From: Chlorokybus atmophyticus
Lineage: Eukaryota > Plantae > Mesostigma and Chlorokybus algae
Direction: 5' to 3'
Assembly: GCA_009103225.1 (NCBI GenBank)
Contig: RHPI01000575.1
Coordinates: forward strand, 233,527 to 297,526
DNA length: 64,000 nt
Under the pieces are notes generated by a model. That model had not been told where the DNA came from and searched no databases. It was given only the letters and a program-made list of their open reading frames with translations. The position numbers were made by a program, and so were the translations under genes. Each line of letters opens with the position of its first letter. Within the stretch, counting starts at the first letter, position 1. Below are positions 1-64,000 of the stretch, in pieces.

Positions 1-689
1 CACGTCGCGAGTTGCGACGCCGCCAGATGAATGCGTGCATCGAACGTCCGACCAATTGGCCGCCGTGCGATCAATTGATCAGACGGTCGACCGCGATGAT
101 TCTGGCGGCCGGCTGCCAGTTGACCGGCATGGTCTCGTTGCTCGGCCGATATTGACCATGAACGCCTACAAGTAAGGCCGATTTGCACCGGTTTAATTCT
201 GAAACTGAGCGACACGACCTGCCCCCCGTGATAGTGGCTGCCATGACACTGCATGAGAGCCATAAGCAGATTCATACATAACTATTATTATATATTTGAA
301 CATGTGATGTTGGGCAACCGTTCTAGCGTGGCCGAGATTGGGTAACGAGGTGATTTAGGTGGCTTAGCAACTTCATTTACTTATTCGTAGCTTAGTTGAA
401 CTTGCATGTGCAGCATATAACATTGCAGCTTGCCATAAGCGAGAGTTATCTAACTCACTTGCATTTATGAGAAAAACTCTCAGAATCAAATCGTCACCAA
501 CTTGTTTCATTTGCATAAACTACTTCAATGGATCAAGTACACGATATCGCCAACTTTCAATCAATTACTCATATTTCGTCATATCCATTGCATAAGATTC
601 CGCAACTTTGATGCCATTCGTACATCTGCGTCATAAACAACAGTGTTAGAATTATGATTGTTGATGCATCTTATTAACCAAAACATAAA

Positions 690-1230
690 AACGTGGCATG
701 TGCGTGCAGTGCAATGCGCGAGTGTGGGTGTGACTGAGTGCAAGTGTGGGCGCTGGTGCCATGCAATCGTGTGTAGGTCAATGTACGTTTGGTGTGCAGT
801 GTGTGCGTGTGTATTTGTGTGCTTCAGTTGGTGTGTGTGCATGCACGTGTGTGTCAATCGGTGTGTGAAAGCGCTGCTGTGTGCTTTTGTGTGCGTGCAC
901 ATGGATACGTGTGTGCGCGTGTGTTAGACATCTGCGTGTGCAATAACATGCGGTGCAATGCGAGTGTCGGTGAATACGTGTATGCGCACAATTCTGTGAA
1001 GTGACAAATAAGAACGTGCGTGTCCCTGCGTGTGTCACTCAATGTGGGTCAGGTGTGTGCATTTGCGTGCGTGCAGTGCAATGCGCAGGTGTGGGTGAGA
1101 TCCAGTGTGTACGCACGCTTGTGTGCACACAAGCACGTGTGTCAATCAGTGCCATGGATTGACAGTAGTAGGCCTGATGTGCAATGTGTGCGTGTGTATT
1201 GTGTCTAATGATTGGCGCGTGTGCGTGTAC
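690..1230. repeat. TG-rich low-complexity tract with a degenerate internal duplication
   Basis: Dense (TG)n/(TGCG) runs; GTGCAGTGCAATGCGC recurs near 706 and 1071. The ORFs here are compositional artefacts. Confidence 0.7.
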
Positions 1231-1586
1231 TAACTTACCTAGCGCGACGCCGTGGCTCTGGCAACTGCCGGCCGTCGCCGCTACGGCCTATATGGCGGCC
1301 TGCTCTGCGCCCTGGTCAGCCTGGTCCGTTTGCGTACAGTCTGTGAGCTTGTGCGGCAGTAGCGCCGACCAGAGCTGGCATACCGCACATGCTTTGAGCT
1401 GTGCTCACAAGCATTTTTGCCGCCGCCGCCGCCGTCATCAGTGCAGCCATTGCCGCCACTTGGCCACAACTCTTAGGCGAAGAGGAGAGGACGGACTGAA
1501 GACGCTGACGGTTCTGAAACGCCGACGGAAGTCCAACCGCCGACAATCGACGGGCCGGCGGTCGATGGGCCAGCTTGTGGGCCACG

Positions 1587-1651
1587 GGAAGCAGGAAGCA
1601 AGCCTTCCTCACCTTGCTCAGCAAGGTGAGGAAGGCTTGCTTCCGACTTCC
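1587..1651. repeat. Near-perfect inverted repeat (hairpin)
   Basis: 1594-1618 (GGAAGCAAGCCTTCCTCACCTTGCT) is the exact reverse complement of 1620-1644 with a 1-nt spacer. GGAAG/CTTCC extend the stem after a 2x2 mismatch. Confidence 0.9.
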
Positions 1652-1778
1652 AGGCTGGTTGTGCTCAACGCAAGTCTGGAGCTCATATTTTTTACGTTCC
1701 ACAATGATTCTCGCTTTGCGCGTGTCGCAATCGAACGCTTCACGCGTCGTGAGTCGACTCGTGACTCGTGATTGTCGT

Positions 1779-1866
1779 TGTCACGCCCATAGGGCTGGCG
1801 AAAGTTACTCTTTGTCACTTACTTTTTTGATAAACAATGTGGCTATGTGTGCATCCATGTGGACTT
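1779..1866 (+). mobile_element. 5' stub of a TGTCACG-family (Gypsy-type) LTR
   Basis: TGTCACGCCCATAGGGCTGGCGAAAGTTACTCTTTGTCACTTACTT aligns with the start of the solo LTR at 59295 (TGTCACGCCTATAAGGCTGGCTAAAGTCATTCTCTGTTTCTTACTT). It is cut off by the Copia LTR that follows. Confidence 0.6.
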
Positions 1867-1871
1867 TGGCC

Positions 1872-2334
1872 AGGATATTCTTGTATCCGGTCAGCTCGCC
1901 TTGTGGATAAGAATAGCCGCGAAAAGATGCAGGCGCGAGAAGGTGCCAGTCGAGAAAGGTCCAGGCGAGGACTTCAGTCGAGAAGGTTCCAGCCGCGGAG
2001 TCGAGTCTGGAGTATAGAGACTTCCAGACGTTGTAGAAGAAACGTTGTAGCTTGATGGTTACATCATTGTATGGCGCGTGTTAAAGCTTGTTGAAAAGCT
2101 CTTGAAGGTAGCTACAAAGTGCAACTTAGAGAGCAAGAATTGGTTGAGTGTAGAAGTCGTGGTGACTTCTACAGTAGACAGGTGCAGAACTGGCGGGTAT
2201 AAAGACCCGCGGTGTGACTTTGTTGTAATCCTTGGAAAGCCTTTTTTAATCAGCCTTGTGTGTATGCTCTGGTCGTGTGTGTGCTTGTGCTTGCACCAAC
2301 TCCATGCATGATCAGTAGTGTCCAAATTTCAACA
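1872..2334 (+). mobile_element. Copia-type LTR, left terminus damaged, no matching TSD
   Basis: Reverse complement of the solo LTR at 3452-3920 along its length; ends in TTTCAACA; TATAAA motif near 2198. Confidence 0.85.
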
Positions 2335-3245
2335 TACCGACCATCACTGTAGGTGCTGCCATCTCTGACTCTCCACTCAAGGACCTATACGCTGCACTTC
2401 GTGGCACCTTCCCACTGCAGACCACTAGTAAGGTGGAGGAGTTGAGGCGGTTACGACGTAAGCCCAACGAGGACCCTCTACGCCTGTACTCCCGACTGGA
2501 AGGGCTGTTCAAGGACACTTACTACAAGATCGTCAGTGACGAGGCTGCTGCACTGCTACATGTTAATGAGTTGGATGCCACCCTGAGCGAGTCGACGCGC
2601 CTGACCCTCAATTACAGCAGGCCCCTTGGCTACACGCTCAAGGAAGCTTTCGAGACTGCACAAGCCATCCATAAGCGCTTGGTGTATGAAAAGGCAGTGC
2701 TGAACACCAACCGCAGCGCCTCACGGTTTGTAGCCAGCACAAGCTGAGCCTCCTCGCCGCGAACGTGGCCGGGACGCTTCACCAGCACGCAACAAAGGGA
2801 ACGGTCAGCGCATACTGCTTTGCCTGCCCCTGTGCTGTGTCATCGCTGTGGACGGCATGGGCACTCGAAAAAGGAGTGCACTGAAGAGTATTTTACTCTG
2901 GTCTGCAACTACTGTAGCAAGACAGGCCACTTGGAGTCAGTCTGCTAGCTTAAGTTCCCTGAGTTGAGACCCACCAATAGCTACAAGAGCAACAACACTG
3001 GAGGCCACAACGGCAACAACTCTGGTGGCTACAACAGTAACCATACCGGAGGCCATAACAACACCAACAACTACTCCAACGCTCGTAAGGAAGAGCAAGG
3101 CTACAGGGGGCAGAATCGCCCCCCTCAGCGCAAGGGACTGGAAGGACGTCCGCGCGCTGCTGCTGTTGCCGCCAAGGCTCCAGCCAACCCGTCAGTTGAT
3201 GACCATATGGCTGCCCTTATGGCGCGTATGGCACGCTTGGAGTAA
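2335..3245 (+). pseudogene. gag: Retrotransposon Gag-like ORF remnant (5'-truncated) with two CCHC zinc knuckles
   Basis: About 2836-2948 translates as LCHRCGRHGHSKKECTEEYFTLVCNYCSKTGHLESVC (two C-x2-C-x4-H-x4-C). It is preceded by a capsid-like helical stretch and followed by an Asn/Gly-rich tail; internal stops are present. Confidence 0.8.
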
Positions 3246-3293
3246 GACAAGGAGCAGGACTACCGCGCCTGCTATGCTGCTCGGTAGGCACTG

Positions 3294-5870
3294 ATGGCTC
3301 CAAAGCGCACGAGACACACCGGCACTCCGTCACGCATTCAACCATCCCGACGAGCTCGAGGGGAAGCCGCAACATCGTCAGCAGCCACCTCCTCTGAATC
3401 CACCAGTAGTGCTGCACCAGCAGCAGCTACTTCAGTTGCACCAGAAGTGGGTGTTAAGATTCGGACACTACAGACCATGCATGGAGTTGATGCAAGCACA
3501 AGTACACACACTCTACCAGAGCATACACACAAGGCTGATCCAGAAGGCTTTTTAAGGATTACAACAAAGTCACACCGCGGGCTTTTATACCCGCCAGTTC
3601 TGCACCTGTCTACTCTAGAAGCCACCACGACTTCTACACTCAACCAACTCCTACGCTCTAAGTTGCACCACGTAGCTACTTTCAAGAGCTTTTCAACAAG
3701 CTATGACACGCGCCATACAATGACGTAACCACCGAGCTACAACGTTTCTTCTACAGCGCCTGGAAGTCTCCAGACTCCGGACTCGACTCCGCGCCTGGAA
3801 CCTTCTCGATTGAAGTCCTCGCCGGGACCTTTCTCGACTGGAACCTTCTCGCGCCTGAATTTTCTCGCGGCTATTCTTATCCACAGGGCAAGCTGAACGG
3901 ATACCAGAATATCCTCAACAGTGGGTATATCAGTGAGCACCGCGACGCCAAGACTGGTGAGCGCGCTGGCAACCGCAACTGCTGTCATTGACCCTACAGC
4001 AGTAGGTCGCACCGGTCTCGCTCCAACTGCAGGACCACCTGTGTCAGCGAACGTTGAGACCACTCTCGCGCCACTGAGCGGCACTCTCGAAACCACCGGC
4101 AGTGCCATTGTCCAGTCCGCTGCCACTGCGACGACGCGCGCTGCTACATTGCCCGTCCTCGACGTCACTCAGGCTGTCCCAGGGGGTCAACAAGCTGAGC
4201 GCGCATGGGAGACCATCATGCGGGGAGCAGATTCCACTACCATTGCTTGTGGGCGCGGGGAAGAGCGCACAACTCGCGTTGTACGCAGTGATCGAGTTTT
4301 CCCATGGCCTAAATATCACACCCTGCAAGAACAGACTCAGCGGCAGCTGGAGGATGAATTCCTCGCCGGCACGGCGCCTCCCATATGAGACCGCATTCTT
4401 GTGGTCAGAACACCTGTTGTATTAGAGTTGGCAATACAGTTGTTCTGGACTCTGCATAACAACATGCAGACTGCGCTACGCCAGCCCGCACCAGGCCGTC
4501 ATGAACCTTTCGAGCCAAGCCCGCTGGATACGTGTTGGGACCGGCAACCCAATGTATAGCAGCACATCGCTGATACAGCCGACATGCCTCGAAGTGACAA
4601 CGAAGCACTGAAAACCCTCAATATCGTTCGGCTTCATGAGCGCTACACCGCTCTGAAACAGGCGTTCACCTGGCACAGGACCAAACGGCAGCAATCAATG
4701 CGAGAGCGCAAGCCCTTGCCGCTGCTCGCGCTGTCGTTCTTTAACCAACAGTCGCTGGCCCATCCTCCAGCATGACACCTCTCGTCAGTGAGCCCGACGT
4801 TGACCAGGCGAGAGCGCTGGCCCAACAAACCAGGGGGGTGATCGCCCAGCCGCTACCCGCCTTGTTTGAAGACTTGCCGGACGATCAACAAGTCTAGGGA
4901 GAGGTTACCTCACACCGCAAAAATGGACACAACGAGATGGAGCAGGTTGAATCGGAGAACAGCAACTTCGCACTGCCCTATTGCGACAAGCAATCATGCT
5001 GCACCGACAAGAAGGCATCGGCCTGAGACGGATGTTGGGGATGCGAGAAGGTGGTGATGCAGCTCGAGCAAGACTGGTGACTTGGCTAGTCACCAATGAC
5101 CCCGCAGTCCCCCTGTTCGCATTCGGCACCGGATTGTTCTGGTTGGACGCCTTTCTGCGCTCGCAGCCACTGACACCTTAGAAGGAGCTCAAGAGGCCAT
5201 TCTGAGGTTGCCAGGGGTGGAAGCAGCGCGGCAACACAGACGCATCGCAGCTGCTTATGAGCAGCATGTCGAATAGCCAATGATTAACCTCAATGTGCGG
5301 GCACGAGCAACAACGGTGCTAGAAGTGGGGGTGGTCAATGGCAGATGGGATGCCTACATTGCAGGAAGTTTAAGGGTTCCCACCATTACCCACGACATAA
5401 GAGCGCGGCTTCTATGCGCAGTGTATCTCTAGCCCATGCCTCAGCATCAGCGCTGGAGTGACGTGGTCAACAATCTAACAGCCACATGGGAAGGTACACC
5501 AATCAGGGAGGCAGCTCACGCTGTACGCTGGACTTATGTGGAAGAACAGGCTGCACGGGAGGCGGGCCCACAAACACCCAGTCCTCCAGGGTTTCCATAG
5601 TAGCCATTGGCTACGCCGCCAGGTATGACCTCGGCCACACAAAGGCGCAACCCCCCTGCGCCACAGCCAGGGCAACCACAGGCAGCACCGCCAGCACCCA
5701 GGCCACAGCGTGTATACCAACAGTCAAGACAAGGACGGTTCGGGCCAGGCCGCGGTTAAGAAGGTTCTCAAGACTCAGCTAGTCGAGGGGCGCTTGCTGC
5801 ACTGCGACTCGACACCACCATAGGAGACTGCAGCAGCAGTCACCCCACGCACACGCTACCGATGATGCAA
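3294..5870 (+). pseudogene. Second long Gag-like ORF of the Gypsy element, interrupted by a solo LTR
   Basis: MAPKRTRH...APEVG (3294-3451) rejoins in frame to ISVSTATPR... once the LTR and one TSD are removed. It continues with stops and frameshifts toward the protease. No diagnostic motif was recognised. Confidence 0.55.
3452..3920 (-). mobile_element. Copia-type solo LTR (469 bp) with 5-bp TSD GTGGG
   Basis: TGTTA...TCAACA termini; GTGGG at both 3447-3451 and 3921-3925; the host ORF is restored when it is removed. Confidence 0.93.
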
Positions 5871-5874
5871 GCGG

Positions 5875-6320
5875 TTGCGCATCCACGCCAACGCAGGCAT
5901 GTTCGCCAACCAAGGCAAGCATGTCACTATTAATGGACGAGCACCCAAGCGTGTGATGCTGGACTCTGGAGCCCAGCCTGTCATCATCGGACATTACCTC
6001 GCACTCGACCTTGGCATCACAAGCGCTAAGCTGATGCCGTGCCCATACGTGCTCGACACAGCAACCGGCAGCCGTAACAAGGTGATTGGCATCACTAAGC
6101 AAGCCCTCTGCATTCGCTTGACAGGGGTGGACCCTTCCCACAGAGGTCATACAGAATTGTGTGGTCACCGACGCAGGATCCTTCGACCTGTTGCTGGGAC
6201 AGGACTTCAACTTCCCTATTGGCATGGGGCTGGACTGCTGGACAGAGAAGGCATGGTTTCGTCCCCATTGGGATGAGGAGGATGGAGAGGTTCAAGGATA
6301 TCTGCCTCTTGAGCTGGTGG
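5875..6320 (+). pseudogene. Retropepsin-like aspartic protease domain
   Basis: VTINGRAPKRVMLDSGAQPVIIG (D-S-G catalytic motif) and, after a frameshift, FDLLLGQDF (LLGxDF motif). Confidence 0.85.
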
Positions 6321-6689
6321 CTCGCCCTCGCTCTCACCGAAAGTCAGCTGCATCAGCCACCTACAGGGCGATGTCGACAACCACCGACAGGTCAACTGCG
6401 ACAACCACCCACAGGTTGATCTCGACAACCACTGACAGAGCAGCTGCGGTGGTCACCCACAACTCTGATCAAGAGTCTCCTATCTCATACGACGAGTCTT
6501 AGGGGAAGATGCCACTAAAAAAGTGGCGCACCAGAAACCAGCGGGACGCCGCTGGCGCGCACAGGTGGTCGCACATCTACTACTGACCAGACCACGGCTC
6601 ACTTCACGGTTCCCTATCTACAAGGACCAAGCTGCGGTCAAGGAGCAACACATGGTGGCCACTGGAGTAGTAGAGTTTGACGTATTTCG

Positions 6690-7668
6690 TCGACAACAAG
6701 GCATCACCGTGTTTGAACTATTTGGAGGAATAGGTAGTGGCCTCGCCGCTGTCCTCGACATCGGCGCAACGGTCACTAAGTACTTATATTACTGTGACCC
6801 TTATCCACACAGATTGCCCTGAGCCACCATCTGCGCCACCTACACAAATGCTACCCGCAGCGACTGCCGCTATCAGCACTGCAAGGCAGTCTGAAGACAC
6901 TGCCACAAGACATCCATTTGATCACTGCGGATCACCGCCTGGCGGTGGGCAACAACGGCGTGCTGATAGCAGGATGGGAGTGTCAAGGACACTCCAGAGC
7001 AGGCAGAGGCCAAGGATTCGCTAATCCTCGCTCGCGACTGTTCTCAGAACTGATGCGTATAATCAAAATCCTGCAGAGCAACTAGCTGTCCAGGACTCCA
7101 GGATACATCATCGAGAATGTGCACTTTGAGGACGATAAGCGCAATTACGTGGCCAACAGTTTTCGACAGGTGTGTTCATTACTGGGACACCCTCTCAGTT
7201 TTAACGCAGCGAGTCACGGCTCTCGTGCTCATCGCGTCCGCGCCAAGTGGACCAACCTGGCTACATTTGAGAATCTTTGATGCTAAATATCTGTACAGCA
7301 GTTTTCCACGCAATCTCACCGTCGACGCTATCTTGGACCCTGGGCGCACAACAAAACCAGTCACCCGGCACGATTACCAGCACTTCTACCAGTGCAACCA
7401 GCCTGGTCAACCACATCGTGCGCTCCCCACTCATGTGTCTTACCTAGGATCATACGCCTTTGGCAACCACGGCGAAGGCATGGTGTTGCATTCCAACACA
7501 GACCGACTAGAGGAATCCGACGCACGTGAGCGCGAACGCGCCCTGGGATTCTCTCCAGGCAGTATCATAGGTTCCACACTGACCGACAGTCAGCATTGTC
7601 AGTTGTTGGGACGCGCAGTGGACAAGACCAACATGGTGTGGTTATTGGAGATATGCTTTGCTCACTAG
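6690..7668 (+). pseudogene. C5 cytosine DNA methyltransferase domain embedded in Gypsy pol
   Basis: Motifs appear in canonical order: I ELFGGIGSG (6715), III LPQDIHLI, IV LIAGWECQGHSRAG (Cys codon 6981-6983), VI YIIENV (7113), VIII SRAHRVRAKWTN (about 7225-7255), IX/X ERALGFS...QLLGRAVD (about 7530-7625). Two frameshifts and a TAG at 7083. Confidence 0.88.
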
Positions 7669-7859
7669 GACCGCCATGTGTCCTTCCAGGAGCTCGAACA
7701 CCTGGCGGGGGGGTGGGCTGATCGCGTGCGAGAGACCAAAGCGGCACACGCCCTCGCAATCGCCCATATGGAGGAGCAGGCAGCAGTCACTGTGGAGGAC
7801 ATCCCAGTAGTCGCCAACGCTACCTCTTGGTCCCATGCCACTGGACCACTGGCTACATT

Positions 7860-8720
7860 CTAGACGCGAGAACAACTTGAGGCTCTCCTTAACGAGTATA
7901 GGAGTCAGTTCATCTTCAGAGTGAAGGAACTGAGCGTTGGCTCGGTTTACCAGCTGGACATCGACTTGGTGAACACCGAACGGGTGTTTCGATGACAGTA
8001 TCAACTCTCCAAGTTGGAAGACGATTTGGTGGAGCAGAGGTGCAAGGCTCTGCTGGATGCAAGCCTGGTTGAGGAGTCCACATCGGACTTTGCGGCCGCG
8101 ACCGTCATGCCCGTGAAGAAGGATTCAGCAGGCAACTGGACAGGCCGGCGTATGTGTGGCGACTATCGCCCCCTCAACAACAAAACCAAACAAGACACCA
8201 ATGCCTACTGCAGAGGGTATCTTTAATGATGTAGGAGACTGTACCGTCTTCAGCATCCTGGACATGCGACAAGGGTACAACCAGATCGCCATCAAGGAGA
8301 AGGACAAGGGGCAACCGGCAGCTGTACCAGTGGAAGGTCATGCCCTTTGAACTGAAGAATGCTCTTGCCAAGGTCTAGTGCGTCGTGGACAAAGCTTGAA
8401 GGGGCTGAACTTCGGGCGATGCTACATTGACGACATTCTCATTACCAGCCGAAGCAACAACATCGCTGAGGCCAACTACAGCAGCTACGAGGGGGAGTGC
8501 CTCGCTGCAGTGTGGGCTATCTCCTTCTTCAGACCTGTCCTCTTTGGTCGGCAATACCAGCTGATCACCGATCATCAGCCACTCAAGTGGTTGATGATCA
8601 ACCAACATATGACAGGGAAATCTGCTCGCTAGGCCCTGTTGTTGCAGGAGTATGACTTCGAGATCGACCACCGCGCCGGCCTCACCAACCAAGACGATGA
8701 TGGCCTCAGTCGCAACCCTC
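7860..8720 (+). pseudogene. pol: Gypsy reverse transcriptase fused by internal deletion to the C-terminal half of RNase H
   Basis: SDFAAATVMPVKKD...RMCGDYRPLN, FSILDMRQGYNQI, MPFELKNA and CYIDDILI, followed directly at about 8455 by EANYSSYEGECLAAVW...ITDHQPLKWL...QEYDFEIDHRAG. The RT thumb and RH N-terminus are missing. Confidence 0.9.
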
Positions 8721-8999
8721 ACCTCGTTACCAACGATGCCACCGGAGCTCGGCACGAGCAGCTCGTGCCGAGCTCCCGTGCCGAGCTCGGCCATGCAGCA
8801 GCAGCTCCCACCGTGGCGGCCATGTTTGCTGTTGCCGCGTTACACTCAGGGCGCCAGATCAACATCACCGCCACCTCAACGGCAGAGGAGAGTCCTGTCC
8901 TTGAGTCTATCGTCCCCACAGTGACCACACCCCTAAGGGACGTCCATGCGGTCGACCTTGAAGTCGACGATACTGAGCTGACACCCACCGACACCAGGC

Positions 9000-10260
9000 A
9001 GGACATATACCTGGACAAGCCATCACTCTCCTTCCTGCAAAGTGACCAGCTTCCCTCCGGCATGAGTGCACGAGAGAAAGATTGTGTTAACCAGCGCACC
9101 CGTCACTATCGGTGGGCGGATGACAAGGTGTATCGCTGCGTCCATAATAAGGACAAGGAGGTGCCGACATTAGCCACACGCGAGGGCATCATCGCTGCCC
9201 TCCACACGGAGCTTGGACACTTCGGTGTCAAGCGTACCGTCAGCCTGGTAAGGGCGCAATATTGGTGATATGGGCTGTTCAAACAGGTGCAGGGGTTCGT
9301 CACTTACTGCTAACAGTGTGACATGGTACGCGCCAGCCTCAACACACGCTGCGCCACCTTGCACCCTCTCCCCATCTTCGGTCTTTTCTATCGCTAGGGA
9401 CTCGACATCTTGGGAGACTTGGCACCCCCGGCACGTGGCAACCGCTACATTTTGGTCAGAATCGAGCACTTCTCTAAATGGGTGGAGCTGGTGCCACTAC
9501 CCGACAAGAGTAGTAGGGGGTGGTCTCAAGCCTTCCTCTCCCATTTCCTCAGCCGGTTCGGCAGCTGCGCTGAGGTCATCACCGACCAAGACACTGAGTT
9601 CAGAGGGGAGTTCGACACCCTGTTTGACACATGCTGCATCAATCATCGCCACACTTCACGTGACCACCCCTAAGCCGACGGTCTCGCCGAGCGGACAGTA
9701 CAGATTATCAGAAAGGCACTTCGCAAATACGTGCTGGAGTATGAGAAGACCTGGGACGACCACCTTCCGTAGGTGGCTCTTGAATACCGATTATCAAAAC
9801 AGGCGGCTCTGCGCGAATACAGCCCATACTACCTGCTGTTCGGGCGTCCGCCATTGCTTCCCTTTCGTGCACAGCAGGAAGTAGACCGTGTGGTGAGCAA
9901 CCTCAGCAATCCCGACTGGATGCACCATGACATTACCACACGCGCCACGCTGTTCGAGTACACCGTCCCGATGGCCTTCAACAACCAACATATCGCACAG
10001 CATCGCGACACCCTGCGCTACGAGCGCGTGCGGAGCGGCTTCTACAAGGAGCGCCAACGGCGGGTTCAAGCAAGGGACTTTGCCTACCGCATGGCAGCCA
10101 TTAAGGACACGCTCGACACCTCCGTGGGCCGCACTGTCTACCAGGTCCTCAAGGTGTACCCCACAGGAGTGCTGGACCTCCTCGATCAAAACGGCGAGAG
10201 GTTGAAAGACAACATGGTGAACTGCGCGCCATGTCCTTCCTTACATAGCAGGCTTTGCGC
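9000..10260 (+). pseudogene. pol: Gypsy integrase (HHCC zinc-binding domain, DDE core, C-terminal domain)
   Basis: HTELGHFG...C*QCD; GLDILGDL; YILVRIEHFSKWVELVPLPDK; VITDQDTEF; DHP*ADGLAER; SPYYLLFGRPP. Several in-frame stops. Confidence 0.9.
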
Positions 10261-10295
10261 GCGTCCAGCACCCTCGCCCCGCCCGCAACACACGC

Positions 10296-10460
10296 TGTGA
10301 ACGCTGCGGCAGCGCCGGAGATGACGCACTCATGATGCTCTGCAATGGCTGCAACAAGGGCCTGCATTGCTACTATCCAGAGCCCCCATTGGATGCAATA
10401 CCCTTGGAGGAGTACTGGTGCGACGATTGCCGCACTAACGGTCCTCCTCACCTGCGATAA
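10296..10460 (+). CDS. PHD zinc finger at the integrase C-terminus
   Basis: CERCGSAGDDALMMLCNGCNKGLHCYYPEPPLDAIPLEEYWCDDC fits C4HC3 spacing with LxxPPL and WxCxxC motifs; one ligand Cys reads Tyr here. TAA at 10458-10460. It is in a different frame from the listed ORF. Confidence 0.88.
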   Translation, partial: CERCGSAGDDALMMLCNGCNKGLHCYYPEPPLDAIPLEEYWCDDCRTNGPPHLR

Positions 10461-10522
10461 GAACTGAGCTCCAGAGCTGAAACCTCCCCAGAAACTCAGG
10501 GGGGGGGGGGGGGGGGGGGTGN

Positions 10523-10587
<65 letters not shown>

Positions 10588-10588
<1 letters not shown>

Positions 10589-11192
10589 GTATGTCATATA
10601 GCACATTATGTACATTAAGGGGGACACCGCCTCCACAAATCCGTGTGATTGAGCGACAGCGGAGCAGCTCCACCAAGCACTCCTCGCCATCCGAGCTGGG
10701 TTATCTTTTACTTTTGCTACAGGTGACAACATGTTGCAGCAACAGGGCTAGCAAGCATGTCTTTCCCTGCATCGGCCCGAGACAGTGTGACCCTCGACTC
10801 TCCTCGACCATAGTTACAAAGTACGCAATACGCGTACTAGTACGTGGTATGCAAAGTACGCATGTTTTTTCGTACTTTTTCCACAGTACGTCAGCCAGTA
10901 CGTATTTCATATCTTGTTCATGCATACCATTGATAAATATTGGTAATTTGTGATGCAATATATGTGCTAACAAATGATGGGCAACTCATTGTACATTATA
11001 ATGCATCATCATACACTGTTTGACATGATGAGATATGATCAAAGTCATTCATCAATGGTAATGCTTTCGCATAACATATTATTACATAACATCACACCAC
11101 TTTCCAAAAGATGCTTTATTACTTGCAGTGCCGATAGATGAGGTGATAGATGAGGTCGCACGGCGCTGCCGCGACCTACCCGCCCCGTGACA
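10588..11192 (+). mobile_element. Candidate 3' LTR of the Gypsy-DNMT element
   Basis: Starts TGT immediately after the AACTCAG-polyG-AC polypurine tract and ends CCCCGTGACA. No second copy in the window confirms it. Confidence 0.35.
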
Positions 11193-11626
11193 GGTCGCGC
11201 GCTCGGCACGTCACCGAAGGCCGTTTGCTGCGCTATCGGCGGTCCTTTCCAAAGAATGACCTATTGTAGCCCAACAACGTACGATTTCACATACTTTCAA
11301 TGTATCATTAATAACTGCTTGTTGTACGTGTACTATTGCATATTATTTTGCCAAAAGTCGCATACTTTGTTATTGTGTCCTCGACCCGACAGCTGTCATA
11401 CCTGGTGCCCGCGCATACCAGCCCTATCGAGCATGCCTACATCGAAACCATCGCCCGGCCTACCAGCATACCAGCGCGCGCGCGTCACGGACCAGTAGGT
11501 AGGTCATGACTCCAGAGTAGCTCACGACCATAGCCTACATAGGCACCGCGCGTAGCTGTTCAGTTGTGCGTTCAGCTATAGTTTGTGTTCTATGTCACGT
11601 GAGGATTGCCATGGAGATAGCCACGA

Positions 11627-12890
11627 TATTGATGACACACACACATTGACAAGCACATGCACATGGGTGACATGCTACATCACACTCAGCTTGTATTAAG
11701 GCAACAAGTCCGCGGGTCTTATACCCGCCAGATTCTGCGCCAGATACACACACTGCTGGTCTACAAGCTACACCGTACGATATACTTAACCAAATCCTGT
11801 GCTGTAAGTTGCATCACGTAGCTAACTTCAAGATCTACACAACAAGCTACGCCACATGTTATTCGCCTCTATATCCATCAAGATCCATTGGTTCTTGTAA
11901 GCCTTTGCTCTGCAATCTGCTCGGACCCAGTCCGGAGTCATCGAGGTCCTCTCGTGTATTCCTATGCAAAGGGCAAGCTGACCGGATGTAGGAATACCTT
12001 CAACACTCCCACGCGGGCAGCTTGGCCTTCACCACTCCTTTGTCAATCACGCATGGTGAACTCCCACGCGCTCCTTGCTTCTCTTCTTGGCGACCTTGTG
12101 CGCGATCATGGTTGAACGACACCCGAGCTCCTCGTGCTCCAGCTCTGCCATGCTTCCCATCATTGCTTCAAACCTGTTCACCTTAAAGTTCTTGTTGTCT
12201 TCACCCGCAAGCTTGATCTCCAGCTTGCTCTTCTTCACTTGCACTTGCTGCACATGCTCGTTACCGCCCTTCACTTGCTGCACCTGTCTTCCTTTGAGAG
12301 AACTTTTGCCTTCAGTGATAACCTTGACTTTGTTCTTCACCACCTTTGACACTTTGCTATCAAGCGCTTGCTTGTAGCTTCTTGCAGCTCACACGGGCTC
12401 TGAACTTTCCTCCACAGCAATCTTCTGTGCCTTCATATTGCTATGACCTTGTGGTTTCTTGAACACTTGCTTCTCAACCACCCTTGCCATTGCAGCAACC
12501 ACCTTGTGCTCATTGTCCTCCTCCACGTAATAAAGTCCACCCTTGTTAATGCCGACCAGCTGTATAACACCCCCACGCAGTATCCTAGCCTTGTACATGT
12601 CAAACAGCACTCGCACCAACCCTCGTGGCTACAGGCACTGAGAACAAATTTGCTGATGCACCTGGCACATGCAGTACATCCCTCAGCACAATCTTTCTCA
12701 CTTCGCCACCAACCTTGCACCTAAGGTTGACGTCCCCTTTTGCAACCGCTTGCAACATTGTCTTACTCCAAAAGTCCACCGTGACAGGCTTTGTCAGAAC
12801 AAAAGTAGTTGACGAGTTTGCTCCTGTCGCTGGTGAGATGCCTTGAAGCTCCCGAATCCAGCACCCACTCATGATACTCTACTTTGAGGT
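11627..12890 (-). mobile_element. Truncated non-autonomous Copia derivative (3' LTR, PPT and degenerate pol remnants)
   Basis: The LTR-like block ends CCTTCAACA at 12005 and is followed by the same PPT (CTCCCACGCG on +) as the other Copia elements. Minus-strand remnants VLRDVLHVPGASANLFSV and GLYYVE match the Copia protease/GAG-pre-integrase region. Confidence 0.75.
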
Positions 12891-14761
12891 TAATCAAGCA
12901 TAGCCTATACTACGTCTCCAGAGCCCGAGGGGGGGGAGTGGCTCACAAAGAGAAACACCCCCCACCGGGCATTGCAACACATCATGATCATTGCAGGAGC
13001 ATGGAGAGGGAGCTGGTCGGCGCCTCCCATTCTTCCCACGCGGTGTCTAACGGCAGCAGCAAGGCTTGAGCAGCTGGTAGGCGCAGTCTGTGCGCATGCG
13101 GTAACTCCAATGTGTCAGCTAGGGCAAATGGCGCAGGCGATGGCCGAGCACAGCATCTTAACCCAAGCCACCACTCAACGTTTTTGCTGCAGAGCGACTC
13201 CTCCGGTAACACCAGCGCCTTGGGTGCTTTCTTCAGAGAAAGAAAGCGAGCCTAGCCGTGCGAGCAGGTGCTAAAGAATTGCGCCCGCAAGAGAGAAGGC
13301 AGCGTAGAGGAGAAGAGGCGCTTAGCAACAGAGCGCTGGCGAGGCGAGTTTGGCGAGTGAGCTTTGGCTGCTGGTGCTGCCGTCGGCACTCCGAAAGACG
13401 TGACAACAAATGCATCGGCAGCTTGATGGGCCTGCCTTACCTGTTGAAGGCGACACGCCTGCTGCATCATCAAGCAGCATATTCAAAGATATGCCAGCAG
13501 GCCAACGCGAGGCATGTTGTAACCTCCCTGCTGACGCTGCGGACAATATGCCCGCTGCATCAGCTGTCAGCATGTTCAAAGACATGCCTGCTGCCGAGCC
13601 AGCCTGCCCCGTGTGCTAACGGCACAATGCAAGTAGTGTCAACAGCCGTCACCTATGGGCTGGCGTGCATAAACGGGGAGAGCAGCGCCGTGCGAGAGTG
13701 ACGCCACGCTTAGAGAGCGCTGGGCAAGTGTCGACCCATCATTAAAGTCCGACTTGGTGCACGCTCAAGCAGGTAGTTCTCGCACCTAATGAGTGGGGTC
13801 CAGCGTTGGCCCCCGCTGAGTGGACTGGCAGCAACTTGCTCGTGAAAACGTGTTGTCCATCGTGAGGACCATCATCAAGGACAACTTCGCCATCCTCCTC
13901 TCCGGACCCCTCACCGCCTGAGTGCTGCAGATGGCAAAGAAGAGACCCAATTCTTTCAAGTCTCAATTGAGCGGGTATCCCAGCGCTAGCAAGGTGTTGC
14001 GGATGCAACCCTGAAACCGATCAACCAAAGATGTGGGGTGAGGATGGAAGCGGGGGGAGGCGTTCCACCCTCATGCCCGAGACTTGCCCTACATTAGTAA
14101 GTAACACCCTCGGGGCTAACTCTAAGCGGGGGGAGGGGATAACATCACACGTGATGATAGGTATTAAAAAGATCGAGTGATACACTCCTTCCCAGGCTCT
14201 ATTCCCAACGATAACATCGGATTGGTGTGTCAAAGAGAGGGAGCTGAGCAAATACCTGAGGGGGGTGACCTTGCTCCGGAGGCGCTGTTGCGTGCTGCAT
14301 GCTGGCTTCCTCCTCCTCCTCAACTATGTCGCACTAGGCTCGGGGAGGGCTGACAGCTGGTGGGAAAAGCCAGTGATTGAGCGGAAGCTGCGAGGCAGGA
14401 GGGTCCAAGTGCTTGCTGCCGTCACCAGCTGAAAGGCTGCTTTTCTACTTGCGCTTCATCTCCTACCAGAGAAGATTAAACGCGCTGCGCGTGTTGAAGG
14501 ACAAGCATGCACAAGTAGCTGAGGCAAGCATGGACACACAGAGACAGAGCTACCGCCACCAGATCATACACAAGTCACATCACATTTGTCTATCACAAGT
14601 TGTCCGCTGGTTCTTATACCAGCCAGTTACATACACGTCTACATTTGCAAGCACTGCGTAAGCTATACTTAGCCTTGTGACGCGCTGTCTTCCTTACAAC
14701 TAGAGCTTATTAACAAGCTCTCACACGCCTAATATGAGTAAGTATACGCGGAGATATGAAG

Positions 14762-16813
14762 TGTTGACATACACACGTGCAAGTGACACGCCAACAACAT
14801 CAACACAAGAGCATGACTGCTACTGCCGCCATAGCATCCGCACACATGCTACGTCGTGACCTCTTATCTTCATTGCAACAAGTCTGGGGCTTTATACCCC
14901 GCCAGTCTCTACACACGTCTACATTGGCAAGCACCGCGTGCGCTATACTCAGCCGATTGCTGTTTTGTAAGCTACGCTGTCTAGCTCATAACTAGAGCTT
15001 TCCAACAAGCTAAGCCACGCCTGCTAAGCTTACGTATCCACAAAGCTACGCGATTTCTCCCAAGGCTCTACCAAGCAGCCTGGTCCGGAGTCCGTCATGA
15101 CTCGACCGTCTTGCTAAGTTTGGAGTCCACGCGCTTCTTCCTGGTACCTTCGACCCTCGACTCCTGTATGAAGGGCAAGCTGACCGGATACAAGCATCAC
15201 CCATGTAACACCTTCAACACTCCCACGCGGGCAGCTTGTCCTTCAACATCAGCTCCTCCATTACTCACGCACACCGCTTGCTCTCATGCAAGCCTTCACC
15301 TTTTTTTGTCTCATGCCTCCATGCTTCTCATGGATGATCTTGAAGTCATTCACTTCCACAGCAACTCGAGCCTCATGGTTGACCACCAACCTTGCTCCTT
15401 GCTGTACATACATGTTGCCTTCATGCACCCGCTGCATCTGTCCTCGTTGACAGTGCCTCCGCCGCTGGTATTAGCCCATGACTCCTCTAGTCAACTTGCT
15501 TTCCACCACTTGCAGCTCCCACGGGCTCCGCAATCGCAACCTACTTGTGCCTCCTTGTTGCTCATGACCTTGTGGTATCTTGCAACTCCATCCTCAACCA
15601 CCCTTGTCAATGCAGCAACCTTGCGCACACCATGGCCATCTTCATGTCCACGTCCACATGCTTCTGCGTATAGCCTCCAAGCTTCACACCTCCAGGATGC
15701 TCCATGTCCAGCTTCCAAGTGATCACGCTTCCAGGATGCTCATCACGCTTCCTCGCATGCACCCTCAGCCAAGCACTCCACATGCTTCAACCAAAGTACC
15801 AAGCACTTTACCATGCTTCACCAAGGACTGCCCTTGCTCCCCTTCTCGGAAGGTCCATCAAACACTCCACCGTGCTCGACCTCAAGGGTTGCCATCTGCT
15901 CCCCTTCCTTCCACCAAGCACATTAACGTGCTTACCACGGGTTGCCTCTCGCATTCCTTAAAGCGCTTCACCACGCTCCACCAAGTACTCCTCGCACTCA
16001 GCAACACGAGCTGACATCTTCAGCTCCCACGTATCAAGGACGCCTCCTCTTTCAAGTACTTCACGTACTCTCTTTCAGTCACCAGAAGATCTCCATCATC
16101 TCCTCCTCTTGGTCCATGTACTTCCGCATCTCCTTGTGGGCCAGTAGTAGCTCCATCTTCACACTCCAAGTGTTGTAGTCGTCAACGTCCAGTAGTCCAA
16201 TCGCGATCTTCAAGCCGTCCATGCTGGTGGCCTTGGTTGGTTGCCCTCTCTGCTCACAGACCTCACAACCCCACACTACCACAAAGCAACTACAGTTACA
16301 CATACAATTGTAACACACTCCATCAACCTACACAAGCATGTGTGGGCCCATAACCTGTTGACATACACACGTGCAAGTGACACGCCAACAACATCAACAC
16401 AAGAGCATGACTGCTACTGCCGCCATAGCATCCGCACACATGCTACATCGTGACCTCTTATCTTCATTGCAACAAGTCTGGGGCTTTATACCCCGCCAGT
16501 CTCTACACACGTCTACATTGGCAAGCACCGCGTGCGCTATACTCAGCCGATTGCTGTTCTGTAAGCTACGCTGTCTAGCTCATAACTAGAGCTTTCCAAC
16601 AAGCTAAGCCACGTCTGTTAAGCTTACGTATCCACAAAGCTACGCGATTTCTCCCAAGGCTCTACCAAGCAGCCTGGTCCGGAGTCCGTCATGACTCGAC
16701 CGTCTTGCTAAGTTTGGAGTCCACGCGCTTCTTCCTGGTACCTTCGACCCTCGACTCCTAAATGAAGGGCAAGCTGACCGGATACAAGCATCACCCATGT
16801 AACACCTTCAACA
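14762..16813 (-). mobile_element. Young non-autonomous Copia element (2052 bp) nested in the 3' LTR, TSD TGAAG
   Basis: Two 458-bp LTRs (14762-15219 and 16356-16813) differ at about six positions by eye. TGAAG flanks both sides; PBS at 16341-16355; PPT at 15220. The internal region keeps only a Gag N-terminal stub (LDVDDYNTWSVKMELLL) and decayed pol. Confidence 0.95.
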
Positions 16814-17002
16814 TGAAGCAGTTAATAAGCCTCCAGTCTGGAGTCCGAAGTCTTGTCCGACGATGCTGTCTTGCTAAGTCCGGACCTTGTGCTCGTCCTT
16901 ACCAACTTCTACTCTTGTGTGGAGGGTTGATGCTGATCATATGTAGGAATACTCTCAACACTCCCACGCGAGCAGCTTGACCTCCAACGCTTGATTCCAT
17001 TG

Positions 17003-20000
17003 TTAAACACAGATGCCAAGTCCTGCGCAACAAGTTTTGAACTTGAGCGGTGACAATGGCTTTGTCATGAAGTTCGCCAGCATGTCTTCAGAATTACAGT
17101 ACTGGAACTCCACCTCTCTCCGTGTGACCCTGTCTCGCACAAAGTGATGCATAACATCAATGTGCTTCGTCCTTGCCGAGGCAATGGGATGCTTTAACAA
17201 CTTGATGGCTCCTTGGTTGTCACAGTTGATGACGACGCACGTGATTGGGTGCTTCAGGTCTGCCTTAAGCTTGCGAAGCCAAAGTGCCTCTTTCGCAGCT
17301 GCTGCCGCTGCCATGTACTCAGCTTCTAATGTAGATGCTGCAGTAGTGGGTTGTAGCCTGCTGTTCCAGCTCACCACGCTTCCGTTTATCTTGAACACGT
17401 AGCCTGTTGTGGACCTCCTGCTGTCGGAGGTCACCAGCAAAGTCCGAGTCGCAGTACCCCTCCAACTGAGTACTCCCGCTCGTAAACTTGATTCCAACTG
17501 TTGCGCTTCCGGCAACATAACGTGGTACTCCCTTTGCAGCTTTCCAATGCTCCATGCTCGGTGCAGACATGTAGCGTGCAAGTACTCCCACAGCATGTGC
17601 AACATCGGGACGTGTGCACACTGCCAGATAGAGCATGCTGCCTACCAGTTCACCGTATGGGTACTGTACCCTGTCGAGTACCTCCTCATTCTTTGCCTTG
17701 ATTAGGGCAATGCCAAGTGCCAGCGGTGTGGTCTTGGTCTTTGCTTCAGTGAGCCCGAACTTGGTGACGAGTCTGCTCACCATTTGCTCCGAACTAATCT
17801 TGATTGTGTGCCGCCCTGTCGCGCTCAACTACCATGCCAAGAAACCACTTGGCCTCTCCAAGATCACTAACTGAGAATGCTTGCTGTGGAGCAAGATTCG
17901 TCTCCTGCAGGTGGTGCACCTGCCTGGCGGTGATGATAATATCATCAACATACACGAGCAGCCAGACCTGGTTGTTTGCATGGATGAAGAGTCCAGAATT
18001 TGCAGAGGATGCGGTGTAGCCAAGTGCCTCAAGCTCTTTGGTGAGCCTAATATGCCACATACGCGGTGCCTGTCGCAGCCCGTATAGTGCCTTGATCAGC
18101 TTGCACGTTGTGCCTCTCTCCCCTTCTTCATGTCCAGGTGGTTGCTCGATGAAGATCTCCTCCAGCTCTCCGTAAAGGAATGCAAGGTGATGTAGCTTTG
18201 GGTCTTCAGCAGCAAGCACAGCTAGCAATGCACGAAAGGTGGTATGCTTACTTGCAGGTGCAAATACTTCGTTGAAGTCCACACCTTCCTGCTGCAAGAA
18301 GCCCTTTTCCACCAGTCTTGCCTTATAGCGCTCAATGTTGCCTTAACCATCATGCTTCACCTTAAAGACCCACTTCACTGGAATGGTCTTCACTCCTTGC
18401 GGAATTTGCTCCAGTGACCAAGTGTTGTTGGCATGGAGTGACGCAATCTCCTCATCCATAGCACGCTGCTATCGCTTCGCATCTGGTGCTAATAATGCCT
18501 CCTCATAGGTGCTTCACTCTGCATACTGGCGACGTATGCCTTTTTGAGAGAGTCTGGAGCTGATCTCTGCCTCCCAGGGTATCTCCGAGCGGCGTGCTCC
18601 TGCTGTAGGTGCGACTGCTTGTCTGCTACATTGGAGTCTTGCTCACCCTTGTCGTCGATGATGGCCTTGCCGGCAACTCCCCATGTCCTTGGAAGTTCCT
18701 CCAGCTGTGCTTCATCTTCATCGCGAGGAAAGAAGCCTGCTTCTGGTTGTGATAATCCCTCGTGGAAAACCATGTCTGTGCTCACGATGATCTTCTGAGT
18801 GTCCTCTTGCAAGATCCTGTAAGCCTTGCAACCCGGCTCACAACCAACGAAGATGCCCTTCTTGCTGACCGGCTCCAACTTGTGCCTGAGCTGTTTAGGC
18901 ACTAGTGCATATGCTGTGCATCCGAATACACGCATACCACTCACATCCAGTGTGGCTCCGTAGAAGAGCTCCCACGGCGTCTTCTGCTTCGAGCTCACCG
19001 GAGACATTGCGGATGTAGTTGGCAGTGAGTACTGCCTGCTTCCTCAAACTATCTTCAATCCATGCATCGTTGAGCATGGCTCGAACACACTCCAAGAGTG
19101 GGTTCGAGCCATGTTAAGGCGTTCAGCTGCTCCATTTCGCTGCGGGGTGTAGGGTGCCGTTGTCTTGTGGCGTATGCCCTTGCTGGCAAAAAACTCCTTG
19201 AACTCCTTGTTGATGTACTCCCCTCCTCGGTCACTCCTTATTGCCTTCATCTTGTTGTCAGACTACGTCTCCAACAAGGCCACGACTGTGCGCACAGCTC
19301 CAGCAACTTCTGACTTGAGCAGCAATGGAAAGATGATGGACAGCTTGCTGTAGTCGTCGAGGAATGTAGCAAAGTATCTGGCCCCTCTCTTTGCCACAAT
19401 GCGCATAGGGTCACAGACATCCATGTGCACAAGCTCGCAAGGATGCTGATTGCTAGAATAGGATAACAGGAATGGCATAGCATGCTGCTTTGCAACAAGG
19501 CATGGTTCACAAAGTGCACCTGATGCATTCTTGAGTTCTTCATTATCGAGATGGATGCCGTTGACCATCTTCTCAGTAACAAGGCAAATGAGGTGGACGT
19601 AGCTCAGATGCCTAAACCTCCGATGCCACAATGTTGGCGACTCCTTGTCCATCACCACCATGGCTTGGATGTTAATGTCTAGAGACTGTTCCACGTGGTA
19701 GAGCCCTCCCGGACCAGCGATTCCAACCGTGCACGACCCCATCTAGAATGACTGAGCAGCCACCCTTCCAAAATAGGATCTCCGTGCCTAAGCGCTCCGC
19801 AACCCTCACAGAGAATAGACTCGCAATAGCCTTAGGAACAGGAGCAGGATGTTGCGTAACAACACCTCGCGTAGTGTGTTACCAACCTTGCAATGGAGTC
19901 GTACGCTGCCAACTCCCTCAGCCATCAATACTTCGCCACTGAAGCCCGCTACCTTCACTGTAGACGTCAGCTTTTTGTAGCTCTCCATCTCTTCTTGTTG

Positions 20001-20883
20001 GTGTGAGATGACGACGCATCCAGAGTTCACCACCCAGAAAGCTGTATTCTCCTTCGAATTCTCCCTGATGCGGTGAAGGCGACATGTTTCTGCTTGTGAT
20101 GATGCTCGTTGCTAGTGCTTGCTCTCGGTTGCCCCTGTTGTTTCTTTCGACAGTCCCGCATGATTTGACCCTTCCAACCACATCAATGGCATGTGAGGTC
20201 ATTGTAACGAGGGTTGCCCGGCTTGTTGCCCTTGTACTTCTCTTCACGATTGCTCTCCTTTGCGTGCTTGCCGGTGTAGAAGGCGACGGCATCCGGTTGC
20301 TCGTTCATCTTCACAACTCGCTGCTCCGTGGTGAGCAGCTTCGGTAGCACATCGTCTAAAGTCAACTCCGATGATGACGTCTCCAGCAGGGTTGCGACGA
20401 CTTCGTACTCTGCTGGTAGCCCTGCAACAATGGCCATCATGACTTCGTTTCCCCCATGTTGTGGCCGACGTTGATAAGGTCCGCCCATAGCTCTCTTGCG
20501 CGTGCAATATACTTCGCGATGGGTTCTGCTGCCTCCTTCCTGAGTGCGCTGAGCTGCTTGCGTAGATGCAACTTTTTGGCATTGTTTTTGGCTCTGAAAA
20601 CGGCTGATAGCCTTTCCCAAGCTTGTCTACCATCTTCACATGCAGTGACCATGGGAAAGTGGTGCGGTATGCAATTCAACATAAGCAAAGAGTGTGCTTC
20701 TACTGAATGCTCTGACCACACAGTGCTCACTCCTGATGTTGGTGGTGGTGCCTTCGGATTAACATACTTCCACACCTTCTTATGGATGAGCAAGGCCTTC
20801 ATCTCCATGCACCATGTGTTGTAGTTGTCGGTGTCCAGCTTTGCAATATGCCCTGTGTCGTAGGCCCCCTCCATCTCTGTCAT
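17003..20883 (-). pseudogene. pol: Copia gag-pol (Gag, protease, GAG-pre-integrase, integrase, RT, RNase H), frameshifted
   Basis: KLDTDNYNTWCMEM (Gag N-terminus), WVVNSGC, PTLWHRRFRHLS, LVHMDVCDPM, SDRGGEY, KGFLQQEGVDFNEVFAP, LLVYVDDII, GYCDSDFAGD and CDNQGAI...TKHIDV, in INT-RT-RH order. Confidence 0.95.
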
Positions 20884-20993
20884 GCCTGCCTTTGCTTGCA
20901 GGTGACACCCAAGGCTCTGCTACCAACAAGCTACCGTAGTGTAGAACTACTACTAGTATGCACACAAGCTAATCTCACACTCTTCAAGCGTAG

Positions 20994-21008
20994 TGTGGGC
21001 CCATAACC
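20994..21008 (-). promoter_or_regulatory. Primer-binding site GGTTATGGGCCCACA (initiator tRNA-Met half-molecule type)
   Basis: Directly abuts the 5' LTR; an identical copy lies at 16341-16355. It matches the GGTTATGGGCCC PBS known from Drosophila copia and algal Copia elements. Confidence 0.85.
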
Positions 21009-21269
21009 TGTTGAAGGACTAGCATGCACATGTAGCTGAGGCAAGCATGGACACACAGAGACAGAGCTACCGCCACCAGAGCATACACAAGTCACACTTA
21101 TATATTACAAGTTGTCCGCTGGTTCTTATACTAGCCAGTTACATACACGTCTGCATTTGCAAGCACTGCGTAAGCTATACTTAGCCTTGTGACGCGCTGT
21201 CTTCCTTACAACTAGAGCTTATTGACAAGCTCTCACACGCCTAATATGAGTAAGTATACGCGGAGATAC

Positions 21270-22787
21270 CATCGCAAATTTTACACGATGACTGACAAGG
21301 GACTAAGGGACTGACGGGTGCCTGACCCTACCTGACGTAACGGATTGGTCCATAAATGGACTTTTTAGGACGGCCGTTATTATTAAGCAACATATACCGA
21401 CGGCAAGCGGTCGACTGATAAGTACAATCGACGACGGCCTGCCTGTGACGGCAACACCGCACTTTAAGGTGACGGCCGATTGTCGGTTGTCTCATTTGCG
21501 CGATGGCGACCAATCAGTATAGCAAATAAGTCACGTTTTGGTCACATACTATAACGGCCAACCGTCGGTCGTACCCTGACCGTCGAAAAGTATGCGCGAC
21601 GGCCTGCCTACTTTGGCAAGCCAGTCACCGTTAGTCCCTATCAGGTGACCTTTTCGCGTTTATCAAGTGACGGCCGATCGTCGGTCGTGCACTTCACGCG
21701 GCGGCGACCTACTTATTGTGTGTCAAGTATGATAAGCAAGTGACCGCCGGTCCCTAAAGGTCGGCAAGTCGGGACGCTGGTACAATGCAGGCGCCGTACT
21801 ATGTCAATTGTACGAATAGTGCCATTGTCGCAATAGCACTATGGTTCCATACTAATGGTACGATAGTGCCATTGCGACAATGGTACTTTCGTACCATTAT
21901 AATAATATGGTAATGCCGTTGCGAGTCACGTTTCGACAGCGCTTTGAATAACTTGGGCTGCCCAAGTTATTCAAATGCTCAACGGCTTTAAGTTTAACAG
22001 AGCGTTGTGGGCGGCGGCGGCAACGGCTAACAGTAGGTGAGCTTGGTTGCTGTCTGACGTTGTACTACGCGCAACACCGCATGCCATCTAACCACCCTCC
22101 TTGCCTTAGGGCGGCCAGGCTAGGCCAGGCCAGGCTAGGTCAGACCAGGGCAGCGGCGGCGGGGAAGGAATGGCGGCGGCGGAGCTGGATAGTGCGGTGC
22201 AGGAGCCGCAGCTCAGTACAAGGGTAGTACTAGCAGTAGTACCTAAGGTAGTAGTAGCAGTAGTGGTAGTGGTAGCAGTAGTAGTAGTCTAGTTGTACTA
22301 GCTGTAGTAGTAGTAGCTCCGTAAATTACATTGTAATTTATTTGATGTGTTTATTTTTATTATTTGTCACGCATTCTTGCACAACTGATGACGACAATCG
22401 CGTGTGACATATAATCATGATCGAGCGGTACCAGCAGGTACTTTTGAAGGTACACATCATTAACGGTAGGTACCTTAAAGTACCTAACAATTTCGCTCGG
22501 TTAGCGTAAAGTTGCCGGTACTTAACTGATAGGTACCCGGCAGTTACCTGTTGGTTAGGTCAAGTCCCCTTTGCTTAACTGTTGAGTACCTGACAGGTAC
22601 ATATTAATTAGGGTCAGTCCCTTTATGCAGACGGCCGCCAACTAATGGTGACGGCCATTATGCTCTGGTCCCTGAATCAAGATCGCCGGTACTGAACTGA
22701 CTGAAGGTCAACAGGCTAAATGAGTATCCTCAAGTGCACGGCCGTTTCCAATATTCAGTCGGCCGGCAGGGGAAACATTTTGCAACG
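21270..22787. mobile_element. Non-coding TIR DNA element (about 1.5 kb, CMC/EnSpm-like) inserted in the Copia 5' LTR, 2-bp TSD AC
   Basis: The LTR sequence GGAGAT-AC-GAAGCAG is split with AC duplicated. Imperfect TIRs CATCGCAAAT / CGTTGCAAAA; many GACGGCC and GGTAC subterminal repeats; internal (AGT)n tract near 22225-22315; no ORF. Confidence 0.7.
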
Positions 22788-23013
22788 ACGAAGCAGTTAG
22801 TAAGGCTCCAGTCTGGAGTCCGGAGTCTGGTCCGACGGTGATGTCTTGCTAAGTCCGGACCTTGTGCTCGTCCTTACCAACTTCTACTCCTGTGTGGAGG
22901 GTCGATGCTGATCGTATGTAGCAATACTCTCAACAGCGCGTGGTGGGGCCTGCGCAGGGGGGCCTGCTCCAGGTGAGAAGCTGGCCCGGGGGGGGGGGGG
23001 GGGGGNCCTACAT

Positions 23014-23679
23014 TGTGACGGTGCTCGTGGCTTGTCACATGTGAGTTGGTCCTATCAACAACCCTCTCACCAAGACACGGTATTCACACCGGAACCTTGC
23101 CCTCTCTGCCAAGCACACATGCGCGCCCCGCCACTCTCGCGCGCACGCGCATGCGCTCGAAGCTACACCGAGACCTGGGTCGCGCCTTGGATCGTCACAC
23201 AAGCAAGCACACACTAGTGGACACACGCTAGTAAACCCTACTCACCACCACCAGGCTTGCACACAAGAAACTAGGGAGCTAAACGTTATATTGTGCAAAG
23301 TGAAATGTCCTTTTTATACCTACCAATCTGCACATGCTACTGTTTAGACGATTCCATCGCTAGAAGGAATCAGAAGCTAAGATATTCATGTGGAACTTGT
23401 AGTACACTTTTAGACCTCTCCTACGCACCAATGAACTCCTAAAAGATGCCCATATGGCAAAGTTACACTATTTGGCGCCAGGCCCTTCCTGAAATCTAGT
23501 CGAGCCCTTCTCAACTGGCCCTCCGTTTTCTGGCATCTTTTTGACTGGTCCTTGGCCCCGGTCGAGATCTGCGGCAGACTTACAACTTGCCGATATCCAC
23601 CACAAGTCATGAAAACGTGGTGCTCGATAAATGGGCCATAAAAGATCCTTGATCATGAAACTTGGCCTCGACTGTTACA
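23014..23679 (-). mobile_element. Gypsy-type solo LTR (666 bp)
   Basis: TGTGAC...GTTACA termini; near-TSD TACAT/TGCAT; minus-strand TATAAAAA near 23312-23320. Confidence 0.65.
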
Positions 23680-26509
23680 TGCATCGCCCGGGGTGTGGGT
23701 GGGGCCGATACGGGGAGGGACGACACGGAAGAAGCGGAGAGAGTTGCTGCGTTTGTGGGCGCAGCTGCATGTGTCGCATTGGCTCTCGAGCAGCGCACCC
23801 TCGTGTGGCCCACCTGCTGAGAGAGAAAGCAGGTGGGTGGGTGGGTGGGTGGGTTGTGACGACATCCACCGTGTAGGTCATCCACCTCTGTAATTCTCAT
23901 ACCCTGAATGATAGTTACTGGGGCACGGCAATGCTAGGGCGGGGAGAAATGCGATAGTGGGTGTTGGAGGTCTTAAATATTGAAGGGGCAGTTCCAAGAG
24001 CGGAGAGGAGAGGAGCACTAAGTTGATGAAAGCGCTGCACAGCAACACAAACAAACGGCCGCAACTTGTTGAACTTAGGGCGCATCCCCAGGAAGGAGAT
24101 CCATCAGCGCGAGGACTGAGCATCTTCCCAGCGAAGCACACGAACAGTCCGACCACAGCATTGGGGGAGCAGGTGCTTTGTGCACGAGGAAACACCTGCT
24201 CTGCTCTTAAGACGGTAGCAAAAACACACAATGTACGTTTCCTGTGCCTGCTATCGGATGTGCTAATACTAGCAAACTACTGGTACCCCCATCCATGCAC
24301 ACAGTCTGCAGCCAAGCTATGCGCAGTAGCTGACATTAGCAGGAGAAAAGGGAAAAGAGAAAAGACCTAAGCACTCGCTGCCAATCATCATGCATTGTCT
24401 CCATAATAGTAAAACCCAGACAGTCCGAAACAGGTCTGGCATAGAAGAAAAGGCTAGAGGAGAACAGCAGTCCGATACAACATGTGCCATATACTCAGCT
24501 GTGGGGAGGGCCTCCGGTAGAGGCCCCAATAAGCGAAGTAGTGGAGCCCGGAGCCGAGCGGCCGGCAGGGTGCCGGGGGTTGCCTGCAGTCTAGGCCATG
24601 CCGTTGACCACTGGAGAGTTAACGGCTTGCGTCGGCGCTGCGCCGTGGGCCCCTGGAAGTTCCAAGAGGGGGAGAGGTGAAAAGGAGGGGGGGGGGGGAG
24701 GGGGCGTCCTGATGTGTCATGGACCCGTCCCCGTGTTCATCACCGCCGGCCAGGCCGTCATCGGCCTGGTCGTCAATCAAAGCAAGTTAAGGCAATGAAA
24801 ATGTTATAAAATGCCGCTGCATCCGGCATATCAAATACTCCCCCATCCCCTCTCAGCTAATAGGCAAGCGGCTGGTTTGGGCGGAGCCCGATGCTAGCCG
24901 CCTTCCACAAACGCTCACCGCCAAGCTTGCCCTCCCCACTGCCCCGCCGACGCCGATGTAGACGACGTGTCTGCTAAACCAAATAAATTTTATGATCTGT
25001 GAAAAATTATCATATTTGTAAATGTTAGTATAGCACTTTTTGGTTATATGATGTACAACTTTTAATCCTACTACACGGTTTATAATATCAATGATAGCTA
25101 TTTATTGGTAACAATGTTAAAAATCGTGAGCATTATTGATACTACTGATTGCTTTAATGGCGATTATGAGTGAAATATGACACAAGTATGTTGATTAAAA
25201 ACATGTAAATTTAGGAAGTTGTAATATATTTATCATGTAACATTCAAGCAATTGAGATTTATATACACAAGCTTTATGAACATCAGCAGTTTGCAAAATT
25301 CAAGTAATGTATATTTCATATATAAAGCTCACTTCAATTGTAGTTGTTTATTATTAATGTTATTTTGAAGCGTTATGAAGTGCATAATGCAAGATGTTAC
25401 ACTAGTGTATGCTCGTTTATTACGGCATATCAATTGTCGTAACACGATGGACATTGTATGATGTGAATGATATTTCGGTTTGAGTCTCTTGTTAAGTACA
25501 ACCATTGGAGCAACTAGCATCATTTTAATGCACGTGTGCCAGAGACGAAAGGGGTGTTAGGGCAGCACACACGTCAATTTCATGCTTGATTAAGCCAAAG
25601 CATCAAGAATAGAGTATTGTATGCGAGCATCTACGCATGCAAGCATCTACCATATTGCCACATACATTACAACCCACATCCACATTCGGGCATTATCTTT
25701 CACTTCGACCCTTTCATTACAAGCGATGTCTGCATTTCAAGTAGCAGCGCCGATGAGTTTTGACGGTGTTGACCCGCCGTTGAAGTGCGTCGTTGTCGCA
25801 GACTGTACTATGCTGCATCGTACACTGCACAGGTCAGTGCGACGCTGAAGCGGTACGAGCGGTACAGCACAGCATTTTCGTACAACGCTGCGCAGCGGTC
25901 CTGTACGTCCTGTAAACGTCCTATACGGCGCTACTATTGCGCGCGTTACAGCATTGTTGCGGGTGCAGCGGTGTACAAGGTAAACGCTCGTGTGGCTGAG
26001 TGCGCGGCAGTGGGCTGTCTCGTAACCCAGCCCTAAATACCGATACTCCGACCCAACGGTTGCTACAGGTTACGACAATTCAGTTTTCGCTGAGTCCCTA
26101 ATTAAAAATACAGTTCTAGGCATTTACAAGTTGCATCATTTTTAGGTGGCAGTACGGTATTCTTGAAACCTTAAGCATCTCCCCTGTCAGCAAGGCCTGG
26201 GTAACTCCGTGGTTTTGCAGTCTGACTTCCTAACATTCCTTCCGAGAAGGGAATAGTCCCGCATCGGAGAGGGAAACTATTATAGACTGGATAGATTTTA
26301 TATTTGTTAAAGCCTTCCGAAAGGCGTACAAATGAGGGGTATGTTGCGGAAGTTGACGGAAGTATTGGTTATAAGCATTGCACACGCACGTGATACAATG
26401 ATAATGCCTTAATGTGCATAATACATACATGTTTCCATAGGTTAAAAGCCCCGCCGCTACAGACAGTGGCGGCTGCAGTGTGTAGCTGTGCGCCGTTGCG
26501 GTACGTTCT

Positions 26510-26570
<61 letters not shown>

Positions 26571-26661
26571 GACGTTGCACGTTGCCCTGCTGACGCTGCA
26601 TCTGCCATATCTGCAGGTCATCTTGAAGTGCCCTCTCCAGCCCAGCCTCATCCTTGACGCC

Positions 26662-27283
26662 ATGGCCTCGCTCGTGCGTCCCTGCATTCCTGCCAAGGCC
26701 CGTCTGCCCGTCTGCCTGCTGCTCCTCCTGCCGGTCCTGTGCTGCATCTTCTTGTCCGTTGGAGCCGACGCTGCTGCAGGTAAGCCAAGTGTTAGCGATG
26801 ACTGTGCATGTGCGTGTGTGTGCTGTCCATTACCTGTCAGTAGCAGCGACTCGCTAGGTTGTGGGTGTTGAGGCAATGAAGTTGTTTGTGTGCTTTGTGT
26901 GATCCGTAGGAGGCAGGCTGGTCCATGCAAGCGTTGCGCGGCGCCAACTAGCCACTGATTATTGCAATGGCCGTGCGTACAACACCGACTTCTACATCTG
27001 CTGCAACAACGTCGTCAGCTCCAAGGGTAGCAACAACGCCTGCTGCAACACCACCCCCTATAACACCAACTCCTACATCTGCTGCAACGACGTCGTCACT
27101 TCCAAGGGTAGCAACAACGCCTGCTGCAACACCACCCCCTACAATACCAACTCCTACATCTGCTGCAACAACGTCGTCACTCTCAAGGGTAGCAACAACG
27201 CCTGCTGCAACACCACCCCCTACAACACAAGCTTGTACAAATGCTGCGGCACCTATATCAGATCCATAGGCAGCTCTTGCTAG
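26662..27283 (+). CDS. Small secreted galaxin-like di-cysteine repeat protein; exons 26662-26779 and 26910-27283
   Basis: Signal peptide MASLVRPCIPAKARLPVCLLLLLPVLCCIFLSVGADAA; phase-1 GT-AG intron; three full YNTxxYICCNxVVxxKGSNNACCNTTP repeats plus a partial fourth. The ORF track missed it; paralogous to 52208-54232. Confidence 0.88.
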
Positions 27284-27929
27284 AGGAGTCTTACTGCTGA
27301 ATGTTTGTACAAAGCTGTACATGTGTATGTCACCCAGCAGACTCACTATCGCTGGAAGTCGTTGTGAGAGTTGAGTAGCCCAATGCATTTGTACTCTTTT
27401 TGGCATGTAGACCATGAGCATGCAGAGCCGCTCAGGGTTGATAGTTAACTTGTGACAACACGATGCAATGATTGTATCTACATGTATTAGGTAAACTCTG
27501 TTGCAGCCATGTGTGCATGTTTATGACCGCGCCTTCTGCACCGCGCCTCAACCGCAACAGACATCACCAATTGCAAGTCGGTCGGGTCAAGGTGGATGAT
27601 GCCCATTACATCGAGGCACGTAAGTGTGTGGTTAGCATGTTAACAGTGCTTGCTGCATTCATGACATTTTTACGTGGCATCAACCGCGTATGAATACATT
27701 GCCCAAGCAGAGCCCAACCTGCATGCATGATTTGGTTGGTGTGATACATGTTATGCAAACACGCCTTGAACATTGAAACGCTGCCCGTTTGATTGACGCC
27801 CATTGCACTAGTGCATGACATAAGGCTTGGGGTTACCCGTGGCTGGCTTTGCGTGTATGGAGATGATTTGTGGCAGCGTGCTCGCAGTGATGGTGAGAAA
27901 TAGTGCTGAGCACCAGCGGGTTGAAAGCG

Positions 27930-29461
27930 GCGCCGGGGCATGGTGAGGAAGATCTGACTTGAGCGCTGATGGGATATGTGCCTGGGATCAGCCGCAGAAA
28001 CTTGGTGGTGATGTCAGGCGAAGTGCTCGTCGTCGCGTCATCAAACATGCCGTCATTGTTAAAGTCCCATTTCAACACTTGATGGTTGCACGCGTCTGCG
28101 CCAGCGTCTCCATACAACCTCCCTTGCTCGCACACCCTAATGGTGGCCTCATCAAGGCTGCAAATGCACGAACAGCGTCTCAGCAAGGGCGTACTGGCAT
28201 TGGCACAGCAGTATCTCAGCTGCCAGTCGTGCATTGCATGCATGCGTCATATGCAATGTGCCCACTCACTAGGCAAATGTGCCAATAGTTGCCCTGCTGC
28301 TCGTGTCAATTCTAAACCACCACTTTCCCGCCTGCCAATGAGCATACAACGTGTGCATGCGCTGACAAGAGGAGGCTCAGAAACCAACAGAGTGCATGCT
28401 CACTTTCTTACCTGATCAACGTTGGATAGCATCAAATGAGGCGGTGGAGAATGAGGTGGGCAACTGGAATGAGCGTACATCATCATCAAGGTTGAATCCC
28501 GCTTGTGCTGCAGCTACATGCGCGCAAGCATTGCATGTGGACACGACGCGTGTTGCTTCAAGAGTGAGGGTACCATTCAGAAAAAAGCAAATCAGTCACC
28601 AGTGGGGTCTGCAAAGGTCAGCTCGGGGTAAAGTAAGCCTATGAAAACCGTGTGCTTGAACGCTATTACCGCTTGAAACGTGTATGGACCCTTGCTTGGG
28701 AAGAAAAACGGGTCACCTGCAGAGACTTGCGTTGTTACATAATAATGGCAACATGTGCACGCGCGCACATGGACACGAATGCAAGTGCGCATACACGCAT
28801 GTGCACACATGCACGCGGGCGTGTTCATACGTTAAACAATGTTGCAATGAGCGCGGACTCGGTGATGAAGCCCGTTGCGAGTGCTTCATTCGGGAAGGTG
28901 CCGCTCATATCGCTAGCGATGTCGGTGAGGACGGCGGCGTCATCGACAGCGCAGTAGGCCATGCCACCGCAACTGCTCTTATCGCAGTTGGCTACAAGGT
29001 CTGTCCAGAAAGCCGCTACCATGCTGACTTCAGCTCCGAGAGTGGGGAACACGTGGTCGAAGGAGGCGTAAGTATGACTTTGGCTTTGGAAGTGCAATGC
29101 GCCGTTGCTGTTGATGTACGCGCCGCTCAGACCGGATATGCCAAATCCAGGCACAGGATAAGGCAACGGGCTCAGATTTGAAACGATATCATCGCCCCTG
29201 CAAACAAGAGCTGTTAGTAGCACTGCATGGTCTGGCATAGCATGTGCTACAGCTCTCTACAGACGCACTAAATGAAATAGTACAAGTTGCGTCGTTGCGA
29301 TCCTACCCCTCTATGACGGTGTCGCCATTGTTGGCATCGAAGGGGTACAAGTCGTCAACGACCACTGCTTTCACAATAGAGCAGGCGTGCCCACTTAGCA
29401 ACACCAGCAGCAGCACCACCAGCAGTGGTAGCGACTGGGTGCATTTCTTTCCAGAAGCCAT
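27930..29461 (-). pseudogene. Secreted NIDO (nidogen/tectorin-like) domain gene with a PKD-like repeat, apparently frameshifted
   Basis: Exon 29461-29307 gives a signal peptide plus LYPFDANNGD. Exon 29197-28831 has GDD...YINSNGALHF...VAAFWTDL. Later exons contain TFQAVIA, AQAGFN, SNV and WDFNNDGMFDDA, but their phases do not reconcile. The 3' end is uncertain. Confidence 0.7.
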
Positions 29462-30758
29462 CTCTCTTGCTCACAATACGCTTAAGTACTTCCAGTGGAG
29501 CTATTACTACTCCCTGCCGCATCCGATGGAACACTAAAGGCAGGCACAGAGAATCACCCACATGCACACACAAAGCGCTTAACAACTCTGCGTACACACG
29601 CACACATACAAACAAAGCGCTACACGTACCGGTGATGATGGTTGCCGCTGCAAAAGAGGAGAGAAAGTCTGAGCTTTCACGTCACCGGCTTGCCGCTTGC
29701 GCCGGAATTGCTGGAGCTGTCTTACGTGTAGGCTAAGCTTGACAACCACGGGCAGAACAATGACAGCAAGTAGGCTACACACTACATGCTGACAAAGCCA
29801 TGGCACGGTAGGCTACGTGCTACAGAAGTCTGTCAGCAGTCAGGAGTTGGCGTACAGTCATGTTAGACTAATGTGTTAGCAGCCAGTATTATGTCGGCCT
29901 GCTACGCTGGTTGATTCAGTCGCTACCTTTGGGCATGCAATGCATGCTGCATGGCATGCAGTTGCATGCCATGCGGTTGCATGCCATGCCCATTGCCTCG
30001 GGTAGGCCGCACAATGCACCAATTGGTTCTGTGGGGGGTAACTTGCAGTATGTAGGCCTAAGTAAGTAAGCATAATCATTCTCCTCAGCCGGTGCTGTCA
30101 CCTTGAGAAATCGCAGCGTACGCGCCGCCTTCTTCCCGTGCTGCCTTAGGCTAGCGTGAGGTACTGTGCCTAGTGTAAGCTAGTGTGAGTCACACTGCGT
30201 GACCAACAGCATAACGACGTGACGTGCGTGACGTGCGCTCGAGTGTTTTGCCCATGTCCTGGGTACGGGTGAGGAGCTCAATGTTGCTGCGGGAGCTCGC
30301 TCCTCCAGCGATGTGCCCCGTTTTCATCAACGCCAAGGCAGCCCCATGGCGACGCCCCCATCCTTGCCCTCCTCCGCCCACGTCTACGACAACGACAGCC
30401 TGGAGAGGTGAGTCTGCCAACCTGTTAACGTCATGTTTGTTAATGGTCACGCGTCGCTTTTGAGAGACATTGACGATGCTCCCTCCTTACCTCACCCCAT
30501 TCTTTCTCTGCTCTTTATCATATCAATAGCTAATATGTGCTGAAGTGCACGTCTGACTGTTCGTCATCGTCCGGCGATGTCAAACCACCTATTTGGATGA
30601 AGCTGTGCCAGTGCACCATTGGCAAAAAGTTTGCTGATGGTGGGATCGGAGTCCGCACTACGGACCCTCGTGCGTGCAACGAGAAAAAAGGGTAACGCAT
30701 TAGACCATGGTTATGGGACATGGTTAACTGGCATGTGGCTTCTCCTATGGCAGCGACT

Positions 30759-30840
30759 TTTACAATAGCCTAGTGGTTAAGGCGCCAATGTTACAGTGGT
30801 AACGGAGCTGAGCGGCATATGTTCGAATCCCGCCCTACGG
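30759..30840 (+). other. Degenerate tRNA-like sequence (Pol III A and B boxes), possible SINE head or tRNA pseudogene
   Basis: A-box TAGCCTAGTGGTT at 30766 and B-box GTTCGAATCC at 30821. Acceptor and T stems do not pair. Confidence 0.45.
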
Positions 30841-33800
30841 GACGAGAACTACTAGTTGCCGTGAAATTCGATCCAAAAGCAAATATTAGTAAAGCAATGA
30901 TCCAAAAGCACCGCGCGGGGTTGCACCCGTTGAAGCGGTGGTGCTTATGGCGTACGACCGTCGGAGTGGTCGCGATTCACGCAATCGGTAGTCGGCACGC
31001 AATAACGAGGGTCCGGTCCCATGGGGACATGGATGAGGGTTAGCTACGGCGCTCGACTTGCACAGCCGCCGGTAGGTTGCGGCGAGCTCGATAGAACGTG
31101 AGGGATGATATTGACCCATGGATAATAAGTTGGGAGGAATGTCATACCAAGATGATCATGGGACATGGTATAATAGCATGTGGCTCCTCTTATGTCAGCA
31201 ACTTTTACTGCCATAGCATAGTGGCTCCAATGTTACACAATGCGGCCGCAACTTTGCTCGCTGCAGAATACTCAATATCAGATCAACGCACACACTTGCC
31301 TTTCGGAAGCCTCTCATAAGAAAAGTGTGTATGCGCGTGTGTGTGCATGTCTGTGCACGCGTGTGCTATGCAGATATTACTATTCCATCCTTGGGCATGC
31401 ATCGTCTAGTGAACCTTACCAGCGCTAAATTTCGAGTCTTCACAGGAGGGACAGCCATTGGCCAACGAGGGCAACAGCAATGAGAGCAAGGGTTGCACGA
31501 AAGCCAGTCCTACAGCCGTTTATGTTGTCGCTGTTTGTCAACTATGTTGATGAGAGGTTGCACATGTACATTGCATTAAACTTGTTGATAATGTACCGTA
31601 GGTTTGTCTACATTGTAGGTATGTCTGCACTGAGGTTGCCAATCATGTCGTAGTACCCGCATCATAAGTTGCTTCCCATGTGCAACATATGAACCTACAC
31701 AACCATTAAGGCGGGGACATGCAGATTGGTCTTCACTGCCAGAGTACCATTCTCGTATTTGTGAATTATGCCACGCTACATCTTTGCATCGCGTGATGAC
31801 AGCAATGTAGGGAGCGCGGTGCAAACCCGAAGCACAAAATGAATGCGGGACTTGCTTTTCTATCAGCATTGCATGTTGTCGAGCCCCTCTTTATGTCCAA
31901 AGACACTTTGCTTACTACCCCTGCGGTAGTTTTGTATCAATACACTCAACACTATAGCCCACCGCACGCAACTTGTTGAGCATGGAAGCGCGCTATATGT
32001 TCCGCGTCTATTGCGCCTTATCGGTCTTTAACGGAGGGTTTATATAACCTATACTTGAAATTGCTGTTGGAGCTAAGCATCTGCACGTACGCAAAGCCCA
32101 ATAATCTCATACTCATTATGTGAGTGGTATATGTACAGAGCAAGCAATTTGTAGTCGGCCAGATATCTACATACAGATTGTGAGGTGCACACTTTGTTGT
32201 ACAACAGCGGTTAAATTGTGGCACAACATGTGTAAAACTTGTGCTGCTCTTTAATGACAGGTGGGTCGTCGCTGAGACTCCAAGCTCGGAGTTGACGCAG
32301 CTGCTTATTGGCACAGATGCCCGCTTCCCGGACGCAAATGCACAGGTTTGGCGATACGAATGTCATGAGCAATGCTGCTTGCATACCACATCAAGAATAG
32401 ACATCAACTTGCTGCAATAAGCCAACATGGCCGCAACGGTTGCATTTTGATAAACCGCATGCGAGGGGATTGCAACACAAAAAATGGCCAACATGCTACA
32501 TTTCCTACATGCATGGCTACAAGCACGGCAACCAACACTCATCCGTCATGAATTGGGCCCAGCCCCAGTTGCTGAACAATTTTGTTGCCAACATTGTCTT
32601 CATACATGTCATGAGCATTTATTTAGCATGCTAGTATAAAGCTCCGGTTTTGCGAGCATTGTTGTATTGAACTTGTACATCCATCACATAACATGATTCA
32701 TGGTTCATGTTGCTCTGTGATTGACAATGTTAAGCAGATTGAAAAGCAGCATTGGGGAGTCGCTGCATCAGAATGCAATCGTGTCAACGGGTGGAGGCGC
32801 TTCAAGAGCCAATCATCAACATGATTGCATATGTCATTTGTTTCATCTTACGCGCATACAACTTGCAAACAACAAGGTAGCTTAAACACAAAGACTACCG
32901 GCTGGCTTTTCTCAGCAGCTTTATATCACAAACATCCCCTCTGGGTGCTTTTGAGGGGGATGTTCTTTGCCAGCAGTAGACATGTAGCAAAAGTTTCCAA
33001 GTCCAATTGCCGGGCATGCTGTTAAGTGATGTTTTCATCCACATTTCACAGGTCAGCGCTACAGTGCTCCGTTTCCCAAATGCGAGCAAGTTGTGACGGG
33101 TGCATTCCGTTGCTTAATGCAATGTATGACTCCAACTCGCCAATCACTGCATACAGTAACTTACCAACTTTGTTACCATTTTCATTGCACGCACGTGCTG
33201 TAGCAAATTGCAGATTCACTTGAACAGGCACAACAGACATTGTGCGTGATATATCGGCCAGATTCAAATCTCTACAGCATTACTCAACATAAACGTCGGT
33301 TTTAGGTGTTTTATATCTTGGTAATTAACGTACAATTGTCACACAATTTTTAGTGCTGCGCTTGAGTATGGGAGTTGAAAATGCACCATGCATTTGTGCG
33401 TGAATTAGTAGTGTTGATCATTTTGTGTCTGCATGGTAATTGAATCATATAGTCTTGCCACGCGCCATGCAGGATTTGAATCTGCTTTCACATCCTCTTT
33501 GTTAACTACACAGTTAGCTTAGCTCACAACCGGCAGTAATCAGCAGTCTTTTCCGTTTGACACATCACATCACATTACATCACATCACATTACATCACAT
33601 CACATGTTTAAAATGAGGACTTTAGGCCACGGTTGATATTGTAATTTTGACTATGTTACCATTTTAAGACAAAGCTTCGTCACCATTGCGTCGCCTTGCT
33701 CAACATCGTCATTCACCATGAAACTGCATATAAACCTTCCGCCGGCAGGTGTGCTGACCGGAAAGCGAGGGTCAGTGTCGACCTACAAACCGAGCTCCTG

Positions 33801-34075
33801 TGCAGCTGAGCGCAGCCAGCAGGTTATACCTGGTCCGAAGTGACTGACCTGAACCAGCAACGCCGGTTAAGAGCTGCCTAGAACAAACTTTACAATGGAC
33901 GCTGCCAACCGCGCAACCTTACACCTTACTCAGCCAAGCAAGGGGCAGCCTGAGCCATGAACTTGGCTTTCAATCAGGTCAGGGCAGGAAGGGGCGGCGG
34001 CGGCGGCGGCATTGAAGGACTCCGGCTGGTGGGCTTGAGAAGCAAAAGCAGAAGCAGCAGCAGCAGCAGGCAGCC

Positions 34076-34603
34076 ATGAACATTCCTGAAGGCGACAAGG
34101 GCTACTATCCCAATCAAGGAGTTCCTGTGCATGATGGCCAGGTCAGTTCCTCGTTCAGTATGTCGACAGATGCCATCTGTCGACATACAGTGCATCTGAC
34201 TCGTACTGTCTTGACTAGTACTTCGTTACTATACACATACCCCTACTGCGTCATACCTAGTAACTCTGGGGCTATCAGCAAGCAATTGAAGTGGACAATC
34301 AGCATGCAATCATGCAATGATGATGGTGAAAGTCCCCCCNNNNNNNNNNNNNNNNNNNNNNNNNNNNNNNNNNNNNNNNNNNNNNNNNNNNNNNNNNNNN
34401 NNNNNNNNNNNNNNNNNNNNNNNNNNNNNNNNNNNNNNNNNNNNNNNNNNNNNNNNNNNNNNNNNNNNNNNNNNNNNNNNNNNNNNNNNNNNNNNNNNNN
34501 NNNNNNNNNNNNNNNNNNNNNNNNNNNNNNNNNNNNNNNNNNNNNNNNNNNNNNNNNNNNNNNNNNNNNNNNNNNNNNNNNNNNNNNNNNNNNNNNNNNN
34601 NNN

Positions 34604-34674
<71 letters not shown>

Positions 34675-35836
34675 TGCGTGTGTGCGTGTGATGACTTTGC
34701 TGTCAACTCCGGCATTGATTGCACATGTGCAGGCCCAGAATGCGTCCAGCTATGTGCCGTCAGAGACATATGTGAATCAGGTGAGAAAGACGTAGTTGGC
34801 ACATAACTTGCAATAGCTGCATTGAGAAATTATATCTCAAACTCTTGTCTCTAGCACCATCAGTCGTGTTTGCCAAAGCCATGATCGTGCATGATGAAAC
34901 TCCATCTTGTGACGTGTGAAGCCCGGACACACGTTAATAGCCTCTTGGCGTGTACAGCAAGGCAAAGCAGGGCTTCGTAATGCTGTGTGTGCAGCCTGCG
35001 GCCGCTATTGAGTGATGGTCAAATGTACAGATTTGCCTCAGTTGCAACCGTGATGAATTCAGACCCACTGCCACCTACAACAGACGCTGTCATGCCTATG
35101 TTGTGCCTCCTGAATTACTGACTGCAAGTGGTATGTCATGACACCCAGACACTGCCGCCTGTAGTCCTTGTCCCCCACCCAACACAGCTCAAACTCAACC
35201 AGTGGCAGAGTGAGCTCACCGACTGCTGCGCCAACCCCGGCGGCTTTGGCCTATGTAAGTGCTGATACGATTACATGCGTGCAATTACGCGCACATACGT
35301 GTGGGGGTGTTGACTTTGTGCTTCAGAGGTAGTGCTGCACCCTGTGATGTGCGTGTCCATGCTTGCACATGTGTACGCGTGGGTGCTGGCATGCGTGTGC
35401 GCACGCATGCAGTGCTCTGCTGTTGGGTAACCGACCATCCAACCTGTCAGGTTGCTACGCGTGCTGGTGCACGTCGTGTTTGTACGGCCAGAATGTGGAG
35501 CTGCAGGGCAAGCCGGATGCAATATGCGGGGGTAGCTGTTTCGGCGCATGCCTGCTGCACTTCGTCTTGGGAGGGATGTTTAGCACGGCGGGTGCCATCT
35601 TCGGAATCCCCGTGTGCCCTCCCTTCAGCTGGATCGTCCAGATGGTGACCAGAAACCAGATCAGGACCAGGTATTCCCTTCCCCAGACTCCCTGCCACGA
35701 CTGCCTAGTCAGCTGCTTCTGCGCCTGCTGCGCACTCGCCCAAGAGAACCGCGAGCTACGGCGGCGAAAGGACGCCGCGCTGGTTGTCACGGGTGTGGCT
35801 GTAAACCCTCCTCCACCTCAAGCCATGTCCCAATGA
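34076..35836 (+). CDS. PLAC8/DUF614 family Cys-rich membrane protein; exons 34076-34141, 34733-34780, 35149-35254, 35451-35836
   Basis: Consistent GT-AG phases; QWQSELTDCC...CCYACWCTSCLYGQN...RNQIRTRYSLPQTPCHDCLVSCFCACCALAQENREL. Confidence 0.9.
34340..34603. other. Assembly gap (other gaps at about 46919-46928, 47803-47849 and 60297-60598)
   Basis: Runs of N. Confidence 0.99.
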
Positions 35837-37506
35837 AACAACGCAGAGTGTGGATGACAAAGGGAAGGTTGTGCCTTGTGCCCCGAGCAAGGGGCTCTGT
35901 CTTCTTGATGCCAGTGAAAGGGATGCATGCACTAGTTGCATGAATCTGGTACTTGCAGAGAGGTTGAGCATAATTTACTAGGCATTGATGAGACATCTTC
36001 CTTCCATCAAGCGAATTGCATTTGTACCTTGGTATGGTTGGTATGTAGTGCTGCTGCATCTGGGATACTTGCTATGTAACAAGCATCGCACAATGCCATC
36101 AAATAACTACCATAGGCAGGCGGAGGAGCAATGGCGCAGGTGCACAGTTGATTGTATGGGCTTGCACGCACGTGTGCGTGGTTCGCTTTCAAACTAGTGG
36201 CTCTGCTGCATGAGATGTGTAGGAGGCTAGTTGAAATCTGCCACTGTTTGTATGGCCAATCTGCCCTGCGTTTGTGTTTTTTTTTGTGTTTTACTTCAAC
36301 GCCACTTGTACCCATTGTTCACCACGGCATGGCCCAGGTGACTGCATGAAAGAGCAAAACGCCCACCACACGACCGGGGAGGGGGGGGGGGGGCGGCTGT
36401 GCCGCACAGATGAGCTGCATTTGACTCAAATAGGGTGTAATGGTCATCCTCACAGTTAAATGCAGCAGCCACTACCGCCGCTGCAGCACTGAGCTGGTCA
36501 TTTCGGAGGTAGCTGCAGGCTGAGACATGCTGAGATGGTCAAACTTGTTATGTAGCGCTAAATGTCCTCTGTAAAGACAATCACGTTTGTTCAACAACAA
36601 TAGTGTTATTGTTTGTGGTGGCGTTGTCGTTACCCGACTATCTAGGCATAACCTTTCTACGTCCACTTGGCATTGCTGCAATGCTGAGATTTGCAGCCGC
36701 ATGCGCAATAAAGTTGACAAGGCCTTGCTTCTGTGTTTGAGCCAACCTTTACTTGTTTTGCACAATTTATAAGGGCAAAATTGATGTAGGCAGTCTTACA
36801 AACCGCTCACCTTTGCATCCTTCTGACAGCGTTGGGCGTACTCAAGCAGTACTCGACCCACGAAATGACCACCCTTGCAACGTCAACTTTCTGATGATGA
36901 GTTACGAATGCACAACAAGGTTTTCAGATGATATTCATCTCCATGTGTATACATGTGGTGTGCCACACCATGTATAGTCTACTATCACCATTCAAATAGC
37001 ATTGGTTGTAGGCAAAGTCAATTCTATGATAAGGAATTCGGCTATGTGTATCAATCACTCGTACATCGCATGTGAATGTAGATGTCATTAACGAGGTCAC
37101 TCGCTACAATCCGTTATGACTTAAAGAATTGATTTGACGTGCTGCGCCTGTCGCCATTTGTCATCCATCGTAACAGAGCTGGCAAGCACTTGGGGCCAAT
37201 CCTGCATGAATACTGTCTACACATTGTGCGATGCTGTATGCCCAAGTACACTTCGTTGTACTGTACATAGCTTCTCATTTTCAAAACAAGCTAAGTTTAC
37301 ATTACAGTAACTCATGGATTGTGTAGTGTGTGTAGATTTACGGTTACATTGTATATACTTGATCCTAAGGCGTGCGTCCATGACACAGTAACAGTGACAC
37401 TGCATGTGTCATACACTCGGCTTTTAGAATGGGAAGCTGTAAGTCTGCACAGCAACAGTTCGTTGGCGTTGTAGCTGCGCACTGTCACACGCTGGTGCAC
37501 AAGGAA

Positions 37507-38075
37507 TGCAATGTGGTATTTGTGACAATCGTGTATGCACTCATGGGTTGGAGTGCTGGTTGCTGCGGTCACATGCTTGTCTCAAATGCCAGTTATTGCC
37601 AGGAAGATTCCTCCAGTCCTCCAACCAGCTTGCAAGGTCAAGCTGACATAGAACAGTAAATATCACATGCAACATAACGCCACATTGCTGCAGCCCAAAC
37701 CGCAATGTGCACGCACACAGTCACAGCATCGCATATGTGTATGAAGAATCAAAGGGCTACTGATATGCTACGCATATCAATGTAATGTGGTATTTGTGAC
37801 AATCGTGTATGCACTCGTGGGTTGGAGTGTTGGTTGCTGCGGTCACATGCTTGTTTCAATTGCCAATTATTGCCAGGAAGATTCCTCCAATCCTCCAACC
37901 AGCTTGCAAGATTAAGCTGACATAGAATAGTAAATATCACATGCAACATAACGCCACATTGCTGCAGCCCAAACCGCAATGTGCGCGCACACAGTCACAG
38001 CATCGCATATGTGTTTAAAGAATCAAAGGGCTACTGATATGCGTAGCTACGCATATCAGTAGCCCTTTGATTCTT
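37507..38075. repeat. 274-bp tandem duplication ending in a 58-bp perfect palindrome
   Basis: ATGTGGTATTTGTGACAATC at 37511 and 37785. 38018-38046 is the exact reverse complement of 38047-38075. Confidence 0.9.
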
Positions 38076-39005
38076 CATACACACGGCCTTGCCGACCTTT
38101 GATGTGCAGTCAACACCCTCAAACCTAGAATCTGAGTATGCTAGGTCTGTCCGGCGCATGTGCTGACACTGCTATATACACATATGTATAAAGCAAAAGG
38201 ATGAACAACAAATGCACACTCACACATATGCTTGCATCAATTTGGGTGGGGACCCAGACAGCTTTTACAATACAACCAACGCTAGGACTTAGGACCCTAC
38301 CGACATCAACCACAACACAACACAACCAACGCTGTGGAGAGGCAGGCAGGCAGGGCAGAACAGACGAAGTAGGGAGCATCACCACCTGCGCAGCAGAGGC
38401 GTATGTACAAATGTAATGCCGTGTCCGCGCGCTCACTACCGGCACATATAGCACACCTCTTGCACACCCAGTCACATGATGCTCATATGCTCACACACAG
38501 TCACACCCTCACTCTGCTCACACATAACCATACTCATCCACTCTCCCCAATACACCACACCCACGCCCACATCGACACCATCGTTCCCCGTCAGCACATG
38601 TTGACAGTCGCGCAGCAACAGATGCAACAAGTGACGTCTACAAAAGTACAGAAAACGCGAGAGGGGTATGCCCATGCCCAGTGTAACCACGCAACATCGT
38701 CACAGCCCACCAGGTATGCTGAGAAAGCATCTTGACTAATCAATGCGCAACAAGGTGTGCGCAGAGTGTAGCGAAGCACAATCCTTTGCCTACCAACCAA
38801 CCTACTAAACGTGTTGCCTACCCGTGCAAAGAATCTACTTGTAAGGGGCTAGAAGGGTACAACTTAGAATGGGAAGAGGGAGTAGGCAACTTTCATAACG
38901 CCTGCATTGTTGGTCCCCCGACCAAAAAAATCCATGGTCTGCCGGTTGGCAGACCAAACCAATTACGGCTTACAACCTGAAGAAATACTACAACGCCTAC
39001 GCCGG

Positions 39006-42000
39006 TCATGCCTCATGGGCAGTGCTCAGAACAACTGCAGCCGCGGCTACCACAGCAGCAGGATGCGGATGTGTCCGCAGTATGTGCTGAATGTACTTGC
39101 GCACTTGAGGTAGCATCCTTTGCACAAGCACTCCATACCCAGTGACTCTGCAACAGTGATATCATCAGTCAGAGCGTGTTGGCCCCACAATTGCCGTGAT
39201 GCGCCGTGATGCGATTGCACTGGTGCATCAAGTTGCTGCTTACCCCCGCGCTGCAACGAGTTGCTGATAGTGCTCAAGCGTGAAGACCACGCAGTGCTGC
39301 TTGAGGGTGGGTGCATGGTAAGTGTCTGCTAGTTCGTAAATGCCAGAAACATTTTCTACAGTAAGGTCTTGCGCGATGGCAAACTCGCACAACCGCTTCA
39401 GACCTTCCAACAGGTACTGATCAGCGGCGCGCAACAACTCCTGGGCTATGTCTGCTGTCACTTCCACCGTACCTGTGTAAATACACCTGCAAAACAGAAC
39501 ACATGCAATGCACAGGTAAGTACATTGCTGACAATTGTTTTGTTCGATGCACATGTACTCAGCCACATCCAGGAGATAGCCATTTGAGCACTTCTACTTG
39601 TTGATGACATGTTGCGCACCTCATCATGGCCTCAAACGCTTTCCAGCTAATATTTGGTATCTCTATGTTTTTGGCTTCCTTTTCCTGCATGGCATCGAGG
39701 TTAGGGTACATATGCTCGAGCGCAGCACTGCACATAGTACAGGTGCGCAACCTACCCTATAACCTCCATCAAACATGGCGCGGAAGGTGTCGGATGATGC
39801 CAGCAGTGCAATGCGATGTGCGTAGAACACGTGACCTGCATTGCATTGGTGTCATAACACCAAATCAACACTACAAGCAAATTGCTGGAGACAGAGCAAT
39901 AAAAAGTTTCTGCTGGCTGACATGTATTGAACATACCTTCTACGACAAAGGTCACATCAGACAAGGTCTGGCAGTTGACATACTGCTCGCCCAAGTAGAC
40001 TTGGGGAGTGGGTGGCGGTGGTGCATTCTCCATTGGAGATGTAAGGGATGCCTTCTTCACAAGGGCAAACAGGGCGCTGGCACTTTCTTGTTGCTGTACT
40101 GGGCTCTTCACATTGGACAGCATCTCCAGCAGCACCTGCGATGCACAGAAGTTCAGGCTTAGGCAAAACAGCTTGCGGCTTCCATGTGAAGCACACAATT
40201 CTCTGCATGTACAAATCAAAGAAGCTCAGGCTATTGCAAGACAGCTTTGCACCCTGCACGTGACGCACATGACACTTTACTATAGGCTATATGCGACAAA
40301 TGCACAACATAAAATGTACCTCAAGACCGCCATGCTCTATGAAAGCAGCCCGTTGATGCTCAACATCCTTCAGCAAATGTGCCAGCGCAGTTGCGACCCG
40401 GTACCGAACACTTCGATCAGATGAATGAAGCATAGACAGCAACAACCTGAGGGTTTGCCCATGAATCTTGCTTTCCAACCGATTAATGGTCTTTTGTACG
40501 CAATCCTTGGATGCCTGCAACAAGCGTTGAGTCAGGATGACCACAACCTAATAGAGCTGCACAGCAGCGATTCGCTCTGTGGGGTGCATTACCTGAACAA
40601 TAAGCTGTCCATCAAGCAACTGTTGAACGCCTCCTTCTCTAACCATAGAGGCAACATTCTCTTCATTGTCAGCTAATCCGTAAAGGGCAAAGGCGGCATT
40701 GTGTTGCAGAGAGCCATTGCGACACTCCAGCAAATCCAGGAGAGGCCTTAGACCTCCAGCATGCACAATGCCAGCTTGGTTGTCAGGGTTCTGTTGGGCG
40801 AGGCGGCCAAGCGCGAATGCCGCCATTTCTCTCAACTGCGGGTCGGTGACTGATAGCATGCTTATTAGCGGTCGCACGGCTCCACGCTGTGCTATGCGGG
40901 ACTGTGGCAAGGAAAGCATACCACAATCAGCACAGTGACATGGTAAGGTTCTGCATAACAGACCAGAACAACCAAACAGACGCGCACCTTGTACTCTGGG
41001 TCTGTGGTTGCAAACTGGCCCAACAAAAGTGCAGCTTCCCGTTGACTTTCCGGGCATTTCGAACTGAGCAAGCCTATGACAGGCTGAAGCGCTCCCTCGT
41101 CTAGCACGCGCTTTTTTATTAGGTGTGAAGAATGCACAAGGTTGCCGATAACTCCAACCTGTGGACAGGATAAGTTAACTCACATCCACATTAGTTACAT
41201 GCCTTCAGGCACTTGCAAAGAAAGTGAGTGGCATACGTACCGCTTCGTAGTGAATGCCAACATCTTCTGACTTCAACATGAAGATGAGAGTTGGCAGCGC
41301 ACCACACTCAACAATCTGCATACTCGCCATCGTCAGCATTGTGGCTTTGTAAAACAACAGTGGAGTGCACGGGTCCGCTTAGATTCCAATTGAGCAAGCA
41401 TAATGACCTGAGCCTTGTTCTCATCGTTCTTGAAGGCCAAAGTCCTGAGCGCTCCAGCAGCCGCCCTCTGCACTTTGCTGTCTGGAGAATCCAGCAAAGC
41501 CACAAGTGGAGGGATGCCACCTTCCGCTCTACCAATCCAAAATGCAGAGACGTTAAACAATGCCCGTTAAGCGATGCAAAAGCCTCAGCAACAAGTGAAC
41601 ATCACAAGCAAGCGGGCAAGCCACTGGTATGCAACCGCCTGTGCGACGAACAACCTTAATCTACCTGACTCTTGACTTGATGACCACGTTCTCATGTGCC
41701 AAGTTTGTAATGGCATCTGCAGCACGTCGCGCAACAGCGGCGCTAAGCTCAGGTGCAGGCGCCGCAAGCCCACTCCTATCTTCAGTTTTTCTCCGAGCAG
41801 CGGCACATTTGTGGATTAGTGCCACCAAAGCTGGCAGTGCCCCGGCATTGGCTATTCGCCGCTGATGTTCAGGCTTGATGGCTAACAAACCGAGAGCGAA
41901 CGCTGCCTCCTTCTCGACCTCATCATGGTCTTCTTCATTGCCAGCTTGTAAACGAGGGGGCTGTGCAGCAGACAATGGATCCGGGGAAGCCGGCGGGCTC

Positions 42001-42736
42001 AACAGCGGCACCAAAACTTCTATTGCTCCCCCAGCAACAATAGTCTGGAAGATACCCACAGCATGAGACTCTAACAAACCTATGCCGGCAACAGATATGA
42101 ACTGAGCTATCTAGGGCGTTGACGCTCACAAGACTGACGGGCATGCAAGTGGCAATTGCAAGATTCACCAAACGAACATCATTAACGACAACGACCCTGA
42201 CTCTGCCGAGCAGCCTGATACATGCGGCACATCAGCATGTCTGCGACACAACTGATGTCCACCGGATATCCACCTGATATCCATGGACAATAGGCAAACA
42301 AACTGTCAAACTGAACTGTGCTTGCGGTGTACATTAGGTTACATGCATAGTTCATGCGAGGTCGACTGACTGGATGACACTTGACCCAAGAGCAAGACAC
42401 CCGGTTGGATCTCACCTCCACGCTGTCCTCATGCTTGGCCAGCTCGGCCAGCTCATGGGCAACCTTCCGAGCCGTTGGCCTGTGACAGAAAGCTGGGCCG
42501 GAGCCAATGCTTCCGCCAAGCGTGCGCAATGCGTTCACAAGCCTCTGGATCTTCTCCTGCAACTCCGCAGGCGAAAAACCTGAACCGATAGCTGGAGTGG
42601 TGGAAGTCCCAGGGGTGGAAGTTGAAGCTCCAGTCCCCTCAGCAGCACCCGCCTCAGCGCCCTCCCGAGCAGCAGCACCAGCAGCGTCAAAGCTAGCGTC
42701 CGCCAGCTTACGCTTGTGCCCCTTTCTCTCGCTCAT
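39006..42736 (-). CDS. ARIA: ARM-repeat/BTB-POZ protein (ARIA/ABAP1-like), 12 exons, about 766 aa
   Basis: Exons 42736-42416, 42044-41665, 41528-41408, 41315-41241, 41158-40988, 40901-40593, 40514-40320, 40135-39937, 39835-39756, 39684-39620, 39486-39244 and 39147-39006 splice in frame. Motifs KRKL, VQRAAAGALRTLAFKN, GALQPVIGLLSS...SQREAALLLGQFA, SDVTFVVEG..FYAHRIALLASSD and ELLRAADQYLLEGLKRLCE. An alternative ATG lies at 42790. Confidence 0.96.
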
Positions 42737-45700
42737 CCCCCCGCTTTGGGGAACAGGCACCCCCACCCCCGCCCCTTCCCCAACAACCATGCCCCGAGGA
42801 CCCTCGCCAGCCCGACTGCCACCCACCTCTACCAACACAATCACTAAATCACATACCCCTTAGCCAGATCAGCAACTGGAATGCCCAGCTCCCGCAGCAT
42901 GCGCACCAGCTCCTCAGCTCTTCCAACTACACCTGCTATACAACAGTACGATACGTCGCTCACCCCAGCTCCAACCTCGCCGCCGCCGTCGCCCACACCG
43001 CCAAGCCACAGGTGAACCACTTCAGCAGCAGGTCAGCCCTTGAAACTTTACACGGGTTTTGCATTCAATGCTGGGCTAGATTTTTGGAGCATTCCACGTG
43101 TGAAGTCTGCAATTTTTTGGCGCCGTATAACGCGTGCGTCGTAAACCGACGACCGCGTTTAATACCGAGGTGAGGGCGACTGCAATAAAGACCAAGCTGA
43201 TATCTGTGTCTTGCCACTGGCAACAGCCACATATATCGTGACGGTGGCCTTGAAGCGGTTAACGCTGACCGGATCTCGGCGCAGAGGCTCAGTTAGTTTA
43301 ACGGCTGTGACGCGGGCAATGGGCGACACGCGCGCGGGAAACCGGTACAGCACGCGCGCAGGCTGGAGCAAGCTTTGGGGTTGACCGGAAACGAGGAGGG
43401 AGTGGCCGGTCACGCAGCTGGCTGTTGGAGGGTTTCAGTACCAGGTTTGCTCCCGCGCTTTGTACTTCGAGCCCTGTTATGTTTAATTGATCAATCAGTC
43501 AATTGATATATAAAATGTTGCATGACGTCTCAAAGGCTCTGACAGAGCATGTTCGATGACAGTGTATTGCAAAATCGCTACACATGCTTCGTATACAATA
43601 GATGCATAGTTATTTGTCTCCTATAAGAGTCAAAATTACATGTTGGTTGACACCATGCTGACCGTGAAATTGTAACTATAATGTGACAATTTATGTTGGT
43701 TACAATTGTGTTTTTGATCTCAAGAGCACGTTGCTATGCTTATCGCCTGACGAAGCCAAAATGTTCAACGAACAATTGCTTTGACATATTATTGAATGAA
43801 TGCATACAAGCACATCCTTATATTATACTTAATAAATAATTTTGTATTAATAATTTTGTATTAACAACTCATTAGCATCACATGTAAAACTAGACATGGT
43901 ATAATAATGATAAAGTTTTGGTATAATGCGTACCAAACCTGCGCGATATACAAAAGTGAAAGTATGGGCTTGAAATATGACAAGGTGATAAAAAGTTATA
44001 TAATAATACGCAAGTTACTATTCCAATTTCAACAATATTAATAATAACATCCTTATTCCGCTGCCCCACATGTGTTCCCTCATTTTTTTATTAACAATTT
44101 CTTTGTCAACTAGCTGTCAATGGGTACTCATCTGCGGGACACATATACATGTTTCCTTAATAACATATAAATATCAACATTAATCCATTTATATATATGC
44201 GTTGAATTATATATGTACATGTGGTTAATTTATGCTGTAAAACGCAATGCTATAGATAAGCGAATGCTGAAGTAGTGTAATGTGTAGTGTAGTGTAGTGT
44301 GTAGTGTAGTGTCAAACATCGGTTACAGATTGATTTGATCCATAACCGATGTCTGATACAAAATGCATGCAATGAGCCATTAATTTATTACAATAAAATT
44401 ATACAACAAATCATACATTGCCTCATATTACATAGTATGAAGTATTCATGCATAACACTGTGCGGCATACATATATCATCACATCACTGTTGCACTTTAT
44501 GTGTTGCACTTGTCATGTATCTTTATGGTTTATCTTAGTCGTTGCTACATTATTATATATATCAATAGATGTCATATGATCATGTCAACATATATGCTAG
44601 TTTACGATCATAACCTCACAATTTATGTTGAGCATATAATATATATTGATTGCTGTAATGTAACCATATTATATTATTGGAAGCATGGTGTCGGGTTAAC
44701 CTTGTCTTTTTGAACTCAATAAATACAACATAATGTTTAAAACCTCGACATCGGGTAGGTATACGCTCAGTTTACATTTAAATACTGATTGAACATATTG
44801 TTTACAATATGGTTCACAAGTAGTGTATTAAAATACAACTCTAAACCATGACTGTTGCTTATATGACATTGTTCGGCATGTACAATGTAACATGCGTCAA
44901 GTTACATGCAACGCAAAGTCAAACCTCTTCTTAAGCACATCTTTTATTCTCAACAATAATGCGCTTCAACAGAGATGTGCTACCTTCAAGAGTTGGTACA
45001 TTCGAGGCTACGTGAGAAAGCTTTTGATATGCACAAAGTGCATGTTGCAAGTTATTGATGTCGTGTATATATACTTTTTATATTAAGCAAGCTTTTTAGA
45101 GATGTTAATTATAATGGGGCATTGCTTGGTATCAACTGAGTAGCATGAGTGCGATATCTTTGCATCAATTATGCCTTACATAACACGTACGTTAATGGGT
45201 CCATATGTTCTCCCTCTCTGTGTGCAGAAATGGGTCATTTTAGCTGTGCTTAGATAAAGTGTGTATGTGCTTACATGGCGTGAAATGTGGCTAGTTGAAG
45301 GTGTGTTATCGTGCACAACGTTTATATGTCAAGGCTGTGCATGGTTACAGTGTATAAGATATGTGAAGTGATGTGTGCATACAGGAAGGTAGAGTACAGC
45401 ATGTTATATTGCAGACATGCTATGGAATTTGTGCTTTTGTATGTATTAATATATATATAAAAGAAGAGATTGCATGTATGCACGCAACCACCAATAATGC
45501 AATGGCAATGCGTAATGTATCGCTGTTGTATATATCAAAATTTTTATAAATTTAATTGAATACGTCAAGTGGAATTATAAGATTATCAACATGTAAACAT
45601 TGCTACGTGTTGAGTAATGACATACCAATAGCATGATACCATTACGATGGTTACTCAATGCATTTGATAAAAAAATCGTTGCACATTGCATTCTTATTCA

Positions 45701-46447
45701 TGGCTACAATCATTCAATGAGTGGCGCTAATGCACATGCATTGCTTCACTTTGCTTTGCTGTGCTCGTCAGCTTTGATATGCTTATGGGTATGTGGACTT
45801 CAGTAATGTTGGCGTGCTTATAATAATAACGCTTTCATGTGCACAAAATGTACATCTCTTGTCTTCGTGTTACTGAGTATATATTTTGACGGCATGATGG
45901 GTATACATTCAAATTACATACCATTGCGCATCAATTTATTTAAAGACATGTTTTCAAAGATATAATATACTACACCGTAGTACCAGTGATTACATGTGTG
46001 ACATGATGACGCGCATGTGTCATCACTTGCAGTGGATGCGGTGACAACATTGCATAACAACAGATAAGATGAGCATAAGTGACCAATATGTGCAATTACA
46101 CGTACATTCAATGCGGAATGCATATAAACATACAGCTGACAGGCAGTATAAGATTTGCATTCGTGACTCACTCAAACCAACAATGTGCGATGCTGGTGCC
46201 ATAAAACCTTACATGCATGCACATTAAAAACATGCAACGGTTATCGTGGACTGTACAAGTTCCTAACTATACACTGCATAGTAGCAATGTGACGGTGTGT
46301 GACGGTAACATGTTTCATGCGACCAATCTAGGCACTTGATGACTTTCAGGCAGTCATTGCATGATGCCTTTGACTGAAATCTACAATTCGAGAGACATGG
46401 AGGCCTACGGCACAACAACCACCTCCTTTACTGCACACTTGACAGCC

Positions 46448-46928
46448 TCATCGCAACATGGTTTGAGGGGGAGGAGGGCTACTAACAACACCTGTAGCAA
46501 AAAGTGCCATGTCCTTTCTTGGGTTGAGCTCTCGGCTCTTTTGGGCGAGGGCACAGCAGGCGCAGAAGCAGCTGACTAGGCAGTCGTGGCAGGGGGATGC
46601 GCGGAGGGCATGCTTGACCCTAATTTGGTTTCTGATCGCCATCCGGGGGATCCAGCTGAAGGAAGGGCACACGAGGACCCCAACAAGCGCGCCCGCTGTG
46701 CTGAACGTCCCTCCCGAGATAAAGTACAGCACGCACACGCCGGGGCAGCTCCCCCCGCACATTGCGTCGGGCGTGCCCTGCAGTGCCACGTTCTCGCCGT
46801 ACAAGCACGACGGGCAGCAGCACGCGTAGATACCTGGCAGGTTGGTTGGTTGGTTATTTGCCTGAGGCCATGCACTCTCAGAGACACCCCCCCCCTCCCT
46901 CCCCCCCCCCCCCCCCCCNNNNNNNNNN

Positions 46929-46959
<31 letters not shown>

Positions 46960-47755
46960 TGCGCGGCGGGGTTCGAGGCCATTCTCATATGTGTGTGCGT
47001 TTTTGCGAAAACACATGCTCGCATGTTTGTGTTCATGTGTGCATACACCCACGTGCACATGCATAGCGTGCTTGTCCCATCACGCATGCACATATGCCCA
47101 AGTATGCACGCGCATATGCGCAACTGCGAGCACACATCTGCACATATGCAGGCCAACATGCACACACATGTGCACGCACACCTTTGCATACAGTTATGCG
47201 CACTCACGGGCACCCGCTCACACATGCAAGCACACATTCAATATAAGCTCTTACATAGGCCGGGGCCGCCGGGGTTGGTGCAGCTGTCGGAGAGCTCACT
47301 CTGCCACTGGTTGGGTTCGATCTCTGGTGTGTGGGGGGAGACAACCACTACAGGCGGCGCTGTCTGTATAACACGACATACAACACACAGGTCATCAGTA
47401 CAAAAGCCACACCAGACCAATAACCAAATGCATTGTAGGTAGCGGTCTCAAACTGTTGCACTTTATTACTGATGTAAGCAGGTTCATGCACGTTAATCTC
47501 AGATTGCCAGATACTGAGTGTACAGCAGTTCAGGGCTCACCTTGAAGTGCTGTACACACAGGGCTCGTAAGTTGCAAGATGTGCTTATGTCATGCGGCAT
47601 CCTGGCTTTGGCAAGCACAACTTATGGTGCCAGAAACGATATTTTGCAACATACGTTCTTTCAAGGTAGCAATTGCGAGCTAAGTACATTTTTTTCTCAC
47701 CTGATGCACATGTTCTTCTGGAGGTGTGTACTCATAGCCTGGAGCAGTGGGGGCC

Positions 47756-47802
<47 letters not shown>

Positions 47803-48127
47803 NNNNNNNNNNNNNNNNNNNNNNNNNNNNNNNNNNNNNNNNNNNNNNNGGGGATGGTTAGGAACTGTTAACCTCACCATGCAAGCACAACAAGACAGAC
47901 ACGGCTGGTTCATGTATGTACGGATACATGATTATATGAATACATAGATTTCCACCATTTGCTTGCTCATGCCACCAGAGCTACACAGCAGGGTGGATGC
48001 TCGGTAAAATAGTATGCAAAGGCAACAAGACAACAACATCGCTGTTGAAGTAACTGACCTGCTTTTAATGTGCAGGAGCTCCTTCGTCAAGATAGTAGCC
48101 CTTGTCAACTGCAGGGCTGTTGTTTAT
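46448..48127 (-). pseudogene. PLAC8-family paralog (inverted duplicate of 34076-35836), probably pseudogenised
   Basis: Same four-exon layout (about 48127-48059, 47755-47700, 47363-47255, 46833-46448). The start ATG reads ATA (48125-48127), exon 1 has an in-frame TAA (48065-48067), and the exon-2 acceptor is not visible next to the (CT)n tract and gap. Confidence 0.8.
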
Positions 48128-49719
48128 GGCCGGCTGCTGCTGCTGCCAATGCTAGTGCTCAGGCCCACCAGCCAGTCGATCCTTCAACCGCTGCCGCCGC
48201 TGTTCGTCCTGGCCTGATAGGCCTACTGGGCCTTATAAGACTCCCTACCAAGACTTACTGGTTGGAGCCGCCCTTACCTACTAGTCTGAAAGCGCCTGAC
48301 GCTTTGGCATGCCTTCGGTTTGCGGTTAGCGGGCCCTGGGTAGCAGCTTTTAAGTGGCGTTTGTGAAGGAGGTCGGTCAGGTTTTTGGACAACATGCACG
48401 CTCAGATGTGTAGGAGCTCAGTTTCAAGTTGCCAAAACACCGCTTCCCGGTTAGGTTAAGCCAGCGTTGGGTTTGTTGTCACCTGTTGAGGACGGGGTGA
48501 CGATGTTGAGCCAGGCAACGCAACAGAAGCAACTTGCGTCGCGCAATGCTGATGGAGAAAAATTTTATGTTCGAAAACACTCAGGTTGTGCGCGAAGTGT
48601 CGCCTACTGTACAATACTCAACAGACACTGTGGGGATGTGACAACCCGACATGACTGATCACCACAATTCTCCTGCGAGAGATTTAAAACTAGTAAAGGA
48701 AGCAGAAGCAGTTTGTGAACACGGCATGGCTGTGGCATAGCGCGTGGCAAGATCCTGTCAATGTCCCCATGCATGCATGACGTGACAAAACAGTGCTACC
48801 TAATGCACCACAGCCACGGCTAGTCATGACAACAGTGTGCATGGTAAGTATATGCAATGATGACCATGTCGTTTTGATGCACGCACGTAATCATGCATAC
48901 CTCATGTCCTGAAGAGCTCAGAGTATTTGCATGCCCGCATACACCCACGCATAAAAGAAGAAAATTGCGTATCAGTAAGGCGCATTAGCCTCGTGTGGCG
49001 GTAGATCCAGACGTCCAGTGTTTGCTCATCCTGCTGCTCAGGCTGCGTGACCAGCTCTCTCATCTTTGTGGCGCAGCAATCCATCTTGGCTGGAGGCGCC
49101 GTCACGCTAAAGTGTTCGATTGAAGGATGACTTGTTGCCTCTAGAATCTTCACCGCCGCTATGCTTGTCACACCTCGATCGCTTCTAACAGGCTGCTCTA
49201 TCAAGTGCATGCTGCTCGATCTGGCTTTCAGCTTCATGTTCTCTCTGAACTCAGTTGAGTCCAATCATCTCCGCGTCATCACTGCCTGCAAACGGTGAGG
49301 CGGTCAACCCTAGCAAGCGATCACAACGACACCAACGGTGTTGCTGTTCTCCACACAATGCACACATGACCACAAGCGAGGCAACGATCACGCATACGTG
49401 CACTTGAATTCAACATGATCTAGCTAGCCATTGTCTGCATGCAGCAAACACGCACGCGACCGGAGCTGGTATGCGTTCAACTGTTCAACAGTAATATGTG
49501 TAGCAGTGCTTATGTGCATTTCTCAGTTGCAAACAGACGATAATACAGTCTGCTCACAGCTGGGGATAAATATAGCTGAAAGTAAACAACGAATGATTCT
49601 AAGCATGCCTCCGTAAGCTTGACACACAACATTTGGGCATGCAGACTTGCTTGCCCTGTTTTCATGAAAGAGGATTACCAGGTTTTTTGTCTGCTGGAAT
49701 TGTGCCGATTCTGCCACAC

Positions 49720-50260
49720 GCTAAAAACTGTCCGCTTGATGGGAACCCTGGTGCCCACATCATGCTCCTGCGCATTAGCATGCTCCTACTGCTGCTCAGC
49801 CCTCTCGCCCCTGCCAGCATCATGTTTGCTGTCCCCTTGCGCCTCCACAATGCTTACCATTCACTACCAAAGCACATGTAGAGTGTCTCATTTGAGCTCA
49901 CATGAGCTTCAGTGTGTGCATGTAAGCCTGTGTGTACAAGATCAAGGGAAAGAGTCTTTGGTTGTGCCAACTTGCAGTCCAAATGCACACAAGTTGTATG
50001 CGCCTGCGCAGGCACGCACAAGCGCGTACAGTAAAAAGCCCATACAGCAAAAGCTTACAGCATACAGCCAGCCTCATCGCAGCTTGCGCCATCCTCCATA
50101 ATTTTGCAGCACAAGAGTGCAACATGTACACAGCAATGTGCACCCAGCAGCTGCTCTAGCGATCGTAGGAACAACTTCTCACCCTCATACCACACGTCGT
50201 CACACGTCCCAGCCCAACATCCGCACCGCCACCGTCATCACCGACATTGACAGCAACAGC
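49720..50260. repeat. Degenerate dispersed repeat, copy 1 (unidentified, possibly TE-derived coding remnant)
   Basis: Shares blocks such as CTGCTGCTCAGCCCTCTCG...CCTGCCAG, GTAGAGTGTC, TTGCGCCATC and GCAGCTGCTCT with 54660-55120, in the same orientation. Confidence 0.6.
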
Positions 50261-51226
50261 GACAGCGACAGAGCGCTTACCAGCAACGCGAACGTTAAAC
50301 AAAGCAATACCGCTTTCAGATGTCCGGCATAAAGCGGTTGAGACACGTGAAGTTTCCGCGCAACCGACCGGCGGGTCCGGCAAGCGGCCTGACAGCGGAG
50401 CAGCCGCGCTGCTCCGTAGCTGCGCGACGCAGCATCGGCTTCGCCCAATCAGAACGCTTTGATGTAAAGACAAACACCCTGTGTGTGACATAGGCTGTGT
50501 CATGGCGTGACATCAACATGGGCAGCATGCCGGTAGGCGGACCAATGGTCGATAATAGGTATTGGTCGCCAATAGGTAATCTATAGCGACTCGCTATAGA
50601 CTACCAGTATCCGTGAAAGGTAATCACGCCCTCATGCATGCACCAAAAACAGCAAAAGGGTAAAGTACGTCTACGCCTGCTTAGGCCTGTAGTCATCACA
50701 GCGTCACAGCCGAGCACCTCCTGTCCGCATGTCTCAACGTACATGTACGGATGGATACGATGTACAGCTTACGCTTTCGTAAGCTGGTCGGCGGCCATGA
50801 TGACTTTTTGGGCACGACCGGGCCTGCCAAGCGTCCGAACCAAGCGACTGATTGCAAGAAAAGCGCCAACATCTACCTGTACACATTATCCTGTTCGCTG
50901 TGAACCGCTCTCTGCTAGCCAAAAGCAGGGGAAAGCTCAACCATCATGGCCGTGTGCTTCCAAAGAAAGTACCGGAGGCAGCGGCTCGCCGAGCTGATGC
51001 AGGGGCCAAGTCGCGCCTGCATCGCCGCCGACATTGAGCGAGTGGGCTTTGTTGCAAAGCGGGCAAAACTCCTTAGCATTGGCAGTGAATTGTGTCAGTG
51101 TAGGCGGCAGTGCGCCTTGGGGCGGTAAGCTGGTGCTGTCTTCCCCCCTCTCTCTGGCCCAGCTCTTGAGCAGAGGCGCAGTGGCTGCATCGTGGCATTG
51201 TTAGCGGCAGTGCGCCTTTGGGTAAG

Positions 51227-52135
<909 letters not shown>

Positions 52136-52207
52136 NCAACTATTCTCATTGACCCCACTGCAGGCTGTACAAAAACCCGTCTCCAGGCCAGCCTCATCTG
52201 TGACGCC

Positions 52208-54232
52208 ATGGCCTCGCTCATGATCGTGCGCCCCTGCACCCCTTCCAAGGCCAGTCTGCCTGTCTACGTGCTGCTTCTTTTGCCAGTCCTTTGCTGCACC
52301 TTCATTGCCGCTGAAGCCGACGCTGCTGCAGGTAAGCAATGGTTATTGCTGGTTGTGCATGTGCATGTGTGCGTGTCTGTGCTGTGTTGTATTGTGTTGT
52401 GTTGTGTTGTGTTGTGTTGTCGCATGCCTGTCAGTAGTAGGGACTGGCAGTGCGCTGGGCAGCTTCGTATTGTAAAGTTGTATCAATGACTGATGGCATC
52501 CGCAGGAGTCATGCTGGCCCATGCAAGCGTTGAGCGGCGCCAGCTATACACCGCCGAATGCAACGGCCAGACGTACAACACCGACGACTACATCTGCTGC
52601 AACAACAGTCTTGATTTCAGACCCGGGCCCTTTAATATCGCCTGCTGCGGAAGTTCTGCCTATGATATGGACGACTACATCTGCTGCAACAACCATCTTG
52701 TAAGCAGGCCCGGGCCCTTTAATATTGCCTGCTGCGGAAGTTCTGCGTATGACATGGACGACCACATCTGCTGCAACAACTTTGTCCAAGCTAACCCCGG
52801 GCCGTTCAACAACGCCTGCTGCGGCAAAGTTGCCTACGACACCAGCAGCCACATCTGCTGCAACAACGTTGTCAACGAAAACTCCGGGCCCTTCAACAAT
52901 GCATGCTGCGGCAGTGTTGCCTACGACAGTAGCAGCCACATCTGCTGCAACAACGTCGTGAAAGACAACCCCGGACTCTTCGACAATGCGTGCTGCGGCA
53001 GCGTTGCCTACGTGACAACGGACAACTACATCTGCTGCAACAACAATCTTGTAAGCAAGCCCGGGCCCACTGACATCGCCTGCTGCAACAGTATCGCCTA
53101 CGAGACCAGCACTCACCTCTGCTGCAACAACGTTATCCAAGCAAACCCCGGGCCTTCTAACAACGCCTGCTGCGGCAGTATTGCCTATGATACCAGCACC
53201 CACATCTGCTGCAATAATGTTGTGAACAACAATCCCGGGCCCTTCAACAACGCGTGCTGCGGCAGTATTGCCTACGACACAATGGGTGACGATATCTGCT
53301 GCAACAACAAACTTCTAAGCAAGCCCGGGCCCGCTAATATCGCCTGCTGCAAAAGTACTGCCTATGACACCAGCACCCACATTTGCTGCAACAACGTTGT
53401 CCAAGCAAACCCCGGGCCCTTTAACAACGCCTGCTGCGGCAAAGTTGCCTACGACAGCAGCAGCCACATCTGCTGCAACAACGTTGTTCAAGACAACCGC
53501 GGGCCTATCAACAATGCGTGCTGCGGTGGTGTTGCCTACGACACCAGCAGCCACATCTGCTGCAACAACGTTGTCCAAGACAACCCCGGGCCTATCAACA
53601 ATGCGTGCTGCGGCGGTGTTGCCTACGACACCAGCAGCCACATCTGCTGCAACAATGTCGTGAGAGACAACCCCGGGCCCTTCAACAACGCGTGCTGCGG
53701 CAGTATTGCCTATGTTACGACGGACAACTACATCTGCTGCAACAACAATCTTGTAAGTAAGCCCGGGCCCGTCAACAGTGCCTGCTGCAGCGGTACTGCC
53801 TATGACACCAGCACCCACATCTGCTGCAACAACATTCTCAGAAACAACCCCGGGCCCTTTGACAACGCCTGCTGCGGCAGTGTTGCCTACGACACCAGCA
53901 GCCACATCTGCTGCAATAATATTCTCAGAGAAAACCCCGGGCCCTCTGACAACGCCTGCTGCGGCAGTGTTGCCTACGACTCCAGCAGCCACATCTGCTG
54001 CGTTGACGTTGTGAGAGTGTTTCCCGGGCCCTATGACAATGCGTGCTGCGGCAGGGTTGCCTACGACATCAGCAGCCACATCTGCTGCAACAACATTGTT
54101 CTAGAGGCGCCCCCCAACGCCGCCTGCTGTGGCAATACTGCCTACGACTCCATCAACTCCGTCTGCTCCAAAGGTCCTTCTCCTCCTCCTCCTCCTCCTC
54201 CCCCTCCTCCTCCTCCTCCTCCGGAACTCTAG
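52208..54232 (+). CDS. Large secreted galaxin-like di-cysteine repeat protein, about 616 aa; exons 52208-52331 and 52506-54232
   Basis: The signal-peptide exon is homologous to 26662-26779; phase-1 intron; 18 repeats of about 29 aa (YDTSSHICCNNVVQDNPGPFNNACCGSVA); poly-Pro tail ending PEL. Confidence 0.92.
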
Positions 54233-54659
54233 CATAGCACGGAACCGTGCTACACTCTTTGTAAAGCGATGTGCATACCCAAGCGGCTGGATCGTTATCC
54301 GCTGCAAGCCCTAGTGAAAGCAGCCCAACAAATTTACTCTTCTAGCATGTGTATCAAGCACAGTACGCATTGAAAGAGAGTCGGTGATAGGGCTAGGCTA
54401 CATGCCAACTGCAATATATATATTCTATTGTTGTCAACTGTTGCATGCTCTGTGTCAGCGTATGCAGAAGTTAGTACTGCTCGGTAAACTAGTCATGACT
54501 TGCTGAGAAAGCAGTTGAACTAATTCGAGGATGCATGACAGCTGAGTTGCCATCTATCTGTTCATGCAGTCATGCTTGCCTGTATGGTCCAAGGAAGGGC
54601 AAGTTTCGCCAGGCTTCGCTTTCGTGCGCAAGCGAGTCTTGTGCGAATCAGCCACACGC

Positions 54660-55120
54660 GCAAACTTGTGCACTTGATGGGATTACTGGTGACTGATTGT
54701 ACTACTGCGCAGAAGCACACTCCTGCTGCTGCTCAGCCCTCTCGACCCTGCCAGAGCTACTGTCCCCTGGCGCCTCCATGCTTGACCATCCACTTTCTGA
54801 AGGACACGTAGAGTGTCGCTCACGCACACGCACGCATACATGAGCTTTTGTGTGCTGGCGTGTCTGTGCAACACAGGCACACTAGCAGAGCCCCAACTGC
54901 AACGGCATGCAGACAATCAAAGATCAGCAGCGCTTTGCGCCATCTCACCACAGACCTTGCCAAAACAGCGCTCAATTGTCTCAAAGAGTGCTCAATTGTT
55001 ACACAGCAAATTGCCAGTAGCTGCTCTGGCAGTCGCAGCAACAGTGCTCACCTTCCTGCCGCCACGGCTTCTCAGACCACCAACAACCGCAACAACACCA
55101 ACAGAGTCAGCATCAGGCGG
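54660..55120. repeat. Degenerate dispersed repeat, copy 2
   Basis: Homologous to 49720-50260. Confidence 0.6.
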
Positions 55121-55424
55121 AACAAACGCTGAAACAGCATCAACGTTGCTCGCCTGCATGAGCAGCTTACCGCCACATAGCCACAATGCAAACAATGTAT
55201 TCATTGATAAACAAAGCTGCCACAAAAGCATCGCTGCTGTCTGGTCAGCCTGGCGGCCAGTTTTGCCCGTTGTTAACAAACCGCGTAGTCAAGCAGAAAC
55301 TTCGCGGTTTGTTGCTGGACTCGGGCGACCAAAGCGACCGCGGTTGCCGGTAAACTAGTTGCGGTTTGGTTCGGAGGCAGCTTAAGATTTGGAGAGCACT
55401 GCTGTGCTGGTAGCTTGCATGCCT

Positions 55425-55790
55425 TCACAGCTTGTCTGGCGGCGGCGGCGGAGGAGGAGGAGGAGGAGCAGGTGAAGGAGTAGAAGGAGGTGTTCGGGTC
55501 AGGACGATTGAGTCAGAAGGTTCGTGTCGTGGTAAGGGGTGTTTGAGCAATGACCAGTGCTGATGTGGAGCGCTGGTTTGGTTTCTGCATGGGAACAGGC
55601 TGTGCTGCTGCGCAGCGCATGCGCAACCACATGCCGGGTACCATGTGTGGTGGTGGCACTGAGCAGAGTTGACATGCGGTGAGCAGCCTGGTCTTATAGC
55701 ACAATGGCCGCATGCATGCCAACTGTCTGCTGCAGCATAGCAAACCAATGTTGCTTGGAGTGCCCAAAGCACGGTTGTTGTTCACCTATG
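55425..55790 (-). pseudogene. Possible decayed last exon of a third Cys-rich/poly-Pro secreted protein gene
   Basis: Ends ...PSPAPPPPPPPPPPDKL* (compare ...PSPPPPPPPPPPPPPEL* at 54232). Another frame reads CSNTPYHDTN (compare CCNTTPYNTN). A splice-acceptor-like GCATAG lies at about 55786-55791. Confidence 0.35.
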
Positions 55791-57433
55791 CAACCGTGAC
55801 GCTAGCTACATAGTCGTAGCACAGCTCAAAAACTGGCATACACGTTGTGCACCTTTGGAATGAGCGTTGACGGCTCTTGTGAGGCGCATAGCAGCTGCGC
55901 TTACATTGGTTGCTATGCACGTGACTGCACGCGCAAGCCGCGTGTTTATGTATACAGTTGTATAACAGTGACCAAAATAAGTCCGCCAAATCGTCCCACA
56001 TGCAATGCGGTGGGCACTGCACAGCAGCACATGTCAACCAGTGGCTTGCCACCGCTGATTGAGTACTTTTGTAAGTAAAACAGCCTGTTGGTCAGCAAGC
56101 TAGAAGCTAGCAATACACAGCTGTACGACCACAAAGTTCTTCTCGCGTATTCTGCAAAATGGGTTACTGAAACTGAGTGTTCCGCGGTTATTCCTTTCGG
56201 TTTTGTCCCACGCATTCCCCATTGTACAAGGCTTGGATGCTTGATCAGCGCCAGAAGATCATCCAGCGCAATGTTGCAGTTGAAAGGCAACAGCTTTTGC
56301 CCAATTCATCTTCTCACAACCCCAACAATCAACAGCCGCTATGAACACTCTTCCAACCCACTTCAAACCCGAGGTAGGAATGTGCTTCGCTCTGACGTGT
56401 TGCAAGGACATTATAAGCCCTCGTATTTTTCGCAAGTGTTGGAGACTGAAGAAGCGTTTGAAGCTGCACCAGCTAATGTTGCCCCAGCAATGTCAGAAAG
56501 AATCACGTAGGCTTACAGTTGGACAGATAGTCACAAGCAACAATCACGCTTGATGTTGTTGTTCTCCCACTTGGACCCGAGACAATCGGCGTTCCCGCCG
56601 GCCTAATGCAAGGGGGTGTGGCGTGCACCCGCGCTCCGCCCACAACGCCGTCATGGACTGGCCCTCAGGGCTGCTGCTCCAGACCACGTACAACGCAGCG
56701 AGGTGGTCCACATGATTCATGGGCTGTGTACGCAGAGGTACGCTTCACGTGTGTTTTACAAATACAATGCATGGTTTGGCTGTGGTACTCTGTGTATAGC
56801 CAGCAGCATAAATGCCAGTACTATTCAGGAACACTTCGCGATAGCTCGTGTTGCTGAATAGTTCTGTTGAGCTTCCGAGGCATCACGAAGTTGTGCAAAG
56901 TATGTCAGCTCACTCAGTCAGGCTGCCGTGTGCATCAACGTCAGACATGCATATTGTGCACGTATGCTGGTCTGTATTGTGTTGGTCCAAACACTAGCAG
57001 TGCAATTTTCTTGCTGCTACTAGCTGCGTAGCACTGTACAGCCTGATTCGTCACGCCAGTGGCTGGCACATCTTGCAACTGTAGCCAGCTTTCAGCCGCA
57101 TTCTGCTGTCAGCCAACAGTGTTCCCACCAACAGCTCACTGATGTAATATTGTGGTCTTTCGCGTGCGAGTTTTGCGCAACCTTGCTATAGTTGCATGCA
57201 AGAAATATTCACAGCCAATCAAAGTACCAGTGATGGCGTAAGTACAGCTGGGCTCCCCCGTATTGCGCTCACAATTACTCTTATTCCGGTTTGCCATCTA
57301 CTGTAGCAATGAAGTCTGAATAGTGTCCATACAAACAAACCTTGCGTGCAACAGGCAACGCACATTATACTGTACATACTGCACACTCCTCCTCGTCACA
57401 GGCCGGGGACGATACTCAAAAGCCATATATGCC

Positions 57434-57774
57434 TCACGCTCCTTGAGCCATGACTTGAGCAGGTGGCGGTGCAACACGCCCAACAGCACCCGTGCCTCTT
57501 CTATACGCGAGCTCGCGGCTTTCCTGTGCGAGCGCTAATGCCGGGCAGCAGTAGCTCACAAGACAGTCCTCGCATGGGTCCCCTTCCAGGTTGTGCTGCC
57601 TCCTGAGTTCACCCCTTGTTGTCGTCTGCGCCGCCCACGCATTGTCCCCCAAACAGTAGTACAAGCAGCACGCCTGGTTGAAACTGCTGTTGTTAATGTG
57701 GGCTCCTCCTCTGCCATGCACCTCAGCCACGTTGTCGGCGTACAGACAGCATGGACAGCAGGCAGCATACAAAC
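57434..57774 (-). CDS. Terminal exon of a third, more divergent PLAC8-family gene
   Basis: LYAACCPCCLYADN...RGELRRQHNLEGDPCEDCLVSYCCPALALAQESREL; acceptor TCGCAG at 57775-57780. The upstream exon is unresolved: the candidate donor at about 58159 gives an in-frame TAG. Confidence 0.8.
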
Positions 57775-58941
57775 CTGCGAGTGTGTGGGATGGTGAGTGA
57801 TGGACAGCCTACTTGTGTTTGTAGAGGGTGATGCTGGCATGGCTTTCTGATGTTGTTGCTATGTCTGCAGTGGCATGGTACTGACACATCATGATTGATG
57901 TGTGCTTGGTTGGCATCTGTACTGTCAACTTACACTGATCGCAGTCGTCTGGCGAGGCGCAGCAGTCCGTCAGGTCCGTATGCCAGTCTGACTTGAGAGC
58001 AGCCTGCGTGCTCTGCGTTAAAGTATGCCTGTTTCATCACTGCTAAACAAAGTGCAGTATGTTTTTGCATCCACAGCAGCGCCCTATGGCCGTTGACAGA
58101 AGCAAATTGAAGGTGGCAAGTAGATGAGTCAGCCAAAGCAACCCACACATAGTACTCACATTGCCGCCGTTCATGCTAGCCTCCTCCTGCTGTTGCAGGC
58201 CCCTCTGTTTCAATGTCTCTCCCCGCCTATGTTGTGACGGCAGTGAAGGCCGTGCCGATAACCACCGCCGCCGCCGTTGCAGCTGGGAGCAGAACTGTGG
58301 CGGGGCCGCTCCTGCAGCCACTGCAGTGCGGTGGCTTGCAGGGAAGAAGTTCTTGGCTAAGTCGCTTCCATGTCCGGTAGAAAGTCCCTTGTGCTGGCTG
58401 AGTAAGAAGGCCCTATCACTAAGCCAGCGCCATCTGCTGGTCCATCCTGCAAGCGTGCTGGCTGAGTAACAACTTGTTGTAAAGGGCCTTGTTAGTAACA
58501 TCATGCAATGGACTATATAAAAAGATATGTAGCATACCCATTGTTTTTAAGATCATTTGGTTGTTGAATTTACTTTATTAATTAACATGCCAAACGTGTA
58601 AAATTTCATGTACATGAGTTCATTATAGCATGCGTCACTAACTTCTTTTTCTCTTTTATTATAATACGGGTTACATTAATATAAAAGATAATCAAACCTG
58701 CATGTTCACATTATCAACTAGCAGTACTGTGGTACAATAATATCGCTGCTAATCATAAGCGTACAAAAAATACATTATATTGTACGTGGTGCTGTTTATT
58801 GTACATTGGTTGTAAGAGTATATACACAACACCCAGTATAACCTTGTTGATGTTTTAATAATAAATAGCGTTGGCCGCTAACATTGTTTGTTAACATTAG
58901 TAATACATTTATATTTGCATTTGTATCATATTTTGTTAAAT

Positions 58942-59037
<96 letters not shown>

Positions 59038-59294
59038 NAAGGCCCCCGTTCAAAGATTAAGTGCGGGTGTTCTAATTGGGGAATAGGGGGCAATTTGTCA
59101 GATCACACTATAAGCGCACCGATTCGGTGCGCTTATACTGAATCTATCACACGGAATTAAGTATTAAACTATAGCAGCGTACATCACTGCCATTAGAAAC
59201 TTCGATAAACAAAAAGAAACGTGCTAAAATACAATGATTCTAACTTAAATATCATAAATGTACCCCCCCCCCCCCCCCCNCCCCCCCCCCCCCC

Positions 59295-60171
59295 TGTCAC
59301 GCCTATAAGGCTGGCTAAAGTCATTCTCTGTTTCTTACTTATGTAAGTAAGATAAGACCGCGTGCGTTTTCCATGTCATAAGCATGTAGTGCTTGTGGGG
59401 TGGCTCTCACGTGGTCTGCTCTTGAGCCTATGAGGCCTTGAGTGAGATAAACTACACAGGGTATTGCATATCAGCAAGCACAAAATTGGTCGGTACCATT
59501 AAGACATGGCCATGTGAGCCATGTGTCCGCGAGCCATGTGTGTGCATATGTTTGCATGTGCATATGTCCGCATATGAGTGCATATGTGAGGATATGAGGT
59601 ACGTACTAGATGTATGCATGCATGCGCATATGTGTGCATATGCGCGCATATGTATGCATATGTATGCATATGTATGCATGTGTGTGATGTCCTAGGCTGA
59701 TATGACCAGCCAAGGACGTTCACATTGCCCAAGGGTGATGATGGTGATGTCCAAAGCTGATGTGACCAGCCAAGGACGTTCACAATGTCCGAGGCTGATG
59801 TGTGATCAGTCTTGGACATCAAACAAGAGGTCCAAGGGCTGATGTGGCAGTCTAGACATGAGTTGTGGTCAACGCGGCCATGACAAAGCAAGTAGCCTTG
59901 GACTTGGATGACTAGGTCGGAGAGCAGCAAAGAGGGGGTATATGAACGGCCTCAACAAGTGTTGAAGGGGCTCAGCCTGTGCATACTCGACTCTTGTGTG
60001 TGGGGTGCCTGATTTAGTTGTTCAAGGGGCTCTCCCTCTCATCCCATGTGGGGTGTGATGCTTGTGGCAGCTCGGCACATGTGTGTGGGGTGTGCTTGAG
60101 TGTGCATGTGTGTGGGAGCTGAGTAGAGAGGTTGGTGGCATCCTCTCCTTCCTTGGTGCGGTGCTGTGACT
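59295..60171 (+). mobile_element. Gypsy-type solo LTR (about 877 bp, TGTCACG family)
   Basis: TGTCAC...GTGACT termini; CCCCC/TCCCC flanks; internal short duplication TGACCAGCCAAGGACGTTCACA; the start is homologous to 1779. Confidence 0.65.
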
Positions 60172-60759
60172 TCCCCTTCAAGGTATTGCACCGTGTGTTG
60201 CTGGTCGAGCTTCTGGAAGTAAGTCCTTGTGCTTGTGCATAAGTTTGCCAAGCCGTCCAGCAAGTAAGTGAGTGGTATCTTTAAACTCCCCCCCCCNNNN
60301 NNNNNNNNNNNNNNNNNNNNNNNNNNNNNNNNNNNNNNNNNNNNNNNNNNNNNNNNNNNNNNNNNNNNNNNNNNNNNNNNNNNNNNNNNNNNNNNNNNNN
60401 NNNNNNNNNNNNNNNNNNNNNNNNNNNNNNNNNNNNNNNNNNNNNNNNNNNNNNNNNNNNNNNNNNNNNNNNNNNNNNNNNNNNNNNNNNNNNNNNNNNN
60501 NNNNNNNNNNNNNNNNNNNNNNNNNNNNNNNNNNNNNNNNNNNNNNNNNNNNNNNNNNNNNNNNNNNNNNNNNNNNNNNNNNNNNNNNNNNNNNNNNNCC
60601 CACCCACACCACCACACACACACACACGGCGATTTATGTACTGTGTAGTGCTTGGCGAAATGTGTATGGTCAGCACATGTTCCAAAGGGCATATGTCCCT
60701 TAAGGATAATATGTGGTTAAGTGGGAAGCCATGGGAAGGGGATGGGATAACCGCCTTAG

Positions 60760-61100
60760 CCAGACTGCCCTTGAGCATGCTTAGGGTGGGGAGTTGTGAA
60801 CATTGCTATGCACATTCAGGATGGCGACGAGACTTATGTGCACGCCATGGCCGAGCATTTGCGAGGTTGTACCACCTACCAAGTGTGGGTTACTTGGTGT
60901 TATTGTTAAGGGGGCCTTCGCCCGCTCTATGTTGGGTGACCCCACCCAATCTAGAGGTCGTGAGAGATTGGTAATCTCAAACAAGCACGCCAAGAGCAGT
61001 GTCACACTCAATGAGGCTCAGCACCCGGTGGGTGCTGAGAGGGAGCTGCCATATGAGGTGGACACCGTTGTAAAAGCGCAAAGGTCTACTACAAGCTGCA
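60760..61100 (+). pseudogene. Highly decayed Gypsy RT/RNase H fragment
   Basis: Across frames: EHLR, SVGYLV, PPNLEVVRDW (compare DPxKIExVxDW) and ELPYEVDT (compare LPFxVxTDAS). Confidence 0.45.
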
Positions 61101-61513
61101 CCATAAAGCCCTCACCATGTTAGAGTTTAAGGGAGCATGCTCCTCGATCTCCCTCTGTATGCGCACGTCTCCAAGAGGGAGTCCCTCTGCACTAAGGAGC
61201 ATTGTGCATGTGAATGTCACATTCACACCCATGTCTACTATGCAGATGGTTTGAATAGTAGACATGGGTGTTAGTCGCACACGGCGTGCGACTTTGTGCA
61301 CATGGATCACTGGATTATGCAAATCATGCATAAACAATGTTTATGCATAATTTTCACAATCTTGTACTTATGCCTAATTGCTGATTTAGTTGAGAGTTGA
61401 AAGCTTGGGCACAGTGTTACACTGGCGGTGAACGTGAACGCCATATAATCTACATCAATGGTGTGATTTATAAGAGTTCAAGTTGAGTAAGTTAGGTTTT
61501 CCATTCAGGCATG

Positions 61514-61795
<282 letters not shown>

Positions 61796-62559
61796 CACAC
61801 GCATTGCAATAGTCTTTGCCGCAATTGACGGTTCATTGAGGTCATTACAGGTATTGATGAATATGTCGGGTTGCTAAACCGCATCAATGATGGGGATAGC
61901 TTGGTCGTTGCCAATTAACTGTAGGGTTAAAGGTTACTGGTCGCTATGTCCATGCTTATGGCGTCAATTATTAACGCCACAAGCACGCCATTATGCAGTA
62001 TGTGCGAATGGCAATGACGGTGAAAGCTGTGCTGAGCCGCTCAGCACAACTTGAGTAATCAGCAGATTGAAAGGAGCGCCGCAGCATGGCAACTTGCCAT
62101 GCTCCATTGGCAAGGGCCTACGAATTCGCGTACCGTACATTGGCAGCGCTCTTGAGGAGTCAAAACCATTGCCGCTACCGTCTTAGATGAGGCATGATGC
62201 AAATGGGGTCGTACGATTGGGGCCGCTGATTGGCACCGCTGCTTTCGTGTCTGCCTTCTCTGCCACACAATGCATATACGAGTACTCTAGTGGTAGCCTC
62301 CGATCATCTTTTTAAGAGCCAATTGCTGGTCACCATTTTATTGCTTCTTTTGCTGCCAGCCATCGGGGACACACGGTGGTCATCTTATTGACGTCAATCT
62401 AGTGGCCCAATATGGCGCTCTCGCCCTGCGGGGCGAGCGTCGAACTTGATGTGTACAGTGGCCCCGTCCGCTTCGTTGCAAGCGCAACTGAGCTTTGACA
62501 CTACTATTGAGCTTGCTTTTATGGCATTCTCAACTTTAAGGCGTTGGCATTGATATCTA

Positions 62560-63520
62560 TCTATAGATGGTGCGCATGCCGTTTTTGTTACCAGTGGCAA
62601 CAGGGGGTGGGCTTGTGTTATATGACCACAGTAGCCCTTGCCACGCCATCTATGACCGTGACATTTGGCACCTTGCAATTCTCGTCCGACATCCGTTCAG
62701 CCCTTGTCGTGTTTTTTGACTCACTGCAGCACACCATCTCGCCGTCTTCAGCTAGCGTACGTGCAATTGCAATCCCTTCAGCGGGACATTACGGAGGTGT
62801 TGGATGGCCTCACTCGCCACGAATGTTGTACATCATTGCTGATTGGGGCACTAGCTCGTGACATCGCACGTCTTCAATTGGCATTGGGGTTGGAAGCAAA
62901 TGCGTGGCTGCTTGTATTGTCATTTTTCCTTGCATTGCGCATGTCTAGTCATCTCTTTCGCACATTGTAGGCTAGTGCGCTTGCTGCTAAGCCTACCTTA
63001 TCCCATGCTTGCACACGTACTACATAGTATGGCACCGTGCTTGTGGTGCGGCCTTGCCCGACCAACGAGGCATACACCTATTGCGGTGTTCGTTCAGTCC
63101 TCTGCGCATTTCCATGCACGATGTGCTGCGTGATGAGGTTGATCATATGTGGCGGGAGGCGGGATACACGGTAAGCCGGGAGTGCTGTGGTTTCATGCCA
63201 ATCCTGCACGCGAAGTTGCTGAGACGCCGAGTGCACTTGGTGGCCTCTAAGCTAGGCCACAACCTGCGCCTACTATTTGACACCACTGTCACCTCAAGCA
63301 GCGCTCAGTTCGGAGGATTCCTGCTCAGCAAGTGTAGCTAAGTTGGCCAAGTGTTGAAGGTACGGTGATCTCGTCGGGACACAAGTTCAACTCTGAGCGA
63401 TGGCATCTCTTTGGTGGCAGAATCGTCTAGCACTCAGGCGTCCTTCCTCGCACTCATCAAGGATTGCGCGCCCTATGTGGTTCAGCACAGGGATTGCATA
63501 CAACCCATAGGTTCGGATTC
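62560..63520 (+). mobile_element. Decayed 3' part of a CRE-like non-LTR retrotransposon with restriction-like endonuclease
   Basis: PVATGGGL (LPxxxGGLG thumb motif); ACGAALPDQRGIHLLRC (CCHC knuckle); MHDVLRD (RHD motif); EAGYTVSRE; RRVHL...LFDTTV (PD..D motif); KxxxYGD. Confidence 0.72.
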
Positions 63521-64000
63521 GTGTCCATGTATAGTCAGTGGTTGCATAGAATTCAACCTCGCAAATCGGCACTCTTTGCCCTGCCGCTCGTGCCTAAGCA
63601 GCCACGCACTTAGCCGAACTGCGTACATAGTCAGCACCAATCACCATGCAGTCAGTGGTGAGCAGTCAGTCACGCACGCATTGCTTCATTCACATGCACG
63701 GCTTGAAGTAGCTATTCTGCACTACTACCTCAAATAGTACAGCAATTGTAATATATGAAGAGCACAATGTGACTGTTGACTAGCTGACTCAGTCGCACGA
63801 TCTTAGCCAGATCTTTCTGTTTAGGATTGTATATAAAACAGCAGCCAGCAAGCGAGCAAGACGCGTTGGCTGCTCTGGGCAGTGAGCGCGATAATGTCAT
63901 ACTCAAGTTCATGCCATGCCTGAGGCGCGGAAAAGCTCAGCGGGATTGACAGTAGAAGTCCACAACCACAACGAGTTGCAACATGCTGCTGCGCTTACAT

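Follow-up and report, generated by a model that had tools for sequence, protein, structure and literature searches.

The 64,000-nucleotide window analysed here, the whole stretch taken from contig RHPI01000575.1 of the green alga Chlorokybus atmophyticus, holds at 2341-10457 on its forward strand what we read, with a probability of roughly 0.8, as a decayed copy of a Ty3/Gypsy-type retrotransposon for which a C5 cytosine DNA methyltransferase (DNMT) and a PHD finger are family traits. The lineage to which it belongs is very probably green-algal and regularly has these two additional chromatin modules in its pol polyprotein. Elements of this kind have been in print since 2018, when KnitGypsy-Dnmt3 was described in the charophyte Klebsormidium nitens (de Mendoza 2018, PMC5890265), and the class has been named 'streptophyte Gypsy-DNMT3' in a 2026 preprint (10.64898/2026.05.21.726589). 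The initial annotation of this DNA aptly pointed to the 2018 study and put the novelty of the element too high. As a single copy it is ordinary; its relatives show that the pairing of a reader and a writer is widespread.

Read along the plus strand, the domains follow one another as gag with two CCHC zinc knuckles, a spacer, protease (PR), DNMT, reverse transcriptase (RT), RNase H (RH), DDE integrase (IN) and PHD finger. This series is collinear in tblastn with intact public polyproteins, among them P0185 (2358 aa), in which the order is identical. Over DNMT and RT, P0178 and P0185 match the window with E-values of 1.9e-92 and 2.9e-91, which as a sequence match is far above chance. The succession PR-RT-RNaseH-IN that characterizes Ty3/Gypsy elements is present, and RT_RNaseH, rve and H2C2 were recognized by Pfam on pieces of the window, while the RT pieces have no Pfam match by themselves and align by tblastn to the RVT_1 regions of P0185 and P0178. 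The protease (5827-6349; Asp_protease_2, E 8.7e-6; tblastn to P0185 residues 632-801) retains its LDSGA motif at 5959-5973 and is interrupted by one stop and one frameshift. The RT (7873-8470), which also aligns to the second ORF of the relative L005, shows LDMRQGYNQ at 8258-8284 and YIDD at 8423-8434. Two stops (7993 and 8348) and a frameshift near 8190 disrupt it, and some 150 residues have been lost after YIDD: the RT alignment breaks past P0185 residue 1563 (the HSP runs to 1572) and resumes at 1717. Of RNase H, the C-terminal part is found at 8435-8770 (RT_RNaseH, E 1.5e-15; tblastn). The integrase at 8984-10234 comprises an H2C2 finger from about 9176 (Integrase_H2C2, E 2.1e-5), an rve core at about 9434-9670 (E 9.7e-6) and a C-terminal domain, and aligns as one tblastn HSP to P0185 residues 1717-2278 at 43% identity, with in-frame stops at 9266, 9311, 9395, 9671 and 9770. 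Given the rve DDE integrase and the H2C2 finger detected by Pfam, the integrase here is not a tyrosine recombinase of the DIRS type.

The methyltransferase domain spans 6631-7665, and its motifs I to X lie in canonical order on the plus strand: motif I FELFGGIGSG at 6712-6741, IV GWECQGHSRAG at 6972-7004, VI IIENV at 7107-7121, VIII AHRVRAKWTN at 7227-7256, ALPTHV at 7420-7437, IX RERERALGF at 7525-7551 and X LLGRAVD at 7603-7623. The whole series sits between the LDSGA of the protease and the YIDD of the RT, and the initial annotation was right in placing it there. It had staked its reading on a DNA_methylase HMM match and on the presence of the segment in relatives; PF00145 matches the motif IV piece at 6798-7082 with 30.7 bits (E 2.7e-7, cut-off 22), as does M.HhaI in the PDB (E 0.003), and relatives keep the DNMT in the same place. 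Two frameshifts (around 6800 and 7280-7310) and one stop (7083) break the domain. Despite the broken frame, all columns that are invariant in an alignment of relatives (A1), namely F/G in motif I, C-Q in IV, E-N in VI, R-x-R in VIII, E-x-E-G in IX and G-x3-D in X, are kept in the window. When the A1 profile is compared with the PDB, DNMT3A is the best match (E 1.2e-24), followed by DNMT3C/3B, DRM (7e-14) and HhaI (6e-10), the DRM matches aligning in permuted order, as expected of a non-rearranged query. An AlphaFold model of the P0185 domain (pLDDT 93.8) returned only DNMT3A/B/C among its best 50 PDB matches, with a TM-score of 0.83. By profile and by model, the domain is thus a non-rearranged C5 cytosine methyltransferase of the Dnmt3 type.

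Does the module also work as one? We consider it unlikely, though less so than the other alternatives, that in this lineage it is no working DNA methyltransferase and serves in DNA or RNA binding, in RNA methylation or in decoying the silencing factors of the host. The residue before the catalytic cysteine is glutamate in place of the near-universal proline (ECQ for PCQ) in the window and in 44 of the 80 scored relatives, and the one published trial of a Gypsy-borne Dnmt3 methyltransferase, that of KnitGypsy-Dnmt3 in yeast, yielded no methylation (PMC5890265). The same study called this outcome inconclusive, and human DNMT3B was likewise inactive in its assay; RNA methylation was raised there for the DNMT of SymbioLINE, a dinoflagellate LINE, and not for that of the Gypsy element. 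Proline and glutamate moreover alternate inside both clades of relatives, so that this site seems to accept either residue rather than to mark a loss of activity. The other residues on which competence depends (the SAM-binding FxGxG, the catalytic cysteine, ENV, RxR and motifs IX and X) are all retained in the window and do not vary among relatives. Across some 80 relatives of both layouts described below, at 35-45% identity, the catalytic motifs are conserved, and such near-invariance at about 40% identity points to selection on catalysis. Together with the DNMT3 catalytic fold predicted for P0185, this suggests that the domain may function as an enzyme in the family.

At the far end of pol, a linker and the PHD finger occupy 10236-10457, with the natural stop at 10458. 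PF00628 scores 27.2 bits on 10221-10457 (E 4e-6, cut-off 24), tblastn aligns the segment to P0185 residues 2280-2350, and the frame is entered through a frameshift near 10232. The finger itself runs from its first cysteine at 10296 to the last CxxC at 10419-10430, the very extent given in the initial annotation, which took it to be of the C4HC3 type. This holds for seven of the eight zinc ligands (1-5, 7 and 8), whereas the sixth is tyrosine in this copy (HCYY against HxxC in relatives); in an alignment with the fingers of 28 relatives, all eight ligands are invariant among the latter. A profile of 22 relatives' fingers (A2) finds as best PDB matches CHD4, KMT2C/D, KDM5A/B/Lid, PHF12, ATXR5, DPF3, BAZ2A/B, PHF21A, UHRF1 and AIRE, with E-values from 7e-25 to about 1e-13, and none of the readers with an H3K4me3 cage (ING, BPTF, TAF3) is among the 60 matches listed. 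The fingers of the CHD4, KDM5, BHC80 and AIRE type matched in this way we take to be readers of unmodified H3K4. By similarity, then, the finger resembles the unmodified-H3K4 (H3K4me0) reader type and is a predicted reader. Pfam detected no chromodomain in 9773-10457 or in the C-termini of relatives; the PHD finger stands in its place.

Upstream, the element reaches further than had been thought. The initial annotation began at 3294 and missed gag, which lies at 2341-3242 with a capsid-like part and two CCHC knuckles at 2838-2879 and 2904-2945 (zf-CCHC, E 2.6e-6). It contains two in-frame stops (2745 and 2946), and by tblastn its stretch 2364-2981 matches gag sequences of relatives from Closterium and from metagenomes with E-values down to 6e-11. 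The element begins at about 2341: in run contigs, the likeness of other genomic copies to the window ends just left of this position, which is abutted by an LTR-like repeat on the minus strand (1872-2334), an inverted copy of the repeat at 3452-3920 with 89.5% identity over 465 bp to the reversed 3452-3915. The latter is a solo LTR of 469 bp with the termini TGTT...AACA, which is flanked by a 5-bp target duplication, GTGGG, at 3447-3451 and 3921-3925. It lies in the region between gag and protease, the remainder of which (3926-5826) is a spacer without an ORF, without a Pfam domain and without tblastn homology to the relatives.

This arrangement raises the question whether gag (2341-3242) and pol (5827-10457) once belonged to separate copies or elements that nested insertions, rearrangement or mis-assembly have placed side by side. 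The distance from the gag knuckles to the protease is about 2.9 kb here against about 0.65 kb in P0185, the spacer has no counterpart in relatives, a solo LTR sits inside the region, LTR-like copies in inverted orientation lie on either side of gag, and poly-G/N tracts suggest assembly trouble. We nevertheless regard such a composite as improbable, slightly more so than a methyltransferase that does not work as one. The element is multi-copy in the source organism, and in contigs from two public runs (X1 and X2) gag, spacer and pol are covered to a comparable, multi-copy depth, that of the spacer being at family level. One joint in these contigs links 3318 to 4104 at depth 55 and thereby connects gag to the spacer; another joins 3448 to 3929 without the solo LTR. 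Gag and spacer are therefore adjacent in other copies, too. In addition, the gag-PR linker varies widely among relatives (about 215 to 500 aa), and gag and pol share one strand and follow each other as expected, the nearest relatives of each having the window's layout.

A search of representative sequences gave 339 matches, the long ones being Gypsy polyproteins, and these relatives show two layouts. PR-DNMT-RT is found in Closterium and in the window, RH-DNMT-IN-PHD in Haematococcus and Hariotina. In P0185, Pfam identifies PR, DNA_methylase, RVT_1, RNaseH, H2C2, rve and PHD in one intact ORF, and intact ORFs of the window's order also occur in the P0195 and P0239 clusters and in the two-ORF element on L005. 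There, ORF1 encodes gag-PR-DNMT and ORF2, in frame after a TAG, RT-RH-IN-PHD; the end of ORF1 is conserved throughout the clade of this element. In a DNMT tree without outgroup, the window and the other PR-DNMT-RT rows group in a single clade (99 SH-aLRT). The corresponding clade receives 98 in an integrase tree, where the long-branch PR-DNMT-RT row P0195 falls outside, and 99 in an RT-RH tree with one long-branch intruder inside, both again without outgroup. That a piece of a host DNMT3 gene or some other mobile element inserted into this copy alone, for which nothing speaks apart from frameshifts at both ends of the domain, is effectively refuted: dozens of intact relatives carry the segment in the corresponding position, the window's DNMT nests among those of its layout, and a repeat search of the window found no target duplication or repeat around it. 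Judged by these sequences, the DNMT is a trait of the family.

The copy itself is dead, as had been noted from the outset. It has accumulated 14 in-frame stops and at least six frameshifts in addition to the deletion after YIDD and the inserted solo LTR with its target duplication, and as a fossil it can carry out none of the mechanism proposed below. The end given earlier, 10587, is that of a poly-G tract with one N (10499-10585), which is probably an assembly artefact; the pol ORF stops at 10458. Contiguity past this tract is uncertain, and similar poly-G tracts occur at 46887-46961, 58943-59047 and 59263-59294. Beyond it, repeat comparison revealed a diverged LTR-like copy on the plus strand (11557-12005, the start being extrapolated at about 11557 rather than aligned), which is 66-78% identical to the repeat at 3452-3920, ends in TCAACA and could be either what is left of a 3' repeat or a further solo LTR. 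A repeat search of the window found no direct repeat pair bracketing the copy, only the solo LTR, its inverted copy and this diverged one, and no split direct (DIRS-like) repeats. For want of either kind of repeat, and with 1.9 kb of spacer that lacks homology, the ends of the copy are undefined. Given the age of the copy and the poly-G/N tract on its 3' side, the missing paired LTRs characterize this copy and not the family. Among relatives, in L002 from Closterium two direct repeats of 248 bp (14616-14863 and 15534-15781) closely follow the integrase, and two relatives from metagenomes sit within head-to-tail tandems whose units measure 8043 and 8262 bp.

How might live members use such equipment? 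Their polyprotein would be produced whole or, in one sister clade, split by the conserved in-frame stop into gag-PR-DNMT and RT-RH-IN-PHD. The DNMT would accompany the replication complex and could add de novo methylation to the new cDNA or to the DNA surrounding the site of integration, while the PHD finger would tether the intasome to chromatin without H3K4 methylation, that is, away from active promoters. This would be the same chromatin that cellular DNMT3 is licensed to methylate through its own ADD/PHD-like module. Methylation of the element's own cDNA or target site and steering of integration by the finger were hypothesized in the initial annotation, and on the sequences they may be so; taken alone, we place this mechanism for live family members at somewhat less than even odds.

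A wider evolutionary reading is more tentative still. The window copy might belong to one ancient green-lineage Gypsy clade that includes streptophytes (Chlorokybus, Closterium) as well as chlorophytes (Haematococcus, Hariotina), in which a Dnmt3 was gained once, moved once within pol between the RNase H/integrase gap and the protease/RT gap, in either direction, and was ancestrally paired with an integrase-borne PHD finger of the type that reads unmodified H3K4. We found no account in the literature of a single gain, a single move or an ancestral pairing of this kind, and these would extend the picture beyond the single-species report of 2018.

With KnitGypsy-Dnmt3 the element has in common an LTR/Gypsy-type pol, an intron-less, non-rearranged DNMT of the Dnmt3 type inside the polyprotein, and a streptophyte algal host. 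A PHD finger is not mentioned for KnitGypsy-Dnmt3 in the accessible portions of the text and supplements of PMC5890265, and the DIRS-like repeats reported there were not found in the window copy. No Klebsormidium protein is among our homologue, cluster and representative matches, the likeness being one by description only. SymbioDIRS-Dnmt3 of Symbiodiniaceae also encodes a Dnmt3-type domain within pol, for which de novo CG methylation was demonstrated in yeast (PMC5890265), but it is an independent acquisition in dinoflagellates, built on a DIRS backbone that has a tyrosine recombinase where the present element has a DDE integrase.

Other systems combine similar parts differently. Chromoviruses, which are Ty3/Gypsy elements as well, fuse a histone-tail reader to the C-terminus of the integrase, presumably steering integration; theirs is a chromodomain, whereas the PHD finger described here resembles readers of unmodified H3K4 rather than of H3K9me. 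EpiLTRs, Gypsy elements of Cymbomonas and Euglena with DAM, DNMT and chromodomain, likewise unite a methylation writer and a chromatin reader in one LTR element, but the DNMT of these elements groups as sister to DNMT4 and is attached to pol at its 3' end, the reader is the chromodomain, and an adenine methyltransferase is present in addition (10.64898/2026.05.21.726589). The closest cellular parallel is offered by DNMT3A/3B/3L with their ADD, which share the Dnmt3 catalytic fold and a zinc-finger reader, here a predicted one, of the K4-unmethylated H3 tail. In the element there is no PWWP, and a plain PHD finger on the integrase takes the place of an ADD beside the enzyme, the two modules standing at opposite ends of pol with RT, RNase H and integrase between them. 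If the wider evolutionary reading is true, these retrotransposons would be a transposon-borne counterpart of the reader-writer logic of cellular DNMT3.

Six-frame reading and Pfam scans, in which each open piece was searched separately, establish the anatomy of the decayed Ty3/Gypsy copy on the forward strand. The order starts with gag (about 2341-3242), which contains two CCHC knuckles at 2838-2879 and 2904-2945, followed by an aspartic protease (PR) with LDSGA at 5959-5973. A C5 DNA methyltransferase (DNMT) comes next, with its piece at 6798-7082 matching PF00145 (30.7 bits, E 2.7e-7), and then a reverse transcriptase (RT), recognized by YIDD at 8423-8434. An RT-type RNase H (RH; E 1.5e-15) leads over to the integrase (IN) with its H2C2 and rve domains, and a PHD finger at 10296-10430 (PF00628, 27.2 bits) closes the series. 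By motif location on the window, DNMT motifs I, IV, VI, VIII, IX and X follow one another in canonical order within 6712-7623, and tblastn shows the copy to be collinear with the PR-DNMT-RT layout of its relatives. The initial annotation had proposed a DNMT between protease and RT and a PHD finger ending the integrase, and the Pfam hits together with the ordered motifs bear this out. Its span of 3294-10587 takes in this part but misses the start: gag lies at about 2341-3242, and the element therefore has to be extended to the left.

The copy had also been called dead, rightly so. With intact relatives as guides, its coding path is interrupted by 14 in-frame stops and changes frame at least six times, and about 150 residues are absent right after YIDD, where the RT alignment with P0185, an intact 2358-aa polyprotein, stops after residue 1563 and resumes at 1717. 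The DNMT domain has two frameshifts and one stop (7083); all invariant columns in an alignment of 26 intact relatives' DNMT domains are still legible in it. The PHD finger is entered via a frameshift near 10232, has seven of the eight zinc ligands in place, with Tyr at the sixth position, and is followed by a natural stop at 10458. For alignments and trees, broken domains were bridged with X at every break. We thus regard the copy as a real, dead member of an already known kind of element, and, being dead, it is without function. Two near-perfect palindromes were also seen, at 8740-8780 (41 bp) in the RNase H-integrase linker and at 1587-1651 (65 bp).

Do gag and pol belong to one element? The spacer between them (3926-5826, about 1.9 kb) has no ORF, no Pfam match and no similarity to relatives. 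The sequencing runs examined comprised two with relatives of the stretch and two without; no RNA run containing it was found. At a likeness of at least 80%, contigs of two public runs span 2341-7700 of the window, with the spacer, at multi-copy depth, and they contain the joints 3318 to 4104 (depth 55) and 3448 to 3929, the latter bypassing the segment at 3452-3920. Coverage and joints indicate that the spacer is part of the family in the source organism, and gag and pol are thus probably one element.

The bypassed segment (469 bp) starts with TGTT, ends with AACA and has the pentamer GTGGG duplicated on both sides, which identifies it as a solo LTR that was inserted into the element. The idea that it is the element's own 5' LTR is rejected, since it has its own target site duplication and is absent from some copies. 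An inverted copy of it, 89.5% identical, occupies 1872-2334 and abuts the point where other genomic copies cease to match the window. A third, diverged LTR-like copy (about 11557-12005) ends at 12005. The consensus of the loose ends of other copies before 2341 has no match anywhere in the window; the 5' part of the copy is thus missing and not just displaced. Paired LTRs or split direct repeats bracketing the copy were looked for and not found, nor was a tRNA gene around it that would hint at a primer-binding site, and an Rfam search of the window gave no match. Just past the pol stop, a poly-G tract with N (10499-10585) casts doubt on contiguity beyond this point. Other long poly-G or poly-C tracts are located at 46887-46961, 58943-59047 and 59263-59294, several with a single N inside; such tracts have the look of artefacts from assembly or polishing and may coincide with false joins.

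The surroundings contain further repeats. More members of the LTR-like family of about 465 bp (TGTT...AACA) are present at 14604-15197, 16423-16791 and 21029-21269. Downstream of the element, where repeats are dense, there are local duplications of 94% (14492-14756 and 21009-21268) and 98.7% identity (14762-15219 and 16356-16813). The reverse strand at 19116-19424 has a fragment from a different Gypsy-type integrase, with 27-35% identity to the integrase core of the relatives. Farther along, an intron-less 579-aa ORF (52493-54232, forward strand) encodes seven repeats of galaxin type (Pfam PF24748, E 7.6e-166). Next to it, at 51473-52489, long ORFs overlap on the two strands, which suggests further repeat sequence there.

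To what does the element belong? A phmmer search of the full library with the 95-aa motif IV piece returned 339 proteins at E ≤0.001, the long ones being Gypsy polyproteins. A homologue search with the 211-aa piece 8633-9265, restricted to a length range below that of polyproteins, gave no match. Mapping their domains by BLAST and Pfam revealed two layouts. The first, PR-DNMT-RT-RH-IN, is represented by named proteins from four strains of Closterium as well as by numerous metagenome contigs; versions of it that end in a PHD finger are found in P0185, in the clusters of the related proteins P0195 and P0239, and in a whole two-ORF clade. Members of this clade, such as the metagenomic L005, read gag-PR-DNMT, one in-frame TAG and then RT-RH-IN-PHD, and the end of ORF1 is conserved clade-wide. 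The second layout, RT-RH-DNMT-IN-PHD, was seen in Haematococcus lacustris, in Hariotina reticulata and, again, in numerous metagenome contigs. The DNMT is therefore a family trait of the element, and among the relatives gathered, integrases with a histone-reader finger are the rule, not the exception.

Several individual records deserve comment. In L005, both ORFs share one frame around the TAG (4790-4815), whose context UAG CAA UCA fits the tobamovirus-type leaky-stop motif UAG-CAR-YYA; the ORF1 end is conserved in about 15 diverged relatives. The TAGs at 7666 and 7861 of the window copy were considered as a similar programmed stop; their contexts differ and their positions are not alignable, which leaves the idea at most a lead. 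Two intact metagenomic relatives, L001 (8043-bp unit, 100% identical) and L004 (8262-bp, 99.8%), are arranged in tandem, head to tail, and contain no LTR-like repeat inside the units; they may represent real tandem arrays, circular molecules or cycles in the assembly. P0198, a protein of the RT-RH-DNMT-IN-PHD layout, is filed at NCBI under a 'Minisyncoccia bacterium' MAG, presumably a eukaryotic contamination of a bacterial bin.

The kind of methyltransferase can be approached by profile and by fold. Against the PDB, the 26-sequence profile matches DNMT3A best (E 1.2e-24), followed by DNMT3C and 3B; plant DRM (7e-14, in a permuted alignment), bacterial M.HhaI (6e-10) and DNMT2 rank lower, and DNMT1 is not among the matches at E ≤0.001. 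For the P0185 domain, an AlphaFold model (pLDDT 93.8, pTM 0.92) has DNMT3A/B/C catalytic domains as all of its top 50 PDB fold matches (best E 3e-20, TM 0.83 by target). Judged by profile and predicted fold, the domain is thus Dnmt3-type and not rearranged. Immediately ahead of the catalytic Cys, roughly half of the relatives have Glu and the others Pro, in both layouts: motif IV reads ECQG (22) or PCQG (15) in PR-DNMT-RT and ECQD (21) or PCQD (20) in RH-DNMT-IN, so that the residue after CQ differs by layout. The window motif (6972-7004) has Glu.

Maximum-likelihood trees of three markers address the history of the DNMT position. The DNMT-domain tree unites the PR-DNMT-RT rows and the window in one clade (99 SH-aLRT). 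The same clade is recovered with RT-RNase H (99, one long-branch intruder inside) and with integrase (98), where it is placed among RH-DNMT-IN rows and the long-branch P0195, of the same layout, falls outside. As the three agree, the position appears to have changed once, in a direction that these trees without outgroup do not set. PHD-bearing members are basal in the PR-DNMT-RT clade, and its crown group (Closterium and the proteins P0155 and P0162-P0167) has no finger; this fits an ancestral PHD lost once, short of proving it.

In a profile built from the fingers of 22 relatives, all eight ligands are invariant. The PDB entries that it matches best are CHD4, KMT2C/D, KDM5A/B/Lid, PHF12, ATXR5, WSTF, DPF3, KAT6A, BAZ2A/B, PHF21A, UHRF1 and AIRE; according to established structural work, most of these recognize an H3 tail whose K4 or R2 is unmodified. 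Readers with a K4me3 cage are absent from the 60 matches listed. By sequence similarity, the relatives' finger thus resembles the former group.

From this anatomy we infer a mechanism for live members. The DNMT would be translated together with gag and protease and, lying upstream of the stop in the two-ORF clade, would be made there in gag-like amounts. Travelling with the replication complex, it would methylate the cDNA or the DNA near the integration site, and the PHD finger would tether integration to H3K4-unmethylated chromatin. Self-methylation of cDNA has been proposed for DIRS elements (PMC5890265). The main rival, that the module does not actually act as a DNA methyltransferase, stems from yeast, where SymbioDIRS-Dnmt3 produced de novo CG methylation and KnitGypsy-Dnmt3 none; the authors termed the latter result inconclusive (PMC5890265), and we consider this rival unlikely. 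As a separate observation, CpG observed/expected is 0.67-0.82 across most of the window versus 1.0-1.4 for GpC, the first 1.8 kb being exceptional (1.1), a pattern compatible with a degree of germline CpG methylation in the source organism.

Transposons are usually silenced by DNA methylation, and a transposon-borne DNMT3 inverts this expected relationship. If enzyme and reader work as inferred, the elements would pick H3K4-unmethylated chromatin and write 5mC on themselves, which would be relevant to how green-lineage transposons and methylation landscapes co-evolved. Testable constructs are available in the intact relatives P0185 and L005. Chlorokybus is one of the earliest-branching streptophyte lineages, and the window copy adds it to the hosts of DNMT3-carrying elements. 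The relatives extend the lineage to Closterium and chlorophytes, with the DNMT at two alternative pol sites. A full-text literature search found no report of such elements in Chlorokybus, and a green-alga literature search nothing on them in chlorophytes.

Dnmt3-bearing Gypsy elements of a streptophyte alga have been in the literature since 2018 (PMC5890265), and a 2026 preprint (10.64898/2026.05.21.726589) names the class streptophyte Gypsy-DNMT3; in the full-text literature searched, the names 'KnitGypsy-Dnmt3' and 'Gypsy-DNMT3' are confined to one paper each. That retrotransposons can carry PHD fingers is already known; neither the 2018 text nor the supplements consulted (PMC5890265) mention one. 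At the family level, we offer the PHD pairing, the two DNMT positions and the spread over green algae as a case for novelty. Compared by published description, KnitGypsy-Dnmt3 of Klebsormidium nitens and the family of the window copy are alike in their Dnmt3-type, non-rearranged domain.
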